Shown here: positions 1-64,000 of the stretch, piece by piece
Layout of the letters: every line of letters starts with the position of its first letter
Position numbering within the stretch: position 1 is the stretch's first letter
Assembly: GCA_002269645.1 (NCBI GenBank)
Contig: NIVC01001753.1
Location: forward strand, 1 to 64,000
Length of the DNA: 64,000 nucleotides
Direction of reading: 5' to 3'
Source of the DNA: Macrostomum lignano
Lineage: Eukaryota
Program-made: the position numbers and the translations under genes
Notes under the pieces: model-generated
The model's database searches: none
The model's input: only the letters and a program-made list of their open reading frames with translations
Told to the model about the DNA's origin: nothing

Positions 1-3000
1 GAGAATCGTTCGCCGGCTGCCCAAGCCTCCATTCTTCTTCTTCTCCTTATTCAGCCGCACCTTGAGGCCCGTCTCATCCCTCGGTTCCTGGCAATTGTGT
101 TTGCCTCTGCTTTCGTCCCCGTTGGCTTTTTAATAAGAATCTACTGTTCGCCGGAGCCCTCGCGGGCCTGCCCGAAAACCGGGCACGAGTCTCTCTCTCT
201 CTCCGCCACCCGACCTCGGATCTCCGGTGCTCCTCCGCCAATCTATCCTTGATCCGAAACTTCTTTTCTTTTCTCCATCCATCCTGTTCTGGGCTTTGGC
301 AGACGCTTTGTGAAAGTCGTCGTCGGTCTGTCTGCCTGCCGGCTCGGGAGAGGGTCGGGGTGGCTGCGGCAGTCAAATATTGCCTACACCCGCTGGGGGA
401 GGCCGTGACGAGGGGCGGCGCGCGGCATTATTCTAGGAAAATCTCGGAAATTCGGGGCTCGGGGTCGGCTGGCAATTTCTCTCTTCCAGTCCCGTCTTCT
501 TTTCTAATCCCATCTGCGAGGCTTGGCCTGTGTGTGACTGAGAACACCGGGGGAAAGGGGTTCTGGGAAATTTCGACTCAGGTGACTCGGAAATTGAGGG
601 CGCGACGTGCCTCCCACTCCCCGCCGCCGCTAGAGAGAAAAAAAGCAATATTTCTCCCCAGCAAATATTGGGAAAGCGAATAGAGAAAAGCTCGACAATT
701 GAAACCGATTTTTATTATGAATCGACTCTCAAAGCTGAGAAGTTTGGCCTCTTGGACTCAGCAACACATTTCTCTCTGGCGACGAGAGCATAGTTGTTCG
801 TCTTCAAAATTTGCCGGGGCTTGGCGAAGGAAGGCTTGAGGTCGACCGAGGCTTACGAAGGAACAATAGGGAGTGTTGAAAGCGCAAGAGACTAGCAGCA
901 GCAGGTCCTTCAGGCGGCCTCTAGAAGACAGTGAGGTGGGGAGAAGAGAGGCGAAACGCGCGCGAGGCAGCGAGGGACAAAGCGGAGAAGAGGGTATTTC
1001 CTAATCCTTCAAGCTTGTTTTCCTGCATCCAAGCGTGGCACACTGCAACACAATTATATATTGGTCACTTTGTCCCCGGAATTTTGCTATGCAGCCTCCC
1101 AAAACTCTGCATCTTGGCGGCGGCAGGGGCGGGGGTCTGGCTGGGCAAAATCGCGAGTCAGGTGTTGCGAGGCCGAGGGCTGCGAGAAAACAAAAAATGC
1201 AGTTGAGAGAGACACACGCCCAACAAGTGGAGCACGGGCGGTCCACTTGCTACATGCAAACTTGTTGCCGCAATTCAAGCATTCAGTTTGAGTTGGCCCT
1301 GGGTCTCGCGTGTGCCGGCTCTGGGAGTTTGTGTCCTGGCGGCGGCTGGCTATGAATTCAATTGTTTTCAGGGGGCGAAAGAGGATGGGGATGGATGCGG
1401 GGGCATTTTCTGCGGGTTGGGCGGGAGAGTTGGTTATTTCGCATATTGCGGCTTTTTTGTTTCTGACGCGTTTCTGCTTGAGCTGCCTCCGTCTCACTCT
1501 CGAGTTGGTTTCGTCTGGGGCATAATAGACTGAGTGGCTAAACAGCTGCTAGCGAGAGCGATGGTATATGAGCTATGCAGCGTTGCGTGACGGTGAGCAG
1601 TTGGATGAGGCTGACAATGGGATGCTGGGCTTGGCCGCGAAGGCCGGCAAAGGGCGGGTGGTCGGCTTTCTCGAGCCCGAGCGATTCTTCCCGCTCTCTG
1701 TCTCTGTCTAAGAAGCTGGCCGCGCGGGTTCAAGAGTGTCTGGTGGGTGGGGGGGGGCGGTTTGAGCCTGCGAGTGATGAGTTTTTGGTGGTTTAGGCAA
1801 GCAGCTTGAGGGATAAAGAAGTTTGAAAAAACCTGCTGCCGGAATGCCGGGCCTCGCTTCCCACCTGGTCGGCCGTGCGTCCCCTTCCCCCCTCCGCTTT
1901 TGGATGCGGCATTCCGGCATACAATGGCGTGCGGGTCCGATGGCTGCCGCCGCTCTCCCCGGGATGATGAAGTGACGGGCGCGACCCCGCGCGCGGCGCG
2001 GGAGGCGGAGGTGGAGGTGGAGCTGCCTGCTGCCGCCGCCGCTGATTCCCCGGTATGATGAGGGCGGCAGAGTCCGGCGCGGAGTTAAAACTCCCGTGCT
2101 GCGCTGCAGGCCCGTAAAACTTGGGGGGGGGGGTTGGGAGACACGAGAGATGAGGGAGGGGAATGAATGAGTTGAAGAGTGGGAAGCGCTGAGGGCAGGA
2201 GAGGGGCTCGTAAAGCTCGGATCCCAGGGTAAAAGAGGCTCGCGCGCGGACTCGGGCGCCGATGATGAGGCTCTCCGGAGTGGAATGGGGACTTGCGGGT
2301 TAGAAGAGTCGGCCCCCCTGCCATTGTTCCCGCGGCCCAGGGCATTGTGTGATGGCAGCAGACCTACAGGTAGAGATAATTAGGGAGAAATAGAATTACT
2401 GCTCAATTATTCATGCGGCCCCGGACCCGGAGTTCGCGAGTGGCCCCCGGACCCAGTAGAGAAAGAGAGAAGTTGGAGAGGGACTAAAGTTGAAGCATGG
2501 CAGAATAGAGGGGGGGTCGTCCGCCTCGTATTGTGTTGTTGTTGCGGCAGGCAGATACAGCTTGCGCTTGCCGCCTCTGCCTCTCTTTCCCAAAAACTGT
2601 GTCTGCAACAGGAGGCGGGAGGTTTGGACTGGGGGAGAATTTGGGAATGCTCCCCTGCTGGGCCCGACTCGACCCTCAACCAGCTGAATACCCTCTCTCT
2701 CTCGTGCATTGCTGTGAAAAGCCTTTGGAAAAATGTCCAAACGCCGGAGCCGCGGGGGTTGGGGGGCTGCAGAGAGAGGCGAACTACTGGCGGGAGGGCC
2801 TCCAGAACAAAAGCTTTGCAACTTTGCTGCTGCTTCTGCTGCTGTTGTTGCTGCTGCTGGACGAGGAGTTTAGAAAAGTTGCGGCTACCTGGGGGTGAGG
2901 GGAGAATTTATTGACGGGGTGGGATTTGGCTAGTTGTCTTGCAGCGCAGAATACGAGTTTCAATACAAGCCGCTGATGGAGGCTCAATGGACTGCGAAGC

Positions 3001-6000
3001 AATGAATTGCGCTATAGCCTTTGAGATGATGCGAGTGGCCAGGGGCGAGCGTAGTTCTGCAGCGACGCTGTCAGGCTCTGCAGCTGCGGTTTTATTTGAG
3101 CCCCGGCCGGACCATTGTCGGGGGCCCGCAGCATTAAACATGTCTTTAACAGTGCGGGGCGGTGAGCATGGGGGGAGATGATGCTCTAGAAGATGGAGGA
3201 ACATAATAATAAAAGCCTCTCCTGAATTCTCCTCAACGGCAAGACGAGTTCCGCCGCCCGACTCAGTCCCCCCGCATAGCTCGAGCGCGTCTGGATCGCC
3301 ATAAATTGGGATCATTGCTCCGCTCCTCAATGCCTCTCTCTCGTGCGGAGCTCGTTCGCTTCACTGCCTGCCCTGCCTCCCTATATGCGCCTGCTTGTTA
3401 ACTTCGCGAAGATCTATACAGCGCGTCTCGCACCTGCTGGTATGTAGCAGACAAACTTCAGGCCGCGAGATCGGGTTTTTGTGTTTAGATTAGCTGTGGC
3501 AGGATAATAGAACCGCCCGCAGATCCTCGCGGAGGATGAGGTGGTTGTCCTATAAAAAATTTTTGGGAAGGACGAGACAAAGCGTGGAGTCTGCAGATCT
3601 AACTGCTGAATACCGAGGAGCGGCTCGCATTCTCGCGCGTTGTTAGGGAAAGAATAGGGGGGGAGGAAGTCTAAGGAATAAGAGCGTTTGAGACGCGGTG
3701 AGCAGGCGGAAGAGCTCTGGTAGGCGCATTCCCTCCCTGTACCCGCTCTGCTGCATTCTGCCTCGAATCGCAAGGGGTTGGGGGCGCTCGAGGGGGAAGT
3801 GGGAGTAGAGAAACAGATGGAGGAGGGAGCGATGGAAAAGGTGGAAGTGGGTGTAAAGAACAAAGAAACTCTATGCTGCTGCAGTTCCCACGAGCTGCTT
3901 TCGGCACAGAAGATGCGCAGAATAAGCCAGGCCTTCCTCCCTCAGCCCCGTCGTTGCGGGTCCCGCAGCGTGTGACTCCCTCCTTCCCTCCCTCCCTCCC
4001 CCCATTATCGTCGCTGCTCGCAATTCGGGAGAACTGCCTTTTAATGGCTTCCTTCTCCATCCCAAAACTGTCCCAGTATCATTCATACCTGTCGAGCAAT
4101 CGAGGTATATAACAGTCTATGTAGGCGCCGGCCAACTTCGGCAGTGTCAAGGTGGTTGCGGGAGCTGGCATTGGGATATCTTGTTCGTCGAGTCCAATTG
4201 AGTTCCCCAACTCTAATGATGAAACTTGAGCACCGCAGATCCAATTAACAATGGCCGCCCGCTCTGTGCATCCAAAAAAGCGCCTGACACACGAAGGGGC
4301 GGCTGTTGTTGACGCTGCACCCTGGACCGAAAAAAACTTGTGTGGTCTTCCCCCATCAAAAAGGGAAGATGACTCTCAAAGAGCTCCATAGGCCGGGATT
4401 ATCAATCCCTCCACAGCGTTTTTGGTTCGACAGCTTTGTGTGAGTCGGACCCGAATTTCTTGCTTGCTGTCGCGATCAAAAAAACTTGGCGCCAGAACAA
4501 TGGGCGCAGGAGCGATGCAAAAAAGTAGTCTATTTCGTTTCGCCAACTTGAGAAGCAGCCTAGTCAGCCTCTCCGCACACTCGGGAGACAGGCGGCAGGG
4601 TGGGTGACAGGGGGGGCTGCCCGAGGTGATGATATCGATTTACCCAGCCGACTCAAAAGCCGCATTTATTCCCCCCCCCCCCGATTTCCCGCAAAGCCAG
4701 CCTCGTTGGAGGTAAAAGAGGAGGAAGGCGCTCGGATCGGGGGAGAATTCCCACATTTTTTGTGTTGTTGTCATCCTGTCTCTCTGTATTCGTCATCTCC
4801 CCAACACCGCAGTTTGCAAGCTTTCAAACAAAGATTTTGAGCGCCCCAATTCCTCTTATATAGAGCAGTTCAATGAAAGCTGATCCGCTTCGATTCAAGT
4901 GCGCAATCGGCGCGCCTCTCTTTCCATTTCTTTCTATTGCTCTGCTCGCCTGCCCAGGCATGCGGAGTCGAGGCTGGTAGGCGATGATGAGTTGCCCCCC
5001 CACCTCCCCTCCAAATTTCCAATTTGGGAGCTTGAGTCTACTCGCATAGGAAGTTGCTGCTCGGGGCCGAGTTCACCGCAGCCGCCGCGGGGAAGGAAGC
5101 TGAATGAGCTTGATAGAAAGTGTTTGTTTGCAAGGTGGCAAGCAGTTTTCACTTTGTGTGTTAGTAAGCGAGAGCAGAAAGCGACTGGGGTGTGGAAGGA
5201 GAAGCAGCTGGAAATGAGGACTGAGGGACTGCATTATCGATTTGGCTTTCACCTCTTCTGTAGCAGGCAGCTGGGCCTGGCCAAGCCGAAGGGTTCGAGA
5301 CGCTGGAGGGGGTGGCCCGGGTGACGCTTGATGGGGAGGTGATGCTGTGTGGGGTGAGCACGGCAACTGCCTGAAATGGGATTAGAAATTAGTTATGGGG
5401 GGAGGGTAGAGGAATGCGACGAGTGAGAAGAGAGGGGGGGACAGGCCCGGCCCAGAAGCTTCACTCATTCGCTCGCAGCAGCAGCAGCAACACTGGTTGA
5501 GCCCCCCCGGGGGAGCTTGAGACTCGAGCGAAACAATGCACTCGCCAGGGGGACGGGGTCTATTGTATTTTGAGGCTGGGGTTGAGGTAGCTGGCGGCTC
5601 ACCGCGGGGGATGGGAGGAGCTCTGCGAAGGGTTGGCAGTGACTTGAGGCATCTGCTGCTGCCTCCGCCGCTGCTGCCACCACCGCCGCTGCTGGGGGTC
5701 GCCGGCGGCTGATTTTGCCTTCGCGCTGCTGAGGCTGACACCTGTGGGGGAGGCTGACGATGAGGGGCACGCGGCGGCGGGAACGAGCGGAAAGAAATCG
5801 ATTTCTAGAAGAGGCTCTGGCCTGATGAGAAAGAGAGAGTGGGGGGGGGGGTTAAGAGCGAGCCAGCATGGTGGTGAAAAAGCTGGCACCCTCCAGGTCC
5901 CGGCGGGATCTGGAATTCGGAGAGCTTTTTTATCCATGCCTCGCTGCTCCCCGCGGTCTTCCCTTTCCCCGGCTTGACTACCCTCCCTGCCTCTCCGCCT

Positions 6001-6266
6001 CACGGTCGGTCATCATCAATTCATCGAAACTCGCTGACTCGAATCCCATTGTTTGAGAATGGCATAAAAAATAGAACACGAGGTAGCGGGGGGGGGGCGT
6101 TCTCGTGTGGAGCGGGGGAAGGGGAGAGCGAAGGCTGAGTGGAGAACAATGAACAGCAGCAGCACAGTGAAAAAGAGAGGGGGCACAGAGCAGAGATCGA
6201 CTCCAGGTGGAGGTCTGGGCTATTTGGGAGCTCCGAGGGTGGAGGGGGGCTGCAGAGGGCGCCGGA

Positions 6267-9200
6267 ATGTCCCGCTCCCCTGGGCCTGGAGGGCCTGAAG
6301 GGGGACAGGAAGCCCTTGCGAGCGCCGCGGCTGAGCGCGCTGTCTTCTGCGTGAATGGGCCGGGGCCCGCACTGTTTGTTCAGGTAATCATTCAGCCGCC
6401 CCACTCCACCGCAACCGAGCTTCTTCTCGGGGTGGCCCTCTTCGGGTCCTGCTGCTCCGGAAATCGGCTCCGTTGGTAACAATGGGGACAGAATCCTCTT
6501 ATTGCTCAGCCTGTCACCCCGCGGGACCGAGGCGAACAATGCCGGGGGGTTGGTTTGAGGTTGAGGGGAACGGGAAAGAGGACGGTTTTCAGGTCGGGGA
6601 ATCGAGTTCCCGTCCTCCCCTCTCTCTCACATTCACTCAGCCAGATCGCTGGAGGGGCGGGGAACAATGACTTTCGAGTGTTGGCATAGGAGGGCCCGAT
6701 AATTGTGTCACAAAACGGTGGGCAGCAGGAGAACGGGAATTCCCGGTCCCTGACAGGGAGAGGCAAGTAATGGAATGAGCACACGAGCAGCTCGCTAGGC
6801 TGCGCTGGATATCAGCTGCTGCTGCAGGTCCCGCTCACACACTTCAGCGGCGCCCGCCACGCCACCCAAAGCTTCGGGTTGCTGACGACCAGCGGCGCCT
6901 CACTTGAGAGCGCCGGCTTAGCCACTCTTCGATCAGTTTGGGCAGTTTCCTACGCTAGAATAGGCGGGCCCCTGTCTGCTGGGTAGTTTTTGTTGCAATT
7001 TTTTCCCGGCTGTAATAGGGGGAGAAGGAGACAACACAGAGAGACAGAGAGACGGTGAGAGTGATTGAGCGAGTGGGCTTTAGAAGAGGAAGTCGCTTCC
7101 TGTTAGCGGCACCAACAATGGCTCCGACCGAAGTCTCCGCCGCAACCCCTCCGGCCTCTAAAAAAATTTTTTTTTTCGTTCGGCGTCATTCGCGAGTGGC
7201 GCGGTGTTTGTACAGCAGTTCCTGCTGGTACTGGCCCATTCTCTCTTCTGTCTTCTCTCTTCTGCTTTTGCGTCAGCTTTTGCATTATTCACACTGCCTG
7301 CTCAGGGGGGAGGGCATTATTATTCTTTTTTTTCGACTTCTGCTCCTAACCCACCTTACGACCCCCCGCTGTGGCACATTTGCAGCGCCTGGTGCAGAGC
7401 TTGGCGCCCAGGTGCGAGCCGCCGAAGCGCGAACGGCTACTCGAACAGTTGCTACCGGCCGCCCTGACCTCCGAGCAGGCCGCGGTGAAAGCCGCTCTAA
7501 TCGGCGGCGCCCCCGGAGTGCGTGCCTTCTCAGCCGAGGTGTGGCGCAATCATGCCGGCACCAGGCTGCTAACGCTCAGAGCGTTTGTCCCGCAAGACAG
7601 CACTCCGGCACAGCAGCAGCTACAGCAGACTCTGTCATCGTCTTCTAAATGTCGCGTTCTGGAGACCCGACCGGTGAGTGTCTTAATTGTGCTGCTTGAT
7701 TTGCTACTCAAGATACGAGAACACCCCAATGGCCCTTTACATAGCCTGTGCTTGGCGTCTTTCTTTATGTATGTGTCTTCGTCTGTCTTAGTGTCTGTGC
7801 CTTCGTCTGTCTTAGTGTCTGTGTCTTCGTCTGTCCTTAGTGTCTGTGTCTTCGTCTGTCTTAGTGTCTGTGTCTTCGTCTGTCCTTAGTGTCTGTGTCT
7901 TCGTCTGTCTTAGTGTCTGTGTCTTCCGTCTGTCTTAGTGTCTGTGTCTTCGTCTGTCTTTGTGTCTGTATCTTCATCTGTCTTAGTGTCTGTGTCTTAG
8001 GTCTGTCTTAGTGTCTGTGTCTTCGTCTGTATTTGTGTCTGTATCATCATCTGTCTTAGTGTCTGTGTCTTAGGTCTGTCTTAGTGTCTGTGTCTTCGTC
8101 TGTCTTTGTGTCTGTATCTTCATCTGTCTTTGTGTCTGTATCTTCATCTGTCTTAGTGTCTGTGTCTTTGTCTGTCTTAGTGTCTGGGTTCGTCTGTCTT
8201 AGTGTCTGTGTCTTCGTATGTCTTAGTGTCTGTGTCTTCGTCTGTCTTAGTGTCTGGGTTCGTCTGTCTTAGTGTCTGTGTCTTCGTATGTCTTAGTGTC
8301 TGTGTCTTCGTCTGTCTTAGTGTCTGTGTCTTCCGTCTGTCTTAGTGTCTGTGTCTTCATCTGTCTTAGTGTCTGTGTCTTCGTCTGTCTTAGTGTCTGT
8401 GTCTTCCGTCTGTCTTAGTGTCTGTGTCTTCGTCTGTCCTTGTGTCTGTATCTTCATCTGTCTTAGTGTCTGTGTCTTAGGTCTGTCTTAGTGTCTGTGT
8501 CTTCGTCTGTCTTTGTGTCTGTATCTTCATCTGTCTTAGTGTTTGTGTCTTAGGTCTGTCTTAGTGTCTGTGTCTTCGTCTGTCTTTGTGTCTGTATCTT
8601 CATCTGTCTTAGTGTCTGTGTCTTTGTCTGTCTTAGTGTCTGGGTTCGTCTGTCTTAGTGTCTGTGTCTTCGTATGTCTTAGTGTCTGTGTCTTCGTCTG
8701 TCTTAGTGTCTGGGTTCGTCTGTCTTAGTGTCTGTGTCTTCGTATGTCTTAGTGTCTGTGTCTTCGTCTGTCTTAGTGTCTGTGTCTTCCGTCTGTCTTA
8801 GTGTCTGTGTCTTCATCTGTCTTAGTGTCTGTGTCTTCGTCTGTCTTAGTGTCTGTGTCTTCCGTCTGTCTTAGTGTCTGTGTCTTCGTCTGTCCTTGTG
8901 TCTGTATCTTCATCTGTCTTAGTGTCTGTGTCTTAGGTCTGTCTTGGTGTCTGTGTCTTTGTCTGTCTTTGTGTCTGTGTCTTTGTCTGTCTTAGTGTCT
9001 GTGTCTTTGTCTGTCTTAGTGTCTGTGTCTTCCGTCTGTCTTAGTGTCTGTGTCTTAGGTCTGTCTTAGTGTCTGTGTCTTTGTCTGTCTTAGTGTCTGT
9101 GTCTTTGTCTGTCTTAGTGTCTGTGTCTTTGTCTGTCTTAGTGTCTGTGTCTTCGTCTGTCTTAGTGTCTGTGTCTTTGTCTGTCTTAGTGTCTGTGTCT

Positions 9201-12200
9201 TCGTCTGTCTTAGTGTCTGTGTCTTTGTCTGTCTTAGTGTCTGTGTCTTCGTCTGTCTTAGTGTCTGTGTCTTAGGTCTGTCTTAGTGTCTGTGTCTTCC
9301 GTCTGTCTTAGTGTCTGTGTCTTCGTATGTCTTAGTGTCTGTGTCTTAGGTCTGTCTTGTCGAGCCTGTCCGCTATTGTCCACCAGTCTAGGATCCACAA
9401 AGAATGTCAGATTCAGATTTGAATCCATCTATTTAACCTAGCCTGGAGAGAAATTTTCTGAACCAATCAAGACGGGAACGGCAGCCGCAAAGTCGATCTG
9501 GCATTTTGAAAAGGTGTGGGCCGAATTTTTTATGAAAAAAAGAAACTTAAAATTGATGAGTCTCCCGTCAGCTCAGTCTGAAATTGAGCTGAGCTAAGAG
9601 AGGGAAGACCGGGGAGTTTGAAGGCTCCAGGCTGACAAACGCGCGGAGGGTAAATCGCCGGGCTTTGAGAATAAAGAGGATGCTGGGAGATGAGGCTGCG
9701 GGCAAAGAGAGATCCTGAGCTCGGTGATGGAAGAAGCTTGTCGGCCTCCCTCCCAGCCGAGCCATCAAGCCAGACAGGAAAGACTTGCACGGACGTCTTT
9801 TCAAGTCGGAGAGGCTGTGACAATGAGCCCGAGTTCCGCTCCGAACAATGGAGCCCGCCACCCCCGCTATTCTCCCTCTGTCCCAGGGATGCCTATAAGG
9901 GATCTCATAATCCTCTACTCGATCTTCGCAGCGCGGGAACGCTTCTCACTGTTCAATTGGCCGGGTAAGAGGAGCTATAGGGGGCCAACTTCCTCTCCGT
10001 GTCCCCTTGTTATTCTTTGCCTTCTTCGCTGCGACCGCGAGGCCTCAAATCTGGCCTCAAGCCGACACCCCATGGCGGTTGTTAAGTCACGGCACGCTTA
10101 GCTGATGAGCTGCCGCCAGCCCGCATCTCCCGCCCACCACCTCCCTTGGCGTCGCGCCTTTTTCTGCTGCCGATTATAAGCAGCCTATTGTTGAATCTGC
10201 TTGGCCGCGGGCTCGCGATCGCCACTCTGTCGCCAGGGGAGCCTCAGCTTTGCTTTGATGAAGCATCTGCTGCAATGGCATGCTGGGGGTGGGAAGGAGG
10301 GGAGCACACGCACAATGCGAACACGAAACGGAGAATTGCGGCAAGTCGCCTTGACAACTATGGAGATGGAGAGAGGAAGCTTCATAGAAGGAAGGAAGGC
10401 CTCCTTAGCTCGCATATCGCATCGCTGGGTCCGACTTCTTTTTCGTAGCTGGTGCTGAACGAGAGGAGGAAAACAAGTCAAGCGTGCGGAGGGATTGTTG
10501 TTCTCACCTTATCTACTGATGCAATTCGTCTGCTTACGAGTATAATTGCGTGAAATCGTTATGATATGCAGTGACAGAATGTTATTGACTTGAGGATTAA
10601 AACTAGTCGAAATTAGAATTGCCAACAGACACCAAGAGGACACCAGAGGCACGCCAAGAGGACACCAGAGAAACACCAAGGGGCACCAGAGACACACCAA
10701 GAGGACACCAGAGACACACCAAGAGGACACCAGAGAAACACCAAGGGGACACCAGAGAAACACCAAGGGGCACCAGAGACACACCAAGGGTACACCAGAG
10801 AAACACCAAGGGGCACCAGAGACACACCAAGGGTACACCAGAGAAACACCAAGGGGCACCAGAGACACACCAAGAGGACACCAGAGAAACACCAAGGGGC
10901 ACCAGACACACCAAGGGGCACCAGAGAAACACCAAGGGGCACCAGACACACCAAGGGGACACCAGAGAAACACCAAGGGGACACCAGAGAAACACCAAGG
11001 GGCACCAGAGACACACCAAGAGGACACCAGAGGCACGCCAAGAGGACACCAGAGAAACACCAAGGGGCACCAGAGAAACACCAAGGGGCACCAGAGACAC
11101 ACCAAGAGGACACCAGAGACACACCAAGAGGACACCAGAGAAACACCAAGGGGCACCAGAGAAACACCAAGGGGCACCAGAGACACACCAAGAGGACACC
11201 AGAGAAACACCAAGGGGCACCAGAGACACACCAAGAGGACACCAGAGACACACCAAGAGGACACCAGAGACACACAAAGAGGACACCAGAGGCACGCCAA
11301 GAGGACACCAGAGAAACACCAAGGGGACACCAGAGAAACACCAAGGGGCACCAGAGACACACCAAGGGTACACCAGAGAAACACCAAGGGGCACCAGAGA
11401 CACACCAAGGGTACACCAGAGAAACACCAAGGGGCACCAGAGACACACCAAGAGGACACCAGAGAAACACCAAGGGGCACCAGACACACCAAGGGGCACC
11501 AGAGAAACACCAAGGGGCACCAGACACACCAAGGGGACACCAGAGAAACACCAAGGGGACACCAGAGAAACACCAAGGGGCACCAGAGACACACCAAGAG
11601 GACACCAGAGGCACGCCAAGAGGACACCAGAGAAACACCAAGGGGCACCAGAGACACACCAAGAGGACACCAGAGACACACCAAGAGGACACCAGAGAAA
11701 CACCAAGGGGACACCAGAGAAACACCAAGGGGCACCAGAGACACACCAAGGGTACACCAGAGAAACACCAAGGGGCACCAGAGACACACCAAGGGTACAC
11801 CAGAGAAACACCAAGGGGCACCAGAGACACACCAAGAGGACACCAGAGAAACACCAAGGGGCACCAGACACACCAAGGGGCACCAGAGAAACACCAAGGG
11901 GCACCAGACACACCAAGGGGACACCAGAGAAACACCAAGGGGACACCAGAGAAACACCAAGGGGCACCAGAGACACACCAAGAGGACACCAGAGGCACGC
12001 CAAGAGGACACCAGAGAAACACCAAGGGGCACCAGAGAAACACCAAGGGGCACCAGAGACACACCAAGAGGACACCAGAGACACACCAAGAGGACACCAG
12101 AGAAACACCAAGGGGCACCAGAGAAACACCAAGGGGCACCAGAGACACACCAAGAGGACACCAGAGACACACCAAGAACCCCAAAGCGACACTGGAAGGT

Positions 12201-13658
12201 GTCAAAGACACAATAAGCTCTCTAAAGTCCCCAGAATCACGCTTGCAGTACCGACTTCAAATGATGATTTATCACCCCTCTCACCACCAGCTGCCCAACC
12301 TAAACCTGCTGGCATCCACCTGCCTGGAGATCATCTCGGCTTACACCGAGTCGCAGCTGCCGCAGGACTTTCTGCCCATCGTCTGCAACCGACCGGCCGA
12401 CTTTGTCCGCCAACTGCAACAGGCCAACCAGAACGGGATGCACGACTCCATCGACAAGATCATCATTGTGCCCTGTCTGCACGCCGCCATGTCGCAGGCT
12501 GTCAGCGACGCCCTGGCTGAGACGCCGGCCTGCCAGGCGATCCTCCGCCGCTGCCGCAGCCGCCGCTGCAGTCGTCGCCGCGGTCACTATGGACGTCGTC
12601 AGATCCTTCGCGCCAATCGTCGCCTAGCGAAAGACGATGATGCCCGCCGTCCGAAGAAGGCGGACGTCAACTGTAACGACCTGCTAGATGATCAGGAGGC
12701 GCCAACCGCGACAGACGGCGAAGGCAACGACGCTGCTGTCGGCACCGTCGCCACCGACTGCGCCATGGACGCCGACGGCGACGTCGAAGCGGCTCAGGAC
12801 GTCAACGAAGAGGAGGATCAAGATCAGGAGGAAGAGGACTTCGATGACGAATCCGGCTGGGAGTCGGCGCTGGACGCCCTGCAGCGTCTCGTGGACGACA
12901 CCTCCGTGACGAAGCCGCAATCGCCGCCACCGCCGCCGTCTGGCTGCACCGATCCGGAGCTTCGCTCGGCCCGCGAGTTGGCGGCCGCCCTTGTCCGGTT
13001 CCGCGACCACCTTGGCCGGCTTTTCTCCGCCTCGTCTGGCAGCCTCGGCCAGGCTCTGCCGGTGGTGCGCGACCTGCCCGCCGTGTTGCGCCAACCGGCG
13101 ACGTCCTCGACGGCGTCGCCCTCCTCGCACGCCGACGCCGCGGTGGATCCCGCTGTGGAGGCGCTGGCTGAGGCAGCCGGGGAGCGGGTGCTGGCGGCCT
13201 ACCGCAGCCCGGACAAGGTGTGGCGTCTCGCCCAGCTGGCCGCCTTCCTGCAGCCGCGGCTGCCGCTCCCGGCCGAGACGGACCGGAAGTCGGCCGTCGC
13301 CCAGCTGGTGGAGAAGCAGCTGGCCGAAGAGGCCGGCCACATCAGCCGGCGGAAGCGGAACTCGCTGGTGGTGCAGCAGAATCTGGATCAGGCGCGCAAG
13401 TCTGTAGAAGACGAGGCCAGACGATACGAGTCGCTGCTCGAACAGGCCGGAGCTTCCGGCTCGGCGGCTCAGTGGTGGTCGTCGTCGGCCGATCGCCTGC
13501 CGACGCTGTCTGGCGAGGCGCGGCTGCTGCTGCACATCCCGGCCTGCTGCCTGCACGCTCAGTCGCCGCTCGGCTTGGCGGAATTCGCCGCTAAGCGGGC
13601 CCACCTGCCGGAGACGGAGCTGAACGCGCTGCTGGCGCTGCATCAGAGCCTGGCCTGA
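6267..13658 (+). CDS. hAT transposase-derived (ZBED-like) protein, probably domesticated and catalytically dead; exons 6267-6383 (tentative), 7386-7673, 12249-13658
   Basis: Phase-0 GT/AG junctions join the ORF pieces. Motifs parallel hAT transposases in order: RLVQSLAPRCEPPKR, AFSAEVW (TxDxW), IVCNRP (ivtDNa), PCLH (CxxH-like), SGWES (TRWNS), AAFLQPRL (LDPRFK), WWSSSADRLPTLSGEARLLLHIPA (C-terminal dimerisation domain). The first exon is the least certain part. Confidence 0.72.
7772..9358. repeat. Intronic minisatellite, ~24-bp unit GTCTGTCTTAGTGTCTGTGTCTTC
   Basis: Tandem array read directly; lies in the intron after exon 7386-7673. Confidence 0.95.
10625..12178. repeat. Intronic minisatellite, 21-22-bp unit ACACCAAGGGGCACCAGAGAA, with higher-order structure
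   Basis: Tandem array, almost T-free on the + strand; it generates spurious 530-630 aa ORFs. Confidence 0.95.
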
Positions 13659-15139
13659 GCCTGCCAATTGATGTTCACAGCAATAGAATTTTTTGTTAAA
13701 ATTAGCGAAACTTGCCGTCCCGCAACTGTTAATTGCGTTTTTCCTCATTTCCGCGTTGTCTTAAATTGCGGAATCTCTCTGGGTGCATGGCCCGTCAGCT
13801 GAGTATCTTTCTACAGTCCACCTTTTTGCACTTTATCAAAGTTTTGCGCGCACACACACACACCTTGGATACTGCTGCCTTTTTGTCTTCTGTTTGTTTT
13901 GTTTCTAATCAAATTTCTATTGCAATATTAACGGTAGTAACTATATGAATCGTGCTTATTATAATTACTAACAGCTCAAGCTTGATATTCTAGTCCTGCC
14001 AGATTTGAGATCGATTCGAGAATAAAGCAACTCCACTTGTACATTTCTAGGCAAACTGATTGCTGGTGAACTATTAATTTGAGTAGATTTTCTGTGTGTC
14101 GCACCATATTAAACTCGAGTGTTATTGTTATTTCACTTCATTAATGATTGCACATCCGCTCTGTCTTTTATTCGTTTTGCGCTTTTGGTTACTATAGCAA
14201 CCGCTCCGCGTCCGCTTTTTATCGATTCCTTCGTTTTGTGCTCAGCCTTGTTTTCTTCTCTACTTTTTCTGTTGTTTTTTTTCTACTTCTTATGTCTTTA
14301 GCCGAAAAGACAAGCAAAATAACGGAACGCAGAGCCTGTCCGTTGCTGGAGCTCACGTCGCTGCCTTCACTTGCAAATAGGGGAAAATGAAATTGTGCGC
14401 AATTGTCGCTTAGCGTTAGCCTCGTGGTACTGTTAATAACACATTCTTTATTAATATTTTGTTTAAGCACATTTTTAAGAAGCTGCACACACAAACTTTA
14501 TGTAGTCAGCAATTTCTGAGTCCCAGCTTCATCATATATCTATTTATGGTGTCAATTAGCAGCAAAGAAGCCGCGTTTTTCACCCCTGCACCCACCCACC
14601 TCATCTCCAATGTCAATTCGATCCCCTTTGTTCCCTCTCCAGTCTCCTGCATACATATTTATTTATGATTTATTAGTTTGTATATGCATAAATAAATGGA
14701 GCGTTGGCTCTACTAAAACTGTCAAAATTAAACGAAACATTAAAGTTGCAACGTTTTCTTCTTGTTTATTGTGTTCATTGATGCCGGTTTCCTATATGAG
14801 GGCTCCGGGGCACCCTGGCGCAACGCCTTAGGCACCATCGGTCCCATACATGCGCAACAGTCGGCCGATCCGGCTGACCGATTTGGCGGCCAACCAAGGT
14901 AAGTCGCAAAAATGCCCACCCCAAAGAATACAGACGTAGTACTAATTAGATGACAAGGCATTTAGCCCTAATAAGACAGTCATAGCTACTCCTACCGTTT
15001 ACCCGAAATTGCGTTAATTTTGCTTTAGGGTTTCTCTTTCACAGGTAAGTCGCATTTTTGTTAAAACTAAGTCGCACGGCCGACCGAATTTTGGAGGTTG
15101 CGCATGTATGATCGGTCCCACAACCAGCGCTGACGGCAG

Positions 15140-15300
15140 TTCTGCCCATCCCGCCGACTTCTGAGCACATGCAAGCGCGCCAATACTGTACACGCAGGCA
15201 CAGCACTCATTCATACATACGGTTCACACAGGGTGTACAGCAGCCTTTCGATTTTCTCTTCGTCAGACATGTGCACCTTCTGTGCCTTGGAGGAAGGGTG
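15140..15300. repeat. Dispersed repeat family with core CACAGGGTGTACAG(T/C)GGCCCTTTGA; other copies near 19285, 44230-44345 and inverted at 48585-48680
   Basis: Similar sequence blocks seen by eye at four locations. Confidence 0.6.
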
Positions 15301-16900
15301 GCGCTCCCGCGCGCATAGATGTGAATCAGTGGCATTGGGGCCGTGGTGCGATTCAGACACGTTTACCGCTGAACTGCTCTTCCCCTGCTGGTTTCCTAGA
15401 AAGTAAGTGAATTTCTTAGAACATTCTAATATAATAGGATATCATATTTTATAGAGGCACTGTGGCATCGAGTATGAACTCGAGTAAAAATTACACATGT
15501 AAATCCACCAAAATCAATACTTCCAAGTCGATCTGACATTGAAAAATTCGCTGGAGAAAACACCACCGCCTGCACAGTCTCCGGTGTCCAAAAAGTACTA
15601 TAGATTTGCTTGAAAGTTTTAACGGAAATTTGCATCTCACCTTTAATCAAAGACAAACCAAATTTATTTAGATTTTTTCCTAATCACAACGCAATTGATG
15701 TTTTCTTACTAACCTTAGTTGCTAAATGCAGCTAATTTCACTGTTCTTTAGATGAATGTCTGAATACTTCGCATAATGCTAAGCAGTCTGCTTCCCTTTA
15801 CAATGCATGGTACACGGAACATACACCGCTGTAATGGTACATACACGCGACAGACAGTCCACTACTGGTGTCTATGGTCAAAACACTTATCACTGCCGCC
15901 ACATTGCGGCCATAGACATGCAGCGGTTGCAAGACCAATGCGCCTGATACAACAGTAGAAATCGTGTCCTGCTCGTTTGAACAGAAGCTACAGACAGCCA
16001 GACCGGGGAAAGAAAATTTCCCTTTTTTGATTGACAGGCCACTCGAAAGCTCCGCTCCGGCCTCCGAGGCACAATTTTGAAGGGTTAGGGCGGATGAGTA
16101 AACACTTCGCGGCTTGTATAGCTCGCTTGCATCTCAGTTTGACAGCTCAAAATGCGGATATTTCTCCCAATATGGAGGCGTCGAGGGAGGGGGGGATTAT
16201 TCCTGTCCGACCGATTCATCCTCAAACTGGCAATAATTTTGAATACCCTGATTTATCATACCTTCACCAATATTACTCTCTCACCTGTGAGAATTTCACC
16301 CAGTCAAACCCGGGGCTTGGGTTTGCTTGGCTAGGTTGATGGGACAGAATCTGTAGCAGCAGTTGATAAATTTTGACAAACAACATATAGCAATTAAAAA
16401 TTCTAAACATAAAAATTTCAATTCTTTTTTTATTCACAGAGAGTAACATTTGCATTAAAAAAAGAACAAAAATGTACAAAGTATGAGTACAAGTGGCGGA
16501 GGATCGTCCTGTATATCAGCAAGAAAATACAACAAATTAAATGTTAAAAAAGCAACTCGGTAAGCTCACACATTGTTCCAGAGTCCCAAGTTTAAAGTCT
16601 CTGTCATGTCTGAACCCCGCATTTACAACACAAAAATTAGTAGCATCAGAAAAAAGTTCTAAAAAACTAAAATCGCTACTAAATTGGCGTCTGAGTAGTA
16701 ATATAAGAGTATTACGCTGAAAAAGGCTCCGAGCCAGTTTCTGAATTTATCTCATGTTTTTAACAATGTGAAGGATTGGATTAAAATTGGAGCAAAGCAG
16801 CATAGCCATGCGGCGCTGGATAAGTGTGCGACCCAAAAAGAAAGCTTAGAAAATCACCAAAGCCCAAGCTTATGGAGTGCAGGGCACGTGGCTATGGCAT

Positions 16901-17070
16901 GTGAACACACATTAGTAAAAACAGCGTGAACACACATTAGTAACAGTGTGAACACACATTAGTAACAGTGTGAACACACATTAGTAACAGTGTGAACACA
17001 CATTAGTAACAGTGTGAACACACATTAGTAACAGTGTGAACACACATTAGTAACAGTGTGAACACACATT
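16901..17070. repeat. 22-bp tandem repeat GTGTGAACACACATTAGTAACA
   Basis: Read directly from the sequence. Confidence 0.92.
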
Positions 17071-17144
17071 ACATTTGTAATAAACGAGCCTTCATTTGCT
17101 TAAAAAATCACAAAGTTTATTGTTATAAGAATTATAAGTTTATA

Positions 17145-17375
17145 CGAATGTATAATCCCGCATCTCAGATATCTAAATCCCGCATATCAGACATCTAAAT
17201 CCCGCATCTCAGATATCTAAACCTCGCATCTCAGGTGTCTAAATCCTGCATCTCAGATGTCTAAATCCCGCATCCCAGATCTCTAAATCCTGCATCTCAG
17301 AAATCTAAATTCCACATCTCAGATGTCTATTAAACCCCGCATCTCAAATATCTAAATCCCGATCCCAGATGTCCA
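17145..17375. repeat. 22-bp tandem repeat CCCGCATCTCAGATATCTAAAT (degenerate)
   Basis: Read directly from the sequence. Confidence 0.88.
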
Positions 17376-17509
17376 CACACCTGTAATCTATATTATCCGA
17401 ACCTATATTTAAGTGTTGAGTTTATATTCATAAAAACAAATGAATACCAAAGCTTTTAAACAAAACGCTAAACTCTTTAACTTAATTTACAATAAAACTC
17501 TGCATTTTG

Positions 17510-20500
17510 TTAATTAGCCTTAGCCCGTACAACGGCCTGATTCAGTCTGGCCACGTGCGGACACAGGCCGGCCAGTTTGTCCAAGCTCAGTCCTTGAATA
17601 GCCGCTAGTGGCGCCAGTTGATCAGCGTTACGCGCCGCAGCGCACAAAGCCCGCGCCAACGTCAGCTGGGCGGCCTCCGAAGCGCCGGAGGCGGCCATCG
17701 CCTGCAAACGGTCGGTCAGGAGGCAGCCGAGGTCGAAAGCAAGGGACTCGTTGCCCTGAAATGGCGGGAGCGATATTGCGGCAGGATCGGTCGGGTTTGC
17801 AGGTTTAAAGATATTGTATTCTTGACTCTATCTATACAAGCAGCACCGCTACAGCTCTTCAGGAAATGTTACACCCTCTAATTCCTCTGGGATTAATACT
17901 AAAAGTATAACTCTTTTAGGGATTAATGCTACACCCTAACTCCTCAGGGATCAATGCTACACCCCCAATTGCTCACCGGCCGCAGCAGAAGCAAGTTAAG
18001 CGCCAATGCCCCGCCCACTTCAGGCAGTCCGGCCCGGCCACCCGAGGCCAGCAGTCGGCGGGCACAGTTGGCCAGTCGATCGGCCGAAACGCCGCCGGCA
18101 AGCAAGTCGCTGGCCGAGTTGACAGCCACCCGGCCGGCCAGTTCGGCAAAAGCGGGCTGCCGATCTGACCTGGCCAGCAGCTGTTCGAGCGTCGACACGA
18201 AGCGATCAGCGGCCGCAGGCGCAGCGAGCGGACTCGGCTGGCTGGAATCACCAGACGTCGCTGTGCGTCGGAGAAGCGACGTGAGGCGCCGACTGGAATC
18301 GGCGCAAATTTCCGCTTCGTTTAAAGCGTCGAGCCAGCAAAGCTCGGCGTCTTCGCGGCTGTCGGCGACATCGTCAGGTCCGGTGTCGTCGGCAAAGTCG
18401 GCTGGCGGATTAGCAAATTTGATGGGGCTTGGAAGCTGCGACTGCGGCTGAGTCTGCGACTGTGGCACCTGTCCGCTACCACTGCCGGGGCCTAAATAAA
18501 AAGCGGATTAATTATTAGCATGCTACTATTAGTAGGAAAAAATGATAGGCCGAGTATATTAGTAGTACCTGTACATGATGAGAGATCGCACTTTCAGAAA
18601 AAAGATGAACAGAAAAGGACCATGCTCAATACAAAGAGTGCAAATCATATTTTTTAACTTCTATAAACATAAAAATTTGTTTTTTTAACCGTGTCACTTA
18701 TTACACAGGTGAGGTCCCGAGTTTGAATCCGAGTTTTCAAGTCCGAAAATCTTTAACACACTAACCAGCTGCGCCTCCGCCACCAGCTGTAGTAGGCCCG
18801 GAATTAGCGGCAGTGGAATTCGAATAGTGATAGCCCTGGGTGTGAGTCAGCTGCATCTGCATCGAGCTGAGCATCTGTTCCAGCTGGGCGCCGAATGGCG
18901 TCGACAAGACTTCGGCAGGCAGGCCGGTGATGCGCGCCGGAATGCCTTGGCCAGTGAGAAACTGGGCCAGCTCATCGGAGAAATTGTTGCAGTTGTGTCG
19001 CAGCAAATTGTACCGGCTGCCGTGGAATCTGTCCCGACTCAGGTCAGCTAGCAGCTCATCTAGCACCTCCTTGGGCATCTCTGTGCGGCCTAGGTTGTGC
19101 ACCTCCAACGGCTCGCCAAGCACTGTACCACTCTGAATTACATTATAATGGTTAGTTAATGTAGTATAAAAGCAATCACTTATGTAATAATAATATTCTA
19201 AGTATTCTGGGCACCCTAGAGCAATGCCTTTGGCAACATCAAGAGTTCTGCAAATTCCTCTGTCTCCTTATTATATGCAGACATACACTGGGTGTACAGT
19301 GGCCCTTTGACTTCTCTAATCATCAGATATCTTCAGGCCTTTGGAGGGTGTGAGTTGCATAATTTGACGACCCCTTGGAACCACTTGTTGAACACAAGCC
19401 CTAAATTAATATAGTCCAGAATAGAATTAATTCAAAACTTGATTTGAAAATATATATAGATTTTCTCCTAGATTTTCTTTTGGAGCTTTTTATTAGTTAT
19501 TTTAGTAATTCTATCTTTATAAAAAACATCAATATTAAATACTTACAGGTAAACAAAATTGAATTCCATCACTTCCAAAGAAGTACTCGTGGCCAAAGAC
19601 AACAATTGATGTGTGCCAAATTCCATCAATTTGTTTACCTATCAAGAAGAAAGCATATAGATAACTTGCATTGTAGATAAAATTGTTTAGGTTCAATCAA
19701 CTTTTTTGTACTTAAAGACAAGTGGCATATATAGCTATTAATACATTTTAAGATTTATTATAATTATTAATTGTTAATCTTACAGATGCATAAATTTATT
19801 TTATTGTAATATACTAGCCTACTTTTAATATGTCTAAAGTTTCAAAATAGTCCATGGGCAGCAGGAGCTTGTGGCATTGGGGACATGTGCCACCCCTAGA
19901 AAATGAGTCTACGAAAAGGTAATTTTTAGTGCTTTTATAGCTTTTTCTGATTTTAGGCCCTAATTAGTAGCTTATAAAAGACCTGTGCCCCCCCTAAAAT
20001 ATTAGGCTCTGCCACCCTTGAACTTGAACTTTTAGCAGCATCTTAATCAAGTTATAACTAGCTAACAATAGTGATAGAATAGATCCTATATACTAAAAAT
20101 AAGTTGTCTTCTATGCTATATTTGATTTGCTAGCAAAAATGCTAGCATAGCTAGTATAAAATGATTGAAGTTATTTATATTTATAATATATTAGATAACA
20201 TGTTTATTATTTTATATTGTTCAGTGACTTAAATATCATTTTTTCATAGAAAGTGTCCATTTTTAGCGATTAAGTATTTTTTAAGTGAATCGAACTCACT
20301 CAGTCTCACACTGTCAAGAAACTTTTTTGTTCAATGCAATGGCCTAACAACAGCACAACCAAAATTTTCCATTGAAAAAATAGGTTTATTCATTTATTGT
20401 TATGTAAATTTGGTGCTTTTAACAAAAATGCACAAAACGATTAAAACTGAGCTGAAGACTAAGCTACAATCCCAACCCCAATCCCAATCCTAACCCCAAT

Positions 20501-20623
20501 CGGCAATCCCAATCCCAACTCCAATCTCAACTACTACATGATTAACTTACCAAGAAACATAGGCGAAAGAGACTTTGCCAAGCCTTGTGAAATATCGTAG
20601 ATGTAGAGTTTGACTTCAGTCAT
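17510..20623 (-). CDS. DESI1: Desumoylating isopeptidase 1 (PPPDE peptidase) with C-terminal helical extension; exons 20623-20551, 19638-19547, 19132-18766, 18491-17977, 17755-17510
   Basis: Spliced protein reads [49 protein letters not shown]...[21 protein letters not shown]...[11 protein letters not shown]. The His (WHTS) and Cys (HNCN) catalytic dyad is present, and all junctions are GT/AG with consistent phase. Confidence 0.92.
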
Positions 20624-21028
20624 AGCTAAAAGCAAGAATTTGTATCCGAAAAACAGTTAGTTGACTGAAAATCACAAAAAGATTTGCTATTTTACTGAGC
20701 AACGCCTAGTAAAGCTAGTTAAATAATAATAAAAAATGCACACTCATGTTTGCAGTGCAAATTTTATCGTGACAGCAAAGTATAACAAACAGGTAAGCAA
20801 TTTTTTACAATGCTAAAAGTTTTAGCACCAGTAAGTTACAAAAAATAAAAAAAAACAACTTTATTTGTCGTAATAACGTTTTCTTTTAAAACACTATTTT
20901 TTCAAAAAATCTACTTTCCTATCGGAGTTCCAAGAAAATTTAGAAAATTTAGTGTTTGTCAGGTTTATATCAAGAATACAACCAGAGACTGGGATATTTG
21001 AAAATATCTTCAGATTTGCAACAGGGAC

Positions 21029-24000
21029 ATGACTAAAAAACTATTAAGTGAGTAATTTTGATTTGCCTATTCTCTTACAACACAAACAATTTATGCATGT
21101 GTTATCCATTGCAATACAATTTGGCTATGCCTATAGGCATGTTAATCTTTCTTTAGGTTTAAGTTTAAGCATTAGTTCTTTAAGGTCATGACATTAAATG
21201 CCTTTAAGACTATATAAAATTTTAGGTAGCGGTCCAGTATAGTAACAGCCATTTTGCTAGGGGGCTAACAGCCACTTTGGTAACAAGTGAGAATAATATA
21301 ATATATATTAATTGATATGCTTTGAAAGAATGTGCAAATAAACTTTAAAGAAAGAACAACAAAACACATGCATACCTGCATGTGTTTAACTTGTTTAAAA
21401 GTGTTTTGAACAATCTATTTTAACTTCCGGATGAGTCAGATATATGCACCCAAGACATCCTGTAATTGACCAAATATTGTGTACTATGCACATTAGAATA
21501 ACTGATCTAGCTAGAGAATAGCAACTTAGAATTTAATAATCTACTTTTTTCATTCATTGTTTAATTTTTTTTCAATTTTAATATATGTGAGCTTGCTTTG
21601 CTTAATTTTTTTTGCTTTCAAATTTTTCACAAAGTAATGCAGAAGTTTAACCAAATTATAATACAGTTCAACTAGAAAGTTTAACTGTATATGGCAATAA
21701 GTCATAAGATATTTGAGATGTTAATTATTAAACGAATTATTGCTAAACCTAATTATCATAAAAATTAAGTGTTGATAGTCATAAATTTGCTTTAGTCATT
21801 TTTTTTACCAAAGTGGGCTATTACCAAAATGGCTGTTACCAAAGTAGATTGTATTCAAATTTTATATCCTTTGGTATTAGTAGACCTTGATTTGCTCACC
21901 TTATTGATAATAAATAAATGAAGCTTAAATTCATTTTTCAATATTGACAACAAAAAACAATGTTTCAACATACTAAGGCTATAATCAATAGTGTTCCGCC
22001 ATAGCCATAGCTATGGCTACAGGATCCTATGGCAAATACAGTAAAATAGGTGCCTATGGCAGCTATGGATATGCCTATGGTAGCTAGCTGCTCTTATGGC
22101 TACAAATACAAGAATATGGTAGTTGTTGTCACATTCCATAGATTCCTATAGCCGTAGTTATTAATGTTAAAAAAATAGAAAAAAATGTACCGTCACAGAA
22201 AAATTTCTGATTGAACAGTGCAAGTTCGAACAAAATCGGTTGAGCCGTTTTTGCTAAAATCGATCAAACACACACACATATACCGACAGACCATTTTTAG
22301 TATATGGACATTAAAAACAAGTAGAATAAAACAAATATTACTTTTAGTAAACTGTATTATCAACTTAGAAACTCTTAAAATATACTTAATAAAGTACAAT
22401 TAAACACTAGCAAACTCTAATTTTTATTAATGTGAAAAAGTTCAAAATTAGTACTTTCAGCAACTATTAAGTATTGTTGCTCTGAAAAAAGAGGAAATAT
22501 TATCTTACAAAGGCAATCAAGTGTTTCTTTTAATTTCTAATTTAATTTGCAGTTGTTTAAGCACTAGGTTATCTTCTTGAATAAAATATTTTGTTTTCTA
22601 AACTTTTTGTTAAAACTATGACTATAGCTATGGAAACTATGGGAATATAGTAATATTGGGGTCCCTATAGCTACAGAATATGGAGAATTGGAATAAGCCA
22701 TAGTTTTGCTTATGGCTACAGCCATGGTACATGGACCCTCTATGGCAGAACACTAATAATCAGGGTATAATTTGTTAATGAAACACAAAAAATCTAAATC
22801 TATGAATGATTGTATATTCTAATGCATCAAATAAAAAGGGAATAGTGAATATAAAAAAGGATAAAAAACTAGACTAGAGATAAAGGTAAGTAAGAAAGAG
22901 AGAAAAAGAGAGCACTAAGGAAGGAAATATGAATTATATACACAAAATCTAGTCAACCTCAAAACACTCTAATAAGGTGACTTATATCACTATGCAATGC
23001 CAATAGCTAAACATTGAAGCTAGGCCATACTCCGGATCATGTTGGCCATAGTCCAGATCATGGTCTAGGCATATGCCAGAATGAAAATTCTTGTTTTTTT
23101 AATTTTATGCCCATGTAAAATTTAAATTTTTTACACCAAGCTTAGAGTTTTTTATAGGCCAATATTTTTAGAGAATACAATATTAGAAATAAAAGAGTTA
23201 TACTAAACTCTAATAGCATGGTTGTTTTTTGCTAAAAACTGATATTCTTTGTTTAAATTTAGTTTTTCTTATAAATTGCATTAATATTTTTTATTTTAGT
23301 TTCCAATTATTTTGAAAAGAGCTTTTGTTGGTTGATATTTAACTATACAATTATATTAGCCTTAAAGTCAGATATTTTTTGTATGCCGACTATGTACACT
23401 TCATATTGTACCTAAAAATTCTATATGCCAAGTGTATACCAAGATTGTGCAAAAGCAAGAATATGCCAGAATTTTCTAACATAAAGGCTACCTTCAGGAC
23501 TATGGCATGTTGGATGCATGCTGGAATGTATACTAGGGAGTTTTTTGTTTGCATGCCTACTGCACACTATGCTTGCTGACTATATGCCATGTATGCCATT
23601 GATATTAATTAACAATAGGCCTACAAAAATCAGTTTGATAAGCATTTTCAAACATTACATTAAAAAATGTATAAGAAAAAACAATGCTTTAAAAATTATA
23701 ACCATAGGCATAAGCATTAAATTATGTTACAAATACTAGTAAATCTTTTCTAGTAAAAAATAAAAAAATAAAATAGATTTATGAATATTTTTGAAATCTT
23801 AAGAAGACTGCCCTACTACAATCATACCATACCACATTCTATACTATCAAGGCCAAGCTATTCCATAGCATAGCATACCACTATGCCACATATATAAATG
23901 TATGCCAATGCATGCCAATTTTTTGGCTAAACCAAATGCATGTTGGAATTTTCTGGCATGATGTATGCCTTCTGGAGTATGGAAGCAAGGGTTTTGAGCC

Positions 24001-27000
24001 TTAATATGCAATGTTCTTAGAATCCCAAACAGTCAATACTTTTAGAAGGTTCACTTTGTTCTCTATTACAGCATCATAATATAGATATCATCTTAAAGGT
24101 AAAACCATTCATTTTTTCCATAAGTTTTCTGGTATAAAGGACATTTAGACTATGGCATTGGCTTATAGTTTTTTTAAAACCTTTGTTTTCTAGCATGTAG
24201 TTGATATCTTCAAGATTATAATATACTCTTCATATTTTTATTATTTTATATATTATATTAAAACAAAAAATCAAAGCTTTAACCAATTGTATAACATTGT
24301 ATTATATAAGCATAATGATTTTTAGAAACACTTTGCTTAAATGCATGTGCGTGTGTCAATTCAATTATTGGCCTAGCTGACTGGGCCTGTGTCAATGATA
24401 TCCTGAATCATGTTTAAATATAGAATAATTGCTAATCAATCTTTGCCATTCTGATTAATATATATATATAAAAGTATGCACTAAAGGTTAAGCCTTTATT
24501 TAAGGCAATCATTTAGTATATGCCAAAAATGCTATATTAGTATATTCTGAAATGTAAAAGAAGTCTAATAGATAAGATAGGGAAAGGTCCAATAGATAGA
24601 TCTATAGGTTAAAAAGGGCATTTATGACACTAATATTGGTTTTTTCATTTTAACTTAGCCTATAAACAACCAATCTCAGCTATCCTATAGCATATATAGT
24701 GTTAGCCAGAGCTGGGTTTTAACTGCAGACATGCTCTCTTTTTATAATCAAAGCCTATAAGTAATCTATCTTGAAGTCCATGGCATTGAAATACAAGGGG
24801 TGTCCCAGAAGCCGATGACAGAAGTGTGCAGCGCACCCAGTGGTGACTATGTGGAGAAGCCTCGGGACAATGTTGATTAACTTTTAACTGTTCTTTCCTC
24901 AGCTTTCATGTTGCGGATGTTTTGTTGATTCATTGAATGTTTCGTTGTTTCATGCATCAGGTACAAAGCTTTGGTCTATGGCAATTTGTAAAAGTAGCAC
25001 AGGGGGTGGGGCAGGAAAGTGCTCATATCTCAAGAATACCAGCAGATACAGAAATAAACAGAAAGTCATTTTAATGGGCAGATAATTCTCTTTTCAACTG
25101 CAACAGACTTAATATTTCTGATTGGTCAGAAAAGGCTGTAGTGAAGAAAGTGCACCGACTTTTGGGATACCCCTCATAAATCATTTGGATAAGATAGATT
25201 GCTCATATAAAATAATATTGGTAGGCTCTTTACTATGCTATGTTTATAGCACATGATTGCGTAGGACCTTGTTGCATATAAAATTTTCCCTAGAAATAGT
25301 ATCTTCAAAAGTATGGCAATATTAGAAAAAGGCATATGCATAAATAATGCCTTTATATGTACAACTGATCAAAACAATTGATAGGCAAAAATTTAGCCTC
25401 ATGGCAAAAACTAATTGAGTTCATGTAGTATTTTTAAATGTTTAATTGTTTTTGTTCTGTTTTGCTTCAAATTCATTTTAAAATATTTTTATCTACTTAA
25501 CTAAAATACCATTTAAAAAATATGAATATAATCTTGGCTTAGATATCCTGGCTTAAATAAAAAAACTAGCCAAAATGTAAAAAAAGTTATAATTTTTTGT
25601 TATTCTGTTTATTTTTTTAGCATTGAAACTTTTTTGTAAACTGTTTAAATTTTACAATACTAAATTCATTCAAACAATGTATTCCAATCCTACCATCATG
25701 GTTCTAGCATCAAATAAAAATCATGCAAACAATCATATTGATGCCCTTTGATATTAATAAACCTGTAAAATTATTACTAACTTGTAGAGAGTCGCAGCAA
25801 GCGTACTTCATGCCGGCAAAAGTACAAGGTGCAGAAGAAGGTAAGGGAACACCTGCGCAAGGTGAAGAAAGAGGCCAAGAAGAATCCTAAACGAAAAAGT
25901 AAGTATTGTTGGCAGCTCTTTTAAACTACGAGGGCTGTCCCTAAAGAGAAGTGTCAAAAAACAATTTAGCAGAGTAGCATAAGTACTTTTGATTGAATGC
26001 ACACAAACTTCTTTGTTAGGCCACTGAGACAAAGAGATATGTATGAAAAAGCTTGAAGAAACAAAAAACTTTTTAAGCAGCAGAATATTTCACATTGCCG
26101 ACTGGTGGAGCCAACTGTGAAGAAGACTTCAAATTTACCATAGACGAAACGATCAGTTCGCGTGCGTGATGTTATTTGGATCATCACAACGAGATACTCG
26201 TAAATAAATAATCAACAGTAACACTACTTTTGGGATAGTCCTTGTATCTTGCGCATTAATTTTGGCTTTTGTGAGCGTCACCACCCAGACACACAGTGTG
26301 TACACTGCGCCTGACGAAGTAATTAAATAATGTGCAATAAAATCCATGCAAGATCGGCTAAACCTCGCACCTGTCCGCAGAGAAAGACCCGGGCGTGCCA
26401 AATTCGTTGCCATTCAAAGCCGAGGTGCTTCAACAAGCCGAAGCGATGCGCGCCGCCCATCAAGCCGAAAAGCGGGCGGCCGCCGATCTTCAGCGCCTGG
26501 TGGCCAGCGCCCAGCAGCGCCAGCGTCAGCACGAGCGCCAGGTAGGCGCCGCTAAAGCGGCCGCCGCGGCAAACGGACCGCCCGCAGAACACGTGGAACG
26601 ATCAGCTAAAGCTTTTCATCGGGAGTTTAATAAGGTGCGCTTGGCTTGTTAAATCCCCGAGGAGGTTTTAATTATTTTTCAGAAGTGTTTATCCTATGCC
26701 TAAATCTATGTTGATAGTATCGCAAGACTGATCTCTTAATCCCATTTCTGATGATATAATCCCATATATGGTCCCCTTTTCTATTTCGGGATTCTCTCAC
26801 CCCACCCTAACTCTCCAGGTTATCACATCGGCGGATGTTCTCCTCGAGGTTCTGGACGCTCGCGATCCCCTCGGCAGCCGATGCCGCGAACTTGAAGAGG
26901 CTGTACTCAGCCGGCCTGACAAGCGGCTAGTACTGGTGCTCAACAAAGCCGATCTGGTGCCCGCGAGGTGCTCAGACGTTGGGTGGCTCATCTGCGCAAG

Positions 27001-27201
27001 GAATTGCCTTGCGTAGCTTTCCGCTGTTCGACCCAAGCGCAACGGGCTAGGATTGGACAGAGGTTAGTAGTACTTTCGCTACTCAGTAGTATCTCTGCTA
27101 CTCAGTAGTATCTCCGTTTCTTCAATCTACCTTTCCTAGACAGACAGACAGGCAGGCAGACAGACAGACAGACAGACAGACACTAAGACAGACAGACACT
27201 A

Positions 27202-27245
<44 letters not shown>

Positions 27246-29819
27246 GACACTAATAAGACAGACACTAAGACATACACTAAGACAGATACTAGGACAGACA
27301 CTAAGACAAACAGGCAGACAGCCATCACTTTGTCTACTTTACACTAGGCCTGCTCCGTGGGCCTCAGTGTAAAGTGTGTTAACCCCACCCCACCCCCTTC
27401 GCCCACCTCTCCTCCGCCCCCCCCCTCCGCCGCGTGCCGGGGGTTCTTAAACCCAGTATTTTCTGGCTTGACCGTGTGCAAGTGCTTAGATTTATTTATT
27501 TTTTTCTCTTGTTTTTTTCTCCCCGGTTTTATCGATCAATTTCGAATTCGACGTACGCCCGTGTATTGCGCAAAATAAATGCAACATCCGAAGGGGTCGC
27601 CTTCCCCACCTCGTCGCTGCTTTGTGCTTGCTGCCAACCCGCCGCCTTTGCCTTCCTTTTGCTGCTTGTGGGGTTGCGGGTTAATCTCCACCTCCCTCAT
27701 CATTTGTTTCCTCAGACACGGTGACGCCGTCGACGCCGCCGCCGATTCAGCTGATGCCACCGCTAGCGGAAGTCGCGCCGCCGGCGTCGACCAGCTGCTG
27801 AGCCTGCTGGCTAACTACAGCCGCGGCCGGTCGGCCGGCGGAGTCGGCATCGGCGGCAGCATCGTAGTCGGCGTTGTCGGCTATCCAAACACTGGCAAAT
27901 CGTCGCTGATTAATTCGTTGAAACGAGCTCGAGTTTGCCCTACCGGAGCGACGCCTGGCCTCACTCGGGTTAGCCAAGAGGTCGCTCTTGATAAGAAAGT
28001 TCGCCTACTAGACTGCCCTGGCGTTGTACTGGCTAGCGGCGCTCCGGCTGCGCAGCTAATTTTAAGAAACTGCGTCCGAGTTGAAACTATTGAAGATCCG
28101 CTGCCAGCTGTTCAGGTGATAGTGGACAGGTGCGCCAAAGAGAAACTAATGGTGTTTTATTCTTTGCCGCAATTTTCCACTGCCGAAGAGTTTCTAATTA
28201 TTCTGGCCAAACGGATGGGCAAACTGAAGCGTGGCGGACTGCCGGACACTGCCGCTGCTGGGCGCAAGGTTAGTAGTCTGCTATAAAGCACTGTCTTTAT
28301 TGGGTAGCAGAGTGCGAGAGATTAGTGACAGTTGCCAGATTGACTAAGATGTCAGATTAGTGATAGATGTCAGACCAGTGACAGGGATGTCATATTAGTG
28401 ACAGGGATGTCAGATCAGTGATAGGGATATCAGATTAGTGATAGATGTCAGATCAGTGACAGGGATGTCAGATTAGTGACAGGGATGTCAGATTAGTGAC
28501 AGGGATGTCAGATTAGTGACAGATGTCAGATTAGTGACAGATGTCAGATTAGTGACAGGGATATCAGATCAGTGACAGGGATATCAGATCAGTGACAGGG
28601 ATATTAGATTAGTGATAGATGTCAGATCAGTGACAGGGATGTCAGATTAGTGACAGATGTCAGATTAGTGACAGGGATGTCATATTAGTGACAGGGATAT
28701 CAGATCAGTGACAGGGATATCAGATTAGTGATAGATGTCAGATTAGTGACAAGGATGTCAGATTAGTGACAAGGATGTCAGATTAGTGACAGATGTCAGA
28801 TTAGTGACAGGGATGTCAGATCAGTGATAGATGTCAGATTAGTGACAGGGATGTCAGATCAGTGACAGATGTCAGATTAGTGACAGGGATGTCATATTAG
28901 TGACAGGGATATCAGATCAGTGACAGGGATGTCAGATTAGTGACAGGGATGTCAGATCAGTGACAGGGATGTCAGATTAGTGACAGGGATGTCAAACCAG
29001 TGACAGGGATGTCAGATCAGTGACAGGGATGTCAGATCAGTGACAGGGATGTCAGACCAGTGACAGGGATATCAGACCAGTGACAGGGATATTAGACCAG
29101 TGATTAGGATTTCTCATTATGAATAACCCCGTCAGCTACGATATAAATCAAATTTCGCTACACAGGTGCTAAACGATTGGTCCAGCGGCCGCCTCACCTA
29201 TTACACGTTGCCGCCGGAAAACCCGGCAGCTCAGACAGCCAGCCAGCTTGAATTAGTTGGCCAGTGGTCCAAGGAGTTCAGCCTGGACACTGTCGATCTG
29301 TTGCCCAGCGAAGCCGACGGAGGCGGCGATTCGCTTGGCCGCGCGCCCGACGCTCTCGATACGGTGGTTAATCCGCTCGAGTCTGTTGCTATGGCAACGC
29401 TGGACGATGACAACAAGCAGGAGGCGGCTAGTAACGATGCCGCAATGGAAACGGACAATGATGAAGAAGAGTCTGGAGCCGAGGTGGACGAGAATCTAGT
29501 CGTGGACGCTAGCGAGTCGGTCAAATCTAGCGCCGGCGCCGATGTTCTGGAAGCCGCCAAAGAAGCTCGATTCCGCGCCGCTATGGCCGGCGCTCAGCAG
29601 AATCGAAGCCTGCGCCTTCAGGCCAAAAAGGCGCGCAAGAAGGCCAAACGGTTGGATCGAAATGCCGGCAAATTGGGCGGCGAATTCGAAGCCAAGATGG
29701 ACACCGTGCTGGACAGTCTGGCTGGTTTTGGCGGCGCCAAGAAGTCAACAGCAGCAACAACGGCAGCAGCTGGCCAAGCTGATTACGACTTTAATAAGCA
29801 CTTTCCGCCCAAAAACTAG
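21029..29819 (+). CDS. GNL3: Nucleolar GTPase GNL3/GNL3L (nucleostemin family); exons 21029-21047, 25788-25898, 26381-26634, 26819-27062 (1-nt frameshift near 26962), 27716-28268, 29166-29819
   Basis: N-terminus [31 protein letters not shown] and [11 protein letters not shown]. Circularly permuted GTPase motifs: [16 protein letters not shown] (G4), [16 protein letters not shown] (G1), LLDCPG (G3). Confidence 0.9.
21989..22755. mobile_element. Non-autonomous hAT-type element (MITE) in GNL3 intron 1
   Basis: Terminal inverted repeats TAGTGTTCCGCCATAG ... CTATGGCAGAACACTA, flanked by an 8-bp TSD ATAATCAA/ATAATCAG (7/8 match), with subterminal CTATGG repeats. Confidence 0.75.
27137..27318. repeat. 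(GACA)n-rich microsatellite in GNL3 intron
   Basis: Read directly from the sequence. Confidence 0.9.
28330..29105. repeat. 18-20-bp minisatellite GATGTCAGATTAGTGACAGG in last GNL3 intron
   Basis: Read directly from the sequence. Confidence 0.95.
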
Positions 29820-30348
29820 CGGCTTTCCCCTTCGTGTTGAAAAACGCACTAATGCATTTTTCTATAGCTTGCAGGAGAGAGATAGCTGACTAGGAGGGAT
29901 TGAATCACACTGTTTTTCTATACTACTCTTTTAAGCATATATAAGTAGTCTATTAAAAAGAGTGCTTTTCAGTCAAATTGCGTATTTCCATGAGCTACGC
30001 AATATGGCTATGGCATTTATATTTATTAGCTGAATTCTCCCTCCTGGGCCATCTATCTCCCCCTCCCCCCGATTTTAGCTGTCTTCAGAAGCCGCACTTA
30101 AATACTAATAGCAGACTGTCGTGCATGCATTGATCATGATAACAACAATTGTGAACAACTCTAAATAATTGCGCGTTTGACAGTTCAATAATTGCGCAAG
30201 CAAAGCGCCCCCCGCCCGGTCTAGCTTGCTTGAACTTTAGAAAAAGTTCGATTGTTGGAAATAAAACGCTACATTGAAGCTCTCTGTCTATTTGTCTGGT
30301 TTGGACTGATTTGGATTTTCTAGTTTTTTATTTCTATCCGCTCTTCAT

Positions 30349-31225
30349 TAGGCCACCCGCTCCTTCAGTAGGCCACCCGCTCCTTCAGTAGGCCACCCGC
30401 TCCTTCAGTAGGCCACCCGCTCCTTCAGTAGGCCACCCGCTCCTTCAGTAGGCCACCCGCTCCTTCAGTAGGCCACCCGCTCCTTCAGTAGGCCACCCGC
30501 TCCTTCAGTAGGCCACCCGCTCCTTCAGTAGGCCACCCGCTCCTTCAGTAGGCCACCCGCTCCTTCAGTAGGCCACCCGCTCCTTCAGTAGGCCACCCGC
30601 TCCTTCAGTAGGCCACCCGCTCCTTCAGTAGGCCACCCGCTCCTTCAGTAGGCCACCCGCTCCTTCAGTAGGCCACCCGCTCCTTCAGTAGGCCACCCGC
30701 TCCTTCAGTAGGCCACCCGCTCCTTCAGTAGGCCACCCGCTCCTTCAGTAGGCCACCCGCTCCTTCAGTAGGCCACCCGCTCCTTCAGTAGGCCACCCGC
30801 TCCTTCAGTAGGCCACCCGCTCCTTCAGTAGGCCACCCGCTCCTTCAGTAGGCCACCCGCTCCTTCAGTAGGCCACCCGCTCCTTCAGTAGGCCACCCGC
30901 TCCTTCAGTAGGCCACCCGCTCCTTCAGTAGGCCACCCGCTCCTTCAGTAGGCCACCCGCTCCTTCAGTAGGCCACCCGCTCCTTCAGTAGGCCACCCGC
31001 TCCTTCAGTAGGCCACCCGCTCCTTCAGTAGGCCACCCGCTCCTTCAGTAGGCCACCCGCTCCTTCAGTAGGCCACCCGCTCCTTCAGTAGGCCACCCGC
31101 TCCTTCAGTAGGCCACCCGCTCCTTCAGTAGGCCACCCGCTCCTTCAGTAGGCCACCCGCTCCTTCAGTAGGCCACCCGCTCCTTCAGTAGGCCACCCGC
31201 TCCTTCAGTAGGCCACCCGCTCCTT
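30349..31225. repeat. Homogeneous 20-bp tandem array TAGGCCACCCGCTCCTTCAG (~44 copies)
   Basis: Read directly; no variant units seen. Confidence 0.97.
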
Positions 31226-31440
31226 AACTTAAAAAAAGGTAAATATTTTTCTTATTTAAACTGCCTAATACTTAAATGTTCATAAAAATTGATGCATGTT
31301 GATCCGTTTCGGCTTGTTAGTATGACATATTTGCTGATAATTCTGCATATAAAATTTTGACAGAAGACAAATACTTTGACGAGCTTTTAATTGACTAAAA
31401 GGTCGACTAGAGACAATTCAAAACTACAAAAAGTCGAAAT

Positions 31441-33011
<1,571 letters not shown>

Positions 33012-33169
33012 ATTTTTTTATGTAAATCGTTCGATTTTCAAACACGAAAGAGTCTAATAATGCTTTGACTTTTCCCGCTCTATTTCCGCCTGTGTTTTCA
33101 TTGTAGAGGCGTGCGTTGCTGCTTTTGCGAGGCTGAAGTTCAATATTTAGTCAATTGGCTTCTTTTCCG

Positions 33170-34296
33170 ACCCTCATACACTTGCTGGGCCGGCCTCTTA
33201 GGTCCTCAGTTGCTGGGCCAGCCTCCCAGATGCTCAGTTGCTGGGCCAGCCTCTTAGATGCTCAGTTGCTGGGCCAGCCTTCCAGATGCTCAGTTGCTGG
33301 GCCAGCCTCCCAGATGCTCAGTTGCTGGGCCAGCCTCCCAGATCCTCAGTTGCTGGGCCAGCCTCCCAGATCCTCAGTTGCTGGGCCAGCCTCCCAGATC
33401 CTCAGTTGCTGGGCCAGCCTCCCAGATGCTCAGTTGCTGGGCCAGCCTCTTAGATGCTCAGTTGCTGGGCCAGCCTCCCAGATCCTCAGTTGCTGGGCCA
33501 GCCTCTTAGATGCTCAGTTGCTGGGCCAGCCTCCCAGATCCTCAGTTGCTGGGCCAGCCTCCCAGATGCTCAGTTGCCGGGCCAGCCTCCCAGATCCTCA
33601 GTTGCCGGGCCAGCCTCCCAGATCCTCAGTTGCTGGGCCAGCCTCCCAGATCCTCAGTTGCCGGGCCAGCCTCCCAGATCCTCAGTTGCCGGGCCAGCCT
33701 CCCAGATGCTCAGTTGCCGGGCCAGCCTCCCAGATCCTCAGTTGCTGGGCCAGCCTCCCAGATGCTCAGTTGCCGGGCCAGCCTCCCAGATGGTCAGTTG
33801 CCGGGCCAGCCTCCCAGATCCTCAGTTGCTGGGCCAGCCTCTTAGATGGTCAGTTGCTGGGCCAGCCTCCCAGATCCTCAGTTGCTGGGCCAGCCTCTTA
33901 GATGCTCAGTTGCTGGGCCAGCCTCCCAGATCCTCAGTTGCTGGGCCAGCCTCCCAGATGCTCAGTTGCTGGGCCAGCCTCCCAGATCCTCAGTTGCTGG
34001 GCCAGCCTTCCAGATGCTCAGTTGCTGGGCCAGCCTCCCAGATCCTCAGTTGCTGGGCCAGCCTCTTAGATGCTCAGTTGCTGGGCCAGCCTCCCAGATC
34101 CTCAGTTGCTGGGCCAGCCTCTTAGATGCTCAGTTGCTGGGCCAGCCTCCCAGATCCTCAGTTGCCGGGCCAGCCTCCCAGATCCTCAGTTGCTGGGCCA
34201 GCCTCCCAGATGCTCAGTTGCCGGGCCAGCCTCCCAGATCCTCAGTTGCCGGGCCAGCCTCCCAGATGCTCAGTTGCCGGGCCAGCCTCCCAGATG
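33170..34296. repeat. 28-bp minisatellite GCCTCCCAGATCCTCAGTTGCTGGGCCA
   Basis: Read directly; lies downstream of the Galpha stop codon. Confidence 0.96.
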
Positions 34297-35105
34297 CAAC
34301 CACACCTGAAAAGGAAACAAATAAATTACAAAGCTGTAAGAGTTCTGTTCGTTGCTTCCCGCCTTAAATAAATTTCGTATATAATCTTCAGTATAATGCT
34401 AATGAAATGCCTTGTTAATTGAATTGTTTGTTTTTGTCATCGCAACCTGTATGCTATATTGTAATACCATCGTTGGCCTGCCGGAGCTCGCTAAACAGAT
34501 ATTTATCTCTAATATTTATCTGTTTCACACCTGCAGTTTTTATGATTCACATCGGTTTCTATAAAGCTGAGCACTACAATTTGAGTCCGTTAGGGTTGGA
34601 AAAATTATATAATATATAAACAATAATAGATTGATTGCTTATTTTAATTGTATCTAATCAGTATATATTGCGATTATTACTGTCATTGCTTACCAGTTTA
34701 TCTGGATTTTTAGCTTTTTAAATAACCGACTGCAGTGGGGGGAGTGAGTTCATGCTCTGCTTGATTCAATATTCAAATTGCAGATGCTGACTAACTGTGT
34801 ATTTTTGTGCCTGCTTTAAATACACTGCCATTAAAATATTTGTTTGCTTTCTGTTATCGCTGTTTTCAATTAATTGTTTTGTAGTCTTTACTGGCTTCAA
34901 CTAGTTTCGGCCTGTTTATTACCATATCTTTAACCAGTTTTATAACTTATATTGTCAGTGACTTTTAACAGTTTTACAAAATGTCTCTGTGTAGAGTCTT
35001 TATTTTTAATTCGCGCTAGTTTTTTATTTTGTTTTTATCTGTTTAGCATTCAGTTGCAAGCCAAATAAAGGATGATCGGTTAGCTGAAATATTAAGTGCC
35101 TGTGC

Positions 35106-35690
35106 TTACTGAAGGTTTGGGGTAGTAGGTAGCGGTGTCTACTGAAGGATTGAGGGTAGTAGGTAGCGGTGTCTACTGAAGGATTGAGGGTAGTAGGTAG
35201 CGGTGTCTACTGAAGGTTTGGGGTAGTAGGTAGCGGTGTCTACTGAAGGATTGAGGGTAGTAGGTAGCGGTGTCTACTGAAGGATTGGGGGTAGTAGGTA
35301 GCGGTGTCTACTGAAGGATTGGGGGTAGTAGGTAGCGGTGTCTACTAAAGGATTGGGGGTAGTAGGTAGCGGTGTCTACTGAAGGATTGAGTGTAGTAGG
35401 TAGCGGTGTCTACTGAAGGATTGAGGGTAGTAGGTAGCGGTGTCTACTGAAGGATTGGGGGTAGTAGGTAGCGGTGTCTACTGAAGGATTGAGTGTAGTA
35501 GGTAGCGGTGTCTACTGAAGGATTGAGGTAGTAGGTAGTGGTGTCTACTGAAGGATTGAGGTAGTAGGTAGTGGTGTCTACTGAAGGATTGAGGTAGTAG
35601 GTAGTGGTGTCTACTGAAGTATTGGGGCAGTAGGTAGTGGTGTCTACTGAAGGATTGAGGTAGTAGGTAGCGGTGTCTACTGAAGTATTA
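35106..35690. repeat. ~34-bp minisatellite CTACTGAAGGATTGAGGGTAGTAGGTAGCGGTGT
   Basis: Read directly from the sequence. Confidence 0.95.
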
Positions 35691-36519
35691 AAGTAGTGGC
35701 AGCTGGTATTATTAACACAATCAAAGCTATATTAATATTCGAGTATCATTAGAAAGCGTTTCCCAGTGATCATGAGCCATTCACCATTTTGATTATTTTG
35801 CTTTATTTTTTTACTTGTAAAAAGCACTAATCTGCAGGTAAGTACATAATCGGTTAGAATTATTGAAAAATAAACTTTTATGCATACCATCGCTCTCTGG
35901 CAAGAGTGTGCTAGTTTAGTTACTAAATCAAAGCCTTTTATATCACAGTTAATAAGAACCCTGCTATTCGGCATCCATGCTTATTGACAGAAACGAGAGT
36001 TGTTGAAATAAATGCCAAGTTTATCTCTGTGTTATTCTATGAAATGTTCATTACTCATTTATTGAAGTTTTATAACTTCGGCTCCAGTTGTGCTACGGTA
36101 GCGAAATATTCTTTGGTATGGCCATCTGCCGCCCCCTCCTCTTCAATAAATTTCGTTGTGGCTTTTGCATGCGATTTTAAAACGATTTTTTCTAATTGGT
36201 CTTTTTTTGCTTGTCTCTGGCCGTATACTGCCTGTTATATACAGTAAGTGACTCACTGAATTTTTAGTGTCGCTTTAATCTGCCTGGTATGCCACAATGG
36301 CAAGCCCCGATAATGGTTAGCTATATATAATTATTAATAACAATGCGCTTATATACTACTACTTACTCTGCTATTGTTTCTTTTCTACTTTGTATTGTTT
36401 TGTAATAATTGTTAAAGCCAGATTTCAATATGAGAAAATATGTGTTACAATCTTTTCAAATGGGCTAGTTTTCTGCTTTCATCTTATTCAATTGAGCTTA
36501 GGGTAGAACTTTGAGAATC

Positions 36520-37770
36520 CAAAAGACCGCATATAGAATCCAAAGGACCGCATATGGAATCCAAAGGACCACATAAAGACTCCAAAAAGACCACACAGAC
36601 TTCAAAAGAACCACATAAAGACTCCAAAAGGACTACATAAAGACTCCAAAAGGACCGCATAAAGACTCCAAAAGGACCGCATAAAGACTACAAAAGGACC
36701 ACATAAAGACTCCAAAAGGACTACATAAAGACTCCAAAAGGACCGCATAAAGACTCCAAAAGGACCGCATAAAGACTACAAAAGGACCACATAAAGACTC
36801 CAAAAAGACCACACAGACTTCAAAAGAACCACATAAAGACTCCAAAAAGACCACACAGACTTCAAAAGAACCACATAAAGACTCCAAAAGGACTACATAA
36901 AGACTCCAAAAGGACCGCATAAAGACTCCAAAAGGACCACACAAAGGCTTCAAAAGTACTACATAAACACTCCAAAAAGACCACACAGACTTCAAAAGAA
37001 CCACATAAAGACTCCAAAAGGACTACATAAAGACTCCAAAAGGACCGCATAAAGACTCCAAAAGGACCGCATAAAGACTCCAAAAGGACCACATAAAGAA
37101 TCCATAAGGACCACATAAAGACTCCAAAAAGACCACACAGACTTCAAAAGAACCACATAAAGACTCCAAAAAGACCACACAGACTTCAAAAGAACCACAT
37201 AAAGACTCCAAAAGGACTACATAAAGACTCCAAAAGGACCGCATAAAGACTCCAAAAGGACCACACAAAGGCTTCAAAAGTACTACATAAACACTCCAAA
37301 AAGACCACACAGACTTCAAAAGAACCACATAAAGACTCCAAAAGGACTACATAAAGACTCCAAAAGGACCGCATAAAGACTCCAAAAGGACCGCATAAAG
37401 ACTCCAAAAGGACCACATAAAGAATCCATAAGGACCACAAAAAGACTCCAAAAGAGACCACAAAAAGACTACAAAAGGGCTGCATAAAAATTCCAAAAGG
37501 GCCACTTAAAGACTCCAAACGGATCACACAAAGACTTCAAAAAGAGACCACAAAAAGACTCCAAAAGAACCACATAAAGACTACAAAATGACCACATAAA
37601 GACTCGAAAAGGACCCCATAAAGACTCTAAAAGGACCACATAAAGACTCGAAAAGGACCCCATAAAGACTCTAAAAGGACCACATAAAGACTCCAAAAGG
37701 ACCCCATAAAGACTCGCAAAGGACCACATAAAGACTCGAAAAGGACCACATAAAGACTCAAAAAGGACCA
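36520..37770. repeat. 22-bp minisatellite CCACATAAAGACTCCAAAAGGA
   Basis: Read directly; lies immediately upstream of the oxidase start. Confidence 0.95.
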
Positions 37771-37811
37771 CATATTGTGTAATCAAGAATCCATCATTCC
37801 TGCGAACTTTC

Positions 37812-39578
37812 ATGAGCGCCAGAGAGCAGCAGCGATGGGGGCGGCCGGCTCGCGTAGCCGTTGTCGGCGCCGGCCTGGTTGGCGCCTCGGTCGCCCTACA
37901 GGCTCAGTCGGCGCTTCCGCCAGGCTCCTCCGTGACGATAATAGCCGATGCCTTCAACGCCGGCACCACATCCTGGGTGGCGGCTGGCGCATTTCGAGTT
38001 GAAAGCGTCGAGGAGCTGTCGCCGGACAGTCCGGACAGAGCAGAGCGCTGGTGCCGCGACTCGTTGCGTCATTTAAGCCGATTGGCCTTTGGCCCGGCCG
38101 GTCCGCGCGCCGGCGTGGCGCCACTGCCGATAGTTCAGGTGGCGCGGGAGCCGCCGCCGCGCCGACGCTACGCCTATTCTGATATGGCGCCCGGCGGTTG
38201 CCGCGAATTGACTCCGGAGGAATTGTTGACGCAGTTCCCCGACTGGCCAGGCGGGCTGGGCTTCGGCATAGAGAGCCTCAGCGTGCTGGCTGATCCCAGG
38301 CTCTACCTGCCCTGGCTGCTGGATCAGTTCTTGGCCGCTGGTGAGTCTTTGTTCTTGGTGTTTGAGCCCTGCAATCTGCAGTCAAGGCTTGGCAGATCTG
38401 AGGGATTAGGCTACTGATCCCTAATCTCCATTACAGTTGCTAATCCTCAGTTCAGGAGATTAGGCTACTGATCCCTAATCTTCATTTACAGTTGCTAATC
38501 CTCAGTTCAGGGGATTAGGCTACTGATCCCTAATCTTCATTTACAGTTGCTAATCCTCAGTTCAGGGGATTAGGCTACTGATCCCTAATCTCCATTTCAG
38601 TTGCTAATCCTCAGTTCAGGAGATTAGGCTACTGATCCCTAATCTTCATTTCCAGTTGCTAATCCTCAGTTCAGGAGATTAGGCTACTGATCCCTAATCT
38701 TCATTTCCAGTTGCTAATCCTCAGTTCAGGAGATTAGGCTACTGATCCCTAATCTTCATTTCCAGTTGCTAATCCTCAGTTCAGGAGATTAGGCTACTGA
38801 TCCCTAATCTCCATTTACAGTTGCTAATCCTCAGTTCAGGAGATTAGGCCACTGATCCCTAATCTCTATTTACAGTTGCTAATCCTCAGTTCAGGAGATT
38901 AGCCTACTTATCTTTAATCCAAAGTCAAAACCGCAGTTGTTAATCTCAAGCTAGCCAGTAATTCAGTTTGGGAGACTAAGCTGATTGGGGACCTGATCCC
39001 ATTGTGCAGGCGGCCGCATCGAGCGCCGCCGAGTCGCCAGTCTCGAAGAGGCGGGCGCCGGCGCCGACCTGGTGTTCAACTGCGCCGGTTTAGAGGCCGG
39101 CCGACTAGCCGGAGGCGACCCGGCCGTACATCCGGTCCGCGGCCAGGTGGCCCGGGTTCGAGCCCCCTGGCTAAAGCGGGGCTTCTACGGGCCGGACTCG
39201 ACCTACGCCTATCCCAGCGCTGCCCCGGGTGACCTGGCCACGGTTGGCGGCGTCCGTCAGGCTGGCGATTATTGCCTGACGGCCAGGGAGTCTGACGCTG
39301 CTGACATTCGAACCCGGGCCGTCCGCCTGCTGCCCGGCTTGGCCGCCGCGTTTGCCGACTCCGACGGGCGGCCTGGCGCGACTGGCGCAACGTCGACGTC
39401 GCAGCCGGATTTTGTTGGCCTCCGGCCGGCCCGACACGGCGGCATTCGGGTGGCCGCCGAGGGCTACGCCGTCCACTGCTACGGGCACGGCGGGCACGGC
39501 GTGGCGCTCAGCTGGGGCACCGCCGCGGAGGCAGTAGAGCTCGGCCTGGCCCGGCTAGACGGCGGCGCCAAGCTATAG
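37812..39578 (+). CDS. D-amino acid oxidase / D-aspartate oxidase family flavoenzyme, peroxisomal; exons 37812-38340, 39010-39578
   Basis: FAD-binding VAVVGAGLVG, TTSWVAAG, YLPWL, VFNCAGL, PVRGQV, GLRPAR, HCYGHGGHGVALSWGTA; C-terminal PTS1 tripeptide AKL. The intron is phase-1 GT/AG. DAO versus DDO cannot be resolved from sequence alone. Confidence 0.92.
38400..38910. repeat. ~55-bp intronic minisatellite containing an internal hairpin
   Basis: Unit GGAGATTAGGCTACTGATCCCTAATCT(C/T)CATTT(C/A)CAGTTGCTAATCCTCAGTTCA. Confidence 0.93.
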
Positions 39579-39658
39579 ATGACGTCGAGATGAATTTAAA
39601 ATTACATACTGTTAGAGTTCGTATCGGGTGTGGCGCGAAAAGCTTGCAAGAGCGCAGA

Positions 39659-39950
39659 CTATAATGATAATAATAATAATTAATAATAATAATAATTGAT
39701 TACACCTGCCCTACTATTGCGCGGCGCATCTGAAGGCTGCGTACGGCCGTTCAGTCCAAGGACTGGGGGGTCGCCACACACCCTCAATCACCCCAGCTAA
39801 TGCTGGCCCCCATTTTACAGCTGGGTGAACTGAAGCAATGCAGAGTTAAGCGTCTTGCTCAAGGACACAAATTGTTCCAGTGGGATCGGGAATCGAACCC
39901 CCGACCTTCAAGTCGTGAGTCCGACTCTCTAACCACTAGGCTAAAACCCC
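39659..39950 (-). mobile_element. tRNA-derived SINE with (ATT)n tail
   Basis: The minus strand shows an A box TAGCCTAGTGG, a B box GGTTCGATTCC, a tRNA-like head (CAC loop), a SINE-like body TGTGTCCTTGAGCAAGACGCTTAAC and a trinucleotide tail at 39659-39697. Confidence 0.75.
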
Positions 39951-39994
39951 TATATAATATAAGTACGAGTAGAAGTTTTGATGCTAAAACAACT

Positions 39995-40422
39995 ATATGA
40001 GCCACCTAGGCATATAAAGCGTAGTAAAACAGCCTTATTTCTACTTCCAGTTCAGTAGCAAGGAAGAATACATAAGCTATTTTTAAAAGGAAACTTTGAT
40101 AAGTTTATAATTTAGAAGCCAAGCTTGTAGACGTAAACAACTTGCTAATTGGTTCAGCCATAATGTACATTTGCTAGCGCCACTGAAATGTACATGGCAG
40201 CTTTATTTAGGCTGGAACACTAGGAGAAGGCAATAAAAATTTGGGGCAGGGGGGGGCGGGGGTAGAGATTCTGTGGTTGGAGGGTTTTAAGCTGGGGGGG
40301 GGGGTAAAGAGCCAATTAATAAGCCTTGACTAATTGACTTTAAAAATGCATTAAAATGCTTTTGGTTAACTTACTACTGAACTGAAAGTAGCTTACACGC
40401 AAATTTGCTGAGTGGCGCATCT
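39995..40422. mobile_element. MITE-like element, copy 1 (family shared with 50268-50490)
   Basis: Shares blocks such as TTAACTTACTACTGAACTGAAAGTAGCTT...CAAATTTGCTGAGTGG with the second copy; imperfect terminal inversion. Confidence 0.6.
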
Positions 40423-41149
40423 ACGAGTAGTTATTCTAGAATTTGTGGTTCTGGCGGCATTCGATTCCCAAATTTAGCTGAAAGAGTACGCATACTGGAA
40501 GCGCGCACACTCTGGCATTAACATGTGACCTAGTACCAGGGCCTAGCCTAAATGCAGTCTGGGGTCCAGTATGGAAATCTATTTGAAAAAGGTTAGTAGT
40601 AACTAACGTAGTTTTCTCTCCAGATTTTTTGACATCTTTTTTCTTCAATATTTTATTATTGATCTTTGAGATATTATTGAGCAAAGTGCCAATTGGATTA
40701 TGATTTTTATTGATTTATTACGCCGCTAAAAACTGTGAAATGTGATTTTTAAACAGTCGAATAAACTTGATATTTTATACTTATGCGCGTTGGCTGGTAT
40801 GTTACGTAAAGTTCATATTCGACCTTGATTGTCAAAAGTTCCCCTAGTCTTTTAATCGCTTCTTCTTAGGTACGTTCGCAATTTAGTTCTGGCATACTTG
40901 AAAACGTTGCTATGCCATTGTGAGCAATGATCAGATGTTTATAAATTCTTTCTCCCATCTTAGCAATAATATAGTGCCGTAGATACTGTATCATGTCCCA
41001 GTGTGATTGCGATTCTGTCATGTCTTTTTTGTTAGTAGCTTTGTGAACTATTTTTCATTTATAAAATTATATTTTGAACTTGAATTCTTCATGATTTAAG
41101 ATTGGTTTTCATTTTTTATGCAAATGACTAACTGAAATAGATAAACTTC

Positions 41150-41870
41150 GATAAACACACTCAAGAGGAATAAATCAAATTAGATAAACACATTTAAGGG
41201 AATAGATAAACTTAAATAAACACACTCAAGAGGAATAAATCAAATTAGATAAACACATTTAAGGGAATAGATAAACTTAAATAAACACATTCAAGAGGAA
41301 TAAATCAAATTAGATAAACACATTTAAGGGAATAGATAAACTTAAATAAACACATTCAAGAGGAATAAATCAAATTAGATAAACACATTTAAGGGAATAG
41401 ATAAACTTAAATAAACACATTCAAGAGGAATAAATCAAATTAGATAAACACATTTAAGGGAATAGATAAACTTAAATAAACACATTCAAGAGGAATAAAT
41501 CAAATTAGATAAACACATTTAAGGGAATAGATAAACTTAAATAAACACATTCAAGAGGAATAAATCAAATTAGATAAACACATCCAGGAGAGTAAAGAGA
41601 AACACATTCAAATGGATATAGGTTAACTCGGATAAACATATCTAAAGGGGTTTAGATCAACTGGATAAACAGATCCATAGGGTTATAAGTAAACTCGGAT
41701 AAACACATTCGAAGAGAATAGGATAAACATTCGAAGAGGCTAGGTAAACTCGGATAAACAAATTCAAAGAGGATAGGTCAACTCCTATAAACACATTCGA
41801 AGAGGATAGGTAAACTCCTATAAACACATTCAAGGGGATAGGTAAACTCGGATAAACACATTCAGGGAGG
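41150..41870. repeat. 65-bp dimeric minisatellite (two ~32-bp GATAAACACATT subunits), degenerating rightwards
   Basis: Read directly from the sequence. Confidence 0.9.
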
Positions 41871-42058
41871 AATTGCTTATACAAACTTATAAGTCTCTTG
41901 CATAATCATTATCTATTAACTAGCGGCTATTTGCACTCTATAATGCATGCAGTTTGTCATGGACTGACCAAGCGAGTCGCGGCTGCATGATAGAATTAGC
42001 TCAGATTTTGTAAGTATTATTCATTATTACAGAAATATCAACAGCGCCAGCAACCGGC

Positions 42059-45000
42059 ATGGACAGCAGCCTACGCGGCAGAGAATTCCACTGTAGAGAG
42101 TGGGTATTCGACAAGCTCTTAGGCTACGTGAACGCCGGCCAGACTCCAGCACATCCTGGCGTCGTGTTGCTAGGCGAGAGCGGCTGCGGCAAAACCGCTT
42201 TGATGACTGAACTAATCTGGCCTACAGCTAGCCAAGCCAGCCCGGACGCCCGGCATCGGCTTCGCTCTCACGTGCTGGCTTATTATTTCTGCTCGCAGTT
42301 GTACAGCCACAGCCTGCGGCTCAGCCACTTCCTGTTCTCGCTGCGCCAGCAGATCGTCAAGCACCCGGAGGTCGGGCCGGCCTATGAGCAGCTGCTCCGG
42401 CGAACTGGCGGCGTTGAATTGTTCACCTATCGCTGTATGAACGACTCGCCAGACAGGGTGTTCGCTGAAGGCTTGCTGAAGCCTCTGCTGGCTTTGCAGC
42501 CGCCAGCCAGGCACTATCTGCTGCTGGTTGACGGTCTGGACGAGACTCGAACTCCGGACAAAGCGGCCGCGGCGGCTGCTGCCGCCGCTTCGGCGCCGTC
42601 GCGTAAGCAGCTGCAGCGAAGCGGCGGATCCACGGCGGCGGCCGCAGCACCGGCTGGGCCAAGCGGCTGCGTGTTCGACCTGCTGGCTCGGCATCAGCGC
42701 AGCCTGCCAGCCTGGCTGGTGCTCGTGTGCTCCTCCCGGCGCGATGACCGCCGGCTTAGCCGGGCCTTTGCCGGCTTCTCCAAGCTCCAGCTCACCGATG
42801 CCAGGAAGCCGCAGGTAGGGATTGGCTGTTGGGCTGGGTTGATTGGCATTCTGGCTGTCCGCTTCTGCATAGGATTACTGTCCGATTCTATTTAGGATTC
42901 ATGTCTGGTCCTAAGTGGGAGATTTATGTCTGGTCCTAATTGGGAGATTCATGTCCGGTCCTAGTTGAGAGATTTATGTCCGGTCCTAGTTGAGAGATTT
43001 ATGTCCGATCCTAGTTGAGAGATTCATGTCCGGTCCTAGTTGAGAGATTTATGTCCGGTCCTAGTTGGGAGATTCATGTCCGGTCCTAGTTGAGAGATTT
43101 ATGTCCGGTCCTAGTTGAGAGATTCATGTCCGGTCCTAGTTGAGAGATTCATGTCCGGTCCTAGTTGAGAGATTTATGTCCGGTCCTAGTTGAGAGATTC
43201 ATGTCCGGTCCTAGTTGAGAGATTTATGTCCGGTCCTAGTTGAGATATTTATGTCCGGTCCTAGTTGGGAGATTCATGTCCGGTCCTAGTTGAGAGATTC
43301 ATGTCCGGTCCTAGTTGAGAGATTTATGTCCGGTCCTAGTTGAGAGATTTATGTCCGGTCCTAGTTGAGAGATTCATGTCCGGTCCTAGTTGAGAGATTT
43401 ATGTCCGGTCCTAGTTGAGAGATTTATGTCCGGTCCTAGTTGGGAGATGTATGTCTGGTCCTAGTTGGGAGATGTATGTCCGGTCCTAGTTGGGAGATTT
43501 ATGTCCGGTCCTAGGTGGAGGATTTATGTCCGGTCCTAGTTGGGAGGTTTATGTCCGGTCCTAGTTGGGAGGTTTATGTCCGGTTCTATAGTTAGAATTA
43601 CTGTCCGGTTCTATAGTTAGAATTACTGTCTGGTTCTAAAGTTACGATCACAGTCCAGTTTTATAGTTGTCATTCGGGATGTTAAGTTAGGATTTCTAAG
43701 TTTTCCAGGTTTTCACGCTAAAAAACTCTGATTTTATTGCTGTCATCAATAAATCGAAGGTCCTCCGAGATGTTCAGCAGTTCATCCTGTGGCGCCTGGA
43801 TTCCAATGAGCAACTGCGCCAGCACCTCAACAGAGAGACCGCCTGCCTGCTTAACCAGCTGCACATCAAAGGCAACGCCTGCTTTGCCTATCTAGAGCTA
43901 GTGCTAGACGCCGTAGCTCAGGGTACCGTCCAGCTGTCCGAGGTTGCCCAGATGCCCGGCACCTTAGCCGGCGTGTTCCTCTATTTATTCCAGCGATTGT
44001 TCTCAACCGATCCGGAGCTGTGGCAGCTGGCCAGGTGCCTGCTGGCGCTGCTGCTGGCGCTGGGCGAGCCGGCGCCAGTTCGGCTGGCCTATCAGGCTGT
44101 CAGCGTGCAGAATCCCGGCCTCAGCTTTGCCCGATTCGCTGCCCAGGTTGCCCGGCTCAGGCTGCTGCTCAGGGCTACGCCGGACAGGTGAGTATAGTAG
44201 AGTTGGCATTATCCTGCAACCAGCGCTGAGGCAGTTCTGCCCATTCCACTGTACGCATTCACGCACTCACAGACACGCTCACACAGGGTGTACAGTGGCC
44301 CTTTGACTTTCTAATCGTCAGGCATGTACACTCTCTGTGCCTTGGTGGTTGGCCCTCATAGGTGTTGCATCGCACAAAATTTACCTGGGGTCTTGGCGCG
44401 ATAGTCAGATGTGATTATCGCTGAGGGCTCTGCCCTAAGACAAGGGGGAGAGCTGAAGGACAGGGAAAGATCTGAAGGACACGGGGAAAAGCTAAGGACA
44501 GGGAGAGAGCTGAAGGACAAGAGAGAGAGCTGAAGGACAGGGAGAGAGCTGAAGGACAGGGAGAGAGCTGAAAGACAGGGGGAAGAGCTGAAGGACAGGG
44601 GGAGAGCTGAAGGACAGGGGGAGAGCTGAAGGACAGGGAGAGAGCTGAAGGACAGGGGGAGTGATGAAGAACTTGCGCTAATCGAGCTTAGCCGCTCGCG
44701 CCAATCCCATCAGGTGCCTGGTGCTGGCGCACAACGCCCTATCGGACTGGCTGCAGGATGCCAAGTACTGCACGCCAGCCTATCTGGTTAGCCAGCGGCT
44801 TGGCCACTGCTTGCTGGCCGCTCACTGCCTCTGCTACTGGCGCCAGCCTCCGTCCGCTCCGGCCGAGCGAGCCGCTATGCTGCGAGACTTCGCCCGCTCC
44901 CTTCTAGCCGCCGGTTGCGGTTTGCAGCCTGAGCATCTGTTGCTGCTCACCCTGCTGCTACTGCGCCGCTGGTCCTGCGGTCCCAGGCTATTATTGAGAA

Positions 45001-48000
45001 TACGCGATCCGCCCGAGCTGCGCCTGATGGCCATTGCTCTGTTAAACTGGGACGAAGCTGTTGAACAGGAGGCCGCCTCTGTTGCCGCCTCGGCTAATCG
45101 GCCAATTGAACCGGCCGACACTCAGCTGTCCCTGGAGGACGAGGCCGTCGATGGCGACGACGGAGGCGGCTGCTCCGGATCGACTACGCCGCTAATGCTG
45201 GCCGCCTATGCCGGAGATTTGGCTACTATTGACAGGCTGCTGGCCGGGCCCAATTCTCAGGTTTGAATTTGTTAATTTCAATCTACTGTTAGTACTGTAG
45301 CTGCTAATTAGATGACGAGGCATTTGCTTATGAATATACAGTTAAAGTTACTACCGCTGTTTACCCGCCGTTCTTTAGTTGAACCGACGCGACTCCGGCG
45401 GCTACTCAGCCCTCGATTGGGCCCTGCTAGGCGGCCGGGCCGACGCCGTCACCCTGCTGTTGTCGCACGGCGCCAAGCCCGACGGTCCGCCTGGCTGCTG
45501 GGTGGCCCTGCCGCTGGCTTTGGCACTCGGCCGGCCGGATTTAGTCACCCTGCTGTTGAGCGCCGGCGCCGATCTTGACCGGGTGGACTCGGACGGTCGG
45601 ACAGCTTTGATGTTGGCCACGGCGCGCGGCCAATCGGAGCTGATCGGCCTGCTGCTGGACACCGGAGCTCGGGTTGATGCCCGAGACAATGGCGGCCGAT
45701 CGGCCCTGCTGTTGGCTGCCCTGTGCCTGCACGAGCCAATCAGCGTCGCCGCTATACAGCGACTGCTCGATGCGGGCGCCGATATTAACTTGGCCGACGC
45801 CGACGGCCGGACAGCCCTCATACACGCTTGCCTGGCTAAACGGCACGAGCTGATGGACTTCCTGCTGGATTCCGATGCGGATGTTGACAGGTGTGTGGAT
45901 CTGGGGGACTCTAGTTCTCTGTGTACTTTTGGTCATCGGGCTTACCCTCTTTATCGTATAGCTAATGTAGATTAGGCTCCTTACCGATCATCCTAACAGT
46001 AGCTTATGTTCCTGTCTAACAGGTTATGTTCCTGTCTAACAGGTTATGTTCCTGTCTAACAGGTTATGTTCCTGTCTAACAGGTTATGTTCCTGTCTAAC
46101 AGGTTATGTTCCTGTCTAACAGGTTATGTTCCTGTCTAACAGGTTATGTTCCTGTCTAACAGGTTATGTTCCTGTCTAACAGGTTATGGTCCTGTCTAAC
46201 AGGTTATGGTCCTGTCTAACAGGTTATGTCCTGTCTAACAGGTTATGTTCCTGTCTAACAGGTTATGTTCCTGTCTAACAGGTTATGTTCCTGTCTAACA
46301 GGTTATGTTCCTGTCTAACAGGTTATGGTCCTGTCTAACAGGTTATGGTCCTGTCTAACAGGTTATGGTCCTGTCTAACAGGTTATGTTCCTGTCTAACA
46401 GGTTATGTTCCTGTCTAACAGGTTATGTTCCTGTCTAACAGGTTATGGTCCTGTCTAACAGGTTATGGTCCTGTCTAACAGGTTATGTTCCTGTCTAACA
46501 GGTTATGTTCCTGTCTAACAGGTTATGTTCCTGTCTAACAGGTTATGGTCCTGTCTAACAGGTTATGTTCCTGTCTTCACTTTGCGATGCACATGTACAC
46601 TTCTCATTCTCTCTGATTGGCGCCCATCCTCAGATGCGACCGCGACGGTATTAGCGCTCTGCTGGTGTCCTCCCGACTCGGCGACTTTCGCGCAGTTCAA
46701 GCCCTGCTCTTCTTTAACGCCAATCCGCACCAGCTGGACAGGCACGGCCGCTCCGCCCTGTCTCTGGCCGCTGTCTCCGGCCAGTCAGCCGTGGTGGAAG
46801 CACTTCTGGCTCGCGGCCTCGACGAGGGCCACGCCGACAATGCCGGCTTGACTGTGCTGCACCATGCCGCCGGAGCCGGACACGCCGACGTCTGCCAGCT
46901 GCTGTTGGGTAGGTTGCCGGATATATTGGGTAGGTTACCGGCTGTATTGGGTAGGTTGCCGGCTGTATTGGGTAGGTTGCCGGCTGTTTTGGGTAGGTTA
47001 CCGGCTGTATTGGGTAGGTTACCGGCTGTATTGGGTAGGTTGCCGGCTGTATTGGGTAGGTTGCCGGCTGTATTGGGTAGGTTACCGGCTGTATTGGGTA
47101 GGTTACCGGCTGTATTGGGTAGGTTGCCGGCTGTATTGGGTAGGTTGCCGGCTGTATTGGGTAGGTTGCCGGCTGTATTGGGTAGGTTACCGGCTGTATT
47201 GGGTAGGTTACCGGCTGTATTGGGTAGGTTGCCGGCTGTATTGTGTAGGTTGCCAGTGGCAATGATTCGGTAGTTTCAAACCTGCTCTTTTCCTACCCTC
47301 TTTCACAGGCAACGGCGCGGCCACTCGCTCCCAGGACTCGGCCGGCCGGACGCCCCTCCTGTTGGCCGTCCTGTCCGGCCAAGCCGAAGTGGCGGCCCTC
47401 CTGGCCGAGACCGACCGGTTGGCCGCCGGGATTCCCGGACACGACGAGGACGGCTTAACTCCGCTGCTGGCCGCCTTCCAGCTTGGCCGGCCGGACCTCC
47501 TCGAGCTGCTGCTGTCCCGCGGTGCCGATCCCAACATGACCGACCGGGCCGGCCGATCCCTGCTGTACCTGGCCGCGGCCGCCTCGGAGGGTGGGTGCAG
47601 CTTAGCCAGCCTGCTGCTGGATTGCGGCGCCTCGTCAAACCTGGCCGACGAGCAGGGCCGGACACCGCTGCACGTTGCTGCCTGGCTTGGCCGGGCCGAA
47701 GCAGCCGGCCTGTTGATCAGCCGGGGCGCCGACGTCAACGCCAAGGACGCCGACGGTGGCAGTGCGTTGAGCGCCGCCGCCTGGCAGGGACAGGTGAGGC
47801 GTCAAATTAAAATGAATGTCAGATCGAATGACCTGTAGCTATGAACGATTTAAATGACCTGTAGCTATGACCGATTTGAATGACCTGTAGCTATGACCGA
47901 TTTGAATGACCTGTAGCTATGACCGATTTGAATGACCTGTAGCTATGACCGATTTGAATGACCTGTAGCTATGACCGATTTGAATGACCTGTAGCTATGA

Positions 48001-49668
48001 CCGATTTGAATGACCTGTAGCTATGACCGATTTGAATGACCTGTAGCTATGACCGATTTGAATGACCTGTAGCTATGACCGATTTGAATGACCTGTAGCT
48101 ATGACCGATTTGAATGACCTGTAGCTATGACCGATTTGAATGACCTGTAGCTATGACCGATTTGAATGACCTGTAGCTATGACCGATTTGAATGACCTGT
48201 AGCTATGACCGATTTGAATGACCTGTAGCTATGACCGATTTGAATGACCTGTAGCTATGACCGATTTGAATGACCTATAGCTATGACCGATTTGAATGAC
48301 CTGTAGCTATGACCGATTTGAATGACCTGTAGCTATGACCGATTTGAATGACCTGTAGCTACGACCGACAGAATAAACAGCTATGACTCCATGGGGGGCC
48401 GTAGCCCAGCGGTAGCGCAGCTGCTCTGGTGTGCCAGCGACCCAGGCTCGATTCCAAGTGCAGTCACATTAATTTGGGGCTGAATTGGAATCTCGGCTTG
48501 GCTCTGCTCGTGCAATTAACGGCCTTGAGAGCCAACCCCCCAAGGCGCAGTGAAGTGTAGTACATACCTAACGATAATATAAAGTTAGGGCCGCTGTACA
48601 CTCCTGTGTGAGTGTGTGCCTGCGTACGTATCCGCGCGCTTGTATGCCTGCTCAGGGGAGTCGGCGGAATGGGCAGTAATGCCTCTCGCCGGTTGTGTGC
48701 CTATGTCGCTTAAAGTGCGCCAGGGTGCACACAGCCCCCCTGCCTCTAATAAAAAAACAGCTATGACTCCATATCGATGGCCTATAAAATTATCATGGGT
48801 TATTAACAAGTTATAACTGGTTAGGAAATAACCTTTGCATATGAGTCTATGACCGGTCTACTGACCGCAGCTATAAAAGTGACAATTACAAACGCACCTG
48901 TCAATCAAGGCTCACCTGTGCCAGCTGCTGCTAGCCAACGGCGCTGAAGTGGACTCAGTCTGCCGGCAGGGCGCCACGCCGCTGTGCATCGCCGCACAGG
49001 AGGGCCACCTGGCCGTCTGCCAAGTCCTGCTGGACGCCGGCGCCCGCGCCAACCACGTTGACAGAATCGGCCGGACCCCGTATCGGGTGGCCGTGAAATG
49101 CGGACACCGTCAGGTGGCCGAGCTGCTTCTGGCCCGTGGCGCCTCGCCGGGCGTCGCCTCATCTAGCAGCAACGGCGGCGGCGGTGGCGGCAGCGGCAGC
49201 GGTGCCACAGGCGGCAGCGGCGGCTCCGGCGGCTCCTCCGGCGGCGGCGGTTCGGGCTTCACTCGAATCACTCCTATACAGGGGGGTACGTTCAACAGTC
49301 AGCACCAGCTGTACCAGCATCATCAGTATCCGCATCATCGCGAGCTGCATCAGTTCCAGCAGCAGCAGCAACAGCCGCCAAGATCGAAGCCGACTCTGCA
49401 ACTAATACTTAACAATGGCGCCACAGTGATCAATGCCAACGCGTCCGATTTGTCCAACTCGTCGCCCGAGGAAGCGGCTTCCGCTGCGGCCGGTTCCGCC
49501 GTATCCGCAATCGGCAGGGGCGCCTCGCGTCGGAATGGCGACAAGCGGCGGCGAGCTGCAGTGGCGGCGGCGGCGGCCCAGCGGCAGGCGGAGGACGAGC
49601 TGCTTGCCCGGCGGGCGGCGGCCGGCATCCGCCTGCAGAGCGGCGATCGAAAAGAGACGGCGTTCTGA
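42059..49668 (+). CDS. ANKRD50: Ankyrin repeat domain-containing protein 50 (P-loop NTPase/NACHT-like plus ankyrin repeats); exons 42059-42814, 43760-44187, 44714-45260, 45379-45890, 46634-46908, 47309-47793, 48910-49668
   Basis: FHCREWVF, Walker [18 protein letters not shown], Walker [20 protein letters not shown]...[23 protein letters not shown], then many TPL/ALxxA ankyrin repeats. Phase-consistent GT/AG junctions. Confidence 0.88.
42898..43590. repeat. 25-bp intronic minisatellite ATGTCCGGTCCTAGTTGAGAGATTT
   Basis: Read directly; ANKRD50 intron 1. Confidence 0.95.
44450..44660. repeat. ~19-bp purine-rich repeat GAGAGAGCTGAAGGACAGG
   Basis: Read directly; ANKRD50 intron 2. Confidence 0.9.
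46007..46577. repeat. 20-bp intronic minisatellite GTTCCTGTCTAACAGGTTAT
   Basis: Read directly; ANKRD50 intron 4. Confidence 0.96.
46903..47252. repeat. 21-bp minisatellite TATTGGGTAGGTTGCCGGCTG spanning the exon 5 donor site
   Basis: The first unit overlaps the exon end (TTGG/GTAGGT). Confidence 0.95.
47824..48368. repeat. 26-bp intronic minisatellite GAATGACCTGTAGCTATGACCGATTT
   Basis: Read directly; ANKRD50 intron 6. Confidence 0.96.
48394..48570 (+). mobile_element. tRNA-derived SINE (second family)
   Basis: GGGGGCCGTAGCCCAGCGG (A box) and GGCTCGATTCC (B box), followed by a non-tRNA body. Confidence 0.55.
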
Positions 49669-50267
49669 TCGATCGGATGAAGGAATCTCCCAATTTTGAT
49701 TGCATAAATTGCATGCCCTTTTTTGCTGTGCAAGCTACCGCTGCCAACACTATGATTATTATATTACTATTATTATTAGTATTATTATATCGTTTAAACT
49801 AAGTAATCTTTCATTAAACATGCTTTTTAGCGTCCTTTTGTTAAGGTGTTTCCCGGGTTTTGGATAGTAATGCACTACTAACGCCAAGGATCACTTAGTA
49901 GCAATACGCTAATAAAACAGTAAAATTTTGTTTATAAATCTGCGCCATCAATAATTAACTTTGCACAGCTTAATCAATGAATTCTTTATAATCATTGACG
50001 TTTAATGGTGTGCAATTTTTGTCATGCATTTCTCATCGATTTGATCGTTTTAATAATGATTAAATATTAAATTTTGGTAGATTTTCGTCTCTATTAGCGT
50101 TTGTTACTGTGCAATAAAAATTATATTTCAGAAAAAGTTTTTTGTATTAGTCATGCCAACTGTTGATAGCACCGGAGTGTTTCTTAGAAAGCTTTTGAAG
50201 GAATTGTTGAAGTCATTGTGGAATCTGCGTTGATTTGTTTTGTTTTTCCACAGATACTAAAATAACT

Positions 50268-50490
50268 AGAAGGGCCACTCAGGCATATATACTTAGCAAA
50301 ACGCTTTCTACTTTCAGATCAGTAGTAAACAAGAATACATAGGCTATTTTATAAGAATTAAGGCAGCTGAGATGACTTTGCTAAGAGCCAATAACTGAGC
50401 CTTGCCTTTAAAAATACATTAAAATGCTTCTGTTTAACTTACTACTGAACTGAAAGTAGCTTGCACGCAAATTTGCTGAGTGGCCCATCT
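50268..50490. mobile_element. MITE-like element, copy 2
   Basis: Inverted termini AGAAGGGCCACTCAG ... CTGAGTGGCCCATCT, with inner inverted blocks CTACTTTCAG/CTGAAAGTAG. Confidence 0.65.
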
Positions 50491-51004
50491 GGATTTTTCG
50501 TTGTTAAAATTTGAGCCTTCAAATAATCTTCTTTGAAACCAATTATCGTGCAGTTTTTTCATCAAGTTATATTTGTGGATAACTAGTTATTAGATGATAT
50601 TAGAGATGTCACTAAGTCGTGGGTCGCACTCTATTCGATGTTTTTATTAAATATTTTAGATTTTATAATATTTTTAACAGTTATTTGTTTGCTGTCTCCT
50701 CAGCGCTGAGCTTCTTTTCTTTGTTTTTTGGCTTTTTTCTGCTTTTGTTTGATTGCTTTTGTTGCATTGATTGTTCTGAAGCAATAGCTGCAGTTTTTCT
50801 ATAGATTATCATAGATGGGCAACCTGTTTTCAGTTGCACCGCATCGATGACTCTCTAGCAATCTCATTGCTTGCTTTTTGTCTACTGACACCAGTGCGAG
50901 GCTATCCTTGAGTCTCCTGTGCTTATTGAGCATACAGTTAATTGTCTGCTGCTTCTGGTGGATTCACTTTTTGGATCTGTTTGATAGAGTTTTTAAGTAC
51001 AGTA

Positions 51005-51552
51005 TTCTTTAGGGATGAGATTTTGATCGACAGTACTCTCTAGGGGTGAGATTTTGATAGGCAGTATTATCTAGGGGTGAGATTTTGATAGGCAGTATTA
51101 TCTAGGGGTGAGATTTTGATAGGCAGTATTATCTAGGGGTGAGATTTTGATATGCAGTATTCTACAGGGATGAGATTTTGATATGCAGTATTCTACAGGG
51201 ATGAGATTTTGGTAGGCAGTATTCTCTAGTGATGCGATTTTGATAGGCAGTATTATCTAGGGGTGAGATTTTGATATGCAGTATTCTACAGGGATGAGAT
51301 TTTGATATGCAGTATTCTACAGGGATGAGATTTTGGTAGGCAGTATTCTCTAGTGATGCGATTTTGATAGGCAGTATTATCTAGGGGTGAGATTTTGATA
51401 GCAGTATTCTAGTGAGATTTTGATCAGTAGGGATGAGATTTTGGTAGGCAGTATTCTCTAGTGATGCGATTTTGATAGGCAGTATTATCTAGGGGTGAGA
51501 TTTTGATAGTTCAGTATTATCTAGGGGTGAGATTTTGATAGGGGTGAGATTT
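51005..51552. repeat. ~31-bp minisatellite GAGATTTTGATAGGCAGTATTATCTAGGGGT
   Basis: Read directly from the sequence. Confidence 0.93.
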
Positions 51553-52441
51553 TCAGACGCAGTAAGCTCTCTGCATATAGATAAGATTTGGCAAGAGAAG
51601 GAGCAGTACATTAAAAGTCGCTAAATTGCAGATCGCATGTGATAACTTCAAACGTCTTGCTCTGCTGTGTTCTATTCTACCTACTGGGAAGTAGTGAATT
51701 TGTATTCGTCTCTTTTTTGCATCTGTCGTCTTCCCCTGTTCGACTTGCACTTTCTAGAACTGGCCATGTCACGCTGCCTGTCAATTTTGCTATGCTATAA
51801 ATTATCTATATAAGTCGAGAATAATATATTCTAGATCAATTTTAGTGCTATATATTTCGCTATCTTTATTTTGCCGTGCGTTTGCATTATCATGTTTCTT
51901 TTAGTTGCTTTCATTCACAGTCACTGTTATTAAGTTATAAGTATTCAAAATTGAAAAATGGCGGAGACAATATATAAATACGAGTATACGACTTTCTTAC
52001 CGCTGATAACCGATATAAACTCGAAGTTCTGCTGCTTTCAATTCGGTTTTTACTTTTTATCTGAATCAAATATTGCCAATACGAACTACTGTGAGTAGCG
52101 GGCATTGGAATTTTTTGTAAAATTGTAAAAAAAACTTGTAAAATGGATAGTTTTTGGGTTAGGGGTAGGTTCTGGGTAGCATTGGAGTCAAGTTGTGGGT
52201 AGGATCAAGGACTACTAGACTAGCTAGACGTAACAATGGGAAATGGTGGAAATTTTTGGAGGCCGGCTTGATTCTGCACAATGAGCGTATGTGCAATTGA
52301 CAAAGTATTTGCTGGGAGACTTCAGAAAGCTTTATTTTTTATTTATTTTTAGCTTCATAATATCATGTCACTCATATCAAGTCGGTTTGAGTAAAAGTCA
52401 TGTAACAGTTATGACGTTCTCAGTCTGTCAGTATCAGTCAT

Positions 52442-52820
52442 GGGGTAGCCGGGTAGGATTGGGGTAGGTTGGTGTAGGATTGGAGTAAGGGTTGTGGGTA
52501 GGATTAGAGTAAGGGTTGTGGGTAGGGTTAGGGTAAGGGTTGTGGGTAGGATTGGAGTAAGGGTTGTGGGTAGGATTAGAGTAAGGGTTGTGGGTAGGGT
52601 TGGGGTAAGGGTTGTGGGTAGGGTTGGGGTAAGGGTTGTGGGTAGGGTTGGGGTAAGGGTTGTGGGTAGGGTTGGGGTAAGGGTTGTGGGTAGGGTTGGG
52701 GTAAGGGTTGTTGGTTGGGTTGGGGTAAGAGTTTTGGGTAGAGTTGGTGTAGGATTGGGGTAGGGTTGGTGTAGGATTAGGGTAAGGGTTGTGGGTAGAG
52801 TTGGTGTAGGATTAGGTTAA
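52442..52820. repeat. 24-bp G-rich array GGGTAGGGTTGGGGTAAGGGTTGT (G-quadruplex-prone)
   Basis: Four G-tracts per unit; occasional TTAGGG hexamers. Confidence 0.92.
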
Positions 52821-53493
52821 GTTTTGTGAAGGCTGCCAAGCTGACGGATGAACAGCTATTCAAGTTGCCTGCCGATCTGATTGGACCTCACGAATCCACT
52901 TTAATTGTCCTCCAAGTCTGCTTGGCGATAACCTTGGCCTGCATGTCTGCAGAGGCCTTGACCACCACCACATGAGGCAGCGCTTGTGTCGCCATCGAAT
53001 GGCGCACCTGAATGTGCTTTGCGTAAAAATTTTGTGTTGGTCAAGTTGTACATTCCTATCCATTTCATATGCTTTTTCTTAAAATTGTAGGGGAAAACGT
53101 GTATGATTTTCCTTGCATTCGCTATTATGATCATCGTCTCTAAGAATGAAAGCCTATAGCCGGCTTTGGGAAATCCTTTTCTTTTATCGGTCAATGAACC
53201 GGTGTTAGGCTTTCTGTTCACTGTGGTCTTAATTTGTCCAGGGAACATAGCAAAGCAAAATTATTGTCGCATTGCGATAACCTACCCTGGATAATCCAAG
53301 GCACAACAAAATCGGGCTTTGAAATATCCTGGGTCTTGAATTGTCCGGGGTGAATAAAGATTGGGGTGGCAGGTTTGTCAAATTATGTAAATGCGTGGGG
53401 CAGAAGGACACCATTAAGCGAGAATGGGACTGACTCATAATACACCAGTAGAAGGCATGAGGGGGCTTTTGGGACAAAATTTTTCACGTCCTC

Positions 53494-53700
53494 CATAATC
53501 CCAGTAAATCCATCCATATTATCCCCGACAGAAACAGAAAAAAGGGGGGTCGCACTCGCTCACAAAACCTCCTCCATAATCCCATTAAATCCATCCATAT
53601 TATCCCCGACAGAATCAGAAAAAAGGGGGGTCGCACTTGCTCCGAAAACTTCGAACATAATCCCATTAAATCCATCCATATTATCCCTGACAGAATCAGA
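53494..53700. repeat. 81-bp direct repeat (~2.6 copies) in the viral left region
   Basis: CATAATCCCA starts at 53494, 53575 and 53656. Confidence 0.9.
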
Positions 53701-53926
53701 GCAGGTGTCCACTGATACCTGTTATGCTCACTGTGGACACTTGTTATGCTCACTGACACTGAGATAATCCACCAACATCCACCCATAACATCTTCGAAAC
53801 AATCAGAAAATAATCTGCATTCTTCTCCCCACATTCAATCCGCAACGTGCTACCAGATCCCAAAGATTTTAAATCATCAGCGCAGGGTCCTTACCCTTTG
53901 AAAAAAAAAATAATTTCTCAATAAAA

Positions 53927-54124
53927 ATGTTTCCAGTTGTCTCTCCAGGTTCCTATTATACTCAGCCTCATCCATTGTACAAATCCAAGTACCAATGCAA
54001 ACTAGAATGCAGCGAATACATGAGAAAATATTGGCCCAACGTTGATATCAATGTCCCCAATATTAATCTAGCTCTCCAAAGGCATTGTTTCATAAGTAGG
54101 AGTAACCTATGTAAAAGATTATGA
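53927..54124 (+). CDS. Small viral hypothetical protein (65 aa, Cys-containing)
   Basis: ATG in an ATAAAAATG context like the other viral ORFs; converges on the minor capsid gene. Confidence 0.4.
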   Translation: MFPVVSPGSYYTQPHPLYKSKYQCKLECSEYMRKYWPNVDINVPNINLALQRHCFISRSNLCKRL

Positions 54125-54168
54125 CAGCTACTATAACTTTGCAGAAATCATTAGGCAATTGTGATTTC

Positions 54169-55032
54169 TTACATTCTCTCAATGATTAACGTCAATACAA
54201 ACTCTTCACCGTTGAAATCAACACCCATCCCATCTTCAGTCTCAAACTGTAGCACAATCTCGTGAATCTTTTTATTACTCAATACAACTCTTTTCACTGG
54301 ATTTGGTTTCTCTACCACCATCTGTCCTCCAGCAACAGAGTTGGAGATGTTGTACAAAATATTCGTTCGCTTTCCCTTAAATACCCAATCAAGACTGAGA
54401 TTGCTTCTGATTAGAATATTCAAACCCTTTACAATGTCTGCAATATTGGGTGCTAAGAACAAACCGCTTACACTTTCCCGGACCATTCTAACAGTTCCCG
54501 ATGCTTGAGTGGCGGTCCGCGCCGCGGATTCTGCCTTATAAACTTTCTTCTCGAATCCCAGTTCCCTATACCAAGTGTCATCTTTAAACTCAACCTCCGC
54601 ATCTTTGTGAACTTGCATGACCACTCTCATTACAGTGAGATCATAGGTTAGTTTGACAGGGAACAGTTTCTTCTCTGGCTTACTCGCATCAGGTGTCTCA
54701 AAATGGCCTCTCTTAGTAAAGACATTTTCTAGAAAGTTATTGTAGGTATCCACACTTTGCGTGCTCACATGGAATACCACAGGGTCTGCTGCTGCACCTT
54801 TCCATTTGTAATAAAACTTATTATTTGCTGCCATCACATTGGGAACGTTTGACCAACCAGTGAAGTCGTTAAGATAGACATGGTAATTAGCGCCTGGATC
54901 CAGGCGAATCGCCTGCTCTAATTTTTCAACAAACATCCCGTTTGAGTCATTAATTCGCCCAGTTATTGTAATAGGAATGCTCTCCTTGGAGTGAGAAACA
55001 ATATTATTTAGTCTTTCAGCAATCGCTTCCAT
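54169..55032 (-). CDS. Putative minor capsid protein (penton-like single jelly roll) of a Polinton/adintovirus
   Basis: IRLDPGANYHVYL...SNVPNVMAANNKFYY at the N-terminus and IHEIVLQFETEDGMGVDFNGEEFVLTLIIE at the C-terminus match the Polinton minor capsid pattern; lies directly downstream of the MCP. Confidence 0.75.
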   Translation of the reverse strand: MEAIAERLNNIVSHSKESIPITITGRINDSNGMFVEKLEQAIRLDPGANYHVYLNDFTGWSNVPNVMAANNKFYYKWKGAAADPVVFHVSTQSVDTYNNFLENVFTKRGHFETPDASKPEKKLFPVKLTYDLTVMRVVMQVHKDAEVEFKDDTWYRELGFEKKVYKAESAARTATQASGTVRMVRESVSGLFLAPNIADIVKGLNILIRSNLSLDWVFKGKRTNILYNISNSVAGGQMVVEKPNPVKRVVLSNKKIHEIVLQFETEDGMGVDFNGEEFVLTLIIERM

Positions 55033-55447
55033 TTTTTTTCACATAAAAAAATATTTAAACTTTACTGGATGAATTGTTGATCATGTTAAGCTTCACCTTC
55101 CTCTCAAATGCATAGATAATGTACAGGTCCACGGGTGTTGCGGTAGTCCTCTCAATGTTAGTCACGATATTCACAGGGCTGTTATCAGTAGGCATTTGTC
55201 TGGCAGACACATCAGCGCCAAACATCGGATATAGAGTTCCATATTGAAGAGCAGTGATAGCAATTCCATTGTTCTCTTTCACAGCCAAGTCGACCAACTC
55301 GCTGTAAAATTTGCTAATCTTGTTCTGACTGAAATCTCCATTTTGTGGCAGTGCAGGGTAAAGATTATCACTGATTTCATGCTGAATGGACCGCACGTCT
55401 CCATGCATGTAGCGTATAATGCTATTTGGGTTTCTCATATTAATAAT

Positions 55448-55682
55448 TGTTGTGAATTGAACTCCGGCTGAAGTATTTAACTCATGAGCTTAAGATTCTT
55501 TATATTTCTTATTTTGAAAGAGATCAGAAGGGTGAGCTATAGGAACTTTGGGCTGGGTTAATTACCATAGAAGAAACTGTAGCGATAGAATGCTTAGAGG
55601 CGATTAGTGCAAACAAACGGCATAGAATAACGAACTTGAACTTATATAAACTATAGTGCATCTCAGTGTGCGATACACCACA
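55448..55682 (-). repeat. 3' LTR (235 bp, TGTGGTG...CACAACA)
   Basis: Matches 59554-59780; preceded on the minus strand by a polypurine tract. Confidence 0.93.
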
Positions 55683-55785
55683 TGCCCCTCCCTATATTCA
55701 GAAGATGTCAATTGGAACAGAGAAGTCGTTTCATGTCGTTTCATTAGTTTCGCGTTTTTTTTTTCAACCCTCCTCGGATACCAGT

Positions 55786-58137
55786 TTAAGGCACAAAGCG
55801 CTCAGGAGCGGATCGGTTTCTGAGGCTCCTTCTCAGCTGAACGGCTTCTTCAGGCACGGGTGTCTGAATCCCTGCGACTGGCTCGTTTCCGGTTTCTGGC
55901 ACGCTGTTAGTCTCATCTTCGTCCTCCATCTCGAATTCCGATGGCTGGGTGGCCATTGGGGCAAGTTGATTTGTGCTTGCAAGGCGAAGCCCATCGTCAG
56001 CGAGGATCCATGCTGTGTTTTGACCTGCCGTCATCACGAACTTTGCCGGGTTGCCGACTGAGGAGCTGCTTGGCGCATAGATCACGCTGTCACCCTGTTC
56101 GAAGTTGGTCACCACCGGGACTCTGAGTCGCCGTCCAAAAAGAATTTCGGCTGGGCAGCAGCCCCGCGAAGAGGCTGAGTTTCTGTGGTGCAGGAGGACC
56201 TTTTGCAAGAAGCGGCTAAACTCCATGTGCGTAATTTTTTCAGACCAGGCCCTTAGTGCGGACTTGACGGTCTGAACGGCCCTTTCTGCGGCTCCATTCG
56301 CCTGCGGGTAATAGGTGGGTAACTCGAGCTTCTTGGCACCATTGGCGCGGAGCCACGATGTGAGCACTTCAGTGGTGAACTCTGGGGCGTTGTCCGAAAC
56401 CACCAGCTCGGGGACGCCGAACCGTGTGAATACGGTACGCAGGCACTGAATGACTGAATCAGCTGTGCGATCGCGGCAAGGAAATGCTTCTATCCAGCCG
56501 GAAAAGGAATCCACGATGACCAGGATGTTTCCAGCGCCTTTTACGTATGCCCAGTCCATGTGTACGCGCTGGAACGGATACGTTGATGGAGGCCAGCGAT
56601 CCCTGTCGTGGCCGAGTTGAGGCCGAAGCCTGCAGCAGTCTGGACAGCGTCGAACAAACTGGGCAACGTCCTGTTGCATTCCGGGCCACCAGCAGCTGGT
56701 AGACATTAGACTGTGCGCTGCATGCATGCCCGTGTGCGTGTCGTGAATGGCATCGAACGCGGCCTTGCGCAGTCTTGGTGGAATGAAGACTCTTCTTTGC
56801 ATGTAGAGTAGTCCATTTTCTAGCGTTTTGTTTGAGACTTTTTTGAACTGCGCTTCTGCCTGGCTGCAGTTTCGCCAATCGCCTTGGCGGACGCGATTGA
56901 GAATTCTCTGGGTGAGCGCGTCTAACTCCATCTCCGCTGTGATTCGTTTAGCGTCGATCACAGGTGATTCAAATGCGATTGAATTAATCGTCTCGAATGT
57001 GGCCTTGTCGTCTGATGAGCTGTCATCGAATCTGAGTCTGGATAAGGCATCTACGTGTGGAATGCTACTGCCACGTGCATACTGAATTCGGTAATCAAAC
57101 TGCATCAGGTACAAAACCCAGCGTCCGATTCGGGCTGAGGCATCCACTGGGACGCCGGATCCGGAGCCAAAAAGTCGGATGAGCGGTTGATGGTCTGTGC
57201 GTATTGTGAATGGTCGGCCATGGAAGTAGTGCTTCAAGCGTGCGATGGCCCAAACAATAGCCAAGGCCTCCCGCTCGATGTTAGAATAATTGGATTCAGC
57301 GGAGGACAGGCTACGTGACACGTATATCACGGGATGGCCATCTTGTGTTGCCACGGCGGCGAGGGCTCCTTTGGAAGCATCAGTGGTCAGCGTCAGTTCC
57401 TTTGTCAAGCTGTAGGGCTGGACCACAGGCGCTGAAGCGATTTCCAGCTTTAGGCTCTCGAACGCTTTGGAACACTCCTCCGACCACACGAACGGAACGC
57501 TTGCTTGTCGTAGTCTATTAAGCGGTGCAGTTTTGCCTGCAAAGTTTGGGATGAGGCGGCCGAAGAAGTTTACCAAGCCAAGAAAGTGAGCGAGCTCTGA
57601 TTTATTTGCTGGCGGGCACACATGGCGAATTTTCTCCACTAGGCGATCATCGGGCTGAATACCAGCCGCGGATATTCGGAAGCCCAAGAACGAAACCGAA
57701 TCGCAATAGCTGATGCTTTTCGCTTCGTTGATAGTCACGCGCTTCTCAGATAGACGCGTTCGCACAGCAGCGAGGCGCTTCTCCAGCGTGGGTTTGTCTG
57801 GCGCGTGAATGAGAATGTCGTCTTGGTAGATAAGCAGTCCTTTGATGTCTCCTAGAATGGATTCCATGGTGCGTTGGAAGATGAAGGAGGCGTTCTTCAT
57901 CCCCATTTGCAGCCGATTGACACGATAGAGCCCGCGGGACGTGTTTATTACCGATAGGTCTCTCGCGGCTTCATCAAGCTCGATCTGCCAGTACGCCGAA
58001 CGTAGATCGACTGTGGCGAAAGTTTTGGCGTTCTTTAGCTTGGAGAACATGGTCTCGATGTGTGGAATGGGATATGAGTCTGATTTGATCTTCGAATTGA
58101 CGTGCACGCTGTAGTCCGCGCACATGCGGAGTTCCAT
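55786..58137 (-). CDS. Pol: reverse transcriptase, RNase H, integrase (frameshifted from the upstream gag-protease ORF near 58135)
   Basis: RT motifs LRMCADY, VDLRSAYWQ, YQDD; RNase H motifs TTDASK, EREALA, TDHQPL; integrase HHCC (HDTH...CPDC) and D-D-E (IVDSFS, SDNAPEF, AERAV). Confidence 0.95.
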   Translation of the reverse strand: MELRMCADYSVHVNSKIKSDSYPIPHIETMFSKLKNAKTFATVDLRSAYWQIELDEAARDLSVINTSRGLYRVNRLQMGMKNASFIFQRTMESILGDIKGLLIYQDDILIHAPDKPTLEKRLAAVRTRLSEKRVTINEAKSISYCDSVSFLGFRISAAGIQPDDRLVEKIRHVCPPANKSELAHFLGLVNFFGRLIPNFAGKTAPLNRLRQASVPFVWSEECSKAFESLKLEIASAPVVQPYSLTKELTLTTDASKGALAAVATQDGHPVIYVSRSLSSAESNYSNIEREALAIVWAIARLKHYFHGRPFTIRTDHQPLIRLFGSGSGVPVDASARIGRWVLYLMQFDYRIQYARGSSIPHVDALSRLRFDDSSSDDKATFETINSIAFESPVIDAKRITAEMELDALTQRILNRVRQGDWRNCSQAEAQFKKVSNKTLENGLLYMQRRVFIPPRLRKAAFDAIHDTHTGMHAAHSLMSTSCWWPGMQQDVAQFVRRCPDCCRLRPQLGHDRDRWPPSTYPFQRVHMDWAYVKGAGNILVIVDSFSGWIEAFPCRDRTADSVIQCLRTVFTRFGVPELVVSDNAPEFTTEVLTSWLRANGAKKLELPTYYPQANGAAERAVQTVKSALRAWSEKITHMEFSRFLQKVLLHHRNSASSRGCCPAEILFGRRLRVPVVTNFEQGDSVIYAPSSSSVGNPAKFVMTAGQNTAWILADDGLRLASTNQLAPMATQPSEFEMEDEDETNSVPETGNEPVAGIQTPVPEEAVQLRRSLRNRSAPERFVP

Positions 58138-59553
58138 CCTTCTTCTTTACCCACACTACGGGTGAAGCGTTACTAACCGGACCCTCTGTTGGCTCGATGA
58201 CACCAAGTTGGTGGAGGCGATCCAGTTCTGCGCTGATTTGGCTTTCTAGGGCGAGTGGCACAGCACGAGCGCGGCAAAATTGTGGTTTAGCACCGTCCAC
58301 CAGTTCCATTCGGGCCTTAACGCCTCGGATACAGGGCAGAGGTTCGATGGCATTTTTTTCTGCTTGAACATCGCTGGCATGGAAGACACCGTCAGACTCG
58401 AGGAGGTCGCGGCCAAGCAACCCGTGCGTCTTTTCCGAAGAGACTACAATCAGTTCCACTGGTTGAAGGCGTCCTCGTAGCTCCACAGTTGCAGTCACTT
58501 TGCCAAGCGATTTCATGACGTGCCCGTCGAAGGCCTCCAAGCGCCGATTGGAACGCATGAGTGGTGGCTTACCCAGTAGAGCCCACTGCGCACTGGAGAG
58601 CACGGAGACTGATGCTCCCGTGTCGATCTGCATTTTGAAGGGCTTATCGTTGATGCGCACAGTCTCCATAGATACTTCAATCGAATTGAGCGCATCGATG
58701 AGATGCAGTACGTATGTTTTTTGTTGGGCGGAATCTGAATCCTCCTCACAAGTAGTCGTGTAGTGCATGGATCGAGACTTACAAACAGTACTGAAGTGGT
58801 TTTTCTTTCCACACTTGTAGCAGCTTTTTCCGAAAGCCGGGCATCTGCCTTCAGGGTGTGACTTGCCACAGTACCGACAGGCGCTGATTGTGCGACGAGA
58901 GCTTGCATGCTGCGATGTCTCAGGCCGACCGGATTGAGCGTAATGAAGGGTGGCTTCGTAGGTGCATGGTGATTTAGATTGGCCGGTTGCCTTGTCCATC
59001 TGCCTGGCGACGAAGCCATCGACTTGCTCTAGGTTGCGTATGAAGTCCGTGATTTCTGAGACGGACATCAGTTTCAGCTGCATTGCTTCGAGTACGCGCT
59101 GCTGCTCCCGGCTATCGCGCAGTCCTGCGATGAGTGCCGTACTGATTAGCTCCTCGGAAGGGCTTCTGCATGCCTTGAGGTCGTCGAACTTGCAGTCAGT
59201 GGCCGCCTGGCGGAGACGACTGACGAAATCAGAAATGCTTTCTCCTTGCAGTTGTTGCGTCTTGAAGAATCGCGCGCGCTCAGCGATTATCAGTTTCTCT
59301 TTGGGGCGCAGATACGTGGCAAATGTCGTCTGAATATCCTCGAATGAGAGCTCCGTGAGTGGGCGTGGCGACACCAGACTCTGCAGCTTTTCAAGCGCGG
59401 TGAGTCCACAGATAGCGAGAAAGTTGTCAGCGAACGTTTTTTTTCGGTTGAATCAGACCAGCCTTTCGCTCTGGCCAGCGCTTGAAAGGCAGTCAGCCAA
59501 ACCTGTGCTCGGTCAGGTTTATCCAGCGGCAGTTCGCCGAGCTGCGACGCCAT
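57974..59553 (-). CDS. Gag (two CCHC knuckles) plus aspartic protease; 1-nt frameshift in the A8 run at 59437-59444
   Basis: CRYCGKSH...CPAFGKSCYKCGKKNHFSTVC and QIDTGAS. Adding one A joins MASQLGEL...DSTEKK to TFADNFLAICG...VSPRPLTEL. Confidence 0.9.
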
Positions 59554-59780
59554 TGTTGTGAATTGAACTCCGGCTGAAGTATTTAACTCATGAGCTTAAG
59601 ATTCTTTATATTTCTTATTTTGAAAGAGATCAGAAGGGTGAGCTATAGGAACTTTGGGCTGGGTTAATTACCATAGAAGAAACTGTAGCGATAGAATGCT
59701 TAGAGGCGATTAGTGCAAACAAACGGCATAGAATAACGAACTTGAACTTATATAAACTATAGTGCATCTCAGTGTGCGAT
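59554..59780 (-). repeat. 5' LTR lacking its first 8 bp (TGTGGTGT)
   Basis: Direct comparison with the 3' LTR. Confidence 0.92.
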
Positions 59781-61040
59781 CGCCGTTTTCAGTGTGCGAA
59801 CGGGTGTTGCGGTAGTCCTCTCAATGTTAGTCACGATATTCACAGGGCTGTTATCAGTAGGCATTTGTCTGGCAGACACATCAGCGCCAAACATCGGATA
59901 TAGAGTTCCATATTGAAGAGCAGTGATAGCAATTCCATTGTTCTCTTTCACAGCCAAGTCGACCAACTCGCTGTAAAATTTGCTAATCTTGTTCTGACTG
60001 AAATCTCCATTTTGTGGCAGTGCAGGGTAAAGATTATCACTGATTTCATGCTGAATGGACCGCACGTCTCCATGCATGTAGCGTATGATGCTATTTGGGT
60101 TTCTCATATTAATAATGATATACCTTGGATTGCTGCATGATCCCTCTTTGATGCAGATGTTTGTTCTAGTTTCGTTTCGCTCATCTCGACACATGTAGGC
60201 CGTGTATGCAACATCAATGTCCTTCTCTATTGCCTTAAGATAATCCACTTTTAGTACAGTCTTTGGCTCAATGACTTCCAAATACAGCTCGATTCCGGTT
60301 AGCTTCACCTCCATCCTTGTGTGGTCCGCCCCAGTCCACAACACTCTACTGCGATCATCTCTAGTCAGTCTAAATGTGTAGCTAAAGTTACTAGTCAGTC
60401 GATTAAATGTATTACAGAATCCACTCATGAATCTCAATGGTACAAATACATCAACAGACCGATACTGCGGGTTCTTAGCAGCATCATCTGCACCTTGCAA
60501 TGCATAGTTGTATCTCTTCTTCCTATTTTTATAACCACTGTCATTGATGTCTCCTTCTTTTTCGTCTGCAATAAAACCCGCACCACTTCCCAATTGAATA
60601 AAATCAGGATTCTCGATCAAACAATGAGCGTCATAGACAATTCCAAAGTTGGCGAGTCGCTCCAACTCAGTGCTCCCATTCGATACACTAAACTCCTTGA
60701 ACATGTACGCCCAAAAGTAACTGATCAGAGCCACATCCGCATCATGCTTGTCAACGTTAGCACGAGCCGCATCCGCACCACCCTTTGTCTTGAATTGAAA
60801 TGTCATATGGAAGCCGCTCTTAAGACTGTGCACACTAACCAAAGACGAACATCCATTGTATGTAAATGTCAGTGTTTGACCAGGACCAAGATTAGTTTTA
60901 TTCTGATTTTCCTGACTGGGAACTCTTACCTGAGTCGCTTTGATTGTGCTATCATCACTCAAAATAGGCTTGTTAATTTTGTAGAAAACTGGTGTCAGTG
61001 GGTCGTTCATTTTTTAACTAAAAATAAAATAAAATAAGAA

Positions 61041-61385
61041 ATGAAGCGAAAAAGTACACAGCAGATATCTGAATTGGAGAAGCTAGCACAAGCAGAGAAA
61101 CGAGTTACCGGGCTAATAAATAAGGAGCAGCAATCCTACAATGAGTTTGTCCAAGCAGCCACAGAGTTTCATAAACCCGGGTATGGAGAAGCGAAGAAAA
61201 ACATCGACACTGTGAAGGAAGCAATTGATGATATTCAAGAGAGCCAATTGCAAAACACATTGGGTAAAATCCCATCTTCACCGGAACAACCACAGGCTCA
61301 GCAACCAGGACAACCAGTGCAGACGGATAACTTTTTTGGCCCCGTAATGGTTGATGGAAAATATATTTTTGGAATTAGCGCCTAG
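61041..61385 (+). CDS. Viral hypothetical protein (114 aa, N-terminal coiled coil); may be a broken N-terminal part of the next ORF
   Basis: ORF divergent from the MCP across a 30-bp A/T spacer. Confidence 0.55.
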   Translation: MKRKSTQQISELEKLAQAEKRVTGLINKEQQSYNEFVQAATEFHKPGYGEAKKNIDTVKEAIDDIQESQLQNTLGKIPSSPEQPQAQQPGQPVQTDNFFGPVMVDGKYIFGISA

Positions 61386-61455
61386 CGAAAAAATATTACC
61401 AAAAAAATATTAGTGTTGCGACTGGCAACACTTAGAACAACACTCTCCAGATCGA

Positions 61456-61734
61456 ATGAAGCGAATCAATGACAGAGTATTCACACCTCAACAAAGACAA
61501 GCGCCACATGACAGTTCCTCCTCTGACCAATCATTCGAATCACCTCCAAGCTCTTCCGGAAAAGGCATGCCTGAATTCTACAAGCGGTTAGCTGTTCTTC
61601 TAGGAGCGGCAAAGACCGGAATGAAAGACGAGAATAGAAAAGAATTTGTCAACACCCTGGACAAAATGCTTGAGAGAAAATATATCGATAAAAGAGCAAG
61701 AGAACTTTTGCTTTCACGGTTTAACAAAAAATAA
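61456..61734 (+). CDS. Viral hypothetical protein with helical C-terminal motif RLAVLLGAAKTG...EFVNTLDKML
   Basis: The motif resembles a recurrent Polinton/adintovirus small protein (recognised from memory, not searched). Confidence 0.55.
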   Translation: MKRINDRVFTPQQRQAPHDSSSSDQSFESPPSSSGKGMPEFYKRLAVLLGAAKTGMKDENRKEFVNTLDKMLERKYIDKRARELLLSRFNKK

Positions 61735-61750
61735 ATTTCTATTTAAAAAG

Positions 61751-62131
61751 ATGCCAATTATTTTCGAAAAAGACATTGACAAATACTATGACAAAGAGGA
61801 ACTTAATCTCATTAAACGCGGATCTGGACTTTTCCCTGCAGGCCACTATCCAAGAAAAGAACGCTCTGGGAACGGTCTTGCCGATTTGATCGCTCAGGGG
61901 GCCAAGATTTTTAAGGTCATTGGAGAGAACAAAGAGAACATCAAGAACGTTGCCGAAGCGGCTGGCAGTGTAGTCACAGCAGCCAAGAAGATTAAAGATA
62001 CGGTTAATGAAACCCAGAAATCAATACCAGATATTCAACCCCTTGCACCGAGTGCAGATAGTGTCGATCCAGCCATCTACGCAAAGATGAGAGCTGAATA
62101 TAAGAAAGGAGGCGGTTTTAAATTTGACTAA
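61751..62131 (+). CDS. Viral small basic/amphipathic protein with GxG motifs (possible virion core or membrane protein)
   Basis: RGSG-L, SGNG-L and KGGG-F motifs plus an amphipathic segment LADLIAQGAKIFKVIG. ATG at 61751 follows TTTAAAAG. Confidence 0.55.
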   Translation: MPIIFEKDIDKYYDKEELNLIKRGSGLFPAGHYPRKERSGNGLADLIAQGAKIFKVIGENKENIKNVAEAAGSVVTAAKKIKDTVNETQKSIPDIQPLAPSADSVDPAIYAKMRAEYKKGGGFKFD

Positions 62132-62327
62132 TTTGGTGCACCCTGACGGTAAAAGAGATGTGAGGGTGTAGGACTAGTCGGATGTAGGACTAGTCAAAAA
62201 AAGACACACACAACCCGAAAAAAGACACACACATCCCGCAAAGAGACACACACATACACATCCCGAAAAAAGACACACGCGTCTTAAATAAACAAGTTTA
62301 AAAAGAAAAAGTTTTTTTACATAAAAA

Positions 62328-63128
62328 ATGGACTTCACAAACGACTTTCATCCCCACTGGACACGCAATCAGATAAAATTTGCTCACAACGAGATAATTC
62401 CAGGGCACTTCCGATGCATTGTTGTTGGCTCATCTGGGTCAGGGAAAACCTTCAGAGTTTTTAACATGCTCCTCAGACCTGGATTCCTCGATTATGATAC
62501 ACTACATATCTATTCACCCACTCTGTATCAAGATGAGTATAAAATGCTAGTAGCGGGCCTACAGAACAAACTCAACAAGGAAGATATTATTCAATGTTTT
62601 AGACATCAAAAAGACCTCAACAGCAACCCGGAAGTTGTAGCCACTGAATACGCAAAGCACATCCCAGACAATGAAAAATGGCAAAACATTAAAGTTTTCA
62701 CTTATGGAGATCCACAGATAGATCCTAAAACTAAACTCTTACCTCAACCTGATGAACTAGAAAAGGGGAGAAAGCACCTGATTGTCTTTGATGACTGCAT
62801 GACCGGTCCCCAGAAACAGATAGAAAATTATTTCACCCGGGGTAGACACAATAACTGCAATGTTATTTACATTGCCCAAAACTGGTTTGAACTGCCAAAT
62901 AAAACAATTAGAGGTAACTGTAATTTGATTCTCCTTTTCCCAACCATACCACAGGATCGACTGAAATGATTTTATAATGAGGTCATTGCCCCAGCTCACA
63001 TTACATATCCAGCTAAGAACTCTAACAGAACAATATCACAGGAGGAATTTGTTAACATATGCTATGAAAAGTGGAATCAACCCTATCAGTTTGTCATGAT
63101 TAATAAGGAGAAAAGAATTTTACTTTAA
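62328..63128 (+). pseudogene. FtsK/HerA (A32-like) DNA packaging ATPase with one in-frame TGA at 62967-62969
   Basis: Walker A GSSGSGKT, Walker B LIVFDDC and RGRHNNCNVIYIAQ. The same frame continues past the TGA to EEFVNICYEKWNQPYQFVMIN and TAA at 63126-63128. Confidence 0.88.
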
Positions 63129-63145
63129 TTTTTTTATTTAAAAAA

Positions 63146-63880
63146 ATGTCAGTAAATTTTGCAGGTGAGTCAACTACAGGCAACAGCACTCTCACAACTT
63201 CCTTCCTTGACAAGCGCTACATTAACACTGATGAGGAGATCCCAGAGATCAAACTGAATAAAAACAGAGTGAAACAATTAGAACGTTCCATGCACCAGTT
63301 GCAAATGAACATGGAAGATCTCAGGCTTAAAGTAGCTAGACAGAAGTTTGACAGTGATAAGCTTTATGTGCCGTTGTTAAACGCAACTAATGAACTAAGG
63401 TCAGAAATAACTTCGGCGGTCTCGCAAATCAACGGCTTGAGATCTACAGTTAATCTTCTGGGAAATTCCACTGATAGACGGATGCGTATTCTTGAAGGAG
63501 GAGTTTTCACAAACACAGCTAAAGTGAATAATTTAGAAGAGTTCATAAACCAGTCAACAGCATTGCATGATAGAATTAGAGAAAACGTCGCAACCAACAC
63601 AGTTAAAGTGAGGAATTTACAAGAGTTCATGAACCAGTCAACATCGTTGCATGATAGAATTAAAGAAAGACTTGATGCATTAGAGAGAAACGATGTATCA
63701 CACAGTAGCTATCTAAACGGAATGTATAGCTCTTGGGGTAAAATAATAAGGAGGCTTAATCGCCTGGAGAGAACACTCAATCTTCGTGATATTGCTATTG
63801 ATGAAGCAGAATCTGCTGCTCGTCCGGTCATTACTGCAGATGAAATTATCAAAAAGAAAACAGACCTTCAAACCGGATAG
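63146..63880 (+). CDS. Viral coiled-coil protein (244 aa) with an internal duplication; fibre/spike candidate
   Basis: Heptad-rich; repeats NTAKVNNLEEFINQSTALHDRIRE / NTVKVRNLQEFMNQSTSLHDRIKE; AAAAAAATG start context. Confidence 0.7.
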   Translation: MSVNFAGESTTGNSTLTTSFLDKRYINTDEEIPEIKLNKNRVKQLERSMHQLQMNMEDLRLKVARQKFDSDKLYVPLLNATNELRSEITSAVSQINGLRSTVNLLGNSTDRRMRILEGGVFTNTAKVNNLEEFINQSTALHDRIRENVATNTVKVRNLQEFMNQSTSLHDRIKERLDALERNDVSHSSYLNGMYSSWGKIIRRLNRLERTLNLRDIAIDEAESAARPVITADEIIKKKTDLQTG

Positions 63881-63914
63881 TTTTATATTTTTTTTATTTT
63901 TTCTAGAGAAAAAA

Positions 63915-64000
63915 ATGGCCCAAAAAATTCTCTATACGATCAGTCTCAATACGCTGAACCTAAAATACCGACAGCACCAAACTCGATGGCACCGAATTCG
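63915..64000 (+). CDS. 5' end of the next viral ORF (truncated by the window end)
   Basis: GAAAAAAATGGCC start context; frame uncertain because of an A-run. Confidence 0.4.
   Translation, partial: MAQKILYTISLNTLNLKYRQHQTRWHRI

Follow-up and report, generated by a model that had tools for sequence, protein, structure and literature searches.

The BOX15_Mlig000368g3 locus, at the start of Macrostomum lignano contig NIVC01001753.1, contains a reading frame at positions 6267 to 13658 of the + strand, and it raises the question of whether this frame is a host gene of hAT-transposase descent that has lost the ability to cut DNA. The question was addressed within the window, which is the whole 64-kb stretch of DNA that we analyzed. 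The sequence-only reading of this DNA had proposed a domesticated, catalytically dead hAT transposase of a ZBED-like kind; our results agree with the ancestry, the loss of the catalytic triad and the immobile, host-like locus, but not with the ZBED-like part. Three exons can be joined into an open frame of 1773 nt that encodes 590 aa and a stop codon, close to the uninterrupted spliced frame of about 600 aa that had been described, and all borders are GT/AG.

6267 to 6383, + strand: putative exon 1, aa 1-39; ATG at 6267 and GT donor at 6384; joins exon 2 in phase.
7386 to 7673, + strand: exon 2, aa 40-135; AG acceptor and GT donor; identical with PAA64400.1 (P0001) from 7410 on.
7674 to 12290, + strand: intron 2, 4.6 kb; splice backed by P0001.
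12291 to 13658, + strand: exon 3, aa 136-590 plus stop codon.

The transcript-based NCBI model BOX15_Mlig000368g3, recorded as a partial "hypothetical protein", agrees with exons 2 and 3, and the junction of these exons is confirmed by PAA64400.1, which is 5'-partial and 100% identical. The NCBI gene models of M. lignano were built from a transcriptome assembly (PMC5730564), and transcription of the locus is only implied by this origin of the public models. "Hypothetical protein" is all that the NCBI annotation says, consistent with the earlier suggestion that the gene may be undescribed. Exon 1 is only a prediction, as the NCBI model begins within exon 2; residues 6-39 of exon 1 fall inside the phmmer/BLASTP alignment with P0003 (a relative described below), and its sole indel relative to the second gene copy is 6 nt long and in frame. 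A spliced-leader AUG at 7386 would be an alternative start codon. The codons are GC-rich and host-like, as claimed, with a GC3 of 0.64-0.82 in the gene versus 0.67 in the largest ORF inside the span of the neighbouring host gene. An Rfam scan of the 64-kb window gave no match. Two minisatellites lie within intron 2.

7756 to 9358, + strand: minisatellite A, 24-nt unit, ~66 copies, T/G-rich.
10629 to 12176, + strand: minisatellite B, 21-22-nt unit, ~72 copies, A/C-rich and free of T.

The strand bias of array B is opposite to that of array A, and B weakly resembles the reverse complement of A. The second gene copy has array A at the same place in a shorter form (~43 copies), and array B with ~30 copies.

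The proposed descent of the protein from a hAT transposase is supported by a distant relative found with phmmer, by profile bridging and by a block comparison with Hermes, the reference hAT enzyme (Musca domestica; PDB 2BW3, 4D1Q, and 8EDG). An exhaustive phmmer search against 1.84 billion proteins matched one paralog and P0003 (E = 1.1e-4) and nothing else. P0003 carries the Pfam domain Dimer_Tnp_hAT (PF05699), and its BED-like finger can be aligned with the BED finger of Hermes; together with P0007 and P0008 it forms a group of BED/hAT-dimerisation proteins (Logan SRR23274244 and SRR23272321; JGI metagenomes 3300081571 and 3300080920) that are the only outside relatives that sequence searches could detect. 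The profile of these three proteins matches the Hermes transposase at E = 1.7e-5 and reaches 31.6 bits on the query, versus a maximum of 8.4 in 6000 shuffles, local-composition shuffles included. Direct local alignment of the query C-terminus with Hermes 542-579 gives 13 identical residues out of 38 (score 60, z = 8, reached by 0/5000 shuffles). By this alignment and by bridging through the PF05699 family, a C-terminal hAT dimerisation-type region (WW...P.L...A..L.IPA...ER.FS) is present, and its match falls short of Pfam detection, given that the protein has no recorded Pfam hit.

The comparison with five Hermes blocks points the same way. Each block finds its best gapless placement in collinear order in the query (collinearity occurs in 0.7% of shuffles), the summed score of 142 lies above the maximum of 109 in 20,000 shuffles (0/20,000 reach 142), and the four core blocks stand in order at q86, q163, q193, and q321 with a sum of 84 that 9/20,000 shuffles reach; these block p-values are somewhat optimistic, since the block borders were set after the alignments had been viewed. 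The letters of Hermes 220-335 were obtained from PDB with a hand-written hAT consensus as bait, and the consensus itself was not used. At the sequence level, the blocks of the RNase H-like core thus stand in the query as they do in hAT transposases, and the inserted helical domain with the RW motif position is present as well. Exon 2 is predicted to encode the pre-catalytic helices and strands 1-3 of the RNase H-like core, and its aa 39-115 align with the P0003-family profile.

These results bear on the reading that the protein is not hAT-derived and that the motif matches arose by chance in an Ala/Arg/Leu-rich protein. Such a reading fits the missing Pfam hit, an NCBIfam scan (bacterial and archaeal library) with no match, and a phmmer search of the protein against PDB sequences that returned nothing even at E ≤ 10. 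It also fits the alignment by hhalign of the M. lignano copies with the P0003 family, which covers 71 columns at 33% probability, and the lack of similarity to that family in the central region: the P0003-family profile is marginal on aa 136-232 (4/500 shuffles reach the score, and the alignment is non-collinear), and its scores on aa 300-480 are within the shuffle range. As the central region shows no clear P0003-family similarity, the family cannot bridge the positions of the second Asp, CxxH and Trp. AlphaFold2 with five-sequence alignments gave models of low confidence (pLDDT 36.4 for the full length and 40.5 for aa 22-247), and Foldseek of the full-length low-confidence model against PDB gave no match at E ≤ 0.001, its output being noise. 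Nevertheless, the profile score, the C-terminal Hermes alignment and the collinear, high-scoring placements argue against chance, and we consider this reading highly improbable.

The active site was assessed against the key Hermes residues, five of which are given as essential (PMC6027215); with the CxxH histidine these make the six positions that we examined.

7536 to 7538, + strand: codon GAG of Glu90 in FSAEVW, at the position of Hermes D180.
12372 to 12416, + strand: block LPIVCNRPADFVRQL, matching Hermes 243-257 IKFVTDRGANVVKSL.
12387 to 12389, + strand: codon AAC of Asn168 in IVCNRP, at the position of Hermes D248.
12462 to 12533, + strand: block IIVPCLHAAMSQAVSDALAETPAC, matching Hermes 261-284.
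12846 to 12899, + strand: block DESGWESALDALQRLVDD, matching Hermes 315-332, with Gly324-Trp325 at R318-W319.
13470 to 13655, + strand: hAT C-terminal dimerisation-type region, aa 529-590.
13560 to 13562, + strand: codon CAG of Gln559 in HAQSP, at the position of Hermes E572.

Profile A5 aligns slsvEvwr with both FSAEVWR of the query and SATIDLW of Hermes, and the best gapless placement of the Hermes D180 block also sets Glu90 at D180; taken alone, the match of this block to the query has no significance. The D248 block has its best gapless placement in the whole protein at N168 (score 22 versus 14 for the next; 10/500 shuffles reach 22). A MAFFT register with E155 at the second Asp was dropped, because the D248 block scores best at N168 by a clear margin. 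The Cys block scores 28 versus 6 for the next placement, a score reached by 2/500 shuffles, and the Trp block scores 21 versus 10 (62/5000 shuffles reach its local alignment). SGWES occupies residues 323-327, the conserved Trp is residue 325, and R318 of the RW pair is replaced by Gly324. CLH stands at residues 197-199, with the ETP motif in register with Hermes; because the gapless alignment keeps both C197 at C265 and the ETP register, the position of the CxxH histidine falls on Ala200, and His199 comes one residue early. The claim that CxxH was shortened to CLH therefore does not hold, as the His is out of register and no residue has been deleted.

As judged from these alignments, the equivalences are D180 to E90, D248 to N168, H268 to A200, R318 to G324, and E572 to Q559, with C265 and W319 kept. 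Glu, Asn and Gln had already been assigned to the first Asp, the second Asp and the catalytic Glu, and our placements bear this out. An intact D, D, E triad is absent, the three positions being E90, N168, and Q559, and so are an intact CxxH and the R318-W319 pair (C197-L-H-A200 and G324-W325 instead). The replacements are shared among copies: paralog P0002 has the same E90 and N168, P0004 has unchanged FSAEVW, IVCNRP, and HAQSP motifs, and the core motifs are unchanged in a third paralog, which is 9% diverged.

The flatworm protein thus resembles Hermes in its block order (strand-1, D248, Cys and ETP, Trp helix, C-terminal WW...P.LS...LL.IPA) and in the kept Cys265 and Trp319, but differs from it at D180, D248, H268, R318, and E572. 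It is also longer than Hermes by ~12 residues in the stretch that joins the second-Asp block to the Cys block, and by ~100 residues, basic and then acidic, before the Trp helix. The latter agree with the basic plus acidic insertion that had been noted ahead of the conserved Trp.

12546 to 12623, + strand: basic run RRCRSRRCSRRRGHYGRRQILRANRR, aa 221-246, read from the sequence.
12627 to 12851, + strand: acidic low-complexity insert, aa 248-322, before the Trp motif, read from the sequence.

The basic run, in which residues 221-232 read RRCRSRRCSRRR, may serve as a nuclear-localisation or nucleic-acid-binding patch. The acidic insert has no regular secondary structure in the low-confidence AlphaFold2 model, and it accounts for 9 of the 13 residues at which the proteins of the two gene copies differ.

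We searched for signs of mobility at the locus. No inverted pair in positions 4000-16000 brackets 6267-13658, in line with the claimed absence of TIRs, and the 64-kb window contains no other hAT-like copy. The gene has two annotated loci (g3 and g4), each with the same downstream Peptidase_C97 gene, and the flanks of the two copies are homologous well past the gene ends; there are only five protein records in total, so that the gene is present in few copies and keeps its place in conserved synteny. The locus lacks the pairing of short TIRs with an 8-bp target-site duplication that marks an autonomous hAT element. The M. lignano assembly is redundant, with large duplicated blocks at ≥ 95% identity (PMC5730564). 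Of the checks proposed earlier, synteny and dN/dS gave host-like results between the two copies. Coding indels between the copies are 6 and 3 nt long and in frame, and non-coding indels are of mixed length. The dN/dS of 0.27, from 17 synonymous and 13 non-synonymous substitutions (n = 30) between two near-identical copies in one genome, is, on few sites, suggestive of purifying selection on the coding sequence. Taken together, the lack of TIRs, the shared neighbourhood, the in-frame indels and the dN/dS make the locus look immobile and host-like.

These observations argue against a still active, unconventional transposase that would use Glu and nearby acidic residues. A Glu in the first position is able to bind metal, and N168 has several Asp/Glu residues nearby; however, Asn, Gln and the losses of H268 and R318 together take away four of the six active-site residues of Hermes that were compared, TIRs are absent, and the copies sit in conserved synteny. 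This is the least probable of the readings that we weighed. A different reading is that of a fossil: the gene would be what is left of an old hAT insertion whose ends and catalytic residues have been lost, still open and transcribed by chance, with no host function. Its presence in M. lignano only, among 1.84 billion representatives, its strong divergence with no Pfam hit, a long low-complexity, disordered insert that absorbs most of the amino-acid changes, and the thinness of the selection test would suit a fossil. Yet the 590-codon frame across two introns is intact in at least two copies with in-frame indels, 17/30 substitutions are synonymous (dN/dS 0.27), the core motifs are unchanged in the 9%-diverged paralog, and the splice sites are proper, the 4.6-kb intron 2 being confirmed by the transcript-based model. 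We therefore regard a fossil as unlikely. We favor a M. lignano host gene that descends from a hAT transposase and is no longer able to cut DNA, to which we give a probability of roughly 70%.

Like vertebrate ZBED1-6, ZBEDX, and C7ORF29 (PMC3606216), the flatworm gene appears hAT-derived and immobile with a hAT dimerisation region. BED fingers define the vertebrate ZBEDs, which reportedly retain the DDE triad, whereas C7ORF29 is a hAT-derived gene that persists without a BED finger (PMC3606216). In the flatworm gene the triad is lost, and no CxxC...H...H of coding quality for a BED finger exon, such as had been suggested as a check, is found on the + strand of the 6.2 kb that separate the gene from the contig start. 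The term ZBED-like therefore fails on a defining feature, because no BED finger was found, and the homologue searches, including phmmer against 1.84 billion proteins, revealed no sequence link to ZBEDs. Unlike Hermes, the flatworm gene has introns and a fixed position, and neither TIRs nor a BED finger was found. DAYSLEEPER of Arabidopsis is an essential hAT-derived host gene with a BED-type finger that lacks TIRs and the residues for transposition. By description, it shares with the flatworm gene the hAT origin and the missing transposition residues and TIRs, and it belongs to a plant lineage.

Truncated or dead transposases are established repressors for other elements (P element KP and Ac). 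With this precedent, a dimerisation-type C-terminus that seems retained while catalysis is lost would suit a domesticated repressor acting on the genome's own active hAT transposases, which it would poison through mixed oligomers or through competition for transposon ends. However, no related intact hAT transposase was detected in the searches, the nearest relative being ~30% identical, the 64-kb window contains no other hAT-like copy, and a BED finger for end recognition was not found; we consider this specific role very unlikely.

The P0003, P0007 and P0008 genes also look like host genes, as the flatworm gene does. Their triads are decayed as well, with D, E, and E at position 180 and R, E, and P at position 572, so that two of them have Glu in place of the first Asp, like the flatworm protein. 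P0007 and P0008 share 70% identity, and a GT2 glycosyltransferase gene is found upstream of each. The flatworm protein shares ~30% identity with the three at the N- and C-terminal ends only; in the central blocks it resembles Hermes, whereas they no longer do. Their genes are intron-less and lie on compact, gene-dense contigs, and P0003 has a BED finger. Word-indexed homologue searches with the protein and with a three-sequence profile returned M. lignano copies only, and a scan of JGI metagenome contigs with the P0003-family profile gave 341 pattern matches, 0 of which were confirmed. No other Macrostomum sequences or orthologues appeared in the searches; genomes are available for M. cliftonense and M. 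hystrix (PMC10468722). It is conceivable, although quite unlikely, that the flatworm gene and these genes of a microbial eukaryote form one old, undescribed clade of dead-hAT host genes, or that the flatworm copy arrived by horizontal transfer, with the near-isosteric Glu/Asn/Gln pocket kept in either case for a task other than cutting, for example to hold a DNA end or a particular DNA structure. The shared strand-1 Asp-to-Glu change would be the mark of such a clade.

For the favored host gene, we suggest the following mode of action. By alignment, the protein retains the hAT core order, from the RNase H-like three-strand start through the D248 and Cys blocks and the Trp helix of the inserted helical domain to the C-terminal dimerisation-type region; its metal-binding triad is now Glu, Asn, and Gln, and the CxxH His and the RW Arg are lost too. 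It would most likely act as a non-enzymatic nuclear protein that may self-associate by way of the hAT C-terminal region and may bind nucleic acid or chromatin partners via the remaining core and the lineage-specific basic-then-acidic insert. The gene would be immobile and would spread only by segmental or chromosomal duplication of the host genome. Any role of the protein as a regulator or repressor is purely inferential.

The practical gain is small, in that a "hypothetical protein" receives a name, and attention is drawn to a diverged hAT relative missed by the standard domain libraries that were consulted. Genes derived from hAT transposases, including ZBEDs, DREF, and DAYSLEEPER, are a recurrent source of regulators. 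Our literature search found no hAT-derived host gene described in flatworms, and this low-copy gene, so far annotated as hypothetical, adds one to the list of host genes built from transposons. Because M. lignano is a model with RNAi and transgenesis, the function of the gene is directly testable. Asp to Glu, Asp to Asn and Glu to Gln are the substitutions that depart least in size and shape, and Cys265 and Trp319 are kept; the protein may thus offer a natural case of a transposase pocket without its chemistry.

The initial 64 kb of contig NIVC01001753.1 (assembly GCA_002269645.1, Macrostomum lignano) contain an open frame of 1773 nt, which encodes 590 aa and is built from three plus-strand segments with canonical GT/AG borders:

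6267-6383, plus strand: segment 1 (exon 1), predicted, beyond the public model
7386-7673, plus strand: segment 2 (exon 2), GT/AG borders
12291-13658, plus strand: segment 3 (exon 3), GT/AG borders

From window position 7410 to the stop codon, the gene product is 100% identical to PAA64400.1, an NCBI entry titled 'hypothetical protein BOX15_Mlig000368g3, partial'. Because this match runs across the exon 2/exon 3 junction, the junction is more than a prediction, and the gene models of this assembly were derived from a genome-guided transcriptome (PMC5730564). The public model covers the gene from 7410 onward and leaves exon 1 outside. Exon 1 is supported by the alignment with P0003, the sole outside relative found, which includes residues 6-39, and by the presence of only one indel (6 nt, in frame) relative to the second gene copy. 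The M. lignano spliced leader is 35 nt long and has an ATG at its 3' end (PMC8629364). Since exon 2 directly follows an AG acceptor (7385/7386) and opens in phase 0, trans-splicing at 7386 would yield Met followed by RLVQSLAP. This is a possible second candidate start codon, alternative to the predicted exon 1.

The three triad codons named by the sequence-only reading are as it stated: GAG at 7536 (Glu90 within FSAEVW), AAC at 12387 (Asn168 within IVCNRP), and CAG at 13560 (Gln559 within HAQSP). No match was found by phmmer against all PDB sequences or by the NCBIfam scan (bacterial and archaeal library), and no Pfam match is on record for the gene product. Two proteins came out of an exhaustive phmmer search of 1.84 billion representatives: P0002, a fragmentary M. 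lignano paralog with 91% identity to the query, and P0003 (609 aa, E 1.1e-4 over the whole library), which aligns at both query ends in the same order. P0003 is a hAT-type protein, in which the Pfam domain Dimer_Tnp_hAT is present, the C-terminus matches the Hermes transposase, and an N-terminal CxxC...H...H stretch aligns with the BED finger of Hermes. The A5 profile of P0003 and two other outside relatives, P0007 and P0008, matches Hermes with an E of 1.7e-5, and a second stretch, weak and collinear, places slsvEvwr of the profile on SATID180LW of Hermes. On the query, A5 scores 31.6 bits, whereas none of 6000 shuffles (global and local-window) exceeds 8.4. Its slsvEvwr column, i.e., that of Hermes D180, is matched by FSAEVWR of the query, and the query C-terminus, up to Ala558, is aligned with the residues immediately preceding Hermes E572.

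For a direct comparison, Hermes residues 220-335 were recovered from the PDB with a hand-written hAT consensus as bait, and nothing but the Hermes letters retrieved in this way entered the comparison. The recovered numbering agrees with the literature, with D248, C265, H268, and R318-W319 at their expected places (PMC6027215). Five Hermes blocks were scanned gapless along the whole 590-aa protein, and the best placement of each is the site proposed from manual motif alignment, in the Hermes order.

Gapless placement of Hermes blocks on the flatworm protein (q, query residue number)
Hermes 176-182: best at q86, score 13, next best 11
Hermes 243-257: best at q163, score 22, next best 14
Hermes 261-284: best at q193, score 28, next best 6
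Hermes 315-332: best at q321, score 21, next best 10
Hermes 542-579: best at q529, score 58, next best 15

The summed best score of the five blocks is 142 against a maximum of 109 across 20,000 protein shuffles, the four core blocks alone sum to 84, a score reached by 9 of the 20,000, and the collinear order occurs in 0.7% of them, all figures that are somewhat generous, as the block borders were chosen after viewing the sequences. The Hermes 176-182 block alone is not significant. A MAFFT register with E155 at the second Asp is not favoured by the gapless scan. At the level of sequence, these comparisons show the hAT descent of the gene and the retention of a dimerisation-type C-terminus.

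Hermes residues and their counterparts in the flatworm protein
D180: E90, replaced
D248: N168, replaced
C265: C197, kept
H268: A200, replaced; His one residue earlier
R318: G324, replaced
W319: W325, kept
E572: Q559, replaced

Judged by alignment, four of the six examined Hermes active-site residues (five listed as essential in PMC6027215, plus the CxxH histidine) are lost. The CxxH motif, described as shortened to CLH, is indeed altered, but the ETP motif 15-17 residues past the Cys stays in register between query and Hermes, so the histidine is better read as displaced or lost without a deletion. The D248 and Cys blocks are separated by about 12 more residues in the query than in Hermes. The proposed basic-then-acidic insert ahead of the Trp helix is borne out, with about 100 additional residues (aa 221-322).

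AlphaFold2 with five-sequence alignments gave a pLDDT of 36.4 for the full protein, whose Foldseek list is noise, and 40.5 for aa 22-247. Three consecutive strands (aa 86-93, 99-108, and 126-135) appear in both of these low-confidence models, and the trio would suit the beginning of an RNase H-like fold, though at such pLDDT it is no evidence for one.

As the sequence-only reading had noted, no inverted repeat brackets the gene, and its codons are host-like and GC-rich, with a GC3 of 0.64-0.82 that is no lower than in neighbouring host ORFs. No further copy was found elsewhere in the 64-kb window, and related records in public collections total five, namely, g3 (the gene in this window), g4, and three UniRef fragments. 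Downstream of the g4 copy, on NIVC01002877.1 (locus L006), lies the same neighbour as in the window, an oppositely oriented Peptidase_C97 gene of 430 aa; the g4 locus can be aligned with the window along the whole of its flanks and introns, and it contains both intron minisatellites in shorter form. The pair is a segmental duplication; the M. lignano assembly has 180 Mb in non-repetitive duplicate blocks of at least 95% identity (PMC5730564). The g3 and g4 coding sequences differ by 17 synonymous and 13 non-synonymous changes, for a dN/dS of 0.27; 9 of the 13 fall inside the disordered insert, and the frame survives both indels in the coding sequence, of 6 and 3 nt. The E, the N, and the Cys block are also present in the more distant paralog P0002. 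The copy, synteny, dN/dS, and GC3 data fit an immobile, constrained host gene at a fixed, low-copy position, but they are thin, at 30 substitutions from one genome, and the searches returned no orthologue in a second species.

The divergence between g3 and L006 is uneven, about 0.4% in 5465-7673 (upstream, exon 1, intron 1, and exon 2) and 2.2% in exon 3 (12291-13658), a pattern suggestive of gene conversion or of duplicated blocks with a mosaic history. The M. lignano UniRef entries P0002, P0005, and P0006 are fragments of the gene's own protein, labelled 'RWD domain-containing', 'DEAD_2 domain-containing', and 'Rho-GAP domain-containing'. The sequence fits none of these labels, which are probably artefacts from gene models of an older annotation that were merged or polycistronic. 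Intron 2 and the rest of the window hold further features:

7756-9358, intron 2: minisatellite, ~24-nt unit, T/G-rich, 66 copies (L006 6515-7579, 43 copies)
10629-12176, intron 2: minisatellite, ~22-nt unit, A/C-rich without T, 72 copies (L006 8851-9501, 30 copies)
20001-26000: low-GC 6-kb block, ~30% G+C against the 47.5% window average
near 40-42 kb and 50-52 kb: other low-GC blocks
55786-58137, minus strand: 783-aa ORF matching reverse transcriptase, RNase H, and integrase of the Ty3/gypsy type
beyond 58137, up to ~61010, minus strand: more ORFs

The two minisatellites flank a unique 1.27-kb stretch of equal length in the second copy, have opposite strand bias, and have consensus units weakly alike in reverse complement, a layout that recalls foldback-type inverted arrays. 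The 783-aa ORF matches the Ty3 Gag-Pol structure (E 2.5e-69), and the element is an LTR retrotransposon unrelated to the hAT-derived gene.

The outside relatives, from sequencing runs SRR23274244 and SRR23272321 and JGI metagenomes 3300081571 and 3300080920, form a small hAT-dimerisation family in a GC-rich, intron-poor eukaryote:

L003 10001-11584: hAT-dimerisation family gene
L004 9621-11204: hAT-dimerisation family gene
L005 6216-7985: hAT-dimerisation family gene
L002 1424-3253: hAT-dimerisation family gene

P0007 and P0008 are 70% identical, each lies in synteny downstream of a GT2 glycosyltransferase gene on a compact, intron-poor contig, and the pair has the look of orthologous host genes from a microbial eukaryote. 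The triad of P0003, P0007, and P0008 is decayed (D, E, and E at position 180; R, E, and P at 572), and the family is apparently a separate case of an exapted hAT gene, as yet unnamed. Because their central blocks are no longer Hermes-like, whereas those of the flatworm protein still are, we keep the flatworm gene out of this family. The Glu on strand 1, common to both, may reflect shared descent or coincidence.

In DDE enzymes, Asp-to-Asn and Glu-to-Gln changes abolish metal-dependent catalysis, and because of this we infer by analogy that the flatworm protein would be unable to cut DNA. It may instead act as a self-associating nuclear factor, in which the basic run would serve nuclear localisation or nucleic-acid contact and the acidic run would be a partner-binding region. 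The protein could possibly repress active hAT elements, but no related active hAT element was detected. Hermes is the closest reference enzyme to this candidate nuclear factor, and the domesticated hAT gene is the closest concept, with DAYSLEEPER as a further analogue. Vertebrate ZBEDs differ in having BED fingers, none of which was found in the 6.2 kb upstream of the flatworm gene, and in reportedly keeping the DDE triad; C7ORF29 shows that a hAT-derived gene can tolerate losing the finger (PMC3606216). The flatworm gene thus belongs to a well-known kind of gene, as an undescribed member restricted to its lineage, and does not make a new kind.

Follow-up and report, generated by a model that had tools for sequence, protein, structure and literature searches.

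The window is the whole 64,000-nt stretch of DNA analyzed here, positions 1 to 64,000 of Macrostomum lignano contig NIVC01001753.1 (assembly GCA_002269645.1). Host coding pieces were found for a PPPDE peptidase (18761-19267, - strand) and, on the + strand, for a GTPase (27579-28286), a G-protein alpha subunit (32022-33011) and an FAD oxidoreductase (38997-39578). Within 42014-49668 (+) lie further fragments of host genes, which carry NACHT/AAA, TANC1-like and ankyrin domains and have minisatellite-filled stretches between them. Dense arrays of 20-65-bp minisatellites, many of them near-identical, occupy 7700-52800, in line with the 15% of simple and tandem repeats that the consulted text of the genome report gives for M. 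lignano (PMC5730564). The locus under study is an LTR element of ~4.3 kb, carried on the minus strand and inserted in a double-jelly-roll capsid gene. The features are listed in window coordinates.

54169..55032, - strand: intact viral-like ORF after the capsid gene; no Pfam match; the nearest Atlas clusters are viral and unnamed, with recognition below threshold
55055..55130, - strand: last ~24 codons of the capsid gene, the native continuation of the duplicated segment
55131..55447, - strand: duplicated target segment beside the 3' LTR, corresponding to capsid residues ~299-404 of homologue P0001
55448..55682, - strand: complete 3' LTR, 235 bp, TG...CA, with an 8/10 terminal inverted repeat; its U5 end meets the target with no extra base
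55685..55693, - strand: polypurine tract, 2 nt before the 3' LTR, named by position and composition
55786..59553, - strand: gag-pol, with two zinc knuckles, protease, RT, RNase H and integrase, env absent, in three frames
59542..59552, - strand: probable primer-binding site, named by position; its TGG start lies one base past the 5' LTR, and it overlaps the gag start
59554..59780, - strand: clipped 5' LTR, 227 bp, LTR positions 9-235 only
59781..59799, no strand assigned: filler, 19 bp; 59789-59799 a direct LTR copy, 59782-59788 a possible inverted copy
59800..60116, - strand: duplicated target segment beside the filler, the repeat match to 55131-55447
60117..61010, - strand: 5' part of the double-jelly-roll major capsid gene of a Polinton-like endogenous element (PF21738, E=1.4e-6; 76% to the 428-aa P0001)
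62328..62969, + strand: A32-like packaging ATPase (Pox_A32, E=5.2e-7), ending at an in-frame stop

The interrupted gene belongs to a virus-like element that continues past the window edge at 64000 and combines a double-jelly-roll major capsid gene with an A32 ATPase, as Polinton-like viruses and adintoviruses do. Judged by its position, the intact ORF that follows the capsid gene possibly encodes the minor capsid protein. Three copies of an ~81-bp unit at 53486-53700, just past this last viral ORF, may lie close to the element's left end. The ATPase frame (62328-63131) has an in-frame stop after 213 residues, followed by ~52 further sense codons, and the virus-like copy is therefore damaged besides the insertion. 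A PDB search with the capsid piece returned one match only (E=0.2), an exact look-up of five viral ORFs of the window in the protein collection found none of them, and a literature search for Macrostomum, Polinton and capsid found no paper.

The two capsid pieces overlap in the part of the protein that they encode. Against the 428-aa P0001, the right-hand piece covers residues 1-404 and the left-hand piece residues 299-428, both at 75-76%. The alignments of ten of 15 capsid homologues run over the 55131/55130 boundary into the C-terminus, and those of the remaining five end short of it; all six full-length homologues tested lack an internal repeat. These alignments indicate that the segment was single in the ancestral capsid gene, a state judged from protein homologues and not from an empty allele, and they rule out a repeat native to the gene; the doubling goes with the ends of the inserted element. 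The first-pass annotation had called for a comparison with uninterrupted copies of the virus; at the protein level, capsid homologues carry the duplicated segment once. One close capsid relative, P0142, is 92-95% identical in two matched parts and has an in-frame internal deletion of ~170 residues.

The inserted element is a Ty3/Gypsy retrotransposon, as first proposed from the letters alone. Pfam places protease, RT, RNase H and integrase in this order without env, the motifs YQDD and D-35-E are present together with the zinc knuckles, and direct TG...CA LTRs are accompanied by a polypurine tract and a primer-binding site, the latter recognized by position only. The window contains no tRNA gene, and no tRNA matching the probable primer-binding site was found. 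The assignment is further borne out by three M. lignano sister Gag-Pol proteins of 1257 aa that are 98-99% identical to the window copy (best 99%). These are the full-length members of a seven-member protein cluster, one member of which is the window's own pol ORF. At 10 residue positions the window copy departs from each of the three full-length sisters, and it has frame breaks near 59443 and 58130, one of the two in a homopolymer run. It may have moved in trans, decayed later, or bear consensus errors. To judge from the seven cluster members, three of them with a full 1257-aa Gag-Pol, the family has recently been active. In its single gag-pol ORF, paired zinc knuckles and primer-binding site over the start codon the element resembles the Mag clade, to which it may belong.

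The consulted text of a Ty3/Gypsy survey of M. lignano assigns 78 of 137 families to the Mag clade (Ustyantsev et al. 2025, PMC12801592). That survey covers the same genome assembly and superfamily as the element described here, and target site duplications (TSDs) are not treated in the text consulted. The LTR motif and gene name of our element were not found in its five supplementary files, as far as the text of long cells was displayed, and the heat-shock element pattern of Ustyantsev et al. is absent from the LTR. A scan of genome contigs for sister LTR DNA returned one locus only (L001), without an LTR pair: an RT-like stretch 27% identical to Gag-Pol on a 2,950-bp contig of a bacterial MAG, possibly eukaryotic contamination. 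The reading frame of the LTR continues in frame into gag at the 5' LTR (59290-59595, -), and at the 3' LTR it enters the C-terminal capsid piece as an open frame of 144 codons (55055-55489, -); this shared frame is probably due to chance.

The element lies exactly between two 317-bp repeats. Segments 55131-55447 and 59800-60116 match throughout, apart from a single difference, A at 55418 and G at 60087, and the repeat diagonal ends abruptly on both sides, with no similarity past either edge. Both the length of the repeat and its one A/G difference had been read correctly in the first-pass annotation, as had the lack of a conventional TSD: no 4-6-bp direct repeat surrounds the element, whether the filler is counted in or out. 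The duplication is real in the assembly and well beyond chance. Since the window has no N bases, we ruled out a scaffold gap as the source of the structure. The 55418/60087 difference falls at a third codon position and leaves an Ile unchanged in the capsid frame, an outcome expected for 21% of possible changes and 33% of transitions. The two LTRs are identical over the 227 bp that they share (0/227 differences), and with 1/317 between the repeats this fits a single young event. No further LTR copies occur in the window.

The two ends of the element differ in kind. At the U5 end the LTR terminates exactly at CA, and the duplication begins precisely at this normal-looking end. The 5' LTR lacks its first 8 bp, which include most of the U3 attachment repeat, and has lost its own TG end. 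The earlier claim of a terminal 8-bp deficit holds if the LTR starts at 55682, a position chosen from the window's own sequence. Of the 36 starts tested, 55682 is the sole one with an 8/10 terminal inverted repeat; the runner-up reached 5/10, and alternative starts, with 5/10 or less, were rejected. From 55682 the LTR opens with TG, and a 9-nt purine run lies 2 nt away. Concerted LTR integration leaves a 4-6-bp TSD and CA at both ends, and neither the short TSD nor an intact U3 end is present here. On the window + strand the clipped end is a 3' end, the strand that integrase would have joined.

The 3' LTR end had initially been called perfect. It is exact at CA, with no extra base, but the call is ambiguous in one respect: the LTR-end match extends 2 nt (AT) past the U5 side, with the target after CA and the primer-binding side both starting with AT. 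This dinucleotide makes up 9% of local dinucleotides. Had an unprocessed end been joined through 2 bp of microhomology, the junction would look identical. Because AT stands at the target and the primer-binding side alike, integrase processing at U5 is something that we infer rather than observe.

The clipped end is joined to the target by 19 bp of filler. A length of ~20 bp had been given at first; the filler is present, but what had been counted as base 20 belongs to the LTR, at position 9. Read on the + strand, the filler closes with 11 bases (59789-59799) that are a direct copy of LTR positions 10-20, which upholds the earlier claim that 11 bp of the LTR start are copied (p <= 0.002). Among 20,000 random 19-mers, 2 to 44 equalled this match as the flank considered ranged from 25 to 230 bp (p 1e-4 to 2e-3). 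Seven further bases (59782-59788) match LTR 59721-59727 in inverted orientation, with uncorrected p values of 0.03, 0.04 and 0.11 for flanks of 60, 100 and 230 bp; the match is absent within 25 bp. These values lend weak support to an inverted LTR copy. The 11-bp tract thus gives the junction an insert templated from the break flanks, as polymerase theta end joining does, and the inverted tract adds to this only weakly. No distant template accounts for the entire filler, nothing above 11 bp being matched in the window. The join of filler and target has no clear microhomology, with overlaps of 2-3 bp possible for the inverted tract. An 8-bp palindrome at 59776-59783, centred on the cut, takes in the clipped end of the LTR and the start of the filler, and it is overlapped by 6 bp that match LTR 59705-59710 in inverted orientation. 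Neither is significant alone, and both are compatible with fold-back priming.

We consider it probable that integrase joined the U5 end to the target and that the clipped U3 end was fixed 317 bp off by a host polymerase and end joining. The element belongs to a Ty3/Gypsy family with recent activity, and its presence in the capsid gene is itself plain; it would have landed there by integrase joining CA-3' of its U5 end to the target at 60116/55447. The U3 end would have been left unjoined, either made short or trimmed by 8 bp. A host polymerase would then have built a 19-bp patchwork from the LTR's own end, with one direct tract and probably one inverted tract. By its signature the polymerase would be polymerase theta; it is the copied sequence that is seen, and the enzyme is deduced from it. 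The padded U3 end would finally have been attached to the target 317 bp to the other side of the first cut, with synthesis over the interval doubling it. Three features fit this course of events: one junction is exact and the other clipped and padded; the truncated end is also extended, with 8 bp lost and 19 bp of filler gained, 11 bp of it copied from the LTR; and a large host duplication starts at the element's normal-looking end and doubles an interval that, by its protein homologues, was previously single-copy. Against one-ended integration stand the AT ambiguity at U5 and the synonymous change between the repeats, a mild hint that a second allele may have served as template; there is also no clear homology at the filler/target join, although such homology is usual in the HIV model. 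The reading rests on one assembled locus, and the event, so read, is a one-off accident, not a functional system.

One-ended integration is already known as a class, both experimentally and in nature, and the premise of the first-pass annotation, that retroviral DNA with a defective end can be joined with the help of host repair to give large duplications, has published counterparts in XMRV and HIV-1/ASLV. XMRV clone C-3, one of 15 proviruses, carries a 273-bp duplication and has lost 5 bp, CA among them, from the U3 end of its left LTR; its other end is normal, and the authors attributed it to uncoordinated integration (Kim et al. 2010, PMC2857682). A long target duplication and a U3-clipped LTR opposite a normal-looking end recur at our locus. 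However, C-3 is a gammaretrovirus in a cell line, and the consulted part of that report mentions no filler, whereas ours is a retrotransposon without an envelope, located in the genome assembly of an animal and accompanied by 19 bp of templated filler. Aberrant HIV-1 and ASLV proviruses, as described in the consulted text of Varadarajan et al. (2016, PMC5041404), combine a normal end and an often truncated one with duplications of hundreds to thousands of bp. Viral sequence of either orientation can be appended, in a model in which a host polymerase extends a free viral 3' end primed on viral or host DNA. The clipped end, the LTR-derived added sequence and the host duplication of hundreds of bp are shared with our locus. 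Those cases were induced by inhibitors, integrase mutants or engineered ends, whereas the locus here is natural. Wild-type HIV integrase gave 0/99 and 0/85 aberrant proviruses, which counts against our preferred reading. The final join in HIV-1/ASLV was modelled as homologous recombination, usually with short homology, which is not evident here. Among natural inherited LTR elements, HERV-K (HML-2) also has long flanking duplications: of 451 putative TSDs, 8 exceed 10 bp, and 6 of these measure 61-450 bp (Kahyo et al. 2017, PMC5488345). HERV-K is an older endogenous retrovirus for which, in the text consulted, the mechanism is not fixed and pseudo-TSD models are open, whereas our locus keeps both LTRs, the clipped end and the filler. 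Two further papers were set aside as precedents on the text consulted: a long-read study of Arabidopsis that collected only TSDs under 15 bp (PMC12312487), and a rotifer paper whose match was a reference-list title on a non-LTR element (PMC7943196). The anatomy therefore matches published cases, and to that extent one-ended integration stands as first proposed; the parts assigned to integrase at U5 and to polymerase theta are what we infer from it.

The same sequence would result if a U3 junction had been integrated normally and had then broken. Both ends would then have integrated normally, after which the U3 junction broke, for instance at an unrepaired gap; the target side was extended by 317 bp on an element-free sister or homologue, and aborted synthesis-dependent strand annealing (SDSA) ended in end joining to the trimmed LTR. 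In C. elegans, polymerase theta seals aborted SDSA into tandem duplications of 100 bp to 10 kb whose inserts are templated and at times patchwork (Kamp et al. 2021, PMC8654963, text consulted). Their inserts are of the same type as our filler, although these duplications have no transposon in the junction, come mainly from helq-1 mutants and seldom arise in wild-type worms. The synonymous difference would suit copying from a second allele, and the line carries extra large chromosomes according to the consulted text of PMC5730564. We regard this course as unlikely: it needs a break no more than ~8 bp from one end of a 4.3-kb element, a position that is natural only if breakage and integration were coupled, and the filler shows no remnant of a short TSD.

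Capture without integrase is very unlikely in our judgement. Here a full-length unprocessed cDNA would be end-joined into a double-strand break, with repair doubling the 317 bp. The U5 junction can equally be written as LTR plus AT with a 2-bp target overlap, which chance would provide in ~9% of cases, and the filler does show end joining at the opposite side. This course requires a break, over-synthesis and a whole cDNA with one end undamaged, and AT on the unprocessed end is itself expected only by analogy with primer removal in retroviruses. Under a complete block of integration, insertion of DNA is all but absent (Varadarajan et al. 2016, PMC5041404, text consulted).

We hold an assembly artefact to be less probable again, in which both duplication and filler arose from a mixture of copies with and without the interruption, or from the polishing of a repeat edge. 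Merged normal and empty alleles would give neither a join of the segment end to a clipped LTR nor a filler templated from the LTR; the locus has no N gap, and the 317-bp repeat and the 4.3-kb element both fit inside the span of a long read. The window copy does have its two frame breaks, one of them in a homopolymer run. The protein searches yielded no independent sequence with the junction: short capsid fragments gave six matches (best 92%), none with the filler-encoded tail, and none of the 145 proteins gathered matched both element and flanks. The genome itself favors such errors. According to the consulted text of PMC5730564, assembly Mlig_3_7, which the BOX15 gene names suggest as the source, was built with Canu (errorRate 0.04) and then Pilon from an aneuploid line, a hidden polyploid, with 180-312 Mb of redundancy and 63.95% error-free bases by REAPR. 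Least probable of all are two insertions 317 bp apart in two virus copies, fused through the shared element by recombination or assembly, or entry into a prior tandem duplication. Pseudo-TSD models have been discussed for HERV-K (PMC5488345, text consulted), and close capsid relatives (92%) exist. Such histories still leave the clipped and filled end unaccounted for, and the element sits exactly between the repeats without a short TSD. For the fusion, moreover, a second insertion in the same orientation within 500 bp has a rough chance of 8e-6 to 1.6e-3, with copy numbers assumed.

One-ended integration is thus our preferred reading: an integration accident of a known kind, here in a clean, natural form and in a group of elements new to it. 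With narrow terms, we found no LTR-retrotransposon or Gypsy example in the open-access literature; this absence is weak evidence because the search was confined to open-access sources and to those terms. Being one locus, it brings no new enzyme or system to light, and the insertion knocks out one capsid gene in an endogenous virus-like element that is damaged in any case. Its value lies in an unusually complete natural footprint, with the exact end, the clipped end, the templated filler and the long duplication all intact, of a repair route so far mostly studied with drugs or mutant viral ends.

It is conceivable, if improbable, that in the germ lines of invertebrates Gypsy elements regularly integrate by one end, are completed by theta-type repair and escape counting; alternatively, only this family would do so, should processing of its U3 end be poor. 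If so, such copies would be dropped by annotators who require a 4-6-bp TSD, they would be a steady source of gene-segment duplications, and this locus would be the first fully preserved non-retroviral example within the open-access literature searched. If the locus is confirmed, the route would be extended from retroviruses to Gypsy retrotransposons, in a host animal with transgenesis in which its frequency and its dependence on POLQ would be measurable.
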